Assembly (NCBI RefSeq): GCF_039545135.1
Contig: NZ_BAABRU010000004.1
Coordinates: 258,427-322,426 of the forward strand
Length of the DNA: 64,000 bases
Source of the DNA: Herpetosiphon gulosus
Lineage (GTDB): Bacteria > Chloroflexota > Chloroflexia > Chloroflexales > Herpetosiphonaceae
Direction of reading: 5' to 3'
The translations under genes were made by a program, and so were the position numbers. The first letter of the stretch is position 1. Every line of letters starts with the position of its first letter. The notes under the pieces were generated by a model that had not been told where the DNA came from, made no database searches, and saw nothing but the letters and a program-made list of their open reading frames with translations. Below, piece after piece: positions 1 through 64,000 of this stretch.

Positions 1-842
1 CCAATCGCCAGCTTGGCATTGGCCGCAATCCCCGCCATCGTGCCGGGTGTAACCATGCGGGTTCCTGCCGTGATCGTTGCGGTATGCAGATTCGTGGCCG
101 CACGGGTACAAAACAAATTGAAGCCCAAACGCGAACAGCCCACACCGCTCAGGAAGCTCAATGTGCCGCTTTGGGTGGTGATTCCGGTCGCGCCCGTACC
201 AATGCCATCAAGCGTCCAGAGCGAGGAGAGAAAGGTCGTGCCATCGTAGCGGCTGAGGCTGGCTCGCCATCCGGCGGGTGCTTTCAGGCTGTAGGTCGCC
301 TCGATCGTTTGCCACTGGACACTGGCCGCAGCGGGCTGCGCAATCGAGAGCATGCCAATGCTGCTGGTGGTAAAGCCATTGCCGCCCGATGGGGCAATCC
401 GCAAGCGCCGCTCGGTCTCGAAGCTAAAGCGTTCGGGCGTGCGACTGGGAATCAGGTCGCTAGGAACGTCCTGCCAATCGCCATAGCGCGTGCTGCTCCA
501 CCAGCCCGTGTGCGGAATATCTTCGAGCGCTTTGACGAGGCCCAAGGCGAGGATCTGGATCGAAACGGCTCCATCAGCGGTACGGGTAATCGTCACATCG
601 TCACCAGCGGCGCGGCCCCACCAGATGCGCTTCGAGCAGCGATTGAAGACTTTGACATAGACAAAGGGCAAGGTTTTGAACCAATAGGCTTCCGGCATGG
701 TGCAGGGAATGGTGATACTGAGATCACCACAGCCCTGCTCGGTATAGCGCCACGTGGCGGCGGTCACCCGATCGGAGACATCCAGCATTTGGCTGCTCGT
801 CAGATCCTGTATCAGAATCTGGAATTGAGGATCAAGCATCAT
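1..842 (-). CDS. phage tail protein, 3'-truncated by the window edge (ATG at 842, no stop before position 1)
   Basis: Hand translation of the minus strand from ATGATG at 842 gives about 280 codons without a stop (MMLDPQFQILIQDL...TRMVTPGTMAGIAANAKLAI). Gly/Thr/Ala-rich like tail fibre or baseplate proteins. Missing from the ORF track because it has no stop; the + ORF 84..869 is its antisense shadow. Confidence 0.5.
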   Translation of the reverse strand, partial: MMLDPQFQILIQDLTSSQMLDVSDRVTAATWRYTEQGCGDLSITIPCTMPEAYWFKTLPFVYVKVFNRCSKRIWWGRAAGDDVTITRTADGAVSIQILALGLVKALEDIPHTGWWSSTRYGDWQDVPSDLIPSRTPERFSFETERRLRIAPSGGNGFTTSSIGMLSIAQPAAASVQWQTIEATYSLKAPAGWRASLSRYDGTTFLSSLWTLDGIGTGATGITTQSGTLSFLSGVGCSRLGFNLFCTRAATNLHTATITAGTRMVTPGTMAGIAANAKLAI

Positions 843-850
843 CGCCTCGC

Positions 851-2221
851 TTACTCTGGCATCCGGTAGGCCCGATAACGGTCAAGGGTCAGCACATAGT
901 TGGTCACCGCGCTGGCCGCATCGACAATCCGCCAGTTGGTGCTATAGGTTCCGACATAGACGGCATCAAGATTGGCATCGGCTCCCGCAGTGGTTTGGGC
1001 CGGAACCTGTACGGGTAAGCGACCTCGCGCACCAACAAACTTGCCCGTAATCGCCACCCGTGGCCGATAGGTCGGTTGGAAGTCCAAGACAAAGCCAGTC
1101 GGGCTGCTATTGAGGGTGAAGGGTTCAAGGATGCGCACGCCATGCTCAGGGCGGGTCGTATCGACGAGGTAGCTGGTTTCAATATCGACGGTCGCAGCGG
1201 CACTGGCGGTCACCCGATAACGCAAGCGGGTGCTGACGCTATTGATCGCAATCTCGCGGAAGATCACGATTTGCGGGTTGGTCGTGCTGCCACCACTCAC
1301 CACCTCTTCGGGTGAAACGAGGCTTTGACCATTCTCCAGATTGTCGAGGATGGCCGCAATCCGCACACTCACGCCAGCGGTACGCACGGCAATCTTGGTC
1401 ACCACCGTTTGCCGCCCACTGACGCTAAAGCCGCCCGTATGCTGCGGGGTCGTGCTCGATACGCCAGCGCTCAGGGTTCCCCGCAAGACGAAGGTATCGC
1501 GAGCTTTTTGGGCGGACTGGTTATTATTGACCCACGTCGCGTCATTCGTCCAGCTATTGCCCGCCACCACCTGAATCCCACCTTGCTTGCTCACCAACAG
1601 CGCCGAGAGCGGCATGTTCAGAAAGCCACTGCTGGTTGGGGGATAGTTGCCTGCCATGGTTACGCGAGCGGGCGAGGCAATCCCATGCAGGGTTGCGCCA
1701 AAGTTCAGGTTCATTACACTGCCATTGGCCACACTGGCCGAGGTGACCCGATCATAATCACTGACCTCGCTCGGCAACCACCAGCCGCCCGACTGAAAAC
1801 TAATCGCGACCCCGTTAATCCCGGGCGGAATCGCTTGCAAATCGGTATCAATCAGTCCAGCAGGCACATCGGGCACGGTCGCATCGAGCAGACTCCGTAC
1901 AAGCGGCGTGCTGCGATTACTGCCAAAGGGCTGAAACAGCACCCGTGGCCGCAAGCTGTCATACTGCTCAGGAGCCGTGCGGTAATAGGTGGCAGCGGTC
2001 AGAATCCGCCCCAGTTTTTGCAGCCGACTCATGGCATCGGCAGCCGTCGTGCCCACAATGTTAATCAGCCACTGGGTTTCCACCGGACGATCATCGTGGG
2101 TGCTGGGAATCGCTCCCCCACCCAAGACAAAGGTCGCATCGGCTCCCGCGCTGGGGTCGCCAATCGTAAAAGTATCGGTTCCGGCAATCAACGAACAGGT
2201 GCGTTGGGTCGTTGGCATCAT
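851..2221 (-). CDS. phage tail protein (tail fibre/host-specificity-like), 456 aa
   Basis: Lies just downstream of the tape measure gene in a structural operon. Gly/Thr/Ser/Val-rich beta-type composition; its stop is 8 nt before the start of the next tail gene. Confidence 0.45.
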   Translation of the reverse strand: MMPTTQRTCSLIAGTDTFTIGDPSAGADATFVLGGGAIPSTHDDRPVETQWLINIVGTTAADAMSRLQKLGRILTAATYYRTAPEQYDSLRPRVLFQPFGSNRSTPLVRSLLDATVPDVPAGLIDTDLQAIPPGINGVAISFQSGGWWLPSEVSDYDRVTSASVANGSVMNLNFGATLHGIASPARVTMAGNYPPTSSGFLNMPLSALLVSKQGGIQVVAGNSWTNDATWVNNNQSAQKARDTFVLRGTLSAGVSSTTPQHTGGFSVSGRQTVVTKIAVRTAGVSVRIAAILDNLENGQSLVSPEEVVSGGSTTNPQIVIFREIAINSVSTRLRYRVTASAAATVDIETSYLVDTTRPEHGVRILEPFTLNSSPTGFVLDFQPTYRPRVAITGKFVGARGRLPVQVPAQTTAGADANLDAVYVGTYSTNWRIVDAASAVTNYVLTLDRYRAYRMPE

Positions 2222-2225
2222 ATCC

Positions 2226-5200
2226 TCACTTTCGGGGACTCGCTAAACGCTGCCGGACCTGGCTTTGTTGGCCCAACCCTTGGTTGTTTTGGGCCAGAAT
2301 CCGGCGTAAGAGCGCTTCTATTTGGGCGAGGGTCAAGCCGCCTGCCTGAATGGCCACGTTGGTTGGCCCAGCTGCGGCAGCGGTCGGGGGATAGTCACGC
2401 GGCGCAGGCTGCACGAGCGGCGTAGGCGTGACAGTGGGCAGGCGATCGGCACGCGACCGATTGACCCGTTCGGTTTCACTCAGTTTGAGCAGATAGTCAA
2501 TCCCGCCCGCTTTGCGAATGCCATCGGAGCGGGTCGGATCAACAATAATTTCGCGGGCATGGGCTTGCACTACCATATCGCGGGTCAACCCCATGTCACC
2601 CGTGCCTAGGGCATAGCTGGCTTCTACTTTATTGTGGATGGTGAAATCTGCATCCTCACCAGGCGCGGCAGTATTCGTGGGTGCTTGGCCAACGGCGCGG
2701 GAAGCATTGCTCGCAGCGCTGGCCACGAGGCCATAGAGCGCGATCGTGGCATCAGCCCACGTTTGGTGCGCCTGTAATTGCTCGGTTTGCTTATCGAGAA
2801 TCCCGCGCATGGTGTCAGCAAAGTCATCGCGCAGCTTGGCCTGTGCCTCGGTATAGTCGGCGTTCTCGCTGGCCAAGGCTTCATCGCGTTCGGCTTTCAG
2901 GCTATCATTGGCGGTTTCTAAGTCGCTCAGGCGTTTCGCCGCAAGGTCATCCTTAATCTGATCGGCTTTGGCTAACAGTCGCAACTGCTCTTCCAGATCC
3001 GCGCGATCGGCAGCGGTCAAGTCGGCGGTCTCATCGGCCAACTGTTGGCGCAGCTGGCGCATGCGATCAGTGCGTTGCTGATCGGCTTCAATTTCTTCTT
3101 CGGCGGCTTTGAGATAGGCATCGGCCTCTTTGGCGCGACCTGCTTGGGCCATCACTTGGGCTTTATCCCATGCCTCGGTTTGCTTGCGCAGCGCCTCAGC
3201 CCGATCATCTTTGTGCATGCTGGCCACGGATTCGAGGAAATCGGCTTGATCGGCAAACTTCTGGCGATTGAAAGACTGCTCCGCCGCCAAGGCTTTCCGG
3301 TGATAGTCATCCTCGATCTTGCGCACCGTGGCATAGTGATCCCAGGTCAGTCGTTCGGCCTTCTCCTGAAAGTCCTCCTTGGCTTTGGCAATCTTGGCTT
3401 CGGTCTGCTCGGCCTGTTTGATCCGCTGCTCGGCTTCGCGTTGGCTGGCAGATTGGCCACGACTGCCACTCCCACCACCACCACTTCGGCGGGTCGGGGT
3501 GCGAGCCGTGCGCACCCGTTCGGCATTCCGGCGATTAAAGTCTCCCGCTTGGCGTTCGGCCTCGCGTTGCCGCGCCGCTGCGCCTGCTGGATTGACCAAA
3601 TCTTGCGAGCGATCCACGACTGCATCTTTGTATTGCCGCTGATCACGCGGGTCAATGCCCTCGGCACGGAGATCATTGCGTGATGCCGTGGTATTGCGTG
3701 GCAGCTGCGAGGCCCCTTCCATCAAGGCTTTATAGGCCAGCGCATCGCCTGCGGTTTGGGCGGCAGCGGCGAGATCGTAGAGGCTGCTGGTTTCGGCGGC
3801 TAATGCCCCAATATGATCATCGGCAGCCAGTCGCGCGTTTTGGGTCAAGAGTGCAAGGGTTTCTTGCTCCATGCTGGCTTCGATCGTGGCATCGATTTTG
3901 GCGTACAGGCTGTCGGTATGGGCATCGACCGCTGCGGTAAAGTCATCGGTGCTGACCGTGGCTTCGCGGGTGGCACTGGCGACGAGCAGGGTCGCCCCTT
4001 CCAAGCGGGTCAGTTCGATTTCATCTTGGATGACTTGCTGCTCAATTGTATCGAGCGCCTGCTGGTAGAGGGTCGCATCAATCGATCCGGCACTGAAGGC
4101 AAAGGTGGTGGCTTCGACCGCCCCGCGTGCCCGTTCGCTTTTGTCGGACAAGGTATCAGCACGTATCGCTAGCTCCGCAATCGCGGTACTGGAGAGTCCG
4201 GCGGCCTCGGCTTTGCGCACAAAGGAATCGCGCAACCCCCGCACCCGATCCATCGCCGCCTGCGCATCCATGCCTGTTTTGACCAAGGCTTCGGCCAGAT
4301 GATACTGTCGCTCGGTGACCATCCCCTCGGTCGCATCAAGGTCGGTCAAGATTTGGCGATAGGTGGTAAAACTCTTGCCGGATTGAATCGCGCGGTAATC
4401 GACCTCATCCAAGCGCTGCGCAAGGGTGAAATTTTGACTGGTCAGCCGATCGAGCACATCAATGCCTTCGGCAAAGAAGCCCACAATATCGCCAGCAAGG
4501 ACTTTCAGGCTGTTGCCAAAGTTTTGCAGATGCGCTTCGGCACGGGCGATTTTGGCAGCATTCGAATCGACATCCACGCCCACATCGTTGATCATCTGCT
4601 GACCACTCTGCATCACTGCCTGTTGGAAGGCCAACGCCTTCTCTTGATCGGTCAGGGCCATCACGGTTTTGCCCAGTGACGCGGCATACTCCTGATTGGC
4701 TTTGGCCACATCGACCGTGATCCCAAGGTTGTCGATGATCATCTTCGAGTTTCGCGCGAGACCTGTGACGAGCGAATCAAACATGAAGTTGATATCTTCG
4801 CCCGTGGCTTTGGACGCGGCCCGCGCAATCTCTAAGAGTTTCGGCACATCCTTGGCCAAGCGATCGCCAGCCAGCAACACCGCCTTATTGGCCCCAATCA
4901 TCAGATTGGTTTCGCTGATTGTCCCGGCACTGGCCTGTTTCAGCGCTGCCAGATAGGCGGTGCTCGATGTGCCGGATTTGCGGGCAAGGTTGTCGAAGGC
5001 TTCCTCAACCCCTTCGATCGCCGCTCCTTCTTTCCCCCACTGCACCACCTTGCGCACCGCCTCTACCCCGACATAGGCTTTGGCCACGCCCATCAAGCCA
5101 TCAGTGAGGCCACCAAGCGAGCCTTTTGCATCGGTCATGGCGGTGTCGTCGCGGCGCATGGCATCGGCGGCGCTCAGCGTGCGCTGCTCCAGCTGGCGCA

Positions 5201-5636
5201 TACTGACACTGGCCTTCTCGATGCTGATCACCTTGCGTTCAATCGCATCACTCGTGGATCGCGCTTGCTGCTGCAATTTGTCGAGTGAGCGCTCCAACAT
5301 GGCGATGGTCGTCGCGTTGCTATCGGCTTTGGCCCGTTCCTGCTCCAGTGCGCGGCTGGTTGCCTCAATCGTGCTTTCGAGTTTGGCCTGCTTGCCCGTG
5401 AGGTCGGTCACCGACTTGGCCACGAGGTCTTGGGATTGTCCCGCCAAACGATATTTATCGGCCAGCGTTTGCACGGTCGCGGCGGCGCGGGTCGATTGCT
5501 CGTTCAGGGACGCAAGCTGGCCACCAGCAGCGGCAAGTTTGCTGGTGGCCTCATCGCGGAGGGAGAGAATCAGTTCAAGCGTTTCTTCCGCCACGGCCCT
5601 GCTCCTCGGCCTGCCAGTCGCTTTCCGCATTGGCAC
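2226..5636 (-). CDS. phage tail tape measure protein, 1136 aa
   Basis: Very long, Ala/Glu/Gln/Arg/Lys-rich predicted coiled coil with a Gly-rich segment (RRSGGGGSGSRGQS) and a C-terminal globular part. In the canonical position between the tail chaperone and distal tail genes. Confidence 0.8.
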   Translation of the reverse strand: MPMRKATGRPRSRAVAEETLELILSLRDEATSKLAAAGGQLASLNEQSTRAAATVQTLADKYRLAGQSQDLVAKSVTDLTGKQAKLESTIEATSRALEQERAKADSNATTIAMLERSLDKLQQQARSTSDAIERKVISIEKASVSMRQLEQRTLSAADAMRRDDTAMTDAKGSLGGLTDGLMGVAKAYVGVEAVRKVVQWGKEGAAIEGVEEAFDNLARKSGTSSTAYLAALKQASAGTISETNLMIGANKAVLLAGDRLAKDVPKLLEIARAASKATGEDINFMFDSLVTGLARNSKMIIDNLGITVDVAKANQEYAASLGKTVMALTDQEKALAFQQAVMQSGQQMINDVGVDVDSNAAKIARAEAHLQNFGNSLKVLAGDIVGFFAEGIDVLDRLTSQNFTLAQRLDEVDYRAIQSGKSFTTYRQILTDLDATEGMVTERQYHLAEALVKTGMDAQAAMDRVRGLRDSFVRKAEAAGLSSTAIAELAIRADTLSDKSERARGAVEATTFAFSAGSIDATLYQQALDTIEQQVIQDEIELTRLEGATLLVASATREATVSTDDFTAAVDAHTDSLYAKIDATIEASMEQETLALLTQNARLAADDHIGALAAETSSLYDLAAAAQTAGDALAYKALMEGASQLPRNTTASRNDLRAEGIDPRDQRQYKDAVVDRSQDLVNPAGAAARQREAERQAGDFNRRNAERVRTARTPTRRSGGGGSGSRGQSASQREAEQRIKQAEQTEAKIAKAKEDFQEKAERLTWDHYATVRKIEDDYHRKALAAEQSFNRQKFADQADFLESVASMHKDDRAEALRKQTEAWDKAQVMAQAGRAKEADAYLKAAEEEIEADQQRTDRMRQLRQQLADETADLTAADRADLEEQLRLLAKADQIKDDLAAKRLSDLETANDSLKAERDEALASENADYTEAQAKLRDDFADTMRGILDKQTEQLQAHQTWADATIALYGLVASAASNASRAVGQAPTNTAAPGEDADFTIHNKVEASYALGTGDMGLTRDMVVQAHAREIIVDPTRSDGIRKAGGIDYLLKLSETERVNRSRADRLPTVTPTPLVQPAPRDYPPTAAAAGPTNVAIQAGGLTLAQIEALLRRILAQNNQGLGQQSQVRQRLASPRK

Positions 5637-5759
5637 GCGCGATTAATTCATCAATAAAGCCAGCGGGTTGCTGGCGAATTTGCTCATACGTCCAGCCAAA
5701 GCGCATGGCTAAGGCCACCTCAGCATCGTAGTCACCGATCCGCGTGGCCGCTGCGCCAC

Positions 5760-6143
5760 TTAGCTGGGCGTACCATCCCCAGTAGAGCTGCTCGGCGTGG
5801 CTGAAGCTGTGCTGCTGGTATCGTCCGTTAATGGTGCGGCCTTTGGGTAGATCACCGCCTCGGCATGGGCCACGGCCCGTTGCACCAGCGGATCACGCGC
5901 ATCGAGCGCTGCAATGCTGGTGGGCGTGAGTGGCATGGCATCAAACGATGGGCCTGACCACTCCTCGATTGTGGCTTCGAGCATCAGCAACTGGCGGCGA
6001 TAGGTCGTAACATACTCACCCTCGATCTGCATCAAGGCATCGGCATAATCGGCACGTTGGCCATAGGTCAAGCCCGTGCGCATCGTAATCGTGTCTTCAG
6101 CATCGGTCAGGTCAACGGTCGTGGTTGGGGTAAAACGGCTCAT
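5760..6143 (-). CDS. hypothetical phage protein, possible tail assembly chaperone
   Basis: Small acidic protein immediately upstream of the tape measure gene, the usual gpG/GT position. No recognisable motif. Confidence 0.3.
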   Translation of the reverse strand: MSRFTPTTTVDLTDAEDTITMRTGLTYGQRADYADALMQIEGEYVTTYRRQLLMLEATIEEWSGPSFDAMPLTPTSIAALDARDPLVQRAVAHAEAVIYPKAAPLTDDTSSTASATPSSSTGDGTPS

Positions 6144-6189
6144 ACAGACATCCTTTCAAGGCGAGAGACTTCGACACCGGAATCGGTGC

Positions 6190-7206
6190 TTACACGGTGG
6201 CTTTGGTGTTTTGGCACGCGATGCGTAGATCACTGCCAATCGTTGGTTCATAGGCGTGGTCGAGGGTTAGTTTGATCGTGCGAGCGTGCTTCTGTGCGCC
6301 CCACGTCATCGCTTTGAGCACCCCATAGCCATCGACTTCGAGATAGCGATAGGTTGGATTCGCCGCCACGGTCTCGATAAACGAGCCGTTATGGCGCACG
6401 CGCACCTTACAGCGCACGCCGTTACGCCAGCGGTCGTAATCGGTCAGGTCATCAAAGTAGAGCGTCAGGATGGTTTGCGGCGATGTCACCCCCACATTGA
6501 CCCGATTCCACGTGCGGTTGCCACTGGGGCCACTGGCCGACTTATCGGGTTCCAGCCCTGGTTGAAACGTGTGCTCGACCTGAATCACGCGGAAGGTTGC
6601 GGGAGTCGTGCCAATCGCATCGCTGCCTTGGTCAATCCAGCACTCTAAGTCACTGGGAATCACCAGATCACCAGCGGTTTGGACAGGCAGCGCAGGCGTG
6701 GTGACGGCTTCCATAAATTGGGCAAAGCCATCCAAATCGAGCTTGGTGGCCGCATTGCCCACGACATTGCTGGTCAGTTTGAGGTTGTTCAGTCCGCCAA
6801 AGGCGGCGCGAAAGGTTTGCACATTGGGATCGCCAAACCAGAGCGTCGCAAATTTGGTATTGGCACTGGTCATCACGCGGGTCGCTTCCCACAACCGCCC
6901 GAGCGTTGCCCCCGCCGGAGTCGTTGGCGTGGTGAGCGCTCCGTTGTGCATCATCTGGAGCAGAAACGGCATGAGATCGAGATCAAGGCCGCCACTGGCT
7001 TTCCACTTGGATTGGCGATTGACCACCGCCGAGCGGTAGATCTTGGCCAACGTGCCGCGCGATTCTTCTGGCTCGTCGTGGGCAATCTCGGGATCAACTT
7101 GGCCTTTGGCGGTGACATAGTGGGTTGGGGCACTGGCAGGCGTGCCCGCCGTAGCTTCCCGTGCCATCGCAAAATATTCGAAGGCAATTTGTTGGGCAAT
7201 GGTCAT
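6190..7206 (-). CDS. phage structural protein, putative major tail (tube) protein, 338 aa
   Basis: Sits between the head-tail connector genes and the chaperone/tape-measure genes; Thr/Gly/Val-rich. The assignment is positional only. Confidence 0.4.
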   Translation of the reverse strand: MTIAQQIAFEYFAMAREATAGTPASAPTHYVTAKGQVDPEIAHDEPEESRGTLAKIYRSAVVNRQSKWKASGGLDLDLMPFLLQMMHNGALTTPTTPAGATLGRLWEATRVMTSANTKFATLWFGDPNVQTFRAAFGGLNNLKLTSNVVGNAATKLDLDGFAQFMEAVTTPALPVQTAGDLVIPSDLECWIDQGSDAIGTTPATFRVIQVEHTFQPGLEPDKSASGPSGNRTWNRVNVGVTSPQTILTLYFDDLTDYDRWRNGVRCKVRVRHNGSFIETVAANPTYRYLEVDGYGVLKAMTWGAQKHARTIKLTLDHAYEPTIGSDLRIACQNTKATV

Positions 7207-7583
7207 GCAGCACCTCCTCGGCGGCGCACGTTCGTGGCCGTCGGCGTTGGCTCCGGTTCAATCGGTAGTTCTGGCTCAGGGTCAGCGGGTGGCTCAGGGT
7301 CGGGTTCACTCGGAATGTCAGGCTCGGGTTCGGGTTCCGGCAAGCGTTCCGCCAGATAGGCGACACCCGCAGGCGTTGGTTGGTACATGGCCGCTGCGGC
7401 CACACTGCGCAGCTGCCAATCGGCCATGTGTTCGCAGTGGGCTGCGGTTAAATCGGCCAACGGAATGCCCGGCAAAAAGCCGTCATCGGGCGTGGCCGCG
7501 TAGGTAAAATAGATCATTGCAGGGTAATCCTTGTATACAGATCGAGCGCTCGATACAGGTTCTTGCCGCCAATCGCCACCCAC
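7203..7583 (-). CDS. hypothetical phage protein with a Pro-Glu repeat tract
   Basis: Low-complexity stretch EPEPEPDIPSEPDPEPPADPEPELPIEPEPTP. Its 4-nt overlap with the downstream gene suggests translational coupling. The true start may be internal. Confidence 0.3.
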   Translation of the reverse strand: MGGDWRQEPVSSARSVYKDYPAMIYFTYAATPDDGFLPGIPLADLTAAHCEHMADWQLRSVAAAAMYQPTPAGVAYLAERLPEPEPEPDIPSEPDPEPPADPEPELPIEPEPTPTATNVRRRGGAA

Positions 7584-7963
7584 ACCGCTTCGGCGCGTTC
7601 GACCGTCGCAATCCCCCGCCGCAGGGCGATCCAGTTGCCTAAGCGTCGCCCTTCTGAGGAACCGTTGATCGTGGCAGGCAGGTCAAAGACATAGGGCATC
7701 ACGGCGGCTTCACAGCGATCGCTGCCTGCATCGGCCACTACGAGGCGCGAGAGAATCACCACCTCGCTGATCGCCACAGGCGTACTGGGGGCATAGGTGA
7801 CGTGCTCGAGCAAACTGTAGAGCGTTGGGCACTGGCTGATCGTCTTGGGTTCCTCGGTTAGCAACGCGACATTCTGGCCGCTGGCATTCAGGCGTACCAA
7901 GCTCGGCAGCAGGGCAAAGCGTTGGTGCAGCTGGTCAATGATGACCTGATAGGTGATGGTCAT
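7514..7963 (-). CDS. hypothetical phage structural/assembly protein, 149 aa
   Basis: In the head-tail joining block; ATGA overlap with the upstream gene. Confidence 0.35.
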   Translation of the reverse strand: MTITYQVIIDQLHQRFALLPSLVRLNASGQNVALLTEEPKTISQCPTLYSLLEHVTYAPSTPVAISEVVILSRLVVADAGSDRCEAAVMPYVFDLPATINGSSEGRRLGNWIALRRGIATVERAEAVWVAIGGKNLYRALDLYTRITLQ

Positions 7964-8433
7964 GGGCGACCTCGCAATTCGCTCATTAAGTCGGCAGCGG
8001 CCAGCTTCAGCAGCAAGGACAGACTGGGCCGCGCGTCGGTCAGGCCGCGCCGCATGAATGGGTTAGCGCGTGTGCCCGGGTGGCGAACCATGCGCGTGCG
8101 CACCCAGCGGCCACCAATCTGGAAAGCCAGCAGCGCCGCACCGCCGCCGATCGTGCGAGCCGCTTCGCGCGAGGTGAATTTGGGCAGAATCACATGCGGC
8201 TTTGTGCCCGCGTGGACGAACACGGCATAGGGCGTGCGGTTGTAAATCCGGCCTTTGGCCCCCGTGGTCAGGATTTCGTGGCGGGTATTGGCCTTAAGAT
8301 GGCCATCTTTGATCGGGGTGGCCTGTTCGATCGCGCTTTTGACCGTGAGCACCACCCGTTGCAGCACCTCAGCCCGCCATGGGGCAGGCACACCGCGTTG
8401 GAGCGCCATCGCCACGGTTCTTAGGCTCGCCAT
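7960..8433 (-). CDS. HK97 gp10-like head-tail joining protein
   Basis: 157 aa with a ...RTPYAVFVHAGTKPH... core reminiscent of the HK97 gp10 family. Located between the capsid and tail modules. Confidence 0.45.
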   Translation of the reverse strand: MASLRTVAMALQRGVPAPWRAEVLQRVVLTVKSAIEQATPIKDGHLKANTRHEILTTGAKGRIYNRTPYAVFVHAGTKPHVILPKFTSREAARTIGGGAALLAFQIGGRWVRTRMVRHPGTRANPFMRRGLTDARPSLSLLLKLAAADLMSELRGRP

Positions 8434-9008
8434 GGCGCAACCACACTTTCCAGAATCGCCAGTTGCTGCTTGGTTAGGCCTGCCACCACCCGCGTCATAC
8501 CCTGCCCATGCACCCCAACGCTATCGATCATGCCGCCCGTGGTGCGCGAGCGATAGAGATTAATCGTCAGCTGGAGCGCCACATCGACGACCGCAGGCGG
8601 CACGGCCCCATAGCCCCAGATCGCCGTAATCCGATAGAGCGCATGATCCGTCCAGCTCGTGGCCCAATAGCCATCCCACACCGCGTCCGCATGCAGCACC
8701 CCACGTGCATCTTCGAGCCATGCATCAGCGGCGAGTGGTTGCCATGCGCTATGCAGCCGTTGCTCAATCAGGCTAATACTGCCAATCACATGCGCGTCGA
8801 GCGTCAAGGTCGGCAGCGGCAACCCCGTGACCACGCGCATCGTGGCCACCGGATTGGGCACAAACTCAAAGGTCGGATCGTGCAGCAGCGCCCGTAAGGC
8901 CGAGCGCACAATATCCGAGGCCCGCACCACATAGGGTTCAATGAGGGCGGGATCGGCGGGGATATCCTCAGACTGGGCTTGGACTTCGGCAACGCTCACA
9001 TACAGCAT
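8421..9008 (-). CDS. phage head-tail connector/adaptor-like protein, 195 aa
   Basis: Position downstream of the capsid gene, similar to gp6-like head-tail adaptors. No strong motif. Confidence 0.35.
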   Translation of the reverse strand: MLYVSVAEVQAQSEDIPADPALIEPYVVRASDIVRSALRALLHDPTFEFVPNPVATMRVVTGLPLPTLTLDAHVIGSISLIEQRLHSAWQPLAADAWLEDARGVLHADAVWDGYWATSWTDHALYRITAIWGYGAVPPAVVDVALQLTINLYRSRTTGGMIDSVGVHGQGMTRVVAGLTKQQLAILESVVAPWRA

Positions 9009-9014
9009 GGCGAC

Positions 9015-9170
9015 TTATCCTTCCTTGGCGGGGGCTTTCTTGACTGGCTTTGCGTCAGCCTCATCCAGCGGCGCATCGACGACGCGATAGGCCGGATCAG
9101 CGGCGAGACGATCAGCCAGCTCGCCATCGACTTCCCATGTCACACCCGTTTCGGTATTTAAGACCCACAT
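9015..9170 (-). CDS. small hypothetical phage protein, 51 aa (not in the ORF track)
   Basis: Hand translation gives MWVLNTETGVTWEVDGELADRLAADPAYRVVDAPLDEADAKPVKKAPAKEG with an AAGGAG Shine-Dalgarno 7 nt upstream. It fills the gap between the capsid and connector genes. Confidence 0.35.
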   Translation of the reverse strand: MWVLNTETGVTWEVDGELADRLAADPAYRVVDAPLDEADAKPVKKAPAKEG

Positions 9171-9206
9171 ACAGCGCTCCTTTTGCTCGGCAATCGCCCA
9201 TCTGTT

Positions 9207-10058
9207 CTAACTCCGATTCGCGGTCATCACGGCGAAGGCGGTAGGCCGCACAACCTTCGCCCCATAGACATGCAAGCCCTTCACGGCATCGGCAAAGCGC
9301 TTTTCCGGGCGATAGCCTTCGACCTTGACGATTTGCTCGGCAAACGAGATCGCCATGGGGTGACCCGCCATAATCTTGTATTTGGCTCCCGCCACGTTGG
9401 GCACACTATTCGACTTCAACACGCTAAACCCTGCTGCTGTGCCAATCTGGCCATTGCGCAGCACCTGATCGCTGCTCGCCGAGCCAACGCCGACGAAGCG
9501 ATCATCTTTGAGCAACAAGCCGTGAAACCATGGCGGCACGATCGTCCAGCGCCCTTCGGATGGCACATTGGCCTCATCGAGCAGCGTGCCCAAATCGACC
9601 AAGTAATCGTAGGCATTGGCACTGGTGGGGGTCACGGGCGTGGTGTCATTGCCAATCACATTGCCAGCAGCCACCCCCGTATACAGCGAGGCGATAAAGC
9701 CATCACTGACATCGCGCAGGCCATAGCTGGCTTCTTTCATGGCTTCATCCATCACGCTGGGCTTTTGTTGGGCACGGTCGATATCATCGACTTGGAAGTT
9801 GAAGTATTTGGCTTGGTTGATCAACAAGGTCATTTGGGCATCGGTCAAGGTTTCGGGGTCACCAATGTTGGTATTCTTGGTGTAATTGCCAATCGTGACT
9901 GGGCCAATGCTGTTAATCTTGACGGTATCGCCCGCATCGCGAATCTCGCCCTCATACTCACGATTGACCACGCCTGCTTGCCCATACACATGGGCACGAT
10001 GCAGATTCGAGAGAATCCGCGCACTCCAGACGACAGGAATGAAATTGTTCAGCGCCAT
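9207..10058 (-). CDS. phage major capsid protein, 283 aa
   Basis: N-terminal FIPVVWSARIL...NREYEGEI...GDTVKI pattern typical of a major capsid (coat) family. It sits directly after a scaffold-like gene and downstream of the portal. Confidence 0.65.
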   Translation of the reverse strand: MALNNFIPVVWSARILSNLHRAHVYGQAGVVNREYEGEIRDAGDTVKINSIGPVTIGNYTKNTNIGDPETLTDAQMTLLINQAKYFNFQVDDIDRAQQKPSVMDEAMKEASYGLRDVSDGFIASLYTGVAAGNVIGNDTTPVTPTSANAYDYLVDLGTLLDEANVPSEGRWTIVPPWFHGLLLKDDRFVGVGSASSDQVLRNGQIGTAAGFSVLKSNSVPNVAGAKYKIMAGHPMAISFAEQIVKVEGYRPEKRFADAVKGLHVYGAKVVRPTAFAVMTANRS

Positions 10059-10097
10059 ACCGGTTCCTTTCTGGCACGTCGTGCGTGCGGATAATGC

Positions 10098-10685
10098 TTA
10101 GCCTTGGCGGGCTAAGTAGGCTTGGATTGCATCCCAGTTGGTATTGATTTGCTCGGGAGTCATCCGTTCAATGGCCGCTTTGGTCAGCGCTGGTGGTCGC
10201 GCCGGATTGGCCGGACTGGTTCCGATTGGTGCAGGCGCAGCCGTTCCACCAGCAGTTGACTTGGCCAAGTAGGGATAGGTCGTGAGCAAGCTGGCAATCG
10301 CGGCATCGAGCGGCTTGGGGTGGCCCTGCTCGTCAAACTCCAGCGTAACCAAGCGCCCGAGCAACCCCGCATCCAGCCCATGGGCCGCAGCGGTTTGCTC
10401 AATCAGCCGAGCGCCGCGCTCGCTGCGCAACGCCGCCCGATCGGCTTCGAGTTGGGTTTCCAACGTGGCCAAGCGTGCCTGCAAATCAGGGATTCCGGCA
10501 TCGGCAGCAGGCTGCGCAACAGGTGGCACAGCAGCGGGTGGTGCAGCTGGCGGCGCAGGCGGAACAACGGGCACAGCAGGCGCGGGACTTGGTGGTGCAG
10601 CAGGTGGTGTGGGATCACCACCACTGCCCCCACCATCATCGGCGCTCAGTAGGCGTTTCGGCATCAGGATTCGAATCATCAGCAT
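10098..10685 (-). CDS. phage scaffolding-like protein
   Basis: Pro/Ala-rich N-terminus followed by a coiled-coil segment (LQARLATLETQLEADRAAL). Located between the portal and capsid genes. Confidence 0.4.
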   Translation of the reverse strand: MLMIRILMPKRLLSADDGGGSGGDPTPPAAPPSPAPAVPVVPPAPPAAPPAAVPPVAQPAADAGIPDLQARLATLETQLEADRAALRSERGARLIEQTAAAHGLDAGLLGRLVTLEFDEQGHPKPLDAAIASLLTTYPYLAKSTAGGTAAPAPIGTSPANPARPPALTKAAIERMTPEQINTNWDAIQAYLARQG

Positions 10686-12009
10686 CTCCTTTGGCTGTCA
10701 GAGGGTCGTGATCGGGCGGCGTTTCGGCCTGCCGTTGTTCGCGTTCATGGGCAGGGTCATAGCCCAGTTGGGTCAAGATGGTGGCTTCACTCACGCCGAG
10801 CGTGCGATCGGCCTGTGCGACGGCGCGTTCGGCCTGTGGGTCAGTCGGCAGCATCGAATCCCACACCACCGTGGTGGTGGTCTCGGGAAAGCCGCCAATC
10901 ATCAGCAAGCGGCGATTGAGTTCACTCAGGAAATCGCCATACAGCATGCGCTTTTGCACGGTCTTTTGCAGCAAGGGGCCATAGAGGATTTGCAAGGCTA
11001 AGCCGCTCAGGTTGCCGAGATCTTCGACTTTGCCTGTGGCAATCTCCGGCGTTTGGGCCACCTCGTGAATACTGCTCTTGATCCGGCTGTGGTGGTCGAG
11101 ACTGGCCGCTAACTCGCTCTGCATCTCAACAATGCTCAGGTCGGCATTGGGCGGAATAAAGACCGTGCGGTCGCGGCCATGCTTGAGCTGCGCGGGGTCC
11201 ATCCCCTTGGCCACGGTGAGCGGCTGGGCATAGAAGCGCACAATCCGTTGTTGGTTGGATAAGGTGAAATCGCCTGCATTGACCAAGGCAATCAGGTCGG
11301 GCGTGATATCCGCCTCACCCCAGTATTCGTTGGGGGCAGCGAGGTTTTGGCTATCGACGATCGGCGGGAAGGGATAGGGCCACGGCGCTTCATGCAGCGT
11401 CTCAAAGGCCTGTTTGTCGGGCTGGCTCCGTTGGTCAAGAATGCGCCAGCCGGTATCGGTGCGCTCGATGCGTTGGCGAATACTGACGAGCACTTCGCGG
11501 TTGCCCTGCCATTCGTAGGCACTGTAGTCAATCAGGTAGCATTCCACCCGATCCAGATCGTCCGCCGCCCAGCGCACGGTCACGGTCGCCGGATCGAGAA
11601 TCACGATGCGCGGCAGCGGCTGCTCGGGATAGATCCGCGCAAAGATGTGGCCACACAGGCTGCCATTGATGCCTTGTTTGTAGAGCCACGTCATCTTTTT
11701 GGCCGCATTCCAGATTCGATCAAGATACTGGATGCGGGGGTCGTCTGGTGGAGCATCGGGCACGCTAAACGCCACCTGATCACCAAACAAGAACGAGACC
11801 GAGGTCTGCACAATCAGCTTAATCAGATTGACCCGTACATTGTCGTTGGGTCGTCCCGCTTCGATCGGCAGCGGGGGCGTATCCTGCTTGCGATAGGCTT
11901 CCCACGCCGCGCGAAACTGCTGCAAGCGCTGAAAATCATCGGCCAAGCGCTGCCCATGCAGGTGCTGGCTAATGATGCTACTGGTGGCGGTTGGTGGAAA
12001 CATACCCAT
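10636..12009 (-). CDS. phage portal protein
   Basis: About 458 aa directly downstream of the terminase large subunit. The chosen start ATG (MGMFPPTATS...) lies 13 nt after the terminase stop and is preceded by AGGA. The ORF track extends further to 12216, overlapping the terminase. Confidence 0.65.
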   Translation of the reverse strand: MGMFPPTATSSIISQHLHGQRLADDFQRLQQFRAAWEAYRKQDTPPLPIEAGRPNDNVRVNLIKLIVQTSVSFLFGDQVAFSVPDAPPDDPRIQYLDRIWNAAKKMTWLYKQGINGSLCGHIFARIYPEQPLPRIVILDPATVTVRWAADDLDRVECYLIDYSAYEWQGNREVLVSIRQRIERTDTGWRILDQRSQPDKQAFETLHEAPWPYPFPPIVDSQNLAAPNEYWGEADITPDLIALVNAGDFTLSNQQRIVRFYAQPLTVAKGMDPAQLKHGRDRTVFIPPNADLSIVEMQSELAASLDHHSRIKSSIHEVAQTPEIATGKVEDLGNLSGLALQILYGPLLQKTVQKRMLYGDFLSELNRRLLMIGGFPETTTTVVWDSMLPTDPQAERAVAQADRTLGVSEATILTQLGYDPAHEREQRQAETPPDHDPLTAKGDADDSNPDAETPTERR

Positions 12010-12022
12010 TCCTGCTGCTTTC

Positions 12023-13555
12023 TTACCAAAGACTTGGGCCAAAACTGACGATCGGGGCGGGCGCATAGGCCAAATTGACCGCATCCATGCCATCGGGACT
12101 GCGCTTAATCCGTTTCTTGGTGTCGGCTTTTGGCTCGACCACCCGCCGACCCTGACTATCTTGCTTCCACGTGGGAGCCATCGCTTGGCGACGCAGCTCG
12201 CGGCGTGTTTCCGCATCGAGCGCGACGAAGCTCAGGCGTTGCTCGATCGCCCGTTCGGCCACACTGAACCATAATTCGCTGCGGCGATTGGGATATTTCT
12301 CAGGATCGTAGGCTGTGCGTGCCCCACTGACTCCGAGGAAGGTATAGCCGTCGGCGAGATCGACCACGCCGCCGCCGATGCCGTCATCGTCGATTTTGAT
12401 CGCCACGGCGCGGCCATCGACCCCACACCGTCGTCCATATTCGTTGGCCAACTGCTTCAAGCGGCCTGCGGTTTCGACCGTGCTCCAGCCGTTGGCTGCT
12501 TCGTGGTAGAGACTGTGGCCACCACGGCGCACATGAATCTCGGTAAAGTCATCGCCATAGCGGGCCACATCACAGCCCAGCTCGCACGGCTCGTCACTCG
12601 CAGGCAACAACAGGCTTTCTGCCACCTGAAACGCGCCATCGCTCCAGACATTGTTGGTCGCCTGCGATGGCCAACGGCCCAACAATCGCGCTTCGGCGAT
12701 CGGTCCAGGCCGATACCAGGCATCGCGCCAATGAATATCCGTGGCCCGTTTTGGTTCTTCGGGGCTGAGTGCGCGACACCACTTTTTGAGCAAGGTATCG
12801 ACGCGGCTCAGGCGAATCGCCGAGGGAAACGGCGGCGGCAAGCCCTGCAATTCGGCCAGAATGTTGGGATGCTCGAGCACGCTCATCGAAATGACATGCC
12901 AGCCCCCACTCAATTCCTCACCATAGGCTTGCGAGCTGGTATCGGTCGGATTGAAAATCGCCAGCCATGCGCCGCCCTCGTTGAACATCGATTCGGCGGT
13001 TTCCCAAAACACGCTAGCCACGCCCACCGCCTCGTCAAAGATGAACAGGGTATGCGGCGAGTGATGGCCTTGAAACGAATCGCCATCTTTGGCCGTGAAG
13101 CCATGGGCGAAATGGTCGGGTGTACTCTCCAAGCGCGGCGACTTGGGGCCAGTAAAGCCCGCGCGTCCACGCCGCTGCATGCGCACTTCCTTCCAAAGCA
13201 GGTCACGCACTTGGCGATCGGTGGGGGCGGTTGTCAGCACCAGCCCCGGGTCAAAACTGTCGTACCACCAGTTGACTAAGCCGCCGCCAAGGTGGGTTTT
13301 GCCAACCTTATGGCAGGCTTTGACCAACGTGCGATACGGCGGCGTGAGCAACGACCGCGCGATCAGTTCCTGCTTTGACCACCAGACTTCCCCTAACACC
13401 TCCCGCGCATAGGCCACCGGATCATGGGCATAGGGCAAGACCGTGCGTTTCCCGCCAACGGCAAGGCTAAGATCGGAAAACAGGGAACTCCAGAGCGTGT
13501 CGCGCTTGGAGGGTAGCGAGGATGCGTTGTTTGGTCGATTCATCTGCCTCTCCAA
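12023..13555 (-). CDS. phage terminase large subunit
   Basis: 510 aa with an N-terminal ATPase Walker-A-like motif (VKACHKVGKTH) and a C-terminal nuclease-like region with conserved acidic residues. Followed by the portal gene. Confidence 0.75.
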   Translation of the reverse strand: MERQMNRPNNASSLPSKRDTLWSSLFSDLSLAVGGKRTVLPYAHDPVAYAREVLGEVWWSKQELIARSLLTPPYRTLVKACHKVGKTHLGGGLVNWWYDSFDPGLVLTTAPTDRQVRDLLWKEVRMQRRGRAGFTGPKSPRLESTPDHFAHGFTAKDGDSFQGHHSPHTLFIFDEAVGVASVFWETAESMFNEGGAWLAIFNPTDTSSQAYGEELSGGWHVISMSVLEHPNILAELQGLPPPFPSAIRLSRVDTLLKKWCRALSPEEPKRATDIHWRDAWYRPGPIAEARLLGRWPSQATNNVWSDGAFQVAESLLLPASDEPCELGCDVARYGDDFTEIHVRRGGHSLYHEAANGWSTVETAGRLKQLANEYGRRCGVDGRAVAIKIDDDGIGGGVVDLADGYTFLGVSGARTAYDPEKYPNRRSELWFSVAERAIEQRLSFVALDAETRRELRRQAMAPTWKQDSQGRRVVEPKADTKKRIKRSPDGMDAVNLAYAPAPIVSFGPSLW

Positions 13556-13994
13556 TCGCCGTCAGCACCGCCTGTTGGAAGCGGCGCACTTCATCAACAT
13601 CGACCAACAACTTGAGAATGGCCAAACTGGTTTTGATGTGTTCGCGCACTTCACGTAGCGCGGCCACATGCACGGCAATCGGCGTGCGGCTGGTGTACTC
13701 GCCATCGACTTCGACAATGCCCATTTCGAGCTTGCTCACCAGATCGAGCGCCCGTTGATAGTTGTCACTGAGGGCCGCACGACTATCCCACAGCGACGAG
13801 CCAGCCCGCTCGACGACCGCCGCATGCTGCATGAGCGTCGGCGCGGTCGCCGTCGGCAGTGATTCGAAAAAGCGCTGCACCGTGCTGACCGACAAGCCGA
13901 AGTCCCGCGCGATCTGGCGTTGGCTCGATCCCGCTTTGGCAGCGGCTAAAAGCTGGTTGGCAAGCTCATCGGTAATCGTGCTTTTGCGTCCCAT
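13467..13994 (-). CDS. terminase small subunit-like HTH protein
   Basis: N-terminal helix-turn-helix (SQRQIARDFGLSVSTVQRF) immediately upstream of the large terminase. Confidence 0.45.
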   Translation of the reverse strand: MGRKSTITDELANQLLAAAKAGSSQRQIARDFGLSVSTVQRFFESLPTATAPTLMQHAAVVERAGSSLWDSRAALSDNYQRALDLVSKLEMGIVEVDGEYTSRTPIAVHVAALREVREHIKTSLAILKLLVDVDEVRRFQQAVLTAIGEADESTKQRILATLQARHALEFPVFRS

Positions 13995-14046
13995 GGCAGC
14001 CTCAGGTGATTCGCTAGTGATTCGAAATTGATTCGAAATGCATGAA

Positions 14047-14328
14047 TTAGTGATTCGAAATGGGTGACGCAGGCAACAGCGCCACCAACCGCAGCAGCCG
14101 TTGGCGCACGGCCTGCACCTCGGTCGCCAGCGTCTCGACCTGCTGGAGCACCGCTTCGAGTTGCGCTCGTGTGACCGTGGCCACCGGACGGTCTCCGCGT
14201 TTTTTGAGCAAGCGATGGGCTTGGTCTTTACTCAGGCCCGCCATCCGCCCCGCTGCACTCGCATTGCCACTGGCATCGTAGGCCTGCCAAAACAGCGTGA
14301 TTTGGTCAGCCGGAAGGCGACGGGGCAT
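14047..14328 (-). CDS. small HTH DNA-binding protein
   Basis: Probable start MPRRLPADQITLF.... Motif GRMAGLSKDQAHRLLKKRG. The ORF track gives a longer form ending at 14400. Confidence 0.35.
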   Translation of the reverse strand: MPRRLPADQITLFWQAYDASGNASAAGRMAGLSKDQAHRLLKKRGDRPVATVTRAQLEAVLQQVETLATEVQAVRQRLLRLVALLPASPISNH

Positions 14329-14439
14329 AGCGAACACTCCTTGAAATTGATGCGGTGGGGCGGGGGAACACAGCCATTCTGCTGCTCTAGCCCCGCCCAC
14401 GGCGCAGCCGCACCGCCGCTGATCGTCGCCAAGGCGACA

Positions 14440-15192
14440 TTAGGGGTGGGTTTTCCACCACTGTTTCAACCGTTCCACGTCTTCGGTAAACAACCATTCG
14501 ATGCTGCCGTGGGGCGTAAAGCGTGCGCCGCTGCGCTCGAAGAGTTGATACTGATGGCCATCAGGATGGCGAAAGAAGGGAGTCAGGGCATAGCCCGGGG
14601 CAAACTGCGTGGGATGCCACAGACCACCACTGCTTTGCCATGCCACTTTGAGTTCAAGCGCCACCGGATAGGTTCCCGCAGGTTGGACTGGGGCGATCAG
14701 GGCCGCTCGCCAGTCATAGAAGCTGCGATCCGTCCAGTCGGAAGGATCGGGCTTGCGTCCCGCAGGGAGCGCCACAAAGCGATGGGTTTCAATCGCGCCG
14801 AGCACGATCGCCCAGTCCGCCATCAGGCGTTGGCAGAGCCATGCGAGGGCCGCGCGTTGCTCGGGAGTCCATGCCTCGCCAACGGCGTGATGGCATTCGA
14901 TGCCAATCGAGCGACTGTTGATCCAGTCATCCTTGGCGGCTCCGGCATGCCATGCGCGATAGATCGGCGGCAGAATCTCGGCAATCTGGCCGCGTTGGCC
15001 AACCAAATAATGCGCACCCACGCCGCTACTGGCTTCCAAGTAGTTGGCTTCGGCTTCAAAGCTACTGCCCCGATTGCCATTGGTCGTGTGAATCACGACG
15101 GAGCTGGGTTTGATGCCTTTGGGGCGATAATCCCAGCCCGTGCCAACCGGGCGGTGATGTTTGCGCCAGCGCAGATCGATCACGAAGGTCAT
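14440..15192 (-). CDS. N-acetylmuramoyl-L-alanine amidase (Amidase_2/PGRP-type endolysin)
   Basis: VVIHTTNGNRGSSFEAEANYL...AWHAGA... pattern of zinc amidase_2 endolysins, downstream of holin-like genes. Confidence 0.75.
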   Translation of the reverse strand: MTFVIDLRWRKHHRPVGTGWDYRPKGIKPSSVVIHTTNGNRGSSFEAEANYLEASSGVGAHYLVGQRGQIAEILPPIYRAWHAGAAKDDWINSRSIGIECHHAVGEAWTPEQRAALAWLCQRLMADWAIVLGAIETHRFVALPAGRKPDPSDWTDRSFYDWRAALIAPVQPAGTYPVALELKVAWQSSGGLWHPTQFAPGYALTPFFRHPDGHQYQLFERSGARFTPHGSIEWLFTEDVERLKQWWKTHP

Positions 15193-15557
15193 GACGTGGG
15201 TGCTCCAAAATGCTTCTGATATTCGGCATGCAACAGGTCAACAAGAAACTTGGGATCAAAGCGCAGGCCCAGCTCGTTCAGATAGCGACTTGCCGCCTCC
15301 ACGCCCTTGGCTTCGATTTGGTGACGCACCCCATCCGGTGTAATGCCATAGCTTTGGGCCACCCGCAGGCCGACCTTGATCGCGCTATAGAGGGTGTCCC
15401 GCTCTTCGCGACTGAGTAGCGCGGTGGCCTTATCTTCCAGCGCCCGCGCGATGCGGCGACCGATCCGCGCGGCGACGGCGAGCGCCAGCGGCACAAGCAC
15501 GGCGAGCAGCAGCTGCACAAGGGTACTCAACAAACTGGCGGAAACAGTGGTGGTCAT
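15189..15557 (-). CDS. holin-like membrane protein
   Basis: 122 aa with an N-terminal hydrophobic helix (LLSTLVQLLLAVLVPLALAVAA); 4-nt overlap with the amidase gene. Confidence 0.45.
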   Translation of the reverse strand: MTTTVSASLLSTLVQLLLAVLVPLALAVAARIGRRIARALEDKATALLSREERDTLYSAIKVGLRVAQSYGITPDGVRHQIEAKGVEAASRYLNELGLRFDPKFLVDLLHAEYQKHFGAPTS

Positions 15558-15916
15558 ACGGTCTCTCCTTTTTTGCTGGGGCGTGGCCGCGTGCTCGGAT
15601 TGGGACTGGGGCGCGGCTGCCGGAAAAAGCCAAACAACTCGGCCAACAACTGGGTATGGACTTCTTGCCCTTCGCGCAGGCGGCTCATTTCGTCCGACAC
15701 CACCTCCAGTGTGTGCTTCAGTCCCGTCATGGCGGCAGTGTTGTCGATAAAGGCGGTCAAGACCTTGGCTTCGGCTTGGGCTTCGGCCTTGCGGCGTTGG
15801 GCCACAAGGTCAGGACGCAGGCGTTCTTTGAGTAACGGCCAGACTTCGCGGTAGAGGAACCACCCCACCAGAAAGAGGCTGGGGCCATACACTTTGAGCA
15901 AGTCTCCTTCGGTCAT
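15554..15916 (-). CDS. small membrane protein (holin/antiholin-like)
   Basis: Starts MTEGDLLKVYGPSLFLVGWFLY...; one transmembrane segment followed by a coiled tail. Overlaps the holin gene. Confidence 0.35.
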   Translation of the reverse strand: MTEGDLLKVYGPSLFLVGWFLYREVWPLLKERLRPDLVAQRRKAEAQAEAKVLTAFIDNTAAMTGLKHTLEVVSDEMSRLREGQEVHTQLLAELFGFFRQPRPSPNPSTRPRPSKKGETV

Positions 15917-16033
15917 GGGCGGTTCCTCCAACGGGCATAAAAAAAGCGGCCACCAACCCTCAGCTGAGGGTTGATAGCCGCGTCTCGTAACTACTGACTA
16001 TCCGAATGATTCGATTGTTGCTGCTATGGCACT

Positions 16034-16471
16034 CTAGGCCGCAGCGGATGGACGACGAAGGACTTTGGGCACATCGATGGGTGCAACAATGGGCGCATGA
16101 TACAGGGTCAGGGCTGCTTCGGTATAGCGATGGCGACTAAAGGTCATCTCGCCTTCGATATACAGTGTGCCGCTGCCGCTCAGGAATTTCAGGGCCAGCG
16201 CATCAACGCGGGATTCGAACTCGTGATTGCTTTCGCCAGGGCGAATCCGATAAGTAAAGCGTGCGCCGCACAGCCGTCGCTGCGGAGATGTGCTGGGTAA
16301 TGCTGCGTTCGGATCGGGTGGTGTTCCCCACACAAAGTACTTGGTGCCAAATTCCGTTGCATCCGCATCCGGATCGCCATAGATGGTGCGTAGCGTCTCT
16401 GGAAGCATATCCCCTCCTCGGTGGGGAAATAAAAAACGCCCCGATGTGTTGCACACATCGTAGGCGGTCAT
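16034..16471 (-). CDS. hypothetical protein (prophage cargo)
   Basis: 145-aa ORF between the lysis cassette and the AT-rich defence island. No motif; the start is uncertain. Confidence 0.3.
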   Translation of the reverse strand: MTAYDVCNTSGRFLFPHRGGDMLPETLRTIYGDPDADATEFGTKYFVWGTPPDPNAALPSTSPQRRLCGARFTYRIRPGESNHEFESRVDALALKFLSGSGTLYIEGEMTFSRHRYTEAALTLYHAPIVAPIDVPKVLRRPSAAA

Positions 16472-16532
16472 CCGTCCTTACGGTACGAATACTATACCAG
16501 TAGTCATAAATAGTTGTCAAGTATCATTAAGT

Positions 16533-17495
16533 TCATGGGTTCAAGATAAAATTTACAACATCTACTGGAAATTCTTCTTGATCTTGAAGATAATAAGTTA
16601 TCCATGTGCTAATACTTTGCTTAAATCTGAGATCCTTTTTTGGCATCAAAGCCTTGTTCGCTTCCGTCTGAGGACTTTCTAAACAAACATTATAGACACA
16701 TTGTGCAAATATAACCCATAGTAAATTAATACCTACGTGTCCATGACAAATCCACCTTAATACTGACGGATCTGTATTATGTACAATATTTTGATATTTA
16801 TCAAAAGAATCTTTTATTTTCTGAATATTTTCAATCGAAAATCCGTTGTTTCTTAAATTTTCCACAAAAATTTCCATATTAAATGATATCTTATCATCTG
16901 ATATATTAAAACAATTAAATGTTATTTGATTAGAAGTTCTATCTATATTATCTGATTCACAACAAACAAAACTTAAAATACAAACATTTACCAATATTGA
17001 AGCGAAAATTTTATTGAATTTAATTGAAGCATCATATCTATATCTAGTATCAGTTATATCTTGAAATACTGATTTTAATATTCTTATATTAAATAGATAA
17101 TTTTCAATAGAATGACCTCTAGACCAAATAATTATACCGTCTCTGTAATGTTTATTAATTTCATCAGTAATCTTTGAGTCAATAGTAAAATTCCTGAATT
17201 CCCTATCAACAAATCCTAAGACTTTCCCTGAACTAATCTTCTCTTCTATTAACTTACAGGCTAATTCAACTTTCATCCTATTACCGTGGACTTCATTTCC
17301 TGAGTTAGAGAACATTTCAGCAGTATCAATAAATATATCTTCTGCTATTGATTCATCTTCTTGGATTTCAGATATGGTATGAATTATCTTCTTAAATGCA
17401 TTCCAATCACTACTACCTTCTACTAGTAAATGTTTTTTATAAGAACTAAACTTTATATAAACAGGATACTCATTTATTTTCATGGGTATTGTCAT
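16533..17495 (-). CDS. AriB-like DUF4435/TOPRIM nuclease (PARIS effector candidate), 320 aa
   Basis: N-terminal HLLVEGSSD motif (the VEGxxD of OLD-type TOPRIM/DUF4435) and a downstream acidic cluster (GFVDREF). About 28 percent GC; 46 nt downstream of an ABC-ATPase gene on the same strand. Confidence 0.6.
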   Translation of the reverse strand: MTIPMKINEYPVYIKFSSYKKHLLVEGSSDWNAFKKIIHTISEIQEDESIAEDIFIDTAEMFSNSGNEVHGNRMKVELACKLIEEKISSGKVLGFVDREFRNFTIDSKITDEINKHYRDGIIIWSRGHSIENYLFNIRILKSVFQDITDTRYRYDASIKFNKIFASILVNVCILSFVCCESDNIDRTSNQITFNCFNISDDKISFNMEIFVENLRNNGFSIENIQKIKDSFDKYQNIVHNTDPSVLRWICHGHVGINLLWVIFAQCVYNVCLESPQTEANKALMPKKDLRFKQSISTWITYYLQDQEEFPVDVVNFILNP

Positions 17496-17541
17496 ATTTT
17501 ATTCCTTTATGGTATTAATTATAAGATTTAAATTTTCAATC

Positions 17542-18882
17542 TTATAATGAGAAGCTAATCTGTCCATGATTTTTATCATATGGTATTTTCTTTATTTCAT
17601 TCATATTATCTATATAGTCTGAAGCTATAAAAGGTGAATGTGTACAAACTATTATTTGTTTATCTCCCATTAACTTTGATATTTTATGTAATAATAATCT
17701 CTGCCAATCAACATGAAGAGATATTTCTGGTTCATCAATAAGGACAACATTCTGTTTGCTCATATAAGTTGTTGCATAAAGAAGTGTTATTATTTGCCTT
17801 TCTCCAGATGATAGTGATTGCAATGGTGCATATGTTTTGTCATTAAATGATGCAACAACTGAGAAATCTATATCATCGTCAATTATCTCAATTTTTTTAT
17901 CTTCCAGAAAGTTATTTACTGCATTTAAATATATTTCTATTTCTTTTAGTGATTTTTTTTGAATATATGCCCTCTCTTTTAATATATCTCTATAAACATT
18001 AAGAATTTTAGCAGTCATAACCTTAGAATCATAATCTACTTGTACTTCTTGTACTTCATTAACCAATCTACGTAATCTCATAATAAAACTATCTGTACTA
18101 TTATGAGGAGTTTGAATAAATGAATCTTCGATACTATCAGAAATTTTCTTTATTTCTTCAAGAATTTCACTTGGTTCTTCTTGTACTTGTAAATGATCTT
18201 TAGATAAAGTGTTAAATATTTCTAAAAAAGCTTGTGTTAATAACTTTTGTTCAGTATCAGCAATTTTTATTCTAGCTCTATATATCTCATAATCTAATCT
18301 CGCCTCTATTTCTATTGGGGAGGGGTAGTATATTTTTGGTACAAATTCACCAAAAGAACTACGTGCAAACTCTGTTAATGTATCTTTTTGCTCTAATCTT
18401 TTTTTACTAACAATTGATCGAGATATTAATCTTACATAATCTGATTTTCTTTTTTTTGTATTTGAGACAGGATTATTCTTACTTATCCATGCCTCAATCA
18501 TTGTTCTAAATGCTGGAAAATAAGCAATGCTTAATAAAGGTGAATCTAATGATGAATTTTTTGGTATATATGAATCAAATTTCTGTGAAGAAAATGATAG
18601 AGTGTTTTTTTCATTTTTATATACTTTTATAATATTTTCATCTGATAAGAATATTATCCTAATTGTTTCATCATTACTCAACAAAACTTTTATTTCTTTG
18701 AAGTCAATAAAACGAAATCTATCAAATTCTTCATTAATTAAGTTTGTTAAGATATGTAATATTGTAGTTTTACCTGCACCATTTTTTCCATATAAAATGT
18801 TAATCCCATCATCAAAGTTTTGAATAATATTATATCTATTATGAATACCATAAGCTTCTAAACGCTTGATATATGTAGACAT
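17542..18882 (-). CDS. AriA-like ABC ATPase (PARIS sensor candidate), 446 aa
   Basis: Walker A (LYGKNGAGKTTILH), signature-like LSSGERQ, Walker B (VVLIDEPEISLH) and H-loop (VCTHSP). Very AT-rich (about 27 percent GC). Confidence 0.65.
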   Translation of the reverse strand: MSTYIKRLEAYGIHNRYNIIQNFDDGINILYGKNGAGKTTILHILTNLINEEFDRFRFIDFKEIKVLLSNDETIRIIFLSDENIIKVYKNEKNTLSFSSQKFDSYIPKNSSLDSPLLSIAYFPAFRTMIEAWISKNNPVSNTKKRKSDYVRLISRSIVSKKRLEQKDTLTEFARSSFGEFVPKIYYPSPIEIEARLDYEIYRARIKIADTEQKLLTQAFLEIFNTLSKDHLQVQEEPSEILEEIKKISDSIEDSFIQTPHNSTDSFIMRLRRLVNEVQEVQVDYDSKVMTAKILNVYRDILKERAYIQKKSLKEIEIYLNAVNNFLEDKKIEIIDDDIDFSVVASFNDKTYAPLQSLSSGERQIITLLYATTYMSKQNVVLIDEPEISLHVDWQRLLLHKISKLMGDKQIIVCTHSPFIASDYIDNMNEIKKIPYDKNHGQISFSL

Positions 18883-18935
18883 AGATTTTATTCCTTATCT
18901 AATAAATTGAACTAACCTTATCCTATCATAGGTTT

Positions 18936-19958
18936 CTAGTCTTTTATAGCGACAAATGGTACGTGCAAGGCATCAGCCGCAGCTTGTTTGGCTCGCTCAC
19001 CCCGCCGATCATAGCGGCTGGTGGTGTTGGCGTTGCTGTGGCCAGCCAGCCGAGCAACGGTCAAGACATCGGTTCCGGCATCGAGTTGATCACTAATAAA
19101 CGTTCGTCGAATATCGTGTGGGCTGAAATGCCGCACATTCGCTTCTTTGCCACGTCGCTGGCACAAGATATAAATCGCCTGATCACTGAGGCGCTCATAC
19201 ATCTGGCCTGCCACACCACCAGCTTGTAACCGCCAAAACAGTGGCCCTGATTCATCGCCACGCACCGCCAGCCACTCGTCGAGCGCATCACGCGCACCAC
19301 CCCGCACATACGCCGTCCGTACTTTATTGCCCTTCCCGCGAATCGTCAGCATCGCTGTTTCAGGATTGAAGTCGGCCAGATCGAGGTTGACGATCTCCGC
19401 CCGACGCAAACCGCCAGCGGCATAGGCCAGTGCCAAAATTGCTGCATCACGCCGCCCAACGGGGGATGTATCAGCAGCACATGCGGCAAATAAGGCGCGG
19501 AGTTCGGCAGCGGTGAGCGATCGGCCCGCAGCGGCATCGGGTGCGTTCCCTCTGACCGTTTTGAGATCAACCGCTCGCGTGTAGTCTTCCCCTGTCATCA
19601 AGCCCATACGCCACGCCATCTTCAGCACCCCGCGCAAGGCCGAGAGCATGAGGTTGGCGGTGGACGCTGATTTGCTGCTGGCGAGTTTGGCCCACAAAGC
19701 TTGGGTATGTTCAACCCGCAGCTGTGACCATGGAACCGCATGCGCATCGGCAAAGCCCATGATTGTCGCGAGGCTATGCAACTGCTTTTGCATCGTGCGT
19801 TGGCTATTGGCACTTTGCAGACTGGCGATATAGGCAATGAAAGGGTTGGTAGTTGATTGGATTGCGGTTGGCGTGGTTGCTACAAGGGTGGTTAATGTGG
19901 TTGAAAAATCATCGTGCATGCTCGACTCTCCAGCGGTTTGTATAATGTGCATTATCAT
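18936..19958 (-). CDS. tyrosine recombinase/phage integrase
   Basis: C-terminal catalytic signature: ...R..., HDIRRTF (HxxR) and AGHSNANTTSRYDRR (nucleophilic Tyr). 340 aa. Confidence 0.8.
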   Translation of the reverse strand: MIMHIIQTAGESSMHDDFSTTLTTLVATTPTAIQSTTNPFIAYIASLQSANSQRTMQKQLHSLATIMGFADAHAVPWSQLRVEHTQALWAKLASSKSASTANLMLSALRGVLKMAWRMGLMTGEDYTRAVDLKTVRGNAPDAAAGRSLTAAELRALFAACAADTSPVGRRDAAILALAYAAGGLRRAEIVNLDLADFNPETAMLTIRGKGNKVRTAYVRGGARDALDEWLAVRGDESGPLFWRLQAGGVAGQMYERLSDQAIYILCQRRGKEANVRHFSPHDIRRTFISDQLDAGTDVLTVARLAGHSNANTTSRYDRRGERAKQAAADALHVPFVAIKD

Positions 19959-20028
19959 AACCGTTTCGCGCTAAAAAAACATCCGCCAACAGCCTGATTT
20001 GAACTGCTGGCGGGTCATCCATCATCGA

Positions 20029-20247
20029 TCAGTCAATCGCGATAGCCATGCTATCAGTTTCGCGATCAGCGAATGGCGGCAGGGTTTCACCGAGCGTTTC
20101 TTGTATCCATTCTGCCAGATCGCTCAAGGCCGTCCCATAGGCTGTCTGGCAGCGATAGCCTGTGGCTTGAAGTGGGATATAGGTCTGGAGCAGGGCCATG
20201 GTATCATTTAAAATACGTTGACTGGTCAAGGCTGGCAACGTGTTCAT
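20029..20247 (-). CDS. hypothetical small protein
   Basis: Probable start MNTLPALTSQ...; divergent from the 20379 gene. No motif. Confidence 0.25.
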   Translation of the reverse strand: MNTLPALTSQRILNDTMALLQTYIPLQATGYRCQTAYGTALSDLAEWIQETLGETLPPFADRETDSMAIAID

Positions 20248-20378
20248 GAGGGGAGTCTCCTTGGGCAGTAAAGCTTGGTTGGTAGTCCGTCCAAGCATAC
20301 CGAACAATGGCTCCCCTCCCGAAGCTGCGGGTGTCATATCCCCAGAACTGGGTGGCGGTGCCGCCCTGGAGGCTGTTT

Positions 20379-20612
20379 ATGTCCACATCGTACCGCCAGG
20401 AATTTGCCGCCTTTCTTATCCACCTTGCTGATAATCAGACCACACCCGAGGACTGGCACAAATGGATCGTGAACCACTATAATGATGTTGTCCTTGAAGC
20501 GGTTCGGCGGCAGGTTGTTCGCTTAGCAATCAGCGAGAAGTTGGTCGGCGAATCTGGTCGCCAACAGCTTCTGGAATGGAGCAGAATACTGCTGGATGAC
20601 GCTCAGAGTTAG
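20379..20612 (+). CDS. hypothetical small protein
   Basis: Probable start MSTSYRQEFAAF... inside ORF 20307..20612. Confidence 0.25.
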   Translation: MSTSYRQEFAAFLIHLADNQTTPEDWHKWIVNHYNDVVLEAVRRQVVRLAISEKLVGESGRQQLLEWSRILLDDAQS

Positions 20613-20779
20613 GGAGTGACATCTGCTATTCCCAGAATAGTGACTTACTGATCAAGATACCCAGCATCCCATTCAGGACATGGACCAGGAAGCGCGTGTA
20701 TGTCAGCAATGTGTGTGGCCAAGCGGGCGGTCACATAGCGACGAATCGCCGCAGCGGTTAATTCCATGAATACCCTCCA

Positions 20780-21139
20780 CTACGGTTTCTCAGTATGATC
20801 GCACCAGTTGCCATCCGCATCGGTATGGTTGCAGCTCCAAAATTTGTAGGGCTTGCCGCCGCGCCGCGTGCCTTGGCGTAACTGCAAGGGCGTTCCATGG
20901 GTTGGGCAGAGGCGTTGAGCGGGAGCGCTGGGTGGTGCAGCGGCGGCGGTTGGTTGGGCTGGTTGAGCTGGGGGCGTCGTGGGTGGTTGTGCACCGATCG
21001 CTTTCAGGCGATCAATCACGACTTTGAGTTGATCGGCGGTCGCACCTGCCACCGAGGTGGTGCAGGGAAAGCCATCAAGGGTGAAGTGAATCTGGTGCTC
21101 GACTTTGATGCTTGCGAGTGGTGATGCAGTATCAGCCAT
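20780..21139 (-). CDS. zinc-ribbon protein, 119 aa
   Basis: Start MADTASPLASIK with a GAGGAT Shine-Dalgarno. C-terminal CPTHG...WSCNHTDADGNWC four-Cys/His ribbon and a Pro/Ala/Gln linker. Confidence 0.4.
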   Translation of the reverse strand: MADTASPLASIKVEHQIHFTLDGFPCTTSVAGATADQLKVVIDRLKAIGAQPPTTPPAQPAQPTAAAAPPSAPAQRLCPTHGTPLQLRQGTRRGGKPYKFWSCNHTDADGNWCDHTEKP

Positions 21140-21162
21140 AACAATGATCCTCGCTATATCTA

Positions 21163-21480
21163 TTAATAGGATGAAGCAGCCCAACGGGTCAAGGATTCCA
21201 GCACCGCTGGAATATCGGCACGATGCACCACCACGCGCGAGCTGTTGCGCACCAGCACGATCCCCCACACCGTTGGCAGGATGCGGAGCATGGCAAGGGG
21301 TTGCGGTTCGCTCCATGCCGCTTCGGTCGCAGCAATGGCATCAAGTTCGCATTCGGCCAGCGTGTAGGCGGTGTTGTCATCGAGGCCTTCTTCTTCCTGA
21401 ATAATGGTCGCCAGTTGGACGATTGCGCTAGCACGAGCCAAACGCTGGCAGCGGTCGTGATTGACATGGGTTGGTGACAT
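21163..21480 (-). CDS. hypothetical protein
   Basis: 105-aa ORF in the prophage early region. No motif. Confidence 0.3.
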   Translation of the reverse strand: MSPTHVNHDRCQRLARASAIVQLATIIQEEEGLDDNTAYTLAECELDAIAATEAAWSEPQPLAMLRILPTVWGIVLVRNSSRVVVHRADIPAVLESLTRWAASSY

Positions 21481-21572
21481 CAGGTATCATCCTTTCGTGA
21501 CCGAGGCAAGGCTTCGAATCTGTACCTCGGTCATGTGTTTGCCCTTTGCTGCTTTGACAAGCAGTGAAGGGT

Positions 21573-22070
21573 TTAATAGTTAATCCGGCGGCTAGTCATT
21601 GGGTGCTGCTGAGCAGCAGGCGTGGGTAGCAACGCAGGACAGGAGAGGGAGCGGAATTGGCTGCGGACGGCCTGTTCATGAGCTTCAATCCGCTCGGCAT
21701 CAGTATACCGACCTGCGCGAATCGCCCGTTGCCAGTTGCGGCTCAAAATGACCATGGTGCGAGCTAGTGCATCAATAGGGGTGTTAGCATAGGTTGTGGC
21801 AGTAACCGCAGGCATGGGAATCAAATCGACAACTTCGAACAAAGGAACCTCAGCGCTCGCTTCGGCAACTGGTTCAACCACGCCAATGGCCATTGCTTCT
21901 TCAGCGTCCTCAACCGCTCGGTTATCTAACTCAATCAATTCCAACACTAAACGATTACAGGCCATTCGCGCATCCAGATCGGTAGGGAATGAGCCAATAT
22001 ACTCGCCATTCACGGACGCATCGAAATCCCGATTCTTGAAGTTGTAGGTGACCGCTTTTGTGTGTGCCAT
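21573..22070 (-). CDS. hypothetical protein, divergent from the HTH1 promoter
   Basis: Starts MAHTKAVTYNFKNRDF...; 165 aa. Shares the 22071..22209 intergenic control region with the + strand XRE gene. Confidence 0.4.
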   Translation of the reverse strand: MAHTKAVTYNFKNRDFDASVNGEYIGSFPTDLDARMACNRLVLELIELDNRAVEDAEEAMAIGVVEPVAEASAEVPLFEVVDLIPMPAVTATTYANTPIDALARTMVILSRNWQRAIRAGRYTDAERIEAHEQAVRSQFRSLSCPALLPTPAAQQHPMTSRRINY

Positions 22071-22112
22071 GGTTCTAACTCCTTGATTATTTATCATCAA
22101 TTATACAACTAG

Positions 22113-22164
22113 TTGACTAAAGATGTCAATCACTAATTGACTAGTTGTCTTGACTACATATAAT
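22113..22164 (+). promoter_or_regulatory. sigma70-like promoter (TTGACT-16-TATAAT) with three direct TTGACTA(A/G/C) operator-like repeats
   Basis: TTGACTAA at 22113, TTGACTAG at 22137 and TTGACTAC at 22150. -35 TTGACT at 22137..22142 and -10 TATAAT at 22159..22164, about 45 nt upstream of the ATG at 22210. Confidence 0.5.
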
Positions 22165-22209
22165 GTACTATGTTGAATGTAGTAAAAAATTAGTAGGTTG
22201 GAATACTTT

Positions 22210-22431
22210 ATGATTTACCTAAGAATTGGCGAGCTGGTGGATGAGCGAGGATGGAATATTCAACGATTCGCGGCAGAAGCTAATCTTGCTTATGGCACAG
22301 CATATGGTTTATACAAGGGTAGGGTAAATAGGATCGACTTAACCACACTTGACAGCATTTGCGAAGCGTTGGGTATCGAGCCAGGTGAAGTATTTGTACG
22401 CGAGCCAAGAACGAAGGAGCCTGCAGAGTAG
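22210..22431 (+). CDS. XRE-family helix-turn-helix transcriptional regulator (HTH1), 73 aa
   Basis: MIYLRIGELVDERGWNIQRFAAEANLAYGTAYGLYKG... Cro/C1-type HTH. A paralog of the gene at 24347. Confidence 0.6.
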   Translation: MIYLRIGELVDERGWNIQRFAAEANLAYGTAYGLYKGRVNRIDLTTLDSICEALGIEPGEVFVREPRTKEPAE

Positions 22432-22532
22432 CAGAAGATTGAGAGATGATAACTAGAATCAAAGGATTATCAATCTAAGATCTTGCGAACCAAGTAATCG
22501 AAAGTTTCAATAATTAGACCTTGGAGGAGTAT

Positions 22533-24266
22533 ATGCTTATTGACGGAATTGCGCTATCTAACTATAGGAGTTTTGGAGAAGAACTACAGTTTATCGGTCC
22601 ATTTCAAAAAATGAACATTATTGTAGGACAAAACAATGTAGGGAAGTCTAATATAATTTTATTTATTAAAGATCATTATAGAGCATTTGCAAATGCAATA
22701 AAAAATGATATGTCAAAAGAAATAAAGTTTACTGATATAGATTCAAATAATAGATCAGGTAATAAAAATATGCGTTTCGGATTCGGATTGAATTTATCTA
22801 AAGATAAATTCAATCATTACACTAATAGACTTTCTTTAGGCGAAAATGAAAAAAATACAATATCTATATTAGAAAATATAATAAAATCCGATCTTTTCAC
22901 TTACAATGATGAAATTTCATGGGTTATATTTGAATATGAAAATAATCATTTTAAGATTATCAATAAAGATTTCAGCTACTATCAAAAAATTAATCCTTCT
23001 CTTTGGAATCATCTGTGGAATAGATTTACAAAATTCAATGGTAGCACTTATGATATATGGATAAAAGAAACAATATCGATATTAAATAAATCAATTATTA
23101 ATAATATACCCAAAATTGTATTTATTCCCGCTATTAGACAAATAAATAAAGATATACAAAGCAGTTATGAATATGGTGGTATTGGGATAATAAAACGTTT
23201 ATCTGAATTACAAAACCCTTTATTAAATGAACAAGGTAATATAGATATTTTCCGAAACATTAATGAATTTTTACGTGAAATTACTAATAATAAAAATGCA
23301 TCCATCGAAATACCACATGACCGTAGTGATATTTATGTTCGTATTGATAATATACCTTTGCCAATAAATTCACTAGGTACCGGAATTCATGAAGTTATTA
23401 TTCTCGCAATTGCGGCAACTACGTTAGAAAATACTGTTATATGTATAGAAGAACCAGAGATACATTTACATCCTGTATTGCAACGTAAACTAATACACTA
23501 TCTGTATACAAAAACTAATAATCAGTATTTTATTACTACACATTCAGCACACGTTGTTGATGCTGAAAAAGCTGCGATTTTTCATGTAAGATTAGTTGAT
23601 GGATATTCTAAAGTTGAATCAGTCAAGGATGCTCCTGAATTAGCATCTGTTTGTTATGATCTTGGTTATCGACCTTCAGATATTTTGCAATCTAACTGTA
23701 TCATCTGGGTCGAAGGGCCATCTGATAGGATATATCTTAATTATTGGATTAATTTTCTAGACTCCTCTCTAATAGAAGGATTACATTACTCAATCATGTT
23801 TTATGGAGGAAAGCTATTAAGTCACCTATCAGGAAATGATCCTGACATAGAAGAGTTTATATCATTACGTCGTATGAATCGTTTCATATCAATCATAATA
23901 GATAGTGATAAAAATAATCGACAGAAACCTATTAGTTCAACAAAAAAGCGAATTCAAATAGAATTTGATAAAGGGCCTGGATTTGCGTGGATAACTCAGG
24001 GCCGTGAAATTGAAAATTATATTGCAGATGATATCTATCAAGCGATTTTAAAAGCCAATTATCCAAAATTTAATTCTACATCTTCTATGGGGCAATATGA
24101 TAATCGATTGAAATTCACATCCATTGACGGTAAACCTTCAACAACAATCAAAAAAGTTGAATTTGCTCAAAAAATTATACCTTATCCAGTGAATCTTGAT
24201 GTACTAGACTTAAAGAAACAGATGAAAAGATTATTGGCATTCATTAAGGAGGCAAATGATTTATAG
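22533..24266 (+). CDS. OLD-family nuclease (fused ABC ATPase plus TOPRIM), about 577 aa
   Basis: Walker A (IVGQNNVGKSNII), Walker B (ICIEEPEIHLHP), H-loop (ITTHSAHV). TOPRIM motifs WVEGPSD and IIIDSDKNN. About 30 percent GC. Start taken at the ATG preceded by GGAGGA (the ORF track begins at an upstream TTG). Confidence 0.75.
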   Translation: MLIDGIALSNYRSFGEELQFIGPFQKMNIIVGQNNVGKSNIILFIKDHYRAFANAIKNDMSKEIKFTDIDSNNRSGNKNMRFGFGLNLSKDKFNHYTNRLSLGENEKNTISILENIIKSDLFTYNDEISWVIFEYENNHFKIINKDFSYYQKINPSLWNHLWNRFTKFNGSTYDIWIKETISILNKSIINNIPKIVFIPAIRQINKDIQSSYEYGGIGIIKRLSELQNPLLNEQGNIDIFRNINEFLREITNNKNASIEIPHDRSDIYVRIDNIPLPINSLGTGIHEVIILAIAATTLENTVICIEEPEIHLHPVLQRKLIHYLYTKTNNQYFITTHSAHVVDAEKAAIFHVRLVDGYSKVESVKDAPELASVCYDLGYRPSDILQSNCIIWVEGPSDRIYLNYWINFLDSSLIEGLHYSIMFYGGKLLSHLSGNDPDIEEFISLRRMNRFISIIIDSDKNNRQKPISSTKKRIQIEFDKGPGFAWITQGREIENYIADDIYQAILKANYPKFNSTSSMGQYDNRLKFTSIDGKPSTTIKKVEFAQKIIPYPVNLDVLDLKKQMKRLLAFIKEANDL

Positions 24267-24288
24267 ATTTCGATCTTCTATTTTCTTC

Positions 24289-24338
24289 TTGACAAAGAGA
24301 ATCCTATAGGGTAGTATCCTTGCTACCAAACCTATAGG
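24289..24338 (+). promoter_or_regulatory. promoter (TTGACA-17-TAGTAT) with two CCTATAGG palindromic operators
   Basis: -35 at 24289..24294 and -10 at 24312..24317. Palindrome CCTATAGG at 24303..24310 and at 24331..24338, with a third copy near 24681. The ATG is at 24347. Confidence 0.5.
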
Positions 24339-24346
24339 GGGTTAGC

Positions 24347-24589
24347 ATGGTTATTCGGTTCAAAATCCAAGAAATTGCAGAGCAAAAAGGTATTGTTACT
24401 GCGGCTGAGTTAGCTCGAGAAGCTAAGATTGGCCAAGCAACAGCCTACTCGCTCTGGAATAACAACAGATCCGATGCTAATTATTCAACACTGCTTGTAA
24501 TTGGCAAAGTTCTTGGTGTAAAACCTGATGACTTGGTAGAAGTAAATGAAGACGAAAAAATAGAACTAGCTCATCTTACAGCAGCCTAA
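24347..24589 (+). CDS. XRE-family helix-turn-helix transcriptional regulator (HTH2), 80 aa
   Basis: MVIRFKIQEIAEQKGIVTAAELAREAKIGQATAYSLWNN...; same architecture as HTH1. Confidence 0.6.
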   Translation: MVIRFKIQEIAEQKGIVTAAELAREAKIGQATAYSLWNNNRSDANYSTLLVIGKVLGVKPDDLVEVNEDEKIELAHLTAA

Positions 24590-24613
24590 AAACCTGCAAG
24601 ATGAGCTAGTTCT
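24563..24613 (+). terminator. hairpin (15-bp perfect stem GAACTAGCTCATCTT/AAGATGAGCTAGTTC) spanning the HTH2 stop codon
   Basis: Inverted repeat read directly from the sequence, followed by TATTTGTGG. Candidate intrinsic terminator or regulatory hairpin. Confidence 0.4.
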
Positions 24614-24920
24614 ATTTGTGGTAAAAACTGAAGGTGTTTTGCCGACGCTCACCAGTCTTACCACGATAAGCTCGTTACCCCTATAGGAGCAACGCACCTT
24701 ACCAATTGAATAAATAAAGGGGACAAGATTCTTGGCAAGCTGAGACAGTTTTATGAATGGTAGTTATTGATGCGACCGCTGCCAGTTGTCCAGATCAGGA
24801 ATACGGTGGTTACCCCTGATTGTATTGATACCAAGCGACTGTGTTTGACGCAGTGCTTTTATTTTTTGTGCTTAATCGACAAACGCCCACATGATTACTC
24901 AGATGGACGCTTGTCGGTTG

Positions 24921-24996
24921 TGGCTCCCTGACTAGGACTCGAACCTAGGACATGCTGATTAACAGTCAACCGCTCTACCAACTGAGCTATCAGGGA
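24921..24996 (-). tRNA. tRNA-Asn (GTT)
   Basis: Reverse complement TCCCTGATAGCTCAGTTGGTAGAGCGGTTGACTGTTAATCAGC...GGTTCGAGTCC...GGGAGCCA folds as a cloverleaf. Anticodon loop CTGTTAA; encoded CCA. Coordinates are within about 1 nt. Confidence 0.85.
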
Positions 24997-25016
24997 TTAT
25001 CAATTGTAAAAAAAAG

Positions 25017-25092
25017 TGGCTCCCTGACTAGGACTCGAACCTAGGACCCATTGATTAACAGTCAATTGCTCTACCAACTGAGCTATCAGGGA
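25017..25092 (-). tRNA. tRNA-Asn (GTT), second tandem copy
   Basis: Near-identical to the first copy, with differences in the anticodon stem and variable region (CAATTGACTGTTAATCAATGGG); encoded CCA. Confidence 0.85.
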
Positions 25093-25234
25093 TTATATGG
25101 TTGTTTGTTGGCGATTTTGCCGTTCAACAGTGCTGAAGTATACTCCGCTTTGGCCGTTTTGTCAAACGCTGCTTGACGAATTCAAAAATCGATTATAATG
25201 ATACATGGTATCAATAAATAAGGATTAAACTCAA

Positions 25235-26443
25235 ATGTTGAAGTTGCCGCTTCCTGTAACTGTGCTTTCTGGTTTTCTCGGTGCGGGAAAAACCACCTTA
25301 TTAAATCATATTTTAGCTAATCGTGAAGGTTTGCGTGTCGCCGTCATCGTCAATGATATGAGCGAAGTTAATATCGATGCGCAGTTGGTCGGCCAAGGTG
25401 AGCTTGCGCTCAATCGGGTTGAAGAACAATTGATCGAGCTGAGCAATGGTTGTATTTGCTGTACCTTGCGTGAAGATTTGTTGCTTGAGGTCGGTAAGCT
25501 GGCCCGCGCTGGCCGTTTCGATTATCTGCTGATCGAATCGACTGGCATTTCAGAGCCATTACCCGTCGCCGAAACTTTTACCTTCGAAGATGAATCGGGC
25601 CTCAGTTTGGGCGAAATTGCCCAGCTTGATACGATGGTGACAGTGGTTGATGCACTTAATTTCTTGCACGATTTCAATGCTGCCCACGATTTGCGCGACC
25701 GTAATTTGGCGATTGACGAAGCTGACGAGCGCACACTGGTTGATTTATTGATTGATCAGATTGAGTTTTGCAATGTGTTGATTATTAATAAAACTGATTT
25801 GATTAGTGCTGAACAATTAACCCATTTGCATGAATTGCTGAATAAACTCAATCCACAGGCCAAGATTCTCCATGCGCAACATGGTCAAGTGCCACTCAAC
25901 GAAATTCTGAATACTGGCTTATTTGATTTTGATCAAGCGAGTGCTGCACCTGGTTGGCTGGCTGAATTACGTGGTGAACACACGCCGGAAACTGAGGAAT
26001 ATGGCATTCGCAGTTGGGTCTATCGCGCTCGGCGGCCATTTGCAGCCCAGCGTTTTTGGGAGTTTGTGAATAACGATTGGCCTGGAGTGATTCGTGCCAA
26101 AGGCTTCTTTTGGGTGATTTCGCAGCCGACTACCGCTGGATTACTCTCGCAAGCAGGCCAAAATTGCCGCGTTGAGCCAGCCGGCGAGTGGTGGGCCGAT
26201 AGCGATCAGAGCGAGTGGCCTGAAACTACCGAGGAACGCGCCGAAATCGAAGCTTTGTGGGATGAACAGGTTGGAGATCGTCGCCAAGAATTAGTCTTTA
26301 TCGGCCAAGATTTTGATCAACAATGGTTGCAACAAGCTTTGGATGCATGTTTGGTCAGCGATCACGAATGGCAGCAACCAGTCGCAACGTGGCAAAGCGC
26401 TGATCCTTTTGCTGGTTGGAATGAGCAAGAAGCTGTAGCGTAA
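25235..26443 (+). CDS. CobW/COG0523 family GTPase (putative zinc metallochaperone)
   Basis: [10 protein letters not shown]-loop, the GCICCTL (CxCC) metal motif, and a CobW C-terminal domain. Confidence 0.75.
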
Positions 26444-26490
26444 GTTTTGATCCACGAAGGACACGAAGAACCACGAAGAATCACAAAGCT

Positions 26491-26572
26491 GAGGCTATAG
26501 ACTATAGGCTCTGGGCTATTGGGAGTTATTGATATACCACAAAACCTTCCGATAGCCCAAAGCCTATAGCTC
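26491..26572. repeat. palindromic (hairpin-forming) intergenic element GAGGCTATAGACTATAGGCTCTGGGCTATTGG ... CCGATAGCCCAAAGCCTATAGCTC
   Basis: The two arms are imperfect reverse complements of each other. A related element is at about 34525..34575. Confidence 0.5.
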
Positions 26573-26764
26573 TGATCTCTAAACCCTCATTTCATCTCTC
26601 ATAATTCATCCTTATCCCCACCTGTTTGGCTTATCAAGAGATTGTGATAAAATAAACGCGCCCGCGACGGCACCGATTCGAATGACATTGCACCGCCGCT
26701 TGATGCATAGTGGCGGTTTTGGCGTGAACGCCATAGGAGTCACGCACCGAGAAAGGAATCGCCA

Positions 26765-27271
26765 ATGCTGAAAGGAACGATGGCCTATTTTAAGGGTCTC
26801 AAAACCACGGCGAAATATCTCTTCAAAAAGCCTGTGACGGTTGAATATCCCGAGGTCAAACGGCCTGTCCGCGAGCGCTTCCGTGGTCGGCATGAACTGA
26901 AGCGTTTTGCCAATGGTCTAGAGCGGTGTATCGGTTGTTCGCTATGTGCTGCTGCTTGTCCAGCTGACGCAATTTATGTCGTGCCTGGCCAGAATGATCC
27001 GGCGAACCCACGCTCAGCAGGCGAACGCCATGCGGCTGTTTATGAAATCAACATGTTGCGTTGTATTTTCTGTGGCTACTGCGAAGATGCATGCCCTACC
27101 AATGCAATTGTGCTTGAACACCAATATGAATTGGCCTTCTACGACCGCCGTGCCTCGATCTATACCCAAGATATGTTGCTGGTGCCGGTCGATAAAGGCC
27201 ACGGCGAAGTGCCACCAGTCTTGCAACAAACTGGCAAACAACTTAACCCACCGGCCCAAATAGACCTGTAA
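26765..27271 (+). CDS. nuoI: NADH-quinone oxidoreductase subunit I
   Basis: Two 4Fe-4S ferredoxin motifs: CIGCSLCAAACP and CIFCGYCEDACP. Confidence 0.85.
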   Translation: MLKGTMAYFKGLKTTAKYLFKKPVTVEYPEVKRPVRERFRGRHELKRFANGLERCIGCSLCAAACPADAIYVVPGQNDPANPRSAGERHAAVYEINMLRCIFCGYCEDACPTNAIVLEHQYELAFYDRRASIYTQDMLLVPVDKGHGEVPPVLQQTGKQLNPPAQIDL

Positions 27272-27451
27272 AAGGTATGAAGTATGAAGGATGAAGTATG
27301 AAGGATGGGTTAATTCAGGCTGAATTTCATTGCTCAGCACCCAAATCTTCTGCTTTATCGCTAGGGGTAGCCAACGGTACAAAGTGTGAAGGGCGTGCCA
27401 AGGGGGTTTGAATTTCATCCCTCATCCTTCATCCTTTATCTGGGAGTGTCC

Positions 27452-27976
27452 ATGGAAACATTTTTGTTTATCACCACGGCCATTGTGGCGGTGGGGGCAG
27501 CCTTGGCAATGGTGCTGAGCAGCAATGCAGTGCATAGTGCGCTGTTTTTGATTTTGAATTTCTGCTCGGTCGCCATTTTATATTTTTTGCTGCGTGCGCC
27601 GTTTCTCGGTGCTGTTCAAGTGACGGTTTATGCTGGCGCGATTATGGTGCTGTTCCTGTTCGTGATCATGCTGTTGGGCGCTGAGAATGCCGAACTTGGC
27701 GAGGAGAAAATCGGCTGGCAAAAGCCGGCTGGCCTTGTCTTGGGCGTAGCATTGTTGGCCGAGATTGGCTATGTGGCTTATCGTGGCACGAAATTGATCG
27801 ATGCTCCGGTAGCCGATGCAACCAACATTGGTGCACCTACCACGATCAGCGCTAAGCTTTTCAGCACCTATCTCTTGCCCTTCGAAGTGATTTCAATTCT
27901 GCTCTTGATTGCAGTAGTCGGGACAGTTGTGCTGACCCGTCGGCGGGTGGTTGCCCGTGAGGAGCGCCAATCGTGA
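27452..27976 (+). CDS. nuoJ: NADH-quinone oxidoreductase subunit J
   Basis: Hydrophobic 174-aa protein [14 protein letters not shown]... in the position between nuoI and nuoK. Confidence 0.8.
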
Positions 27977-28275
27977 TTTCAACCAATGCTTATGTGTTGC
28001 TTAGTGCAATTCTTTTTACGATTGGGGTCGTTGGGGTCTTGGTGCGCCGCAATGTCATCGTGATGTTTATGTCGGTCGAGTTGATGCTTAATTCGGCCAA
28101 TTTGGCATTAATTGCATTTAGCCGTGCACGTGCTGAAAGCGATGGCCAAATTATTACATTCTTCGTGATTGCAGTCGCTGCGGCAGAAGTCGCAGTCGGT
28201 TTAGCGCTGTTGGTGTCGATTTTCCGTGCCAAAAAGACCACCAACGTTGATGACGTGAATACGCTCAAGGGCTAG
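27973..28275 (+). CDS. nuoK: NADH-quinone oxidoreductase subunit K
   Basis: 100-aa three-helix membrane protein; ATGA overlap with nuoJ. Confidence 0.85.
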
Positions 28276-28317
28276 GCAACGGCCTTGCACCTTGCCGAAG
28301 TGTCTACTGGAGAACTT

Positions 28318-30375
28318 ATGGCGGAATTAATTTGGCTTGTGCCGTTGCTGCCACTGCTCGGTGTCGTGATCAATACCCTGTTGGGGCTGAACGATTTGCG
28401 TCTCAGCCGCGCCAACGCCCACCACGACCATGGGCATGATCACGGGCATGGCCACGGTGACGCGCACCATGGACATGGCGATAATCCCACCGCTAAACGC
28501 TCTGGCTTAATTGCCAGTGTCATGGTTGGTTTGGGCTTTGTGCTGACCGTTGCAACCCTGATTGAGTTGCTGGGCATGCCTGCCAAAACCACATTGGGCG
28601 AAAATAATCGTTGGTTCGATGTAACCTATTGGAACTGGATGGCCTTTGGCGATTTGGAAGTTCCTTTTGGTTTCTTGATCGACCAACTTTCGGTCACGAT
28701 GATGCTCTTGGTCACTGGCGTGGGGACGTTGATTCACCTCTATGCAGTAGGCTATATGAGCCACGACGAACGCCCCACGCGCTTTTTCGTCTATCTCAAC
28801 TTATTTATTGTGGCAATGTTGATGCTTGTGATGGGCAACAATTTTGTGATGCTGTTCTTAGGTTGGGAAGGCGTGGGCTTGTGTTCGTTCTTGCTGATTG
28901 GCTTCTGGTTTGAACAACGCGACCCACCGTGGGCTTCAGTCAAAGCTTTTGTGACCAACCGCGTTGGCGACTTTGGCTTGTTGATGGCGATGTTTGCAAT
29001 TTGGACCTTGGCGCGTAAGCCTGATGGCACTTTCTTGCACTCGTTGGTCTTCCGCGAAGTCTTGGAGCAAGGTACAGTCTTCTCGCTGCAACAATACAGC
29101 ACCTTCTTTATGGGTACGCAATACACGGCGGCTGGGGCGATTGCCTTTATGCTGTTGCTTGGCGTAACTGGTAAATCGGCGCAAATTCCGCTGTTTGTCT
29201 GGTTGCCCGATGCAATGGCTGGCCCAACCCCTGTTTCGGCCTTGATTCACGCCGCAACAATGGTTACCGCTGGCGTGTATTTGATGATCCGCACCCACCC
29301 AATCTTTGAATTATCGCCATCGGTTCAAAGCACCGTAACCTTTATTGGGGTTGCCACCGCTTTGATCGCTGCTTCGATTGCGCTCGGTCAATACGATATC
29401 AAGAAGGTGCTGGCCTTCTCGACGGTTTCGCAATTGGGCTTTATGGTGGCGGCTGTGGGGATGGGAGCATACGTTGCCGCGATGTTCCACCTGCTAACCC
29501 ACGGGATTTTCAAGGCGCTCTTGTTCCTTGGCTCTGGCTCGGTGATTCACGGCTTTGGTAACGAACAAGATATGCGCAAGATGGGCGGTCTGCGGAAGAA
29601 AATGCCCGCCACCTTCTGGACATATATCGTCGGGACGATGGGCTTGATCGGCTTCCCCTTGGTTTCAGGTTTCTGGTCGAAAGACGAAATCATCGGCCAT
29701 GCCTTCGATCACGACCATCGCACGGTTGGCATGCTGTTGGTTGTAGGCGCAGTTTTGACTTCGTTCTACATGGGTCGCCAAATCTCAATGGTTTTCTTTG
29801 GTGAACAACGTGATCAACACATTCACGCTCACGAAAGCAGCCGCTGGATGACTGCACCCTTGATCGCCTTGGCAGGGTTGACCCTCGCCAGTGGTGTGAT
29901 TAATCTTCCTGGCGAAGATTTTCACTTTCTGACCACATGGCTTGAGCCAATCGTCGAAGAAGAAGCTGCTAAGTTCCACCTCAATATCGCTGCGATTGTG
30001 ACAATTCTCGGGTTGGCATCGTTTGCAGCAGGCTTCTATCTCTACAATTGGGCTGCCAAGCACAAGCGCATCAAGCCTAACCAACGCGACCTGTTGCACC
30101 ACTGGGGCGGCGATTTCTATGCCATCCTTGAGGAAAAATGGGGCTTTGATGCGTTGTATAACGCGGTTTTGGTCAAGCCCTACAAGGCATTGGCTAGCTT
30201 CTTTGGTAAGTTCTTCGATGTCAAAATTATTGATGGCATCGTTAATGGCACGGCAGAGCTTGTCGGCTTGTCGGGTCGCGGCTTGCGAACGTTCCAATCG
30301 GGCTATGTACGCTCGTATGCACTGATGTTTGTAATCGGTGTGGTGATCGTGCTTGGCTTCTTTGCGTTGCGCTAG
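28318..30375 (+). CDS. nuoL: NADH-quinone oxidoreductase subunit L, with a His-rich insert near the N-terminus
   Basis: Antiporter-like subunit with a long C-terminal amphipathic extension. Start MAELIWLVPLL follows a GGAGA Shine-Dalgarno. Insert ANAHHDHGHDHGHGHGDAHHGHGDNP is encoded at 28411..28490. Confidence 0.85.
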   Translation: MAELIWLVPLLPLLGVVINTLLGLNDLRLSRANAHHDHGHDHGHGHGDAHHGHGDNPTAKRSGLIASVMVGLGFVLTVATLIELLGMPAKTTLGENNRWFDVTYWNWMAFGDLEVPFGFLIDQLSVTMMLLVTGVGTLIHLYAVGYMSHDERPTRFFVYLNLFIVAMLMLVMGNNFVMLFLGWEGVGLCSFLLIGFWFEQRDPPWASVKAFVTNRVGDFGLLMAMFAIWTLARKPDGTFLHSLVFREVLEQGTVFSLQQYSTFFMGTQYTAAGAIAFMLLLGVTGKSAQIPLFVWLPDAMAGPTPVSALIHAATMVTAGVYLMIRTHPIFELSPSVQSTVTFIGVATALIAASIALGQYDIKKVLAFSTVSQLGFMVAAVGMGAYVAAMFHLLTHGIFKALLFLGSGSVIHGFGNEQDMRKMGGLRKKMPATFWTYIVGTMGLIGFPLVSGFWSKDEIIGHAFDHDHRTVGMLLVVGAVLTSFYMGRQISMVFFGEQRDQHIHAHESSRWMTAPLIALAGLTLASGVINLPGEDFHFLTTWLEPIVEEEAAKFHLNIAAIVTILGLASFAAGFYLYNWAAKHKRIKPNQRDLLHHWGGDFYAILEEKWGFDALYNAVLVKPYKALASFFGKFFDVKIIDGIVNGTAELVGLSGRGLRTFQSGYVRSYALMFVIGVVIVLGFFALR

Positions 30376-30421
30376 GACGTGGAGCGCAGGCCTCGGCTTG
30401 CAGCTTCACAAGGAGTAACCC

Positions 30422-31975
30422 TTGACGAATACAAACGACTTAGGTTTTACGATCTTATCGTTGGTGGTGTTTTTACCCGCCGTCGGTGCGATCATCCTGG
30501 CGTTTATGCGCGGCCAACGCGGAGCAGCCCGAATCTTTGCCTTGGGCTGGAGCACACTCGTTTTTGCCGTGTCATTGCCAATTTTGTTCAATTTCAAGCA
30601 CGATGCCGCTGGTCTTCAGTTCTACGAATATTTCAACTGGATTCCGGATTGGGGCGTGCGCTACGAGTTGGGTCTTGATGGCATCAGTTTGTGGTTGGTG
30701 TTGCTCACAACCTTCGTCACTCCTTTGGCAATTTGGAGTGCTTGGAATGTTGAAGAGAAAACCAACAACTTCTTGATGTTGATTCTGTTGCAAGAAATGG
30801 GGATGTTGGGCGTGTTTCTCGCTCAAGACCTGTTCTTGTTCTATATCTTCTGGGAATTCACCCTCATCCCAATGTATTTCTTGATTGGGATTTGGGGTGG
30901 CAAGCGCCGCATTTACGCCACAGTGAAGTTCTTCTTGTATACCTTCGCTGCTTCGGTGTTTATGTTGATCGGCATTATTGCCTTGGGCTTGCTCAATTAT
31001 AAATATTTGGCCCAACAAGGCTTACCAACTGATACCGCCTTCCAAGTGCAAACCTTGATGGCCAATATCAATCAATTTGGCTTGTCGGATACCGAATTAA
31101 AATTGCTGTTCCTCTCGTTCTTCGTAGCGTTTGCGGTCAAAGTGCCATTGTGGCCTGTCCATACATGGTTGCCCGATGCCCACGTTGAAGCACCTACTGC
31201 TGGCTCAGTGATTCTGGCGGCAGTGCTGCTGAAAATGGGCGGCTACGGCATGATTCGCTTCTGCGTCCAGTTGTTCCCGCAAATTGCCCAAGAATGGGCA
31301 CGGCCAATTGCCTTGCTGGCAGTGATCGGGATCATCTATGGCGCAGTGCTTTCGTATGCCCAAAGCGATATCAAAAAGCTGGTGGCCTATTCATCAGTTA
31401 GCCACATGGGCTTTATCGTCTTGGGGATTTTCGCGCTGAATGAAGTTGGTTTGCAAGGCGCTGTATTGCAAATGATCAACCACGGGTTGAGCACTGGCGC
31501 ATTGTTCTTGCTAATTGGGATGGTTTACGAACGCACCCATACCCGCGAATTGGCCGATTACGGTGGTTTGTGGAAAGTTGTACCCGTGTTCGTTTACTTC
31601 CTGTTGTTTGCCACGATGGCCTCGGTCGGCTTGCCTGGCTTGAACGGCTTCGTTGGCGAATTCTTAATTATGCTCGGCGCGTTCGATTCGCCAATCGGCT
31701 GGACGTTCACCGCGTTTGCAGCGGTTGGGGTGATTTTGGCAGCGGTCTATTTGCTCAAAATGTTCCAAGGCATTGCTTCGGGGCCATTTAGCGAACGCCG
31801 CACGCCACATCTCAGCGATCTCAATCGCCGTGAAGTAGCGATCTTGTTGCCACTTTGTATCTTGATGTTGGTAATTGGTCTCTACTCGGCATACTTTACT
31901 CGCCCAATGGAAACAACGATCAAGGCGCTTGAAGCCTTCGTTGCTAATGCTGCGCCACTAATTGCTGGCCAATAA
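30422..31975 (+). CDS. nuoM: NADH-quinone oxidoreductase subunit M
   Basis: 517-aa antiporter-like membrane subunit following nuoL. Confidence 0.85.
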   Translation: MTNTNDLGFTILSLVVFLPAVGAIILAFMRGQRGAARIFALGWSTLVFAVSLPILFNFKHDAAGLQFYEYFNWIPDWGVRYELGLDGISLWLVLLTTFVTPLAIWSAWNVEEKTNNFLMLILLQEMGMLGVFLAQDLFLFYIFWEFTLIPMYFLIGIWGGKRRIYATVKFFLYTFAASVFMLIGIIALGLLNYKYLAQQGLPTDTAFQVQTLMANINQFGLSDTELKLLFLSFFVAFAVKVPLWPVHTWLPDAHVEAPTAGSVILAAVLLKMGGYGMIRFCVQLFPQIAQEWARPIALLAVIGIIYGAVLSYAQSDIKKLVAYSSVSHMGFIVLGIFALNEVGLQGAVLQMINHGLSTGALFLLIGMVYERTHTRELADYGGLWKVVPVFVYFLLFATMASVGLPGLNGFVGEFLIMLGAFDSPIGWTFTAFAAVGVILAAVYLLKMFQGIASGPFSERRTPHLSDLNRREVAILLPLCILMLVIGLYSAYFTRPMETTIKALEAFVANAAPLIAGQ

Positions 31976-31993
31976 GACGGAGCGTGAGTTCGA

Positions 31994-33469
31994 ATGAATG
32001 ATTTAACATTTATCACGCCGGAGATTAACTGGACAGTCTTAGGCATGCCAGCATTCCTGATGATTTGGGCGATGTTGGTATTGATTGTCGATATGTTCAC
32101 CTCGGATCGGCGGATTTTGCTCACGTTGAGCCTGATCGGGCTTGGCGTGACGGCGGCGCTGGGTGCGCTGGATTATGGCGCAACTATCTCGGGCTTCTCA
32201 GACATGTTGGTGTTTGACAAGTTTGGGGTGTTGGTAAATTGGATTTTGCTGGCAGGCACAGCCTTGACCTTGCTAATAGCCTTTGATTACATGCCACGCC
32301 AAAATCTCAGCCAAGGCGAATTTTATCCCTTGGTGTTGTTTGCAACCTCGGGGATGTTGTTCTTGGTTCAATCAACCGACCTTGTAACCATCTTCATTGG
32401 GGTTGAAACGCTCTCGATTGCGCTGTATGTGCTAACCGGTTTTGCTGTGCCGCAGTTCAAATCGGGCGAAGCAGCGATTAAATATCTGTTGCTTGGCGGT
32501 TTTGCTGCTGGCTTCTTGGTTTATGGCATTGCATTAATCTATGGTATGACTGGCAAAACCAACTTGGCCCAAATTGCTGCCGAGTTGAGCACCTGGCAAA
32601 GCACAGGCAGAGCACTTGATGATCCCATTTTGTTGGCTGGGGTTGGTTTTGTGCTGATCGCCTTGGGCTTCAAGGTTTCAATGTTCCCCTTCCATGCCTG
32701 GACACCAGACGTTTACGAAGGTGCGCCTACACCAGTAACCGCCTACATGTCGGTTGCAACCAAGGGCGCAGCGTTCGCAGCGATGTTGCGTTTCTTGAAT
32801 GTGGCATTTCCTGCGCTCAAACCTGAGTGGCAATTGCTGTTTGGCTTATTTGCCGCTGCAACTATGGCCTACGGCAATATCGTGGCGGTAGCACAAAGTA
32901 ACCTCAAACGGATGTTAGCCTATTCGTCAATTGCCCACGCTGGCTATATGTTGCTGGGCGTGTTGGCTGCTAGCGAAAAAGGCATCAGCGCATTCACGGT
33001 TTACCTGTTGGCCTACACTTTGACCAACCTTGGCGCGTTTGCTGTGCTGATCGCTTTGGAAAATCGCGGCATGCCCGTGTTTGAATTGAGCGATTTACGC
33101 GGTTTAGGCAAGCGTAGCCCATTGTTGGCGCTCGCGATGACCGTGTTTATGTTCTCGTTGGCAGGCGTGCCACCAACAGCTGGATTTGCCAGCAAGTTTG
33201 GTATTTTCCGCGCCGCTTGGGATGCCAATCTCGATTATCTGGCGATTATCGGGGTCGTCACCAGTGTGATTTCGGCCTTCTTCTACTTGCGGGTAATTGT
33301 GACGATGTGGATGCGCGATGCCGAAGCCACCGAGCCACAACCAACCTATGCCACGGCCTCGCTCTCGTTCGGCGTAATCGTCGCAGTGATTGGGATTATC
33401 GCAGTGGGAATTTTGCCCAATATCTTCACCGATTTGGCTAAAGCGCTGGTTCTGACCGTCGCTCCCTAA
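31994..33469 (+). CDS. nuoN: NADH-quinone oxidoreductase subunit N
   Basis: 491-aa antiporter-like membrane subunit, the last gene of the block. Confidence 0.85.
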   Translation: MNDLTFITPEINWTVLGMPAFLMIWAMLVLIVDMFTSDRRILLTLSLIGLGVTAALGALDYGATISGFSDMLVFDKFGVLVNWILLAGTALTLLIAFDYMPRQNLSQGEFYPLVLFATSGMLFLVQSTDLVTIFIGVETLSIALYVLTGFAVPQFKSGEAAIKYLLLGGFAAGFLVYGIALIYGMTGKTNLAQIAAELSTWQSTGRALDDPILLAGVGFVLIALGFKVSMFPFHAWTPDVYEGAPTPVTAYMSVATKGAAFAAMLRFLNVAFPALKPEWQLLFGLFAAATMAYGNIVAVAQSNLKRMLAYSSIAHAGYMLLGVLAASEKGISAFTVYLLAYTLTNLGAFAVLIALENRGMPVFELSDLRGLGKRSPLLALAMTVFMFSLAGVPPTAGFASKFGIFRAAWDANLDYLAIIGVVTSVISAFFYLRVIVTMWMRDAEATEPQPTYATASLSFGVIVAVIGIIAVGILPNIFTDLAKALVLTVAP

Positions 33470-33492
33470 GCTAATTTCTACCTTGTTGAACT

Positions 33493-33531
33493 TCCCCCAT
33501 GAGCCTACGGGTTTGTGGGGGAGTTTTTTTT
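33493..33531 (+). terminator. intrinsic terminator after nuoN (stem TCCCCCA/TGGGGGA followed by T8)
   Basis: Hairpin followed by TTTTTTTT, 24 nt after the nuoN stop. Confidence 0.6.
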
Positions 33532-33643
33532 AACGGATGAAGGATGAAATAAGAGGCAGAGAAGTTGGGGAAGTTTTAATGCCGAGGCGCAGACCATCCC
33601 CTTTCTCCACTCCCAAATCATCGTCGTGCAGTGTGACCATGCC

Positions 33644-34276
33644 CTAAGGCAAAAACTTCCATGCAGGTGAGCCATGGCGCTCGGCGGGGGCAAGCGACCG
33701 GGCGATTGGTCCCATTAATCGCACCATCCCCTCCAAGACTCGGGCGGTTGCCAAATTTCCACAATCCACCGCCCGAAACCCCAGTTTCTGAATTAAACCA
33801 CTTACCCGCTGCTTGGCCGCCGCATGATCACCCGACACAAACACATCGTGCTGGAGATCGTGTGGCCCATCAAGCGTCGCTGCAAAGGTCGTTTTCCACG
33901 CACCAACAAGCTGCGCCGTGGCAGGCAGCTGATCCGCTAGACGTTCGGCGGCGGAGCGCTCGGCAATTTCATCACCCCACGGAGTACTAATATCCACCAC
34001 CAGTTTGCCGTTCAAGGCTGTTCCGAGCGTTGGGAGCAAGGTCAAGGCATCCGAAAAGCCCAGTGCGAGGATTAAAATCGAGGCTGATTGGACTGTCGTT
34101 GTATAGTCACCAGACTGAATCTTCCCCCCACCAGCAACGGCCAGCGCGGTAGCCCGTTCTGCCGCCCGCGCAGCAGCACGCGATCCCAGCAAAACCGGAT
34201 AGTTTGCCCGACTGAAGGCCCGCGCCAAGATGCCTCCCATCTCACCCGTACCAAGAATCCCAATGGATTCAGTCAT
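33644..34276 (-). CDS. NADPH-dependent F420 reductase-like / NADP oxidoreductase (Rossmann)
   Basis: Starts MTESIGILGTGEMGGILARAF (GxGxxG) with a GGAGAA Shine-Dalgarno. About 210 aa. Confidence 0.55.
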   Translation of the reverse strand: MTESIGILGTGEMGGILARAFSRANYPVLLGSRAAARAAERATALAVAGGGKIQSGDYTTTVQSASILILALGFSDALTLLPTLGTALNGKLVVDISTPWGDEIAERSAAERLADQLPATAQLVGAWKTTFAATLDGPHDLQHDVFVSGDHAAAKQRVSGLIQKLGFRAVDCGNLATARVLEGMVRLMGPIARSLAPAERHGSPAWKFLP

Positions 34277-34749
34277 AATCAGTTCTCCATAGCACATCAG
34301 CGCCACAGCAGCATGGCCATGACCAAGCGCATGATCTGCGCCTCATCATCGGCAAATTGCCATTGGCGTTCGATATCATAGGCTTTATCTGTTGCCAACG
34401 CAACTGCTACCACGCCATGAGATTCTGAAGTACAGGCGAAAAGGTCGGCCAAGCGGCGAGAACGATTTTTAACGCAGAAACGCAGAGGGTGAATGGATAC
34501 AGGCTATTGGCTATTGGAATTACGTTATTGAAATACCAAGGAATAGCCGATAGTCCATAGCCTATAGCCTCATTTCGTGCCCTTCGCAGTTTCATCCCTC
34601 ATCCTTCATCCCTCATCTTTTTCTCTGTGCCTCTGCGTTAAATCAAGCTTTTCATCCTTCATAATGCATCCTTCATCCTTGCTCAAATTGCGGCTTGACT
34701 CTATAGCATAGTATAGGGTTTATGCTAAGCAGCAGAAAGGAATTGAGCG

Positions 34750-35160
34750 ATGCAAATTGGCCAAGTAGCTCGCCGCTGTGGCGTGAGTGTGCAAACGGTG
34801 CGCTTATATGAACGCATGGGCTTGATCGAAACCGCCCAACGCCGTGAATCAGGCTATCGCGATTATTCAAACACGGTTGTTGCGCGAATTTTGGCAATCA
34901 AGCAAGGTCAAGCATTGGGCTTTAGCTTGCGTGAAATGGGCATGTTTCTGCAACTCAGCCCGCAAAATACCGAGCAAGCCTTGATTCAGCAATTTGTTGA
35001 TCAAAAAGTTCAGCAAATTGACCAGACGGTTCAACAGTTTCAGCGTTTGCGCCAGGCCTTGCACGAATTCGCCGCTCGTTCCGCTGATGATCCGCGTGAA
35101 TGCCCAGTTATTCACGCTTTGGCCGAGATGGCCTGTTCTCAAGGAGTTTCTGATGCTTAG
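34750..35160 (+). CDS. MerR-family transcriptional regulator
   Basis: MQIGQVARRCGVSVQTVRLYERMGLI HTH and a coiled-coil dimerisation region. Confidence 0.7.
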   Translation: MQIGQVARRCGVSVQTVRLYERMGLIETAQRRESGYRDYSNTVVARILAIKQGQALGFSLREMGMFLQLSPQNTEQALIQQFVDQKVQQIDQTVQQFQRLRQALHEFAARSADDPRECPVIHALAEMACSQGVSDA

Positions 35161-35548
35161 AACTATTCGGAGTTTACGCTGGTTTGGTTGGTATGCGGTG
35201 AGCACTGGGCTTTTGGCTGCGCTTGCGCCAAATCTGCTCTTGAGTTTATTTGGCATGCCAGCAACGACTGAGGTTTGGCCGCGCGTGGCAGGCATGTTGG
35301 TGGGATTTATTGGGGTTTTACACATGAATGTTAGCCCAATCGATCTGCGCCGCTATGCCATGACCACAGTGATTTTGCGGCTGAGCGTGCCGTTGATCTT
35401 CGGTTGGTGGGTAATTGCTGGTGTAGGGCCATGGCAATTGCTCTTTTTTGCTGGCGCTGATGTGGTTGGCGCGATCGCAACGCTTTGGAGTTTGCGGGCC
35501 GATCAACAAACGGGCAATCCACGCCAAACGAGCGCGATTGCCCACTAG
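35152..35548 (+). CDS. hypothetical membrane protein
   Basis: Starts MLRTIRSLRWFGWYAVSTGLL..., overlapping the merR stop. Three to four hydrophobic helices. Confidence 0.4.
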
Positions 35549-35553
35549 AAGCA

Positions 35554-36816
35554 TCAATCGCGAATGTGGCCAGCACCGCGGACTACCCATTTGTACGAGG
35601 TCAGTTCACGCAAAGCCATCGGGCCACGTGCATGCAATTTTTGGGTGCTGATCGCAATTTCAGCGCCCAAGCCCATTTGCGAGCCATCGGTGAAACGGGT
35701 TGAGGAATTGGCATAAACGACCGCCGAATCAACCTCGTTCAAAAAGCGCTCAATCGCCGCTGGATCGTGCGATAAAATCGTGTCGGAATGGTCAGTGCCA
35801 TAGTTATCAATATGCTCAATCGCTTGATCAAGCCCATCAACCACTCGTACCGCCAAAATTAATGCCGAGAACTCTTGACCAAAATCAGCGGGCTGGGCCG
35901 CAACTAAGTGCCAATCGGCGCTACCAGCTTCGCGTAAGATCGCCAACGACTCAGGATCACAGCGCAATTCGACCTTATTTTCGTACAAAGCTGCACCGAG
36001 CCGTGGCAGCACTTTGGCGGCGGCGCTACGCTCAATCAACACGGTTTCGAGCGAGTTGCACACGCTTGGGCGTTGCACTTTGGCATTAACAATAATTGGC
36101 ACAACTTGCTCAAGTGGCGCAGTATGGTCAATGTAGGCGTGGCAAACCCCAATTCCGCCCGTAATCACCGGAATTGTGGCAGTTTTACGGCAAAAATCGT
36201 GCAAGCCCGAACCACCACGCGGAATAATCATATCCACATAGCGATCCAAGGTCAGCAAGCCGCGCACCAATTCGCGATCAGGATTGTCGATTAGTTGCAA
36301 GGCATCAGCGGGCAGATCAACTCGTTCTAAGGCACGACGGAGAGCTTGAACCAATGCTCCAGCTGAACGGGTAATCTCCTTACCACCCCGTAAAATCACC
36401 GCACTGCCTGCCTTGATACACAACGCTGCCACATCAGCAGTAACATTTGGCCGCGCCTCATAGATTACGCCAACTACTCCCAGCGGCACGCGGCGCTTTT
36501 CGATGCGCAAGCCATTTGGCAGCACACCTTGCTCAAATATCTCGCCAACCGGATCAGGCAAAACCGCCACGGTGCGCACATCGTTGGCAATTGTTTCAAG
36601 TCGCTGCTCGTTAAGTAATAAACGATCAAGCAAGGCTGGGGTTAAGCCAGCCTCGCGCCCCAGTCGCATATCAGCCTCGTTGGCCGAAAGAATTGATTCG
36701 CGATCAAGGCTTAGTTCTTCAGCCATGGCCTCGACGGCAGCATTACGTTGAGCCGTAGTTGTGCGGGCCAATATTCGTGCTGCCAGCTTTGCTCGCTGAC
36801 CCATTGCCTCAAGCAT
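35554..36816 (-). CDS. proA: gamma-glutamyl phosphate reductase
   Basis: 420-aa aldehyde-dehydrogenase-fold protein with the characteristic ProA N-terminus ([27 protein letters not shown]). Confidence 0.85.
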
Positions 36817-36838
36817 TGGATACTCCTCATGCTAGCCG

Positions 36839-37534
36839 TCATAACTCGCCAAGCGGGGCGGCTGGATGATCCTCACCTTCCAGATCGCCTTCGAGTTGCC
36901 AACGAACAGCGGCATGTAAATGCACAGCGTCGTTGTAGCCACCCAAAAACCAGCGCACCTGCCCACCCCGCTGATGCTGATACCAATGGGTCAAGGATGT
37001 ATTGGTTACTTCGAGATCGACATTTGGTTGTTCGCTACGAGTATGCGGCCAAAAATAGCTTAACGACGATTCTATCACCCAACCGTGGCAAACAATTACA
37101 ATCGTGGCCTCGGGATTGGCGTTCAGCACCCGTTCAAAATTGAAATGAGTGCGTTGACAAAAGGTTTGCCAAGTCTCGCCACCAGGCGATAAGGGCTTGC
37201 GTAGGTCGAAATCAAACTTTCCATAACGCGCATTATACTCTTTCCAACTCAGGCCATCAGCCTCGCCCACATTGAACTCACAAAAACCTTCATCGTAAAG
37301 CAAGGGCTTGGCAAACGCTGGCGCGATAATTTCGGCTGTTTGCATTGCACGTGGCATCGTACTACAAATAAATAAATCGGGCACAATCTCGCGAGTTGCC
37401 ATCAGCCGATCACGTAACGATTCAGCTTGTTGCACACCCAAGGCTGTCAAGCCACGATCACCCTTGATCCCACCAATAATCGGCTCGACATTCACCACAG
37501 CCTGGCCATGGCGAATCAAATAGAGTTTAGCCAT
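36839..37534 (-). CDS. histidine phosphatase family protein (phosphoglycerate mutase-like)
   Basis: Starts MAKLYLIRHGQAV (the RHG motif) with an AAGGGG Shine-Dalgarno. Located between proB and proA. Confidence 0.6.
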   Translation of the reverse strand: MAKLYLIRHGQAVVNVEPIIGGIKGDRGLTALGVQQAESLRDRLMATREIVPDLFICSTMPRAMQTAEIIAPAFAKPLLYDEGFCEFNVGEADGLSWKEYNARYGKFDFDLRKPLSPGGETWQTFCQRTHFNFERVLNANPEATIVIVCHGWVIESSLSYFWPHTRSEQPNVDLEVTNTSLTHWYQHQRGGQVRWFLGGYNDAVHLHAAVRWQLEGDLEGEDHPAAPLGEL

Positions 37535-37548
37535 AATACCCCTTATAG

Positions 37549-37574
37549 AAGGATGAAGGATGAAGGATGAATAG
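37549..37574. repeat. (GGATGAA) multimer repeat, one of many dispersed copies
   Basis: GAAGGATGAAGGATGAAGGATGAATAG. More copies at 37648..37685 and 37727..37766 in the same spacer. Confidence 0.6.
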
Positions 37575-37749
37575 CATTCCTCAACTATTAGCACCTTAGT
37601 AGAAATAAGTAATTATTCAAAATTGCAAAATCATCCTCCCTCTTTATGGAAGGATGAAGGATGTAGCAATCCACCATCCTTCAGCTTTTGATAAAACCGA
37701 GATATCAATTTGAAGCCACAAAAATTCCTTCTTCATCCCTTTTCCCACT

Positions 37750-38859
37750 TCATAATTCATCCTTAACAAAGGCTACCATATCATCGCGGTGAATGACTTC
37801 AGCGCCATAAGAATAGCCGAGAATGCTTTCGATATCGCTGGTGCGCGAGCCTTTGATTTGGGCAACTTCGTGGGCGGCATATTGGCATAGGCCACAGGCG
37901 ATCGTTTGGCCGTCGGGCGCGACAATCGCTACAGTTTGGCCGCGTCGCCATTCGCCTTCAACTGCCACAATTCCAGCAGGCAACAGGCTACGGCCTTGCT
38001 GAGTGAGGGCTTGAACTGCACCTGCATCAACTGCAATATGGGCTTGGCGCACGCGCTCAGCCATAATCCAGCGTTTGCGGCTTTCCAAGCGGGTGCTGAC
38101 TGGCCGAAACCGTGTGCCAACACTCTCGCCAGCGACCAAGCGCACAAGTACGTTCGGCTCGTTACCAGCAGCAATCACCATGGTTGTGCCAGCACGGGTC
38201 GCCAATTCGGCAGCCTGAATTTTGGTGAACATACCGCCAGTGCCACGATGCGAACCCGCCGCTCCTGCCAAAGCATAAACCTGTTCATTCACCGCCGCAA
38301 CATCGTCGATCAGGGTTGCTTCAGGGTTATGGCGTGGGTCGGCGCTATATAAGCCAGCAATATCGCTCAAAATGACCAATAACTGGGCATCAACCAAATT
38401 CGCGACCAAAGCTGAAAGTGTGTCATTATCGCCGACGCGAATCTCATCAACTGCCACTGCATCATTTTCATTGATAATTGGCAATACGCCAATTTCCAAG
38501 CAAGTTAATAAGGTGGCGCGGGCATTCAGGTAGCGCACTCGATCACGCAAGTCGGCGCGGGTAAGCAGCGTTTGAGCTACAGGCACATCGTAAATTTCAA
38601 ATAATTGACCATAAATATGCATCAAACGGCCCTGCCCAACTGCCGCCAACGCCTGTTTATGGGTCAACTCACGCCGTCGTTTGGGAAAGCCCAAGCGCTC
38701 CCAGCCAGCCAACACTGCGCCTGAAGAAACCAAGACAACTTCGTGGCCAACATCACGTAATTGGGCCATCTGACGCGCCAAATCGACCATGCGTGGGCGA
38801 TGCAAACGGTCGGTTCCGTCGGTCAAAACGCTCGTCCCAAGTTTAACTACAATTCGCAT
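37750..38859 (-). CDS. proB: glutamate 5-kinase (with PUA domain)
   Basis: MRIVVKLGTSVLT... amino-acid-kinase fold plus a C-terminal PUA domain. Confidence 0.85.
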   Translation of the reverse strand: MRIVVKLGTSVLTDGTDRLHRPRMVDLARQMAQLRDVGHEVVLVSSGAVLAGWERLGFPKRRRELTHKQALAAVGQGRLMHIYGQLFEIYDVPVAQTLLTRADLRDRVRYLNARATLLTCLEIGVLPIINENDAVAVDEIRVGDNDTLSALVANLVDAQLLVILSDIAGLYSADPRHNPEATLIDDVAAVNEQVYALAGAAGSHRGTGGMFTKIQAAELATRAGTTMVIAAGNEPNVLVRLVAGESVGTRFRPVSTRLESRKRWIMAERVRQAHIAVDAGAVQALTQQGRSLLPAGIVAVEGEWRRGQTVAIVAPDGQTIACGLCQYAAHEVAQIKGSRTSDIESILGYSYGAEVIHRDDMVAFVKDEL

Positions 38860-39033
38860 ATGCAGATCTCTATCCATCAAGATTATTACAAATAGCTATT
38901 TTAACCAATAATTGCTGAACCGCGCAGATTGATCCACGAAGCACATGAAGAGCAGTTTCAAGCCACAGATTAGCACAGATTTTGATGATTATGCTGCTGT
39001 TGCCTCTGTACTTCCTAGATTCTCGCCGCTCAT

Positions 39034-39113
39034 TCTGACCCCTCGCCCCTGAATCCTGACCCCTACTATGTTGCCTTTTGATTTTTGACTTCTGACTTGG
39101 TTCTATGTTCTTA
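39034..39113. repeat. intergenic repeat block (CTGACCCCT and TTTTGACTTCTGACTTGGTTCTATGTTCTT units)
   Basis: Related to the block at 43110..43165 (TTTTGATTTCTGACTCTATGTTCTATGCTCTATGTTCTT). Both lie at the 3' ends of minus-strand genes. Confidence 0.5.
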
Positions 39114-39177
39114 AATAAACAGGCCGTAGAGCAAAAACACCCCACGGCCTAGCAACGATGATTAGTTATGTCAAATG

Positions 39178-42100
39178 CTATTTTTTGCCAACTGCTTGAG
39201 CATGGGTATGCTTGACCGCCAAAATCGCCTCAAGTTCGGCTTCTTTGCCCGGCAAGCCATGGCAAGCTTTGAACTTCTTGCCGCTATCGCATGGGCAAGG
39301 ATCATTGCGGCCGATTTTGATCACAATTCGGCGGGCTGGTGCAGCTTGGCCTGCGGCATTGCTGACCCGTCGCGCCGCCCCACCAACTCCACGTTTGGCG
39401 GGCTTGGGAGCTTCTTCAGTAGCGTTTTCTGAACCACCAGCGGTTTGAGCCAGAGCCAAACGGGCTTCCATTTCAAGCTCAACTTGGCGCAAACGCACTT
39501 GCCAGTTAGCAGCGTCGGTAAAGAAGTTGTAGACGATCCGGTTTTGAATGTTGCCTTTGAGTTCGTCGAACATCTTAAAGGCTTCGCGTTTGAAGGCTAC
39601 CAATGGATCTTGTTGGGCAATTGCGACGTTGCCGATGCCTTGGCGCATTTCATCAACCGCTGTTAGATAATCGATCCATTCGCGATCGATTGCCCCCAGC
39701 ATTTCTTGGCGCTCGAAGTGGGCAAAGAAGGCTTCTGGGCCGCTGACCCCAGGAATTGGCTGAACTCCGCGTTGTAATAAGGTGGTGTATTGGGTTGCCA
39801 ACTCTTCGCCAAGCCGATTGTAGGCTTCTTCCACCACTTCGGTAGCAATTTCGCCAATTTCATCAGCTTGTTTGCCTTTGAAGCGGGCTGCCAATTCAGT
39901 TTCTTGGGCTTTGAGTTGGGGCACAATCGAATACAACTGACGCAAGAATCCTTCGAGATCGGGCTTGTCTAGCTCGCGGTTATCGAGAAATTCTTCGACA
40001 TGGATGTCGATTTCATCAACGACCATCTCAAGAATCCGGTCGCCCATATCTTCGCCGCCAAGAATAGCATGGCGGTCAGCGTAGATCACTTCGCGCTGCT
40101 TGTTCACCACGTCGTCGTATTCGACCACATGCTTACGCACATCAAAGTTATAACCTTCAACCCGAGTTTGGGCACTTTCGATCGCTTTATCGAGCAAGCC
40201 CGATTCGAGTGGCAATTCTTCATCGCCATCAGACATACGCTCCATCAAGCGCTTGATCGTGTCAATTCGTCCGAAGCGGGTCATCAACTCATCTTCAAGT
40301 GAAATGAAGAAGCGCGACGAACCCGGGTCGCCTTGACGGCCAGCCCGACCACGGAGTTGGTTATCAATCCGGCGAGCTTCGTGGCGCTCAGTGCCGATGA
40401 TGTGCAAGCCACCAGCTTCCATCACAGCTTTACGCTCAGCCTCGACATCGGCTTTAGCTTGGGCCTGGACTTGGGCTAGTTGCTCAGGCGTTGCATCGGC
40501 AATGGTTGTGCCAAGAGCTTTGAGATGTTCCTCAATTAAACCATCGGGGTTGCCGCCCAGCAAAATGTCAGTTCCCCGACCAGCCATGTTGGTCGCAATT
40601 GTGATCGCACCCGTGCGACCAGCTTGAGCCACGATATAAGCTTCACGTTCGTGTTGCTTAGCATTCAAAAGATAGTGTTCAAGCCCTTCTTGCTTCAGCA
40701 AATTGCTGACAATTTCGGAGCTTTCGACCGAGGTTGTACCGACCAAAACTGGGCGGCCAACTGCGTGCATCTCTTTGATTTCGCGCAGTACGGCGTGATA
40801 TTTGGCTTTTTGCGAGGCATAAATATGGTCGCGATAATCTTCGCGCACGACTTGGCGATTGGTCGGGATAATCACCACTTCCAAATTGTAGATTTTGCTA
40901 AATTCTTCAGCTTCGGTGATCGCTGTACCAGTCATGCCACCAAGTTTATTGTACATTCGGAAGTAGTTTTGGAAGGTGATGGTTGCCAAGGTGACGTTCT
41001 CGCGGCGCACTTCGACCGCTTCTTTGGCTTCAACCGCTTGGTGCAAGCCATCTGACCAACGCCGACCTGGCATTGTCCGGCCTGTAAATTCATCGACGAT
41101 CACGACTTCGCCATTTTGCACCACATAATCAACATCACGATGGAAAACATATTCGGCCTTGAGGGCGTTTTCCAAATAATGAGTTAATTCAAAGTTCTTG
41201 GCATCGTACATATTTTCGCCATCAGGCAAATTGAGGCGTTTTTCCATCACCTCTAAGCCCGATTCGGTCAAGGTAATTGAGCGTGATTTTTCGTCGATCC
41301 AATAATCGCCATCGAAATCGTCTTTCAAGCCCTTGCGCACTTCATCTGGCGAAATGCTTGAGCGCTTGAGGCCACGCACCAACGAAGAAAACCGACGATA
41401 GTTATCGCTGGATTCTTGGGCTGGGCCAGAGATAATCAAGGGAGTACGGGCTTCGTCGATCAAAATATTATCTACTTCGTCAACAATCGCATAGTGCAAT
41501 TCACGCTGCACACATTGATCTTTGTGCTGCACCATGTTATCGCGCAGATAATCGAAGCCATATTCATTATTTGTTCCGTAGGTCATATCGGCCATATAGG
41601 CTTCGCGGCGTGAGCAAGGCCGCCAGTGCACCAAACGGCTATCATCTTGTTTGGCGTTGGGGTCGATATAATTGGGGTCGTAAATCGCTGAATAATCGTG
41701 GGCGATATAGCCCGTGCTCATGCCGAGGCTATGGAAGATTGGCCCCATCCAGCCACCACCAACTTTGGCGAGGTAGTCGTTGACGGTAACCAAGTGTGCG
41801 CCACGGCCAGGAATTGCATTGAGGAACAAGGGCAAGGAAGCCACCAAGGTCTTACCTTCGCCAGTCTTCATTTCGGCGATGCGGCCTTCGTGCAGCACAA
41901 TCCCGCCGATCATCTGGACATCGTAGTGACGTTGACCAATCACGCGGCTTGAGGCTTCGCGCACCAAAGCAAAAGCTTCGGGCAACAATTCATCAAGCGC
42001 CGCATCTTCAATCGTCCGTAATTCCTTTTGATAGTCTTTTTCGACGGTGGAATCGTGGCGATTTTCGTCGGCGTAGCGGTCGTCGAGCGCTTCACGATCC

Positions 42101-42276
42101 GCTTTGGTTAGCTCTGCGAACCGTGTGCGTAATTCAGCCGTTTTTTCACGGAGTTGTTCATCGCTAAGAGCCTTCATTGTTGGCTCAAGGGCGTTAATTT
42201 CATCTAAGGTTGGCTGCATTTTCTTCACAACCTTAGCGTTGGGGTCGCCCAGTAGTTTCCCAAGCCATTTAAACAT
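39178..42276 (-). CDS. secA: preprotein translocase subunit SecA
   Basis: [23 protein letters not shown]-terminus, DEAD-like motor motifs and the C-terminal zinc-binding [14 protein letters not shown]. Confidence 0.9.
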
Positions 42277-42380
42277 GTGGTACCTCGTGGTGTCTGAATA
42301 TCGGCAGCACGGCTGCATCGCTAGATTATACCACGCAGCTTTGGGCCTTTGAATGCCTTAAAAGCTGCTTAAACGAAATG

Positions 42381-42956
42381 TTAACGCACTGCCAATAGTC
42401 GTGGAGCTTCGCGTTTGAGCAACCGTTGAAACTTGCCAATAAAGCGCCCAAGCTGCGGATCACTGCGTTCCAACGGCAGTTGATCGAGCGCAAACCAGCG
42501 AATTTGGCTAAATTCAGCTTGATCGTAGGCCAATGGTTGTTGCGAATCAGCTTGCACTACATACCACAAGGAAACATCAATATGACCTGCGGTCAACCCA
42601 ACCGTTTCGGTCACGGTGATGAAGCAGGGATCTTGCCAATAAAACTCAGCTTGAATGCCCAATTCTTCTTCGATCTCACGAATCACGGTGATTGCTGGAT
42701 GTTCATCTGACTCAACATGGCCGCCACATGGCAACCATAATTGAGCATTGCGATGATCGACCAATAAAATCTGAGCCGTCGCCGGATCGTACACCACAAT
42801 GTAGGAAACTAAGTGCATTGGCGGGGTTGCAGGCTTGGCCGTGCGAAACAGTGGCGCATCGCTATCGATCCATGCCAAGGTTTCATTACAATCGGCCTGC
42901 TCGCGTAAATCCAAAGGGGCAATTTGAGTCACTAAGCTACGAATGGTTGAACGCAT
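42381..42956 (-). CDS. NUDIX hydrolase
   Basis: Nudix box GGHVESDEHPAITVIREIEEELG. Start MRSTIRSL with a GGAGGA Shine-Dalgarno. Confidence 0.65.
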   Translation of the reverse strand: MRSTIRSLVTQIAPLDLREQADCNETLAWIDSDAPLFRTAKPATPPMHLVSYIVVYDPATAQILLVDHRNAQLWLPCGGHVESDEHPAITVIREIEEELGIQAEFYWQDPCFITVTETVGLTAGHIDVSLWYVVQADSQQPLAYDQAEFSQIRWFALDQLPLERSDPQLGRFIGKFQRLLKREAPRLLAVR

Positions 42957-42985
42957 AACTTCCTCCAACGATCAATTCTCGATTT

Positions 42986-43040
42986 GATCCACAAAGGACA
43001 CGAAGAACGGAAACCACGAAGGACACGAAGAACGCGAAGG
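42986..43040. repeat. GATCCACAAAGGACACGAAGAAC...CACGAAGGACACGAAGAACGCGAAGG repeat copy
   Basis: Member of the GATCCACGAAGGACACGAAG family, which also occurs at 26449, 38931, 49556, 49643 and inverted at 50191. Confidence 0.55.
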
Positions 43041-43159
43041 CTCTTTTTTAGCCACAGATGACACTGATTATTTTGATTATTTGGCTAGCCCCAACCTTCA
43101 ATGACCGATCCCGCTTTTGCCTTTTGATTTCTGACTCTATGTTCTATGCTCTATGTTCT

Positions 43160-43747
43160 TCATCCTTTCAAAGCGTCGATGCTACCAACCAGCAATGGCA
43201 CACTATCATTGATAAAATGTTCGAGGTTTTGGCAACGATCGCTATACAGCCAGCGGGCGGCCAATGCATAAACCGACCAACTAAGCATAGTTGCCAGTAA
43301 TTGGCGTTGCATGGCTGGCACACCACGTAACGGCCCATAATGATCAAGCCAGGTTTGAATATGCTGCTCAAGCATGCGCTTGATCTGATTTTCCGCCAAC
43401 GAATCGAAAAACCGATGATATTGGTTGCATTGACCATGGATCATCGCCCAATGGTCGGCGATCGCCCATAGCAAAGCTTGCATATAGCGCGTTGGCGTAT
43501 CGGGATAATGCTGCATGCGCCGATCAAGATACAGCATAAAGCCATCACGAATCAGCTCATCGACCAAGGCATATTTATCGCTGAAATGGGCATAGAAGGT
43601 TGCGCGATTGATCGTCGCAGCTTCGGCAATCTCATTAACTGTGACTTCTTCGAAGGTACGGGTGCGCAAGAGCTGAATCAAGGCATCAAGAATTAATTTA
43701 CGGGTGCGCTTGGTGCGCGGATCAATTTTAACTGCGTTTCCCAACAT
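43160..43747 (-). CDS. TetR/AcrR-family transcriptional regulator
   Basis: N-terminal HTH: TFEEVTVNEIAEAATINRATFYAHF. Confidence 0.7.
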   Translation of the reverse strand: MLGNAVKIDPRTKRTRKLILDALIQLLRTRTFEEVTVNEIAEAATINRATFYAHFSDKYALVDELIRDGFMLYLDRRMQHYPDTPTRYMQALLWAIADHWAMIHGQCNQYHRFFDSLAENQIKRMLEQHIQTWLDHYGPLRGVPAMQRQLLATMLSWSVYALAARWLYSDRCQNLEHFINDSVPLLVGSIDALKG

Positions 43748-43890
43748 TTTAGCTCCTTTGTTGCCTAAACAACAAATTTTCGTTTTTGCTGGTTGACACT
43801 ATACCACGGCTTCTTTATGCTATTCAACAGATGTCAATTAAACAACGAGTGTTGTTTAGATCTAGAAATTCATTAGCGAGGTTTTCAATC

Positions 43891-44775
43891 ATGGCAAATA
43901 CCCAAGGTTTGGTAGCGATCACAGGTGCGGCTGGGCAATTAGGTCGTTTGGTTTTGCAACAAGTGCTCGAAAAAGTTGCGGCAAATCAAGTTGTGGCAAT
44001 CACCCGCGATCCCGCCAAATTGGCCGATGTCGCTGCTCAAGGGGTTAAAGTCGTTGCTGGCGATTTTAGCGATCCCGCTGGTTTGACCGCTGCCTTGGCT
44101 GGAGTCGAGCGTGTCTTGATGATTAGTATCGATGTGATTGGCGGCGAACGAGTGCGTTTGCAAACTGATGCAGTCAAAGCAATCGCAGCGGCTGGCGTGA
44201 AGCATCTGGTTTATACCTCGGCAATCAATCCCGCCGAAGCCCCAATGGAATTTTTGCGTGAACACGCTGCGACCGAGCAAGCGATCGTAGCCAGCGGTTT
44301 GAGCTACAGCTTCTTGCGCAACAACTTCTATTTTGAAACAATTACCGATAAAGTGAAAGGCGCTTTGGCTGGGGGCGTAATCGCTGCCGCCGCTGGCGAT
44401 GCCGCTGCTGGCTTAGTTGCCCGCGCCGATTGTGCTGCTGCCGCCGCTGCCGCTTTGGTCAGCGCTAACACAACCTCAGAAGTGTATAACATCACTGGCC
44501 CTGTGAGCTTGAGCCACAAAGCAATCGCTGAAACTGTGGCTGAATTTGCAGGCCGCGACGTGGTTTATCAGCCCATTGATGCCGCCAGCGCCCAACAACA
44601 ACTTGAGCAATTTGGCTTGCCTGCCCAAATCGCAGGTTTCGTCGTCGCGATCGACCACGATTTGATCGGCTCAGGCGCGTTGGATCTTGTGACCAACGAC
44701 GTTGAGCGCTTGACTGGTAAACCAGCTCAATCATTGGCCGAATATCTCAATGCCAACCGTGGTTTGTTTAGCTAG
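43891..44775 (+). CDS. NAD(P)H-binding NmrA-like/atypical SDR oxidoreductase
   Basis: Start MANTQGLVAITGAAGQLGRLV (Rossmann GxxGxxG). An Ala-rich low-complexity tract lies mid-protein. Confidence 0.55.
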   Translation: MANTQGLVAITGAAGQLGRLVLQQVLEKVAANQVVAITRDPAKLADVAAQGVKVVAGDFSDPAGLTAALAGVERVLMISIDVIGGERVRLQTDAVKAIAAAGVKHLVYTSAINPAEAPMEFLREHAATEQAIVASGLSYSFLRNNFYFETITDKVKGALAGGVIAAAAGDAAAGLVARADCAAAAAAALVSANTTSEVYNITGPVSLSHKAIAETVAEFAGRDVVYQPIDAASAQQQLEQFGLPAQIAGFVVAIDHDLIGSGALDLVTNDVERLTGKPAQSLAEYLNANRGLFS

Positions 44776-44872
44776 ATCCCCTCACCCCAACCCCTCTCCC
44801 ACGCTGCGGGAGAGGGGCTTTTTGTTTTGTGGTTCCTCGGGCGAAAGAAGATGCTAGGGGCGAGAGGATTAA

Positions 44873-45763
44873 CTATTTGCTTGTAGTAGGATTATGAATT
44901 GGCAAGCCAACCACGTTGCCCCATTCAGTCCAAGAGCCATCATAATTGCGCACATTTTTGTAGCCCAGCAATTCATGCAGCACAAACCAAGTCAATGATG
45001 AGCGCTCGCCAATCCGGCAATAAACCACGGTATCACTTTCGGGCGTAACCCCAACATCGCCATATAATTGGCGAATTTCATCGGCGCTTTTGAATGTGCC
45101 ATCATCGTTGACTGCTTTAGCCCAAGGCACATTGACCGCGCCTGGAATATGGCCGCCGCGCACAGCACCTTCTTGGGGATATTCGGGCATGTGCAATTTT
45201 TTGCCGGTATATTCATCGGGCGAGCGTACATCAACCAAACTATGACCAGTGGGCAATTCAATCGCGGTTTGACGCGGATTTGGCCGACCAATATGGGCTA
45301 AAACATCATCGCGGAAAGCACGAATTTCAGGCTTGGGTTCGCCGACAACATAGCTGGTTGGCTCGAATGTTGGCACAACGCGAGTCAATTCACGGCCTTC
45401 ATCGATCCATTTTTTGCGGCCACCATTCATAATTTTGAGCTTTTCGTGACCAAGCAATTGGAAAACCCAGTAAGCATAGCAAGCCCACCAATTATTTTTA
45501 TCGCCATAAAAAACGATGGTGGTGTCGTTACTAATCCCAAATCGGCTCAGCAAGGCAGCAAAATCGTCGCCATCAATATAATCACGAATCTGCAAATCGT
45601 TTAAATCATCTTGCCAATTGATTTTGACGGCGTTGGCGATATGGCCCATCTCATACAGCAAAATATCTTCATCCGACTCAACCAAGCGCACCTTGGGATC
45701 ATTCAAATGTTCGGCAACCCAATCCGTGCTCACCAAGACCTCAGGATTCACATAATCGCTCAT
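44873..45763 (-). CDS. thiosulfate/3-mercaptopyruvate sulfurtransferase (tandem rhodanese)
   Basis: Two rhodanese domains; active-site CRIGERSS loop. Confidence 0.75.
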
Positions 45764-45789
45764 CGATTGCTCCTTTATCGAATTAATAA

Positions 45790-46104
45790 TTAAGCCTCAA
45801 GCAAAATTTGATCGCCTTCAATTTTGAGGTTGTAGACCTTCAATGGTTCGGTCGCTGGCAACGAGCGCGGGCGGCCACTAGCTAAATCAAAACGTGCGCC
45901 ATGCAACGGACACTCAATCGTGCAATCATCAACATCCAACTCGCCCTCGTGTAATTCGGCATAGGCATGGGTGCAGATGTTGCTGGTGGCGAAATATTGC
46001 GTGCCACAGCGAAAAATCCCGACTTGCTCGCCAGCAAAATCAATTTGAATCGCTGACGTTTCGACCAAATCTTGCAGCGTTGCAACAACGTGAAAGCTCA
46101 TCAT
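45790..46104 (-). CDS. Rieske (2Fe-2S) ferredoxin-like protein
   Basis: [11 protein letters not shown]...CPLHGARFD (CxH...CxxH). Located downstream of sufB. Confidence 0.6.
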
Positions 46105-46199
46105 TATTCCTTAATTTATTAACTAAATTGATTAACAATGATCTGACATAGAAAACGCCGAGGACGCAGTGGTTGCGCCTCGGCGTTGGTAGGCCAAGC

Positions 46200-47618
46200 C
46201 TAGCCGACCGAACCTTCCATTTCCATTTGGATTAAGCGGTTCAATTCGACCGCGTACTCCATGGGCAATTCGCGGGTGAATGGCTCCATAAAGCCCAACA
46301 CAATCATCGAAAGTGCTTCGGCTTCGTCGAGGCCACGGCTCATCAGATAGAACAATTGCTCTTCACCGATTTTGCCGACGGTTGCTTCGTGGGCGACGGT
46401 TGCTGAATCTTCCTCGATCTCGATGTAGGGAATCGTATCCGAGGCTGAGCGATCGTCAAGAATCAAGGCATCACACACCACGTTGATTTTGGCGTTGTGT
46501 GCACCGCGCATAACCTTAGCCAAACCACGATAGGTCGTACGACCGCCGTTCTTCGAGACTGATTTGTTGGTGATACGGCTGGTAGTGTCGGGAGCGCCGT
46601 GCACCATCTTGGCCCCAGCGTCTTGATGTTGGCCTTCGCCAGCATAAGCAACTGAGAGCACCTCACCCTTTGCGCCGCGACCCATCATGTAAACCGCAGG
46701 ATACTTCATGGTCAACTTCGAACCAATGTTACCATCGACCCATTCCATCGAAGCATCTTCATAGGCTACGGCCCGTTTGGTCACCAAATTGAAGATATTG
46801 TTGGCCCAGTTTTGAATCGTGGTGTAGCGGCATTTGCCACCTTTCTTCACGATAATTTCAACCACTGCTGAGTGCAATGAGTTGGTGCTATAAACTGGCG
46901 CGGTACAACCTTCGATATAGTGCACTTCTGCGCCTTCATCAACGATAATCAAGGTGCGCTCGAATTGGCCCATGTTTTCAGCGTTGATGCGGAAATAGGC
47001 TTGCAATGGAATATCGACCTTGACACCTTTGGGCACATAGACGAACGAACCACCCGACCAAACCGCTGTGTTCAAGGCAGCAAATTTGTTATCGGCTGAA
47101 GGAATGATCGTGCCGAAATATTCCTTGAACAATTCTGGATACTCTTTCAAGCCAGTATCGGTATCAAGGAAGATCACGCCCAGTTTTTCCCACTCTTCGC
47201 GCAACGAGTGGTAAACAACTTCTGATTCGTATTGAGCGCCAACGCCAGCCAAGAACTTGCGTTCGGCTTCAGGAATACCCAATTTTTCAAAGGTATTCTT
47301 GATACTTTCTGGTACATCGTCCCAGTTATTTTCGGCGCGTTCGCCAGGCCGCACATAATAGTGAATATCTTGGAAATCCAACTCGGCTAAGCGAGGGTTG
47401 GCCCAGACACCACTAACGGGCAATGGTTTTTTATGGAAAATTTCCAGCGCCTTCAAGCGGCGTTGCAACATCCATTCAGGTTCGCCCTTCATTTCCGAGA
47501 TCGTGCGCACAATATCGGCACTCAGACCCTTTGAGGATTTGAATGTGTAGTTCTCTTCGTCGCGAAAGCCGTACTTCGAGTAATCAAACTCGATTTCGTT
47601 TTGTGCAGGGTTGGACAT
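46200..47618 (-). CDS. sufB: Fe-S cluster assembly protein SufB
   Basis: 472-aa SufB/SufD-fold protein with the typical N-terminal [18 protein letters not shown].... Confidence 0.85.
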
Positions 47619-47641
47619 GCCCTGAGCCTCCTATAGTGTGA

Positions 47642-47872
47642 TCACGAATAAGTGATGAGATTACTTGATTCAGAATCTTGCAATTCTGTTTCTAAATGAT
47701 GCCATTCGTTAGCAGAAAATTCGGCTAGTGCCGTGGCAATTGATTGTTGATAGCGCCGCTCACCCAATCGTTCGAACAAGGCATAGATTGCCCAGAGACC
47801 GAATCCGGCTCCAGCCAATTTAACTAATCGTATTATGTTGATTAGTGCTGGATATCGAGCGGACTGGATCAA
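47642..47872 (-). CDS. small hypothetical protein (76 aa) within the suf cluster
   Basis: 4-nt ATGA-type overlap with sufU and 24 nt before sufB. One hydrophobic helix. Could be a genuine small suf-associated protein. Confidence 0.3.
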   Translation of the reverse strand: MIQSARYPALINIIRLVKLAGAGFGLWAIYALFERLGERRYQQSIATALAEFSANEWHHLETELQDSESSNLITYS

Positions 47873-48264
47873 AGGCGATCCTCATCGTCGTCAACCAGAT
47901 TGACCCCGTAGAGACCAGCTTTGAGCGTTTTGAGCGAGAGCAAGGCACATTTCAGCCTCACGGGACCAATCGGTATCCCCAATAAATCGAGGATGGTTTG
48001 TTTATCAAAGGCTTTAGCTTCATCAACGCTTTTGCCAGCAAGTTCTTCGCTGAGCATCGAGGCTGAAGCTTGGCTAATCGCACAACCTTTACCTTTAAAT
48101 TTTACATCAACAATCCGCTCGTTTTCGACCAACAAATAAATGCTGAGTTGATCGCCACACAACGGATTATGCTCGTGTTGCACAATCGTTGGCTGCTCAA
48201 GCTCGCCGTAATTTCGCGGATGGCGATAATGATCTAATATATTTTCACGATATAAATCGTCCAC
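47869..48264 (-). CDS. sufU: SufU/NifU-like Fe-S scaffold (sulfur acceptor)
   Basis: RENILDHYRHPRNYGEL...NPLCGD...GKGCAISQASASM, the conserved Cys triad of SufU/IscU N-terminal domains. Confidence 0.7.
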   Translation of the reverse strand: MDDLYRENILDHYRHPRNYGELEQPTIVQHEHNPLCGDQLSIYLLVENERIVDVKFKGKGCAISQASASMLSEELAGKSVDEAKAFDKQTILDLLGIPIGPVRLKCALLSLKTLKAGLYGVNLVDDDEDRL

Positions 48265-48270
48265 AAGGCC

Positions 48271-49509
48271 TCACAGTTGGAAGGTATCGCGAGCCAAAAC
48301 CAAGGCTTCGGCCAAACGATCAATTTCTTCCTCAAGCGTGTATAGGTAGAATGATGCGCGTACCGTTGCTGGCACGCCCAGAATATCGTGCAACGGATGG
48401 GTACAATGATGCCCAGCCCGCACTGCAATCCCTTGGGTATCGAGAATCGCTGCCACATCGTGGGCATGCACACCAGCCAAGGTAAAGCTCACCAAGCCAC
48501 CGCGCTCGGCAGCAGGTGGACCAAAAATGGTCAACCCATCGATGCCGTTGAGTTTATCCCAAGCGTAGTGAGTTAATTGGCGTTCGCGCTCGTGAATCGC
48601 CTCCATCCCAAGCCCATTGAGGAAGTCTATCGCCGCGCCAAGGCCAATTGCCTCGGCAATCGCTGGCGTGCCTGCCTCGAATTTCCATGGGAGATCGTTC
48701 CATGAGCTTTCGCGTAGCCCGACCCGTTTGATCATATCGCCGCCACCCATAAACGGCGGCATCGCTTCAAGTAATTCGCGTCGCGCCCACAGAACCCCAA
48801 TGCCGGTTGGGCCACACATTTTATGCCCTGAAAAGGCCAAGAAATCACAGCCAAGCTCTTGAACATTGACTGGAATATGCGGCACACTTTGCGCCCCATC
48901 CACCACCACCAAGGCTCCGACCTGTTTGGCAGCAGCAATCACCCGTTCAACCGGATTGATCGTACCCAATACATTCGACATGTGAGTCATTGCCACCAAT
49001 TTGGTGCGTTCAGTCAATAATTGATCAAGCTTGCTCAGATCGAGCCTACCGTGAGCATCAAGCTCGATAAAATCAAGCTCTACACCAATTTGGGCTGCTA
49101 GCAATTGCCATGGCACTAAATTGGAATGATGTTCGCTGACTGTGAGCAAAATTCGATCGCCTGCTTGCAAATTAGCACGACCCCAGCTTTGAGCAACCAA
49201 GTTAATAGCTTCGGTGGTATTGCGGGTAAAAATAATTTCTTTGGTCGATTTCGCGCCGATAAAGCGGCCAATTGTGCGGCGTGTGCCTTCATAAGCTTCG
49301 GTAGCGGCTTCGCTAATCTGATACACGCCTCGATGAACATTCGCATTAATCGTGCGATAATAGCGATCCATCGCTTCAAGCACAGCTAACGGCTTTTGGG
49401 CAGTTGCGGTGCTATCCAAATAGGCTAAGCGATGGCCGTTAATCGATTGATCCAAGAGCGGGAATTGCTCGCGAATGGCCTGAATATCAAGGGTTGTTTG
49501 TACAGACAT
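48271..49509 (-). CDS. sufS: cysteine desulfurase SufS
   Basis: Class-V aminotransferase fold with the PLP lysine region (SGHKMCGPTGIGVL) and the active-site RAGHHC. Confidence 0.85.
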   Translation of the reverse strand: MSVQTTLDIQAIREQFPLLDQSINGHRLAYLDSTATAQKPLAVLEAMDRYYRTINANVHRGVYQISEAATEAYEGTRRTIGRFIGAKSTKEIIFTRNTTEAINLVAQSWGRANLQAGDRILLTVSEHHSNLVPWQLLAAQIGVELDFIELDAHGRLDLSKLDQLLTERTKLVAMTHMSNVLGTINPVERVIAAAKQVGALVVVDGAQSVPHIPVNVQELGCDFLAFSGHKMCGPTGIGVLWARRELLEAMPPFMGGGDMIKRVGLRESSWNDLPWKFEAGTPAIAEAIGLGAAIDFLNGLGMEAIHERERQLTHYAWDKLNGIDGLTIFGPPAAERGGLVSFTLAGVHAHDVAAILDTQGIAVRAGHHCTHPLHDILGVPATVRASFYLYTLEEEIDRLAEALVLARDTFQL

Positions 49510-49545
49510 AACTCACCAATATCCGATTCCATAAAGGAAACCATG

Positions 49546-49692
49546 AATTGCTTATTTTGATCCACAAAGGACACGAAGAGTACGAATGTTTGGCTCTTGT
49601 GATCCTACCAAGATTTATAGGCAATTAATAAAAAATTGCTTATTTTGATCCACGAAGGACACGAAGAGTACGAATGTTTGGCTCTTGTGATC
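49546..49692. repeat. two tandem 60-bp direct repeats (AATTGCTTATTTTGATCCAC[A/G]AAGGACACGAAGAGTACGAATGTTTGGCTCTTGTGATC), 87-bp period
   Basis: Copies at 49546..49605 and 49633..49692 with one mismatch. They flank the GxxExxY insert on its downstream side. Confidence 0.7.
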
Positions 49693-49731
49693 TGTTAAAA
49701 TTCATGGGCAATTAACGAGTTGACAGTAACG

Positions 49732-50109
49732 TCAACGAACTAGGCGTTTCCATTCCAACTTGCCAAGACCACCAAAATTAATCAATAGCCCAACCCGAAA
49801 TTGGGTTGCTTTGAGATAATTAATCAGTTGCGCTTCTTCGAGAGTTGTCAAACGATTTAGCGCTTTTAGCTCAACAATGACTTGGTTGTAACAAATAAAA
49901 TCAGCAATATAGTTTTTTTGGAGTAATTGCTGTTTATAACGAATTGCCAAAGGTGCTTGGGCCGCAAACTGAATTTGGCGTTGTGCCAACTCTAATGCAA
50001 GTGCTTCTTGATAAACAGCCTCTAGAAATCCGCTGCCCAACTCGCGATGTACTTCAATCGCCGCCCCAACCACCGCGAATACTTCGTCTGCCAAAAGAAT
50101 CGTTGCCAT
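49732..50109 (-). CDS. GxxExxY protein (PD-(D/E)XK-like) inserted in the suf cluster
   Basis: ...GSGFLEAVYQEAL... (GxxExxY) and ...YIADFICYNQVIVELKA.... 125 aa. Confidence 0.65.
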   Translation of the reverse strand: MATILLADEVFAVVGAAIEVHRELGSGFLEAVYQEALALELAQRQIQFAAQAPLAIRYKQQLLQKNYIADFICYNQVIVELKALNRLTTLEEAQLINYLKATQFRVGLLINFGGLGKLEWKRLVR

Positions 50110-50190
50110 CCACGCCTCCCAAAAATAGTTAGTTCGTTGCTGTAACTAGATACATAAACTAACTATTTTTGGGATCACACAAAAAACATA

Positions 50191-50219
50191 CTTCGTGTCC
50201 TTCGTGCCCTTCGTGGATC
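50191..50219. repeat. inverted copy of the GATCCACGAAGGGCACGAAGGACACGAAG repeat
   Basis: CTTCGTGTCCTTCGTGCCCTTCGTGGATC is the reverse complement of the family A motif. It sits on the upstream side of the GxxExxY insert. Confidence 0.6.
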
Positions 50220-50225
50220 AAATCG

Positions 50226-51416
50226 TTAGACTTTATCGGCGACGATAGTTTCGACGCGTTCGCGCACAGCTTCATCGGGAATCATATCGATGATTTCGCC
50301 AACAAAGCCCAACACGATCGTGCGCTTGGCTTCGGCAAACGGCAAACCACGTGATTGCAGATAGAACAACTGCTCTTCGTCGATTTGGCCGCTGGTTGAG
50401 CCGTGGCCAGCCTTAACTTCATTGGCATCAATCTCCAAGCCTGGAATTGAATCCGAGCGTGAAGTGTTGCTCAAGTGCAAGGCATTTTCGCGCAAGTCGG
50501 AGTTGGTGCCTTGGCCTGTGGCGGGAATTTTGACCATGCCATCGAAGACAGCATAGGCTTCATCATCAACCACGGTTTTGAAGTTGATTTGGCCTTCGGT
50601 GTTCAAGCCAATGTGATTAAGCTTGGGTGCAACTAGCAAGTTTTGCTTGCCATTGCCATACAACAAGCCATTCCAATTGACGCTTGAGCCGTTGCCACTC
50701 AAATTGGCTTCCAAGGTAACGTGTTGCACAGCGCTGCCAACCACCACGTTCAGCCATTCGGCTTGAGCATCGCGGTTGATGCGAATTTGTTGGCTGCCCA
50801 ACAGATACACATTGCTGTTCAAGGTTTGCACGCTGGAGAAGTTAACTTTGCCACCGTCACCAACCTCGATTTCAGCCCCAGTCAAGACCACTGCGCTACC
50901 AGCAAAATCGGCTGAGCTAATTTCTTCGATCACATTGATCGAGCTATGGCGCTCGGTAACGATCAAGGTACGGGGGGCGACAATTGTGCCAGCATTGCTC
51001 AAGTGATAGCGAATCCGCACCAACTCTTCAACTTCAAGATCCTTGGCAACGTGGATAAAAATCCCGCCGTTGACCAAAGCATTATTAAGCGCTGAAAATG
51101 GATCGCGATTGGTTTGAACGGCGCTTCCAAGCACCCGTTGCACCAATTCGGCGTGGCTGTGAACTGCTTCGGCTAAAGGCAGAATCGTCACACCTTCTGC
51201 GCCAGCAAAATCAACCGAAACTTCGGCTTCAGCCAATGTGTAATCAGCAATATTGAAGCCCTTCAAATTGGTTCGTCGCCAATCTGGTTGCTCAGCGGTT
51301 TCGAATGCTTCCCAAGCTTCGCGACGGCGGCTGGTCAGCCAACTTGGCTCGTTGCGGCTAGCCAGCAAGGCCTCAAATTGCGCCACATCAAAAGTAGATT
51401 GCAAATTAGCTGGCAT
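50226..51416 (-). CDS. sufD: Fe-S cluster assembly protein SufD
   Basis: 396-aa SufBD-fold protein directly downstream of sufC, with an 11-nt overlap. Confidence 0.75.
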   Translation of the reverse strand: MPANLQSTFDVAQFEALLASRNEPSWLTSRRREAWEAFETAEQPDWRRTNLKGFNIADYTLAEAEVSVDFAGAEGVTILPLAEAVHSHAELVQRVLGSAVQTNRDPFSALNNALVNGGIFIHVAKDLEVEELVRIRYHLSNAGTIVAPRTLIVTERHSSINVIEEISSADFAGSAVVLTGAEIEVGDGGKVNFSSVQTLNSNVYLLGSQQIRINRDAQAEWLNVVVGSAVQHVTLEANLSGNGSSVNWNGLLYGNGKQNLLVAPKLNHIGLNTEGQINFKTVVDDEAYAVFDGMVKIPATGQGTNSDLRENALHLSNTSRSDSIPGLEIDANEVKAGHGSTSGQIDEEQLFYLQSRGLPFAEAKRTIVLGFVGEIIDMIPDEAVRERVETIVADKV

Positions 51417-52197
51417 TGCCGAACACTTCCTCTCGAATGAAATCGTAACCTTTTTCTTCGAGTTCTAAGGCCATGTCGGGGCCACCTTCGCGCACAATTT
51501 GGCCGTTCATTAAAACGTGCACATAATCGGGCTTGATGTAGTTGAGCAAACGTTGGTAGTGGGTAATCACCAACACGCCTAATTCGGGCTTTTCAGCTTT
51601 AACTTTGTTGACCCCTTCGGCCACAATCTTCAAAGCATCGATATCAAGGCCTGAGTCGGTTTCGTCCATGATTGCCATAGCAGGCTGCAACATAGCCATT
51701 TGCAAAATTTCGAGGCGTTTCTTTTCACCGCCTGAGAAACCTTCGTTCAAATAGCGGCGGGCAAAGTCAGGAGCCATTTCCAGCATATCCATACGGGCTT
51801 TGATCACTTTGCGATATTCAGCCATTGGAATCGCGGTTGATTTTGGATCAACGCCTTCTTGAGCGCGATGGGCGTTCAAGGCAGCCCGCAAGAAGTTGGC
51901 AACGGTTACACCAGCTACCGCAACTGGATATTGGAAGGCTAAGAATAAGCCCAATTTTGAACGATCATTTGGTTCGAGATCAAGCACATCTTGGCCTTTG
52001 TACCAAACTTCACCTTCGGTCACTTCATAGCGTGGGTGACCAGCGAGGGTATATGCCAAGGTTGACTTGCCTGAGCCATTTGGCCCCATGATGGCGTGAA
52101 TTTTGCCTTCTTCGATGGTGAGATTAATGCCTTTAAGAATTTCTTTGCCATCGACCGCAACGTGCAAGTTGCGAATGACCAAATTGTTGGCGCTCAT
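51406..52197 (-). CDS. sufC: Fe-S cluster assembly ATPase SufC
   Basis: ABC ATPase with GPNGSGKST and LSGGEKKR motifs. Start MSANNLVIRNL follows an AGGAG Shine-Dalgarno. Confidence 0.85.
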   Translation of the reverse strand: MSANNLVIRNLHVAVDGKEILKGINLTIEEGKIHAIMGPNGSGKSTLAYTLAGHPRYEVTEGEVWYKGQDVLDLEPNDRSKLGLFLAFQYPVAVAGVTVANFLRAALNAHRAQEGVDPKSTAIPMAEYRKVIKARMDMLEMAPDFARRYLNEGFSGGEKKRLEILQMAMLQPAMAIMDETDSGLDIDALKIVAEGVNKVKAEKPELGVLVITHYQRLLNYIKPDYVHVLMNGQIVREGGPDMALELEEKGYDFIREEVFGNAS

Positions 52198-52270
52198 GAC
52201 ACTCCTATTCAAGATTGCTATTCAACACAACAGCGTGGCATGCCCCCTGCATCGCCAGCCGCCAAAGAAC

Positions 52271-52933
52271 TTAGTTATGCTTCTCGATCCCAATCTCATC
52301 GGCTTTGATCACAAAGTGACAGCCGTTATGACCTTCGACCATGCGCCGTTGAATTTCAACTTCATGGCCGAGCGCAGTTTCCATCATTTGGCGTTCCATG
52401 CTGCACAGGCTATCGTGAGTTTGGGCCACCTCAAAATAAGGGCAGGCATACTCACTGACCACCCAACCACCACCAGGCGATTCGGCCACATTGATCGACA
52501 TCCCTTTGCGGTTCATCGTGTAGACGAATTGCATCAAACGCTCACGTAAGGCCACGTTGGCTGGATGATCGCCCGTGTAGAGCGTTGCTAAGCGTGTACC
52601 CACCCGACTGAGCAACTGGGCCATTCCTTCTGCACCTTCGGTCGCCAAAATTTCTTCCAGCAACACATTCAAAAGCACATCGTAGCCCTTGGGAAAGAGC
52701 GATTGGGCCTTGGCAGTCAGGGTATAGCGGTAGGAAGGGCGGCCTGGTCCTTGGCGAATTTTGGTTGGTGCAATGAGGCCTTGGTTGGTGAGATGGGTTA
52801 GTTGCTCGCGCACCGCAGTTGTGCTCACAGCCAGCGCATCTTCCAATTCCTTGACAGTCGCTGAACCTTTACGCTGAATGTAGCTCACAATATCGCCGGC
52901 GGGCGTTCCTTCTCGGATACCAAACACGGTCAT
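52271..52933 (-). CDS. sufR: SufR-like winged-helix transcriptional regulator with a C-terminal Cys cluster
   Basis: N-terminal DeoR/ArsR-like wHTH (DIVSYIQRKGSATVKELEDALAVSTTAVREQLTHL) and a C-terminal CPYFE...C...CHF motif consistent with Fe-S sensing. Lies at the head of the suf cluster. Confidence 0.55.
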   Translation of the reverse strand: MTVFGIREGTPAGDIVSYIQRKGSATVKELEDALAVSTTAVREQLTHLTNQGLIAPTKIRQGPGRPSYRYTLTAKAQSLFPKGYDVLLNVLLEEILATEGAEGMAQLLSRVGTRLATLYTGDHPANVALRERLMQFVYTMNRKGMSINVAESPGGGWVVSEYACPYFEVAQTHDSLCSMERQMMETALGHEVEIQRRMVEGHNGCHFVIKADEIGIEKHN

Positions 52934-52981
52934 AGATACCTCGCATTATGCCTTTGACCATACCGTCACATGGTTATTGAG

Positions 52982-53005
52982 AATGATTATAAATCGAGAA
53001 TCATT
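52982..53005. promoter_or_regulatory. inverted repeat AATGATT-N10-AATCATT upstream of sufR (candidate SufR operator)
   Basis: GAATGATTATAAATCGAGAATCATT, about 50 to 70 nt upstream of the sufR start in an AT-rich promoter region. Confidence 0.35.
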
Positions 53006-53160
53006 TTCTGTCAATAAAATCGGAAAAAACCGCGTTTATTCTAGTATAGTCTAATTTTGAGCCAAAAAGAGGCTGTTTTAGGTGAATTTTCGAGGCAGGC
53101 CAATTAAGCCAAGGCCTTTTTTGACCTAAGCTCGAAGGAAATGACAAAATGAGCAGTTGA

Positions 53161-53555
53161 TTAAGCGGCCAATAATTCTTGATGCAGGCGTTGGAGTTGG
53201 GCTAAAGTCCGTTGAGTGCGGGGGTGTTGTTCGCCAAAACGCGCCAAATCGCCTTGCAAACGAACTTCGACGGTTTGGAGATTGCGACGGCGATTGAGCC
53301 AGCGTTGGTAATGGGCGGTGGCTTGGCGATACACAGCTTGAGCTTGGGCCAAAATCGCGTTGCCATACATCGCGCCCAGCAAGCACCACAAATGTTTATC
53401 GCTGGCCAAGGGGCGAGCATTGGCTGGATTGGTACGCCAGGCCTTGAGCAAACGAGTATTGGCATTAACCGCACTGCGAATTTGCTCGGCCTCGTTTGAT
53501 GAATAGCGTTCAGCAAACCATTGTAATACGGCTTCGATTCCGGTTATTGGATGCA
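53161..53555 (-). CDS. hypothetical protein
   Basis: Start MHPITGIEAVLQWF preceded by a perfect AGGAGG Shine-Dalgarno. Helical; no motif. Confidence 0.4.
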
Positions 53556-53685
53556 TCGCAGACCTCCTAGCCAATGTTGGTTTGAGCATAGCAGTAAGTT
53601 GTGACAACAACTGTCACAAACTTTTGTCACAATCTCCATTCAGGGGTATAGTTGCGCTCAAACGAAGGTCACTGTTGAAAGGATT

Positions 53686-55104
53686 ATGCTCATGGTTTGG
53701 TTGCGGGTCGCCCTAGTTGGGCTGTTGGTAGCGATCGGGCTAGGGAGCCTACCCCAAGCTCAAGCTGCTAATCAAGGCTCTACAGAACATATTTTTGGTG
53801 AAGGTGAGGGTGATCCAGCAGGCGCATTTCAGGTATTACGGCTGCATCCGATCCCAACCGCAATGAATTTTGGCGATGCAGTGCGTGGGGTCGCCAGTGG
53901 CGATAGTTGGTTAGTTGGGGTTGGCCAAAAAACCTTGTTTTCGCTCGATGCTGGCAATCATTGGCAGCAACTCGACCCACAAACATTGTTTCCTGCGGCG
54001 GCAGGTGGCTTGTGTTGCCAACAAGCCTTTGCCTATGATTATGGCCGTGATCTGTTTATTTGGTTGTTGAACTACGCTCCTGATGCCCAACGTGGGCTTA
54101 TGCGAATTGCCTACACCGATAGTGCTGGTTTGGCCGAACAGGAATGGGAATGGTATGACGTGACAGCCGCCCAAGGCTTTACATGGGTTGAGCCACAACT
54201 TGAACTCAGTGCCAACCAAATTTGGCTGGCTATGGATCGTCAGGCAATTGGCGGGGCCATCGATAGTACATGGGTCAGCCAAATTCAAACTGATACCCTT
54301 GAAGATGATTTACCCTTTATTCGGAGCTATTCTTCAACGAGTGAACAGGCTTGGCACTTGGTGCGGGGTGCTAAAGATATGATGTATTTTGCGACCCACA
54401 TCAATCAAACCAGCCTGCGGGTTTATGCATGGGATGAGAACCAGCCAATTCCAAGCAGTAGCGATGTAACGGTTGCTGAATGGACAGCTGGTGCACGCAT
54501 TTGTCCAACGCCTGATCAGCACAATTGGTGTAGTGATGATGACGGGCGGATTCGGGCAGGTTGGGTCGCCAAGGGCACTGTTGGTTTTATGTGGAATGCA
54601 GTTTCCAGCAACACGATTACCTTTCCCTATATTGATGCTGTGCGAATGTATGAACGTGATCTGAGCTTATTGCCATTCAGTTTAGCACGGCCATTTATTT
54701 TCAATGCCCAAAATGGCTTTTCGTTGCCGAGCGTGGCGGTTAATGGGCGTGATGATGTAGCGGTAAGCTTTTATCACAGCAGTACCAAACAATATCCGAC
54801 GCTTTCGAGCAGCATTTTTGATGATTTTACTGCGCCACCACCAGGCTGGGCCTATTACAATGTGCAAGGAAGCAGCACCGCACCAAGTCAACAGCACTGG
54901 GTTGGTCAACTCGACACCCAAGTATTCAGCCCAACTAACCTTGGCTGGAGCGTTACTGGTGCGCGTTTGAACGGCTGCGACGAGGCACGTTGTTTACAAC
55001 CATTCATTGCGATTTTCAGTCGCGAGCGTGATCGGCCAGCGATTGAGCGATGGCTTAGCCCAGTGCGCCATCAACTCTTCACCCCATTTGTTCAAATGAA
55101 TTAG
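53686..55104 (+). CDS. secreted hypothetical protein, 472 aa
   Basis: N-terminal signal peptide (LVGLLVAIGLGSLPQAQA). Trp/Asp/Ser-rich, probably beta-type; no catalytic motif recognised. Confidence 0.5.
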   Translation: MLMVWLRVALVGLLVAIGLGSLPQAQAANQGSTEHIFGEGEGDPAGAFQVLRLHPIPTAMNFGDAVRGVASGDSWLVGVGQKTLFSLDAGNHWQQLDPQTLFPAAAGGLCCQQAFAYDYGRDLFIWLLNYAPDAQRGLMRIAYTDSAGLAEQEWEWYDVTAAQGFTWVEPQLELSANQIWLAMDRQAIGGAIDSTWVSQIQTDTLEDDLPFIRSYSSTSEQAWHLVRGAKDMMYFATHINQTSLRVYAWDENQPIPSSSDVTVAEWTAGARICPTPDQHNWCSDDDGRIRAGWVAKGTVGFMWNAVSSNTITFPYIDAVRMYERDLSLLPFSLARPFIFNAQNGFSLPSVAVNGRDDVAVSFYHSSTKQYPTLSSSIFDDFTAPPPGWAYYNVQGSSTAPSQQHWVGQLDTQVFSPTNLGWSVTGARLNGCDEARCLQPFIAIFSRERDRPAIERWLSPVRHQLFTPFVQMN

Positions 55105-55144
55105 ACAACAAAAAACCACTGGTTTTTCAACCAGTGGTTTGATT

Positions 55145-55220
55145 TGGTGCCACCTTCCGGGCTCGAACCGGAGACCCTGCAATTTTCAGTCGCATGCTCT
55201 ACCAACTGAGCTAAAGTGGC
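55145..55220 (-). tRNA. tRNA-Phe (GAA)
   Basis: Reverse complement GCCACTTTAGCTCAGTTGGTAGAGCATGCGACTGAAAATTGCAGGG...GGTTCGAGCCCGGAAGGTGGCACCA; anticodon loop CTGAAAA. Confidence 0.85.
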
Positions 55221-55222
55221 AA

Positions 55223-55298
55223 TGGTGGGTGATGAGGGACTCGAACCCCCGACCTACTCGGTGTAAACGAGACGCTCTACCAACTGAGCTAATCACCC
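55223..55298 (-). tRNA. tRNA-Val (TAC)
   Basis: Reverse complement GGGTGATTAGCTCAGTTGGTAGAGCGTCTCGTTTACACCGAG...GGTTCGAGTCCCTCATCACCCACCA; anticodon loop TTTACAC. Confidence 0.85.
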
Positions 55299-55318
55299 AT
55301 CTGATTGAATAACGATTT

Positions 55319-55405
55319 TGGTGCCCAGAGTGGGACTTGAACCCACACGAGATTGCTCCCACTACCCCCTCAAAGTAGCGCGTCTGCCAATTCCGCCACC
55401 TGGGC
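55319..55405 (-). tRNA. tRNA-Leu (GAG), type II with a long variable arm
   Basis: Reverse complement GCCCAGGTGGCGGAATTGGCAGACGCGCTACTTTGAGGGGGTAGTGGGAGCAATCTCGTGTGGGTTCAAGTCCCACTCTGGGCACCA; anticodon GAG. Confidence 0.8.
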
Positions 55406-55678
55406 AGGTGGTTTACAACATTTGGTTTGTGTTGCATTTCGTTATTCAATTGTTTAGTGCCGTGGTATTATAATCAGCTTTGGCATTCTTGTCAAATTTC
55501 ACATTCCTGCGCAAAACTACCATCTTTTTATCCCAGCCCGAGCCTTAGTTTATACCACTAAATTGAAGGGTTCCATCCACCGTTCGGCTGATTCTCATGG
55601 GCAAAACCAACGTTCGAGAATGCACCAAAATAAAAACAGCCCCAGTTATAAAACTGAGGCTGTTGCAAAATCGATCTT

Positions 55679-57220
55679 TTAGGGAGCGCAGCTTGGTTTG
55701 GCGTTCAACCATGGGCTGAAGGTCAAATTAACCCCAACCGCATCGCCTGTACCAGCGCCATTTTGCTCAGGATGATATGGGCCTGAAGCATCACCCCACC
55801 AGTTGTTACGGGCATCAAAACCAACATCGCCAGTCAGGCCATAGTTTTTGTGGCTTTGGAAGCTATTGCCGCTGATCAAAATCCGTGAATCATCTAAGGT
55901 TGGGTCGGTTGATTTGATTTGCAAGCCATAGGCTCCGCCGCTAAAGCTATTACACTGAAACACCGCATTCAACGATTGGTTGAATTGAGCGCGAACATTC
56001 GTACCACTGCTCCCACGGAAACTATTCTTCTCAAGAATAATTTCCACATCATCGGCAGTTGTACTGAGACTCACACCAGTTGCGCCGTCGGTGGCTGTGT
56101 TGTTAATCACATTGCTGAATAGACGTAGGCTCTTGCCGCCACGCACTTCGGCGCTGATTGGAGCATAGCCAACCACACGGCTGCGTTGCATATCGAAGTT
56201 GCCACCGCTGATATACATACGGCCTTTATTCTCTTCAAAGACGCTATCTTGGATGATTGTATTGCCCCCAAGGGCCGAAATCAGCACACCTTCGGAGCCA
56301 CCGCCGCGCACATCAACCCAATTCAAATTAGCCTGACCGCCATTATTAACCACGATTGATTTCCAGAAACTGTTGCCGCTCTTGCGCAAACGAGCGCCAG
56401 TCGCCGTCAACGTTCCATCAACCACCAACGATGTATTAGCATCGAGCAATACTTCCACGCCATCATCAATCGTCAAACTTGCGCCTTTGGCGATGATCGT
56501 ATCGCGGCGAATTTTGACTGGGCTTTGAGCCAATGTCCAACGAGTATTACCCCGAATCAGATCGTAAGGCAATGGTGTAGGCGTTGGCGTATTGGTTGGG
56601 GTAGCAGTTGGCCCCTCGGTTGGGGTAGCGGTTGGGGTTTCAAACGGCTCCTCGGTTGCATCGGGAGTTGCTTCAAAGGGATCTTCGGTTGGCTTGGGAT
56701 TTTCTTCCTCTTCGGTTGGGAAGGGCAATTCATCGGTTGCTACCGGAATATTGGTTGGCGCTGGAGTTGCACTATTTGAGCTTGGCGTGGGATAGCCGCC
56801 CGAGCTTTGGGTTGGCGCAGTTGTGCCCCGATTGCCAGTGCTGCTGGTTGGAAATGGCGGAATCGTCGTGCCACCAACTGGCAAGGTTGGAAACGGATCA
56901 ACTGTCGAAGTCGGCCCTTGACCAATCGGCGGGGGATAGGCACCCTCGTTGGTTGGCGTTGCCCGACCAGGCGCTGGCGGCCCTACTACACCAGCCACAT
57001 CGGTGGGAGTTGGGCGCGTATTGGCAACTTCGGTGCTGGTTGCCAAGGTTGGCGTAATTGAGCCATCAGCTGGAGCCAAGGTTGCCTGAGCCAAACTGGT
57101 TGGGCTAGCCGCACCTGAAGGCGATTCAATCGTCGATTGCGAATTGAGACCAAAAATTGCAGCTAAAACAAAGAACGTACCAGCCAATAAAATTGTCTGG
57201 TATTGACGAATTTTTTGCAT
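55679..57220 (-). CDS. secreted right-handed parallel beta-helix repeat protein with a Pro/Thr-rich linker
   Basis: N-terminal signal anchor (ILLAGTFFVLAAIFGL) and a long PT-rich linker. Repeated beta-helix strands and an NNWWGD motif of pectate-lyase/NosD-like folds. Confidence 0.55.
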   Translation of the reverse strand: MQKIRQYQTILLAGTFFVLAAIFGLNSQSTIESPSGAASPTSLAQATLAPADGSITPTLATSTEVANTRPTPTDVAGVVGPPAPGRATPTNEGAYPPPIGQGPTSTVDPFPTLPVGGTTIPPFPTSSTGNRGTTAPTQSSGGYPTPSSNSATPAPTNIPVATDELPFPTEEEENPKPTEDPFEATPDATEEPFETPTATPTEGPTATPTNTPTPTPLPYDLIRGNTRWTLAQSPVKIRRDTIIAKGASLTIDDGVEVLLDANTSLVVDGTLTATGARLRKSGNSFWKSIVVNNGGQANLNWVDVRGGGSEGVLISALGGNTIIQDSVFEENKGRMYISGGNFDMQRSRVVGYAPISAEVRGGKSLRLFSNVINNTATDGATGVSLSTTADDVEIILEKNSFRGSSGTNVRAQFNQSLNAVFQCNSFSGGAYGLQIKSTDPTLDDSRILISGNSFQSHKNYGLTGDVGFDARNNWWGDASGPYHPEQNGAGTGDAVGVNLTFSPWLNAKPSCAP

Positions 57221-57562
57221 CGCACGACTTGAACGTAGGGCGCTGAGCAACCTTGCTCGTTGAGTTGGTGGGCCACTAGGTGGCAAGTTTTGCATCTCCA
57301 TAGTGCGGCATGGTAGCACAGCCTGAGCCATCGTGCAATGAAGATTCGCTGAGAAATATGGGGGTACTTTTGGCCTAAGTTGCCCGTTGATTATGTCTAT
57401 GGTACACTCAGACCCTACAAGATTTAACCATCAGTTAAAGCAGCATTGACATGCGGTTTATCTTCTTTATGCAGCATGACATTTCAGAACTGAAGGTTCC
57501 CGCGTTGGTTAGCCGTCACAGTTGTTCTGGACGGCGTTTCTACATGAATCGTGGAGGATTCT

Positions 57563-60500
57563 GTGCAATTTAAGGGTTTACGACTCCTAACAGCGTTAAC
57601 GATGCTGTTCACGTTGATTGGTACTTCGTTGTCCGCGACATACACCACTCCAACCAGTGCTGTATCAACCTCCCTTGTCATTAGTCAATTCCAAACCGCT
57701 GGTGGTACTGCTGATGATGAATTTATCGAAATTCATAATATCAGCGCCAATCCAGTTGATTTGAATGGGCATCGCGTCGTTTATCGTGCTGCTGCTGGGG
57801 TAAATGATGTTTCAATTGCCAGTTGGACAACCTCAGTTGTGATTCCTGCTGGTGGTTTTTATCTCTTAGGCCGTGCCACCTCATATGATGGCACAGTTAC
57901 CGCCGATACGACCTTTGGTAGCGGTATTTCTGGCACGGGTGGCGGCTTCGCGATCCGTAACGGCGCTTTAAATACAGGCACAATCATCGATTCAGTTGGC
58001 TTTGGTGGTGCTACGAATGAGTTTGTTGAAGGCACAGTTGTGGCTGCGCCTAGCGCCAATAATAGTGCTCAACGCAATAATTCAAGTTGTACTGATACTG
58101 ATAACAATACTGCTGATTTCAGTTTGTTAACTCCCTCAGACCCACGCAACAGCGCCAGCACCGCAGTAACTTGTGGACCTCCTCCACCAGATGTTACACC
58201 AACCGTTGCCAGCACTGTGCCAGCCAATGCTGCTAACAATGTGGCTTTGAATGCAAACATCACGCTTACCTTTAGCGAACCAGTCACCACGACTGATACC
58301 TGGTACACCATCAGCTGTACCAGCGGCACTCGCACGGCTAGCGTTACTGGCGGCCCAACCAGCTATGTGCTTGATCCTAGCAGCGATTTCGCGATGAATG
58401 ATGCTTGTACCGTGACGGTTATTGCTAGCCAAGTGACCGATCAAGACGATACTCCTGATCAAATGGCTCAAGACTACAGCTTTAGTTTTAATGCTGCCGG
58501 CCTTACCTGTTCAGGTGGCACGGTTACCCCAATCGGCCAAGTTCAAGGTACTGGCGAAACCAGTCCTTCGAATGGTTCGGTTGTAACCGTCCAAGGAACG
58601 GTGGTAGCCGATTTTGAAGGCGCTCAACCAGCTTTGCGTGGTTTCTACTTGCAAGATGCTGGCGATAGCAACACTGCAACCTCTGATGGTATTTTCGTAT
58701 TCAACGGCGGCGCTGATCAAGTTAGCCTTGGTCAAGTCGTGCGCGTAACCGGCACGGCTGGCGAAAATCAAGGCCAAACTCAATTGAGTGGAACTTTGAC
58801 GGTTGAACTTTGTGGCACAACCAACACGGTTACCCCAACCCAAGTTAGCTTGCCATTTGCCTCAACCACTGATGCTGAGCGTTATGAAGGTATGCTTGTG
58901 CAGTTCAACCAAAAATTGGTTGTCTCAGAGCACTACTTGCTGGCTCGCTTCGGCCAAGTCACCTTGTCGCTCAACGAGCGCTTGATGCAACCAACCAATG
59001 TCGTTTCACCAGGTGCGCCAGCTTTGGCGTTGCAAGCTCAAAACAACTTGCACAAAATCATCCTTGATGATCCATTCAACAACCAGAATGCTGATCCAAT
59101 TCTGTTTGGTCGTGGTGGCACTGGCTTGAGCGCTGCCAACACCTTACGGGCTGGCGATAGCATTACCAACTTGCAAGGTGTAATGACCTACACATGGGGT
59201 GGTAATAGCGCTAGCCCCAACAATTATCGCGTGCGCGTAACCCAATCGCCTAATTTCGTAGCCGAAAACCAACGCCCAACCTCGCTTGAGCTTGATGGCT
59301 CATTACGGGTTGCGGGGATCAATGTGTTGAACTATTTCAACACCTTTGGCAATGGCAATTGTACTGGCGGGGTTGGTGGCTCAGCTACCGATTGCCGTGG
59401 TGCTGAAAATAGCGCTGAATTCTTACGTCAAGCTGATAAAACCGTTGCCGCGATTATCATGACCCAAGCCGATATCATTGGCTTGATGGAAATTGAGAAC
59501 GACGGCTTCGGCAACAACAGTGCAGTCCAAGATTTGGTCAATCGCTTGAATGCAGCGACCGCACCAGGTACTTATGCATTAATCGATGTTGATGCTCGCA
59601 CAGGCCAAACAAATATCCTTGGTACTGATGCAATCAAAGTCGATATGATCTACAAACCTGGTAAAGTAAGTTTGGCTGGTACAACCGCTGTGCTCAACAC
59701 GGGCGCATTCGGCAGTTTCACCACTGGTAGCGGCACAACTGGCCGTAATCGCCCAGCTTTGACCCAATCGTTTACCGAAACCAGCAGCGGCGAAACCTTC
59801 ACCGTGGTGGTCAATCACTTGAAGTCGAAGGGTAGCGCTTGTACCGATAACGTCAGCCCAGTGCCAAGCGACCCCGATTTGGGCGATGGTCAAGGCAACT
59901 GTAACCTGACTCGCAAAACTGCTGCCCAAGAATTAGTGGCTTGGTTGAATACCGACCCAACCAATGTTGATGATAGCGACTATTTGATCATTGGCGACTT
60001 AAACTCATACGCCATGGAAGATCCAATCACCGCTATTCGCAACGCTGGCTATGTCAATATTCCCAAAACCTTGCTTGGCGACGAAGCTTACTCATACATT
60101 TTCGATGGCCAAACTGGCTCGCTTGACCATGCCTTGGCTAGCACATCGTTGTTCAGCCAAGTTGCTGATGTGCAAGAATTGCACATCAACGCCGACGAAC
60201 CAATCGCCTTGGATTACAACACCAACTTCAAGAGCCCTGGTCAGGTCGTCAGCTTATACAACAACGATGCCTATCGTGCTTCCGACCACGATCCAATTGT
60301 GGTTGGCTTCGATTTGGGCGCAGAGCCAACCGCCAACTTCAATACCTCAGCTAAAACCGTCAGCAGCACCAGCGTCGAACAAGGCGAGGTCTTCACCTAC
60401 ACCTTGACGATTCGCAACACGGGCACGGCTGAAGGCAGCTTTAGCTTGAGCGACGTAATCAACAGCAATCTTGAAATTGTTGGCGTAACTGGTGGCTTGA

Positions 60501-60718
60501 CGGTCAACAGCCAAACCGCGAGCGTCAATAGCAGCCTTGCGCCAAATACCAGCAAAACCTACACCATTGCTGTGCGCAGCGTGGGCAATTTCGTTGGTAG
60601 CGTTGGTAACACCGCTGTACTCAACAGCAACATTAACTTGACTGCCGATAGCGTAACAGTTAATGCAACTTCAACTCCAAGCTTTACCGTTTACATGCCA
60701 TTAGTGACCAAAAACTAA
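57563..60718 (+). CDS. extracellular nuclease, ExeM/NucH-like (lamin-tail domain plus endonuclease/exonuclease/phosphatase plus C-terminal CARDB/DUF11-like repeats)
   Basis: LTD motif (LVISQFQTAGGTADDEFIEIHN), EEP boundaries (GINVLNYFNTFGNG ... SDHDPIVVGFDL) and a signal peptide. GTG start after a GGAGG Shine-Dalgarno (the ORF track begins at 57551). Confidence 0.65.
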   Translation: MQFKGLRLLTALTMLFTLIGTSLSATYTTPTSAVSTSLVISQFQTAGGTADDEFIEIHNISANPVDLNGHRVVYRAAAGVNDVSIASWTTSVVIPAGGFYLLGRATSYDGTVTADTTFGSGISGTGGGFAIRNGALNTGTIIDSVGFGGATNEFVEGTVVAAPSANNSAQRNNSSCTDTDNNTADFSLLTPSDPRNSASTAVTCGPPPPDVTPTVASTVPANAANNVALNANITLTFSEPVTTTDTWYTISCTSGTRTASVTGGPTSYVLDPSSDFAMNDACTVTVIASQVTDQDDTPDQMAQDYSFSFNAAGLTCSGGTVTPIGQVQGTGETSPSNGSVVTVQGTVVADFEGAQPALRGFYLQDAGDSNTATSDGIFVFNGGADQVSLGQVVRVTGTAGENQGQTQLSGTLTVELCGTTNTVTPTQVSLPFASTTDAERYEGMLVQFNQKLVVSEHYLLARFGQVTLSLNERLMQPTNVVSPGAPALALQAQNNLHKIILDDPFNNQNADPILFGRGGTGLSAANTLRAGDSITNLQGVMTYTWGGNSASPNNYRVRVTQSPNFVAENQRPTSLELDGSLRVAGINVLNYFNTFGNGNCTGGVGGSATDCRGAENSAEFLRQADKTVAAIIMTQADIIGLMEIENDGFGNNSAVQDLVNRLNAATAPGTYALIDVDARTGQTNILGTDAIKVDMIYKPGKVSLAGTTAVLNTGAFGSFTTGSGTTGRNRPALTQSFTETSSGETFTVVVNHLKSKGSACTDNVSPVPSDPDLGDGQGNCNLTRKTAAQELVAWLNTDPTNVDDSDYLIIGDLNSYAMEDPITAIRNAGYVNIPKTLLGDEAYSYIFDGQTGSLDHALASTSLFSQVADVQELHINADEPIALDYNTNFKSPGQVVSLYNNDAYRASDHDPIVVGFDLGAEPTANFNTSAKTVSSTSVEQGEVFTYTLTIRNTGTAEGSFSLSDVINSNLEIVGVTGGLTVNSQTASVNSSLAPNTSKTYTIAVRSVGNFVGSVGNTAVLNSNINLTADSVTVNATSTPSFTVYMPLVTKN

Positions 60719-60928
60719 TTCGGCTCAACTTCAAGCGCCCAGCACCAATTACTGGTGTTGGGCGCTTTTTGGTTAATCAGCCTAAAGCCACTATTCACCA
60801 ATTTGAATGCTCAAAACCAATTAATGCTCCAGCATTACCTAACGATCAATAGGCCAAATTGGTGCTTGCATGGGCGCATCGCAGGTTGTAATCTAGCAGC
60901 ACCACAGCGAATCAATTTGGAGAGAGAG

Positions 60929-62020
60929 ATGCTTGCTTTTTGGCATACCTATCAACGGGTCAAACATGGAAGTTGGAGCTTGGTTTTGGGCTTGGCTTTG
61001 GTAGCTTGCTCAATTCCAGGCAATTACTCCTCGGATAATCCACCAACCAGCCCACCAGCCGAACTCCAAATCGAAGCAGGATTCACAATTGCCCCCATCA
61101 TTACTAGCCTCGATCAGCCAACTGGACTAGCGTTTGATCCCCAAGGGCATTTGTATATTGCCCAACGCTCAGGCAACGTACTGATCAGCGACGGAACCAA
61201 CCCACCCCGTGAGTATGCGACTGGCTTCAACAAGCCGTTGAGTTTGCATTGGTTCGAGCAGGCGTTGTATGTGGTCGAGCAAGGCCAAATTCAGCGCTTG
61301 AGCGATGGCAATGGCGATGGCATAGTCGATCAGCAAACGGTTTTATTAAGCGATCTGCCTGATCAAATTGAGGCGGCCACGCTGGTTTCCGATGCTCAGG
61401 GTTGGCTCTATCTCGGCGTGGGTACACGTGCCGATCATACGGCAACCGCCGGAATTCAAGAGGGCTATATTCGGCGTTTTCGCGCCGATGGCAGCGAATC
61501 GAGCGTGTATGCAACTGGTTTGCGCATGCCATTTGGTTTAGCCTTCGATCCACAGCAACAGCTTTATGCCACCGACAACGGGCGCGAAGGCCTTGGCGAC
61601 GATCTCCCGCCCGATGAAGTTAATCGGATTACGGCTGGAGCCGATTATGGTTGGCCGCGTTGTTGGGGCCAGCGCCAGCCTGACGCTGATGGCGGCGGCG
61701 ATGCCGCCAACTGCGCAAGCACCAACGAGCCAGTTGCGCTTTTGCCCGCCCATAGCGGCGTAACCGGAATTGTGTTCTATCAGGGCACAGCATTTCCGGC
61801 CAATTATCACGGCGATGCCTTCATTGGCTTATCAGGTTCATGGTATAGCCAAGAACTACGTGGCCATAGCATCGTGCGCATGGATGCCGAAACTCAACAG
61901 ATTGAGCCATTCGCCAGTGGTTTTGGCCGCCCTGTTGGTTTAGTGATTGACCCGCAAGGCCAATTGTTGGTTGCTGATTATGACCGTGGCACAATCGTGA
62001 TGATCGCTGCCCAACCTTAA
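60929..62020 (+). CDS. PQQ-dependent sugar (glucose/sorbosone) dehydrogenase-like beta-propeller lipoprotein
   Basis: Lipobox LVACS after the signal peptide. DQPTGLAFDPQGHLYIAQ and YATDNGREG propeller motifs. The start ATG follows GGAGAGAGAG. Confidence 0.6.
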   Translation: MLAFWHTYQRVKHGSWSLVLGLALVACSIPGNYSSDNPPTSPPAELQIEAGFTIAPIITSLDQPTGLAFDPQGHLYIAQRSGNVLISDGTNPPREYATGFNKPLSLHWFEQALYVVEQGQIQRLSDGNGDGIVDQQTVLLSDLPDQIEAATLVSDAQGWLYLGVGTRADHTATAGIQEGYIRRFRADGSESSVYATGLRMPFGLAFDPQQQLYATDNGREGLGDDLPPDEVNRITAGADYGWPRCWGQRQPDADGGGDAANCASTNEPVALLPAHSGVTGIVFYQGTAFPANYHGDAFIGLSGSWYSQELRGHSIVRMDAETQQIEPFASGFGRPVGLVIDPQGQLLVADYDRGTIVMIAAQP

Positions 62021-62043
62021 CATACCAAGAAAGTAGCTATCAT

Positions 62044-62526
62044 ATGCCAAATGTTATTAGCATTGCCTGTGGTGTAACTCCATGGGCTTTCAGAATTTCA
62101 ACAACAACCGCCTGGTTATGGAGCAGCCTGCTCGTAGCGGCGACGATTTGGGCTAAAGCAATGGGATTAATGTTCTATGATTGGTTCGCTGATCGCTCGG
62201 CATGGCTCGATGGCATCCGTTTAACTATCGGCAACCTGCTTGTTATTTGGTTAAGCTATGTCGTTTTTCGCTCACCTGACACGATCTATACCAGTTTCAT
62301 CGGCTGCATGATGCTGGATTATCTCACCATGAGCTGGATTATCAAGCAACGGTCGGTCAAAGCAATTAATCGTGATCCAGTCGGTCAGCTTCAAGTTGTT
62401 GATCATAAGCCAACGATGTATGAATCGCCAATCAAAATTGCTGTAATGATTAATTTGTTTGCGATTGCGGCGGCAATTCTTGGTAGTTTACTCTTTTTCT
62501 TCGTCAGTGTATTTGTGTTGAGCTAA
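62044..62526 (+). CDS. small membrane protein, paralog 1 of a tandem triplet (unknown function)
   Basis: N-terminal ISIACGVTPWA; 3 to 4 transmembrane segments; C-terminal DPVGQLQVVD...IAVMINLFAIAAAILG. Confidence 0.5.
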   Translation: MPNVISIACGVTPWAFRISTTTAWLWSSLLVAATIWAKAMGLMFYDWFADRSAWLDGIRLTIGNLLVIWLSYVVFRSPDTIYTSFIGCMMLDYLTMSWIIKQRSVKAINRDPVGQLQVVDHKPTMYESPIKIAVMINLFAIAAAILGSLLFFFVSVFVLS

Positions 62527-62545
62527 ATGAGCGCAAGGAGCAGTT

Positions 62546-63025
62546 ATGCAGCAGATTGTAATTGCTTGTGGCTACAATCCATTTGGCTATGTCATTGTAT
62601 TCTTCATCGTATTCATTCCCTTTGCAATGACTTTAGGGATTAAATGGTTTTTCTTAGCCAAAACTCCTCGGTCACCTCGTCGTTCATTATTTCTCGATAG
62701 TTTTGGATTAACATTCATCGCCGGAATAGTCATTGGCTTAGTTCTATTCTCTTTCTCTGTTTTACCCAGTTCTATGCTTATGATAGAAATTGGATTTTTC
62801 TATTCTTATCAAATTTTTATTTGGGCCATCGTTTGTATTATCGATACATTATTAATCAAACGCTGGTCACTCAAACCCAAAGCTCAAGCAATCAGCCTAA
62901 GTGATGATCAGCAATTACAGGTTGAAGTGCTACCAAGCAAATATCAAGCTGCGTGGGTCGTAGCGCTTCAATCGAATACATTAATTGCGATCATAGTCGC
63001 TTTGTTTTTCCAAATGATCGATTAG
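62546..63025 (+). CDS. small membrane protein, paralog 2 of a tandem triplet
   Basis: MQQIVIACGYNPFG...DDQQLQVEVLPSKYQAAWVVALQSNTLIAII. Lowest GC of the three (about 38 percent). Confidence 0.5.
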   Translation: MQQIVIACGYNPFGYVIVFFIVFIPFAMTLGIKWFFLAKTPRSPRRSLFLDSFGLTFIAGIVIGLVLFSFSVLPSSMLMIEIGFFYSYQIFIWAIVCIIDTLLIKRWSLKPKAQAISLSDDQQLQVEVLPSKYQAAWVVALQSNTLIAIIVALFFQMID

Positions 63026-63042
63026 CGAGCAGCGAGGCAGCT

Positions 63043-63534
63043 ATGCAGCAGATAATAATTGCTTGTGGCATCAATCCCATCGGCGCACTGATTGAACTAA
63101 TCTTTTGGATTATCGGGTTTATCATGGCAATTTGGTTTGTGGTGGTGTTTAAAGCTTGGGCCTTCCCACGCAGTCAATGGGTCAATCGACGAGCACCAAT
63201 GCTTAAAAGTTTTATGATGTTGATGACTGGGGCAACGGTGGTAATTCTGGTTATGACGGGAATACATTTTCTTGCGCCTGCACTATTGAGCTATCGTTGG
63301 GGATCTGTACGCCAATATCATGTGATTCTACTACTGGCGCTTTGTGTTCACGATGCGTTGGTGATGAACTATTGGCTCGATCAAAGCTACGCCCAGACGA
63401 TAAGCCCTGATCCAAACCAACAAATGCAGGTTGATCCCGCTCGCAGCCATTGGTATCAACCGTGGGTCATTGCCTTTAGTACCAACCTATTGATCTTTCT
63501 CTGTTTGCTGCCAGTGTTTCGCTTAACCAATTGA
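63043..63534 (+). CDS. small membrane protein, paralog 3 of a tandem triplet
   Basis: MQQIIIACGINPIG...DPNQQMQVDPARSHWYQPWVIAFSTNLLIFL. The ORF track begins further upstream at 62953. Confidence 0.5.
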   Translation: MQQIIIACGINPIGALIELIFWIIGFIMAIWFVVVFKAWAFPRSQWVNRRAPMLKSFMMLMTGATVVILVMTGIHFLAPALLSYRWGSVRQYHVILLLALCVHDALVMNYWLDQSYAQTISPDPNQQMQVDPARSHWYQPWVIAFSTNLLIFLCLLPVFRLTN

Positions 63535-63694
63535 GTATCCAGCGTATTGCTTGCGAATTAACCAACCATGCCTCGCCCAAGTAAACTGATATCTTGCTGA
63601 TATTGCTGAGAGTTACTTGAAAAAGGGAACACAATTGGCCTGCTATCCGTTATGATAGCAACAGCCGAATCGATTTTAGTGTGTGGAGCATGGT

Positions 63695-64000
63695 ATGCGC
63701 TGGATACGCTGGTGTTGGCTGCTGTTGCTGATAGCCCTACCGATCAGTGCAGCATCGAGCCAAGAACAATCAAATGGGCTTGTTTGGCAGGTTGAGCCAG
63801 TTTTTGGCACGGTTTATCGCGCTGGTGAGTGGATGGCGTTGCGCGTCAAGGTCAGCAATACTGGTGTAGATCGCATGGTCGAAATTCATATTGGCAACTA
63901 CAATGTTGAGCTTGATGTGCCAGGTGGTTCGCAAAAAGAAACCTTGGTCTATGGCCAGTTTGATCAGGCCTTTCGGGTGCCGATGGCCATGTATTTAAAT
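63695..64000 (+). CDS. secreted hypothetical protein, 3'-truncated by the window edge
   Basis: MRWIRWCWLLLLIALPISAASSQEQ... signal peptide after a GGAG Shine-Dalgarno. Open to the end of the window. Confidence 0.4.
   Translation, partial: MRWIRWCWLLLLIALPISAASSQEQSNGLVWQVEPVFGTVYRAGEWMALRVKVSNTGVDRMVEIHIGNYNVELDVPGGSQKETLVYGQFDQAFRVPMAMYLN

Follow-up and report, generated by a model that had tools for sequence, protein, structure and literature searches.

A probable two-gene PARIS cassette in a variable cargo slot of a phage-derived element in Herpetosiphon gulosus

The Chloroflexota bacterium Herpetosiphon gulosus carries, within a phage-like region, a short AT-rich island with two adjacent genes, which raises the question of what these genes do and how they came to lie there. 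We analyzed the island within a 64,000-nt stretch of the genome (hereafter, the window), and all coordinates are positions in it. An initial annotation of this DNA had read the pair as a PARIS (phage anti-restriction-induced system), with AriA as the ABC ATPase and AriB as a TOPRIM/DUF4435 protein. Our analysis bears this reading out: the island is very probably a two-gene PARIS cassette, foreign cargo in a phage-derived element, which by analogy would work as its counterpart from E. coli B185 does. The features of the locus are as follows.

14440..15192, flank of the island: amidase endolysin and two small ORFs upstream
16442..16460, minus strand: hairpin followed by a T-run (terminator scan; junction alignment)
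16491..16520, minus strand: promoter-like site, TTGACA-18-TATAGT with an extended-10 TG (promoter scan, 11 of 12 matches, best in the region; junction alignment)
16521..18935, no strand: AT-rich cargo island, a segment absent from three sister genomes (composition, blastn breaks, junction alignments)
16533..17495, minus strand: ariB, a TOPRIM (DUF4435-type) nuclease and putative effector subunit (320-aa ORF)
17496..17541, minus strand: ariA-ariB spacer with the ribosome-binding context AAGGAATAAAATATG (read from the sequence)
17542..18882, minus strand: ariA, an ABC/SMC-like ATPase and putative PARIS sensor and scaffold subunit (446-aa ORF)
18936..19958, minus strand: tyrosine recombinase/integrase, 340 aa (Pfam Phage_integrase 8.6e-25 and Phage_int_SAM_1; PHROG integrase 1.5e-37)

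The island is 2.4 kb long and has a GC content of 26.5% (26.2% in ariA, 27.6% in ariB), compared with 59.7% in the phage-like part of the window (1..16400) and 49.7% in the host part (25100..64000). The sharp AT-rich island first described against a flank of about 60% GC is real, but its GC content is nearer 26.5% than the 27-28% originally given. GC3 of the two genes is 0.14-0.19 versus 0.55-0.74 in adjacent genes, and the GC shift is complete within about 150 nt on either side of the island, well beyond chance. Identity with the sister genomes in blastn breaks at positions 18952 and 16521. As originally placed, the island lies between lysis genes and the integrase, which stands immediately upstream of ariA and bounds the slot on its left. 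The right border is the candidate late-type promoter, at whose -35 box the identity of four species restarts exactly. The hairpin lies about 30 nt downstream of this promoter and is kept in all four species, with substitutions confined to the loop; it marks where the conserved late/lysis transcription unit begins and lies outside PARIS. An Rfam search matched five tRNAs and nothing else, so the conserved block of promoter and hairpin corresponds to no known RNA family.

Both ORFs proved to be as initially described, co-oriented, 446 and 320 aa in length and 46 nt apart, with ariA preceding ariB on the minus strand. The frames are intact and each gene has a good AAGGA ribosome-binding site as read from the sequence; the context AAGGAATAAAAT also precedes ariA, at 18883..18900. 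A promoter scan of the 53-nt gap between the integrase gene and ariA gave no convincing promoter of the cassette's own. No terminator was predicted between these two genes either, so integrase transcripts may read through into ariA. The same pairing recurs elsewhere: the gene that follows the closest AriA homolog encodes 321 aa, the longest contigs of several AriA and AriB homologs are equal in size, and a viral contig (L006) carries abutting ORFs of 471 and 311 aa in the ariA-ariB arrangement.

The larger protein has the motifs of an ABC ATPase, all of them readable in the translation as first reported: Walker A GKNGAGKT (32-39), signature LSSGERQ (357-363), Walker B VVLIDEPE (378-385) and H-loop CTHS (413-416). 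The profile searches suggested in the initial annotation matched AAA_15 and AAA_21 as well as the PADLOC models of AriA and AriB. With 90.6 bits for AAA_15 and 73.5 bits for AAA_21, both above the Pfam cut-off, AriA also passes the ATPase rule of Rousset 2022, by which AriA is a protein with at least 32 bits for AAA_15 or at least 27 bits for AAA_21. The PADLOC AriA model matched at 2.7e-32. In a phmmer search of the PDB, residues 5-430 aligned with E. coli AriA (8ux9_B) at E=4.8e-74 and about 42% identity, the next family being PtuA at 5e-7. The structure model (pLDDT 86) has the AriA fold, in which a short four-helix coiled-coil bundle interrupts the ABC head; the predicted insertion spans about 148-323, and its long helices (148-177, 189-227, 237-252, 263-279 and 284-323) are flanked by the two ATPase lobes, N-terminal and C-terminal. 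In Foldseek, all of the top 16 matches of this model were AriA chains (E ~1e-35), and its TM-scores were 0.78/0.86 to AriA 8v46_B versus at most 0.46 to Rad50, SMC and PtuA. K38, D383/E384 and H415 align with E. coli K39, D392/E393 and H424, and these residues and LSSGERQ are invariant in 70 homologs. The radial-pore arginines R151/R155 correspond to E. coli R168/R172, and central-pore R119 of E. coli aligns with N90 here, at a position on the edge of the alignment. A protein identical to AriA is present in NCBI, and an exact-sequence contig lookup with AriA returned no record.

The second protein carries HLLVEGSSD at its N-terminus (22-30), as first noted. The PADLOC AriB model (236 positions) matched it at 1.6e-18 and 65.7 bits, and its PADLOC matches were limited to the AriB and AriAB models, besides AbiEii at E=0.019. 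Against the PDB, residues 8-280 matched 8ux9_A at E=1.8e-24 with about 31% identity. The TOPRIM fold and the catalytic acidic residues on which the original reading depended are both there in the model (pLDDT 95.2), which has a full-length predicted fold of TOPRIM plus C-terminal helical domain and superposes on 8ux9_A with TM-scores of 0.85/0.89 and an rmsd of 2.5 Å over 322 columns (Foldseek E=2e-17). Two AriB chains alone passed E<=0.001 in this search, the next match having E=0.17. By alignment, the acidic metal-binding set E26, D30, D97, E99 and E131 is that of E. coli (E26, D30, D88, E90 and E122). Across 70 homologs each of these residues either never changes or is kept in at least 90%, with D97-R98 invariant and E99 nearly so, and every family-invariant residue is present here. 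The assignment to DUF4435 stood in part: the AriB profile supports it, but the current Pfam-A model (PF14491) gave no match at E<=1, and the partner in the rule of Rousset 2022 is a DUF4435 protein with at least 27 bits. Since a precomputed PF14491 match exists in only about one in ten AriB homologs, we consider the Pfam model insensitive in this clade; NCBI names a protein identical to AriB 'DUF4435 domain-containing'. A tblastn search of the phage collection with AriB found no match, and its identity to any of 5.8 billion proteins is at most 42%.

By sequence and predicted structure, both genes are homologous, from end to end, to the solved AriA and AriB, and no other family comes near either protein in sequence or modeled fold. 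All mutationally tested catalytic residues of the E. coli proteins align with conserved residues here; their roles and those of the pore residues have been described (PMC11464382, PMC10802264). Gene order, adjacency and co-orientation are those of the E. coli B185 system (PDB 8UX9, 8V45-8V49; Rousset 2022, Burman 2024, Deep 2024), and so are the predicted folds, including the coiled-coil bundle of AriA and the C-terminal helical domain of AriB. The two systems also share catalytic residues and radial-pore arginines, and each occupies a hotspot of variable content on an element related to phages. Two differences from E. coli listed in the initial annotation did not hold up. Gene sizes are alike, the deposited E. 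coli chains having about 464 aa (AriA) and 308-316 aa (AriB, tagged) against 446 and 320 aa. DRE is the canonical PARIS motif, because E. coli AriB reads CDREFREF, with the same D88-R89-E90; D88 and E90 are metal ligands there, and E90A abolishes defence (PMC11464382, PMC10802264). The systems do differ in carrier (a siphovirus-like element at tRNA-Asn in H. gulosus, a P2 phage or P4 satellite in E. coli), in host (Chloroflexota rather than Enterobacteria) and in the extremely low GC content seen here.

Homology with the E. coli B185 system suggests the following mechanism. AriA, which resembles the ABC ATPases SMC and Rad50 and has a short coiled-coil, would form a homohexamer in which as many as three AriB monomers are kept inactive. 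ATP-dependent binding of AriA by a protein from the infecting phage would free AriB, which would then dimerize. The two-metal TOPRIM site of AriB would cut particular host tRNAs in the anticodon stem-loop, and the resulting halt of translation would abort the infection. What we infer here is the assembly of a hexamer with AriB, a trigger and a tRNA target, and also expression and protection; the E. coli proteins confer phage defence, and specific tRNA cleavage is known only for the E. coli system.

Outside the catalytic site, several E. coli contact residues are replaced. R28 and R31 of AriB, which form salt bridges to AriA, are S28 and W31 here, and F137 at the dimer interface is D146; the equivalents of all three vary across the AriB family (70 homologs). 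In an AF3 model of the E. coli system, K60, K64, R28 and R236 hold the anticodon loop and D-loop of the tRNA (PMC12409363). K60 and K64, which face the anticodon loop, correspond to N67 and H70, equivalences that are uncertain because the alignment contains an indel around residues 60-70, and R236 corresponds to H251. It follows that the E. coli system may not be an exact guide to the interfaces, substrate or trigger here. A functional variant of PARIS, in which AriB cuts other tRNAs or another RNA and AriA answers to a trigger unrelated to Ocr, Ptr1 and Ptr2, is a serious possibility, if not the one we favor. It draws on these substitutions, on the variability of the tRNA-contact positions in the 70 homologs (consensus 'x') and on the low identity of AriB to the E. 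coli protein and to everything else. Against it stand the conserved catalytic site and whole predicted fold, the indel that blurs the equivalences, and the lack of any pointer to a non-tRNA substrate. That the cassette is silent or decaying foreign DNA, recently acquired and kept unexpressed by codon mismatch or silencing, with no current function, seems unlikely to us. The composition does allow for it, since a GC3 of 0.14-0.19 in a host of 50% GC could limit expression, and the cassette has neither a clear promoter in the gap behind the integrase gene nor known close relatives. The intact frames with all family-invariant residues, the ribosome-binding sites and the possible read-through argue the other way, as does an intact second AT-rich PARIS in H. 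geysericola (see below).

We also doubt that the pair serves mainly as a toxin-antitoxin addiction module stabilizing the element, with AriB as the toxin and AriA as antitoxin and chaperone, rather than as a phage sensor. Deep et al. liken E. coli PARIS to a type II toxin-antitoxin pair, and the element is kept at the same site in four species; yet sister species retain it with non-PARIS cargo or without a comparable pair, so its retention is independent of PARIS, and the same proteins in E. coli give phage defence. An assignment to some other ABC-ATPase defence pair or a split OLD/Gabija-type nuclease (Septu PtuAB, AbiL, class 1/2 OLD or an AbiEii-type toxin-antitoxin) is very improbable. The ATPase does match the PtuA, mad3, GajA and AAA_21 ('AbiEii') models through the common ABC core, but these matches are confined to that core and at least 15 orders of magnitude weaker than the AriA match, a gap repeated in the PDB search and the TM-scores. 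Septu (PtuA/PtuB) was rejected on that gap and on a partner that is a TOPRIM AriB with no HNH match. The OLD family and Gabija GajA were set aside for the two separate ORFs, the absence of a helicase neighbour (GajB-type) around the island and the weaker, core-only matches of the GajA and Old models. OLD-family nucleases (P2 Old, class 1 OLD, Gabija GajA) and fused AriAB proteins are built from the same modules, an ABC ATPase and a TOPRIM domain with the acidic set ExxxD ... DxE/DxD ... E, whereas in H. gulosus the modules lie on two polypeptides and AriB has its own C-terminal helical domain. Deep et al. found AriB more like M5 RNase than OLD DNases, and our AriB model gave only weak, partial Foldseek matches to OLD proteins (6p74, E=3).

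The sister genomes speak to the setting of the cassette. The same element occupies the same tRNA-Asn site in H. geysericola, H. llansteffanensis and H. aurantiacus, with flanks 88-94% identical to those of H. gulosus. The integrase has 94% amino acid identity in the three sister species, its terminal codons and C-terminal tails varying by species. Between the integrase stop codon and the conserved late-type promoter, the cargo differs in all four genomes (about 1.0, 2.4, 2.4 and 3.5 kb): a second PARIS in H. geysericola, a 295-aa protein in H. llansteffanensis and two secreted-type proteins in H. aurantiacus, one with Calx-beta and one repeat-rich. Neither PADLOC nor Pfam assigned the cargo of H. 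llansteffanensis or H. aurantiacus to a defence system. Because the cargo differs in each species between conserved flanks, the position is a real cargo hotspot, as the initial annotation had proposed for a prophage. P2/P4 prophage and satellite hotspots (Rousset 2022) likewise hold variable, often defensive cargo, PARIS included, at a fixed position between conserved phage genes. The Herpetosiphon slot differs from them in its borders (a late-type promoter at one end, the stop codon of the integrase at the other), in its host clade and in cargo that is not always recognizably defensive.

The PARIS of H. geysericola DSM 7119 (L002:11105-13349) fills the same slot from the integrase 3' end to the conserved promoter. 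It is also AT-rich (24% GC) and intact, with PADLOC matches to AriA (9.7e-27) and AriB (1.7e-10) and the AriB TOPRIM motifs HILVEGNSD, IDREF and GHSIENY. Its proteins are 38% (AriA) and 34% (AriB) identical to those of H. gulosus, no closer than the E. coli or cyanobacterial homologs. The genes overlap, unlike those of H. gulosus with their 46-nt gap, and the DNA of the two cassettes shares one 241-nt patch at 70% identity and almost nothing else. Such divergence indicates that the two cassettes were acquired separately.

Homologous exchange between related elements most likely brought the cassette in, by way of the 3' end of the integrase gene on one side and the late-type promoter on the other, both conserved, from a very AT-rich donor pool. 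A search at the island's edges for repeats in direct or inverted orientation, such as a transposon, integron attC or att site would leave, found only short, chance-level repeats inside AT-rich DNA, and the cargo ends of the four species have no common motif; an integron-like or transposon-like insertion is for these reasons unsupported. The phage-like part had no megablast match among 50,697 phage records, and a host segment had none in E. coli genomes. At the DNA level the island matched only Yersinia phage vB_YenM_31.17, over a patch of 113 nt. The pair of an ATPase and a hypothetical protein in that phage was rejected as a reference, sharing the ABC core alone and having a partner without a PDB relative.

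Divergence of the element (88-94% identity) is about that of neighboring host genes (86-93%), which would make it old rather than a recent prophage. We tentatively consider a wider reading, with less weight than the functional variant above: an old, possibly domesticated element would have sat at tRNA-Asn since before the four species split, as a two-slot dock that swaps AT-rich (22-29% GC) cassettes, PARIS having entered on two or more separate occasions and the one in H. gulosus having altered tRNA contacts and hence a tRNA target or trigger other than that of E. coli PARIS. The two adjacent tRNA-Asn(GTT) genes were considered as PARIS-resistant decoys, a link we rejected because both copies occur in all four species, PARIS present or not.

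The cassette belongs to a known kind of system and to no new kind; PADLOC or DefenseFinder would call it automatically. It brings a clear case of PARIS to the phylum Chloroflexota, whose phage-defence biology is almost uncharacterized, in a predatory filamentous soil bacterium. The highly divergent natural pair in one slot of sister species is handy for comparing trigger and tRNA specificity, and a siphovirus-like element unrelated to P2 phages and P4 satellites follows their hotspot principle too, the borders of its slot being placed to the nucleotide. Elsewhere in the same element, 3.6 kb away, we observed an example of a fused ATPase-TOPRIM protein of 581 aa (OLD or fused AriAB type).

The AT-rich ariA-ariB island is a real PARIS cassette, a kind of system already known, and is recognizable by its homology, fold, catalytic residues, gene architecture and hotspot location. 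ORFs and the GC profile confirmed that this compositional island carries two co-oriented genes 46 nt apart, as the initial annotation had proposed:

18882..17542, minus strand: ariA, ORF of 446 aa (ORF reading)
17495..16533, minus strand: ariB, ORF of 320 aa (ORF reading)

Across 16500-18900, GC was 0.20-0.31, compared with 0.55-0.65 outside, and it recovered within ~150 nt on either side. The island as a whole has 26.5% GC (ariA 26.2%, ariB 27.6%), against 59.7% to its left and 49.7% in the host chromosome to its right, and GC3 is 0.14-0.19 in ariA and ariB versus 0.55-0.74 in neighbouring genes. The same ribosome-binding context, AAGGAATAAAAT, lies 5' of both genes. Every previously named motif was found in the translations, namely GKNGAGKT, LSSGERQ, VVLIDEPE and CTHS in AriA and HLLVEGSSD in AriB. 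Identical H. gulosus proteins are named 'AAA family ATPase' (AriA) and 'DUF4435 domain-containing protein' (AriB) at NCBI.

PADLOC, PDB sequence matches, predicted folds and catalytic residues all bore out the PARIS (AriA-AriB) reading. The top PADLOC model for AriA was AriA (2.7e-32), and AriB matched only AriB (1.6e-18) and fused AriAB at E <0.01. Among solved structures, AriA aligned to E. coli AriA (8ux9_B) over residues 5-430, including the non-ABC middle part, at E=4.8e-74, with PtuA as the next family at 5e-7; the ATPase is thus not limited to SMC/RecF/AbiEii matches. AriB aligned to E. coli AriB (8ux9_A) over residues 8-280 (E=1.8e-24), with no other significant match. The AlphaFold model of AriB, built from 69 homologs (pLDDT 95.2), superposed end to end on 8ux9_A (TM 0.85/0.89, rmsd 2.5 Å); two AriB chains alone reached E<=0.001, and the next match had E=0.17. 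For the predicted AriA model (pLDDT 86), the 16 top PDB matches were AriA chains throughout (E ~1e-35, TM 0.78/0.86), followed by retron PtuA, Rad50 and SMC heads (E ~1e-11, TM <=0.46).

The original PARIS detection rule combines AAA_15 or AAA_21 with DUF4435 at >=27 bits (Rousset 2022), and AriB gave no DUF4435 match at E<=1 with current Pfam-A. A precomputed PF14491 match is present in only ~1/10 of AriB homologs, AriB scored 65.7 bits on the 236-position PADLOC AriB model, and the NCBI name itself refers to DUF4435. We read the miss as low sensitivity of the current model for this AriB clade and not as counter-evidence.

In E. coli AriB, E26, D30, D88, E90 and E122 are ligands of two metals, and E26A or E90A alone abolishes defence; AriA needs K39 (Walker A) and D392/E393 (Walker B), and its radial pores are lined by R168 and R172 (PMC11464382, PMC10802264, PMC12409363). 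HMMER alignments placed conserved counterparts at all of these positions in H. gulosus AriB (E26, D30, D97, E99, E131) and AriA (K38, D383/E384, H415, R151/R155). Both the TOPRIM fold and its catalytic acidic residues are therefore present in the 320-aa protein. Across 70 aligned AriB homologs, E26, G27, D30, D97 and R98 never vary, and conservation is at least 90% at E99 and E131. Two supposed differences from E. coli did not hold: the DRE thought to replace a second DxD motif is found in E. coli AriB itself (CDREFREF), and the gene sizes are comparable, with deposited chains of 464 aa and 308-316 aa versus 446 and 320 aa. By contrast, several contact residues of E. coli AriB do differ in H. 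gulosus: R28 and R31 (salt bridges to AriA) are S28 and W31, K60 and K64 (anticodon loop) are N67 and H70, R236 (D-loop) is H251, and F137 (dimer interface) is D146. In AriA, R119 (central pore) corresponds to N90, at the alignment edge. Because these positions vary across the family, they have no bearing on PARIS membership; the H. gulosus trigger and tRNA target may differ from those in E. coli.

By homology, AriA hexamers would keep AriB inactive until AriA binds a protein of an invading phage, a step that depends on ATP; the released AriB would then dimerize and cut host tRNAs, halting translation. The assembly, trigger, substrate, expression and protection of H. gulosus PARIS are putative.

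Among 5.8 billion proteins, the nearest homolog of AriA has 56% identity and that of AriB, a partial sequence, 42%; the remaining homologs lie at 30-44%. Many with a named source come from cyanobacteria (Microcoleus, Pannus, Crocosphaera, Spirulina, Pseudanabaena) or Dehalococcoidia. The pairing recurs: a 321-aa gene comes directly after the 56%-identical AriA homolog, and several AriA and AriB matches have an equally long longest contig. AriB relatives also occur on five viral contigs from IMG/VR, one of which, when checked, had an abutting 471-aa ORF. As these viral cassettes (41-44% GC) also fall below their flanks (54-59%), the GC deficit is a general trait of such cassettes, of which Herpetosiphon is an extreme case. 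PARIS is found in ~5% of genomes, frequently on phages (Rousset 2022), so the cassette will not surprise a specialist; what is added is the phylum, a hotspot mapped to the nucleotide in which PARIS was acquired twice independently, the extreme base composition and several side observations.

The cassette lies in a phage-like part that extends from 1 to ~22100 at 60% GC, with these genes:

18936..19958, minus strand: tyrosine integrase
after the island in minus-strand reading, minus strand: 145-aa ORF, then two small ORFs
14440..15192, minus strand: amidase endolysin
past the endolysin in minus-strand order, minus strand: HTH small-terminase-like protein and 510-aa ORF
end of minus-strand order, minus strand: portal, scaffold, capsid and tail-tube proteins and 1136-aa ORF

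This gene content and order, from integrase and endolysin to portal, capsid and tail, is that of a siphovirus-type late region, which upholds the placement inside a phage-derived element. Host genes (cobW, nuo/mrp-type, secA) follow from ~25100 on, where GC agrees with the ~50.8% of Herpetosiphon genomes (PMC6210107). The phage-like part had no DNA-level relative among 50,697 phage records. An element of 60% GC occupies the same tRNA-Asn-adjacent position in all four sequenced Herpetosiphon species, with a DNA identity between species of 88-94%, a divergence similar to that of adjacent host genes (86-93%). Replication genes were not recognizable in the ~5 kb separating the tRNA genes from the late promoter. 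The element, whose far end lies beyond the window, may be old and possibly defective or domesticated, and not a recent prophage.

Tandem tRNA-Asn(GTT) genes lie at 24921-24996 and 25017-25092 on the minus strand. The two copies show compensatory anticodon-stem changes (27-43 G-C to A-U, 28-42 U-G to U-A) and otherwise differ at positions 26, 44 and 45 only. E. coli AriB cuts tRNA-Asn(GUU) as a secondary target. A link between this pair and PARIS is unsupported: both copies are found in all four species, PARIS or not.

Host genes, the two tRNA-Asn genes, small ORFs, integrase and late genes are syntenic in H. geysericola, H. llansteffanensis and H. aurantiacus at 86-94% DNA identity, with integrase copies at 94%. 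Similarity is lost between 18952, within the final codons of the integrase, and 16521, a slot with different contents in each species:

H. gulosus: 2.4 kb, PARIS, 26.5% GC
H. geysericola: 2.4 kb, a distinct AT-rich PARIS, 24% GC
H. llansteffanensis: 1 kb, a lone opposite-strand ORF of 295 aa without family match, 22% GC
H. aurantiacus: 3.5 kb, 535-aa repeat-rich and 442-aa Calx-beta proteins, 40-42% GC

Different cargo at one junction between conserved flanks in four species substantiates the suggested hotspot position. The H. geysericola system (PADLOC AriA 9.7e-27, AriB 1.7e-10) shares 38% and 34% identity with the H. gulosus proteins. The two pairs differ from one another as much as they do from E. 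coli PARIS, yet their flanks are nearly identical; the two cassettes were thus acquired in separate events and are not products of divergence at this site. Comparison of the slot ends in the four species revealed no flanking repeats or common end motifs pointing to site-specific insertion, and homologous exchange across the conserved flanks would be the simplest account of the cargo swaps.

The H. llansteffanensis ORF (locus L003:11038-11925, minus strand) encodes a protein with a hydrophobic N-terminus and no match in Pfam or PADLOC; its position makes it a candidate for an uncharacterised one-gene defence or exclusion function. The H. aurantiacus DSM 785 cargo (locus L004:11102-14499) consists of two convergent genes with secreted-looking products, so the slot is not reserved for recognizable defence genes. 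Its Calx-beta protein also has weak carbohydrate-binding-type matches, and its repeat-rich protein has no family match.

Three signals surround the slot and the integrase:

16520..16491, minus strand: promoter-like site TTGACA-18-TATAGT with extended-10 TG, the best in the region by scan
16460..16442, minus strand: hairpin and T-run, ~30 nt downstream of the promoter-like site
20013..19983: terminator-like hairpin 5' of the integrase

On its right side, the slot is bounded by the -35 box of the promoter-like site, which is identical in all four species; changes in the downstream hairpin are confined to its loop. As no terminator-like hairpin was predicted in the integrase-ariA interval, ariAB may be expressed through integrase read-through, or else from weak AT-rich promoters. 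The ~90-nt block (16442-16520, minus strand) is almost 100% conserved in the four species, against 88-94% identity in surrounding genes. It overlaps the 5' end of ORF 16471..16034, just upstream of lysis and packaging genes, and has no Rfam match; it resembles a lambdoid late promoter with early terminator (Q-type antitermination target) or a small RNA.

A second AT-rich island (22100-24900, ~29% GC) holds a single 581-aa ORF (22521..24266, plus strand), flanked by small Cro/C1-type HTH genes (22198..22431 and 24347..24589) and adjoining the tRNA-Asn genes. Its product has an ABC ATPase (AAA_15, AAA_21) and, after it, OLD-type TOPRIM motifs (WVEGPSD, IIDSD, GREIENY), so one element carries both split (PARIS) and fused (OLD-like) ATPase-TOPRIM systems. 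The top PADLOC models were GajA, ATPase-Toprim_I-B, Old and AriAB, and the ORF has no helicase partner. This second slot also varies between species: H. geysericola and H. llansteffanensis have a short version, and H. aurantiacus has a different AT-rich insert of 1.7 kb.

The P2-like Yersinia phage vB_YenM_31.17 encodes a 423-aa ABC ATPase and a 292-aa hypothetical protein at 2836-4985, between integrase and CI repressor. The ATPase has the ABC core alone in common with AriA; its partner has no PDB relative and shows weak local AriB similarity near a C-terminal 'CxGH' motif. The pair may be a distant PARIS-like system or a different ATPase-partner system.
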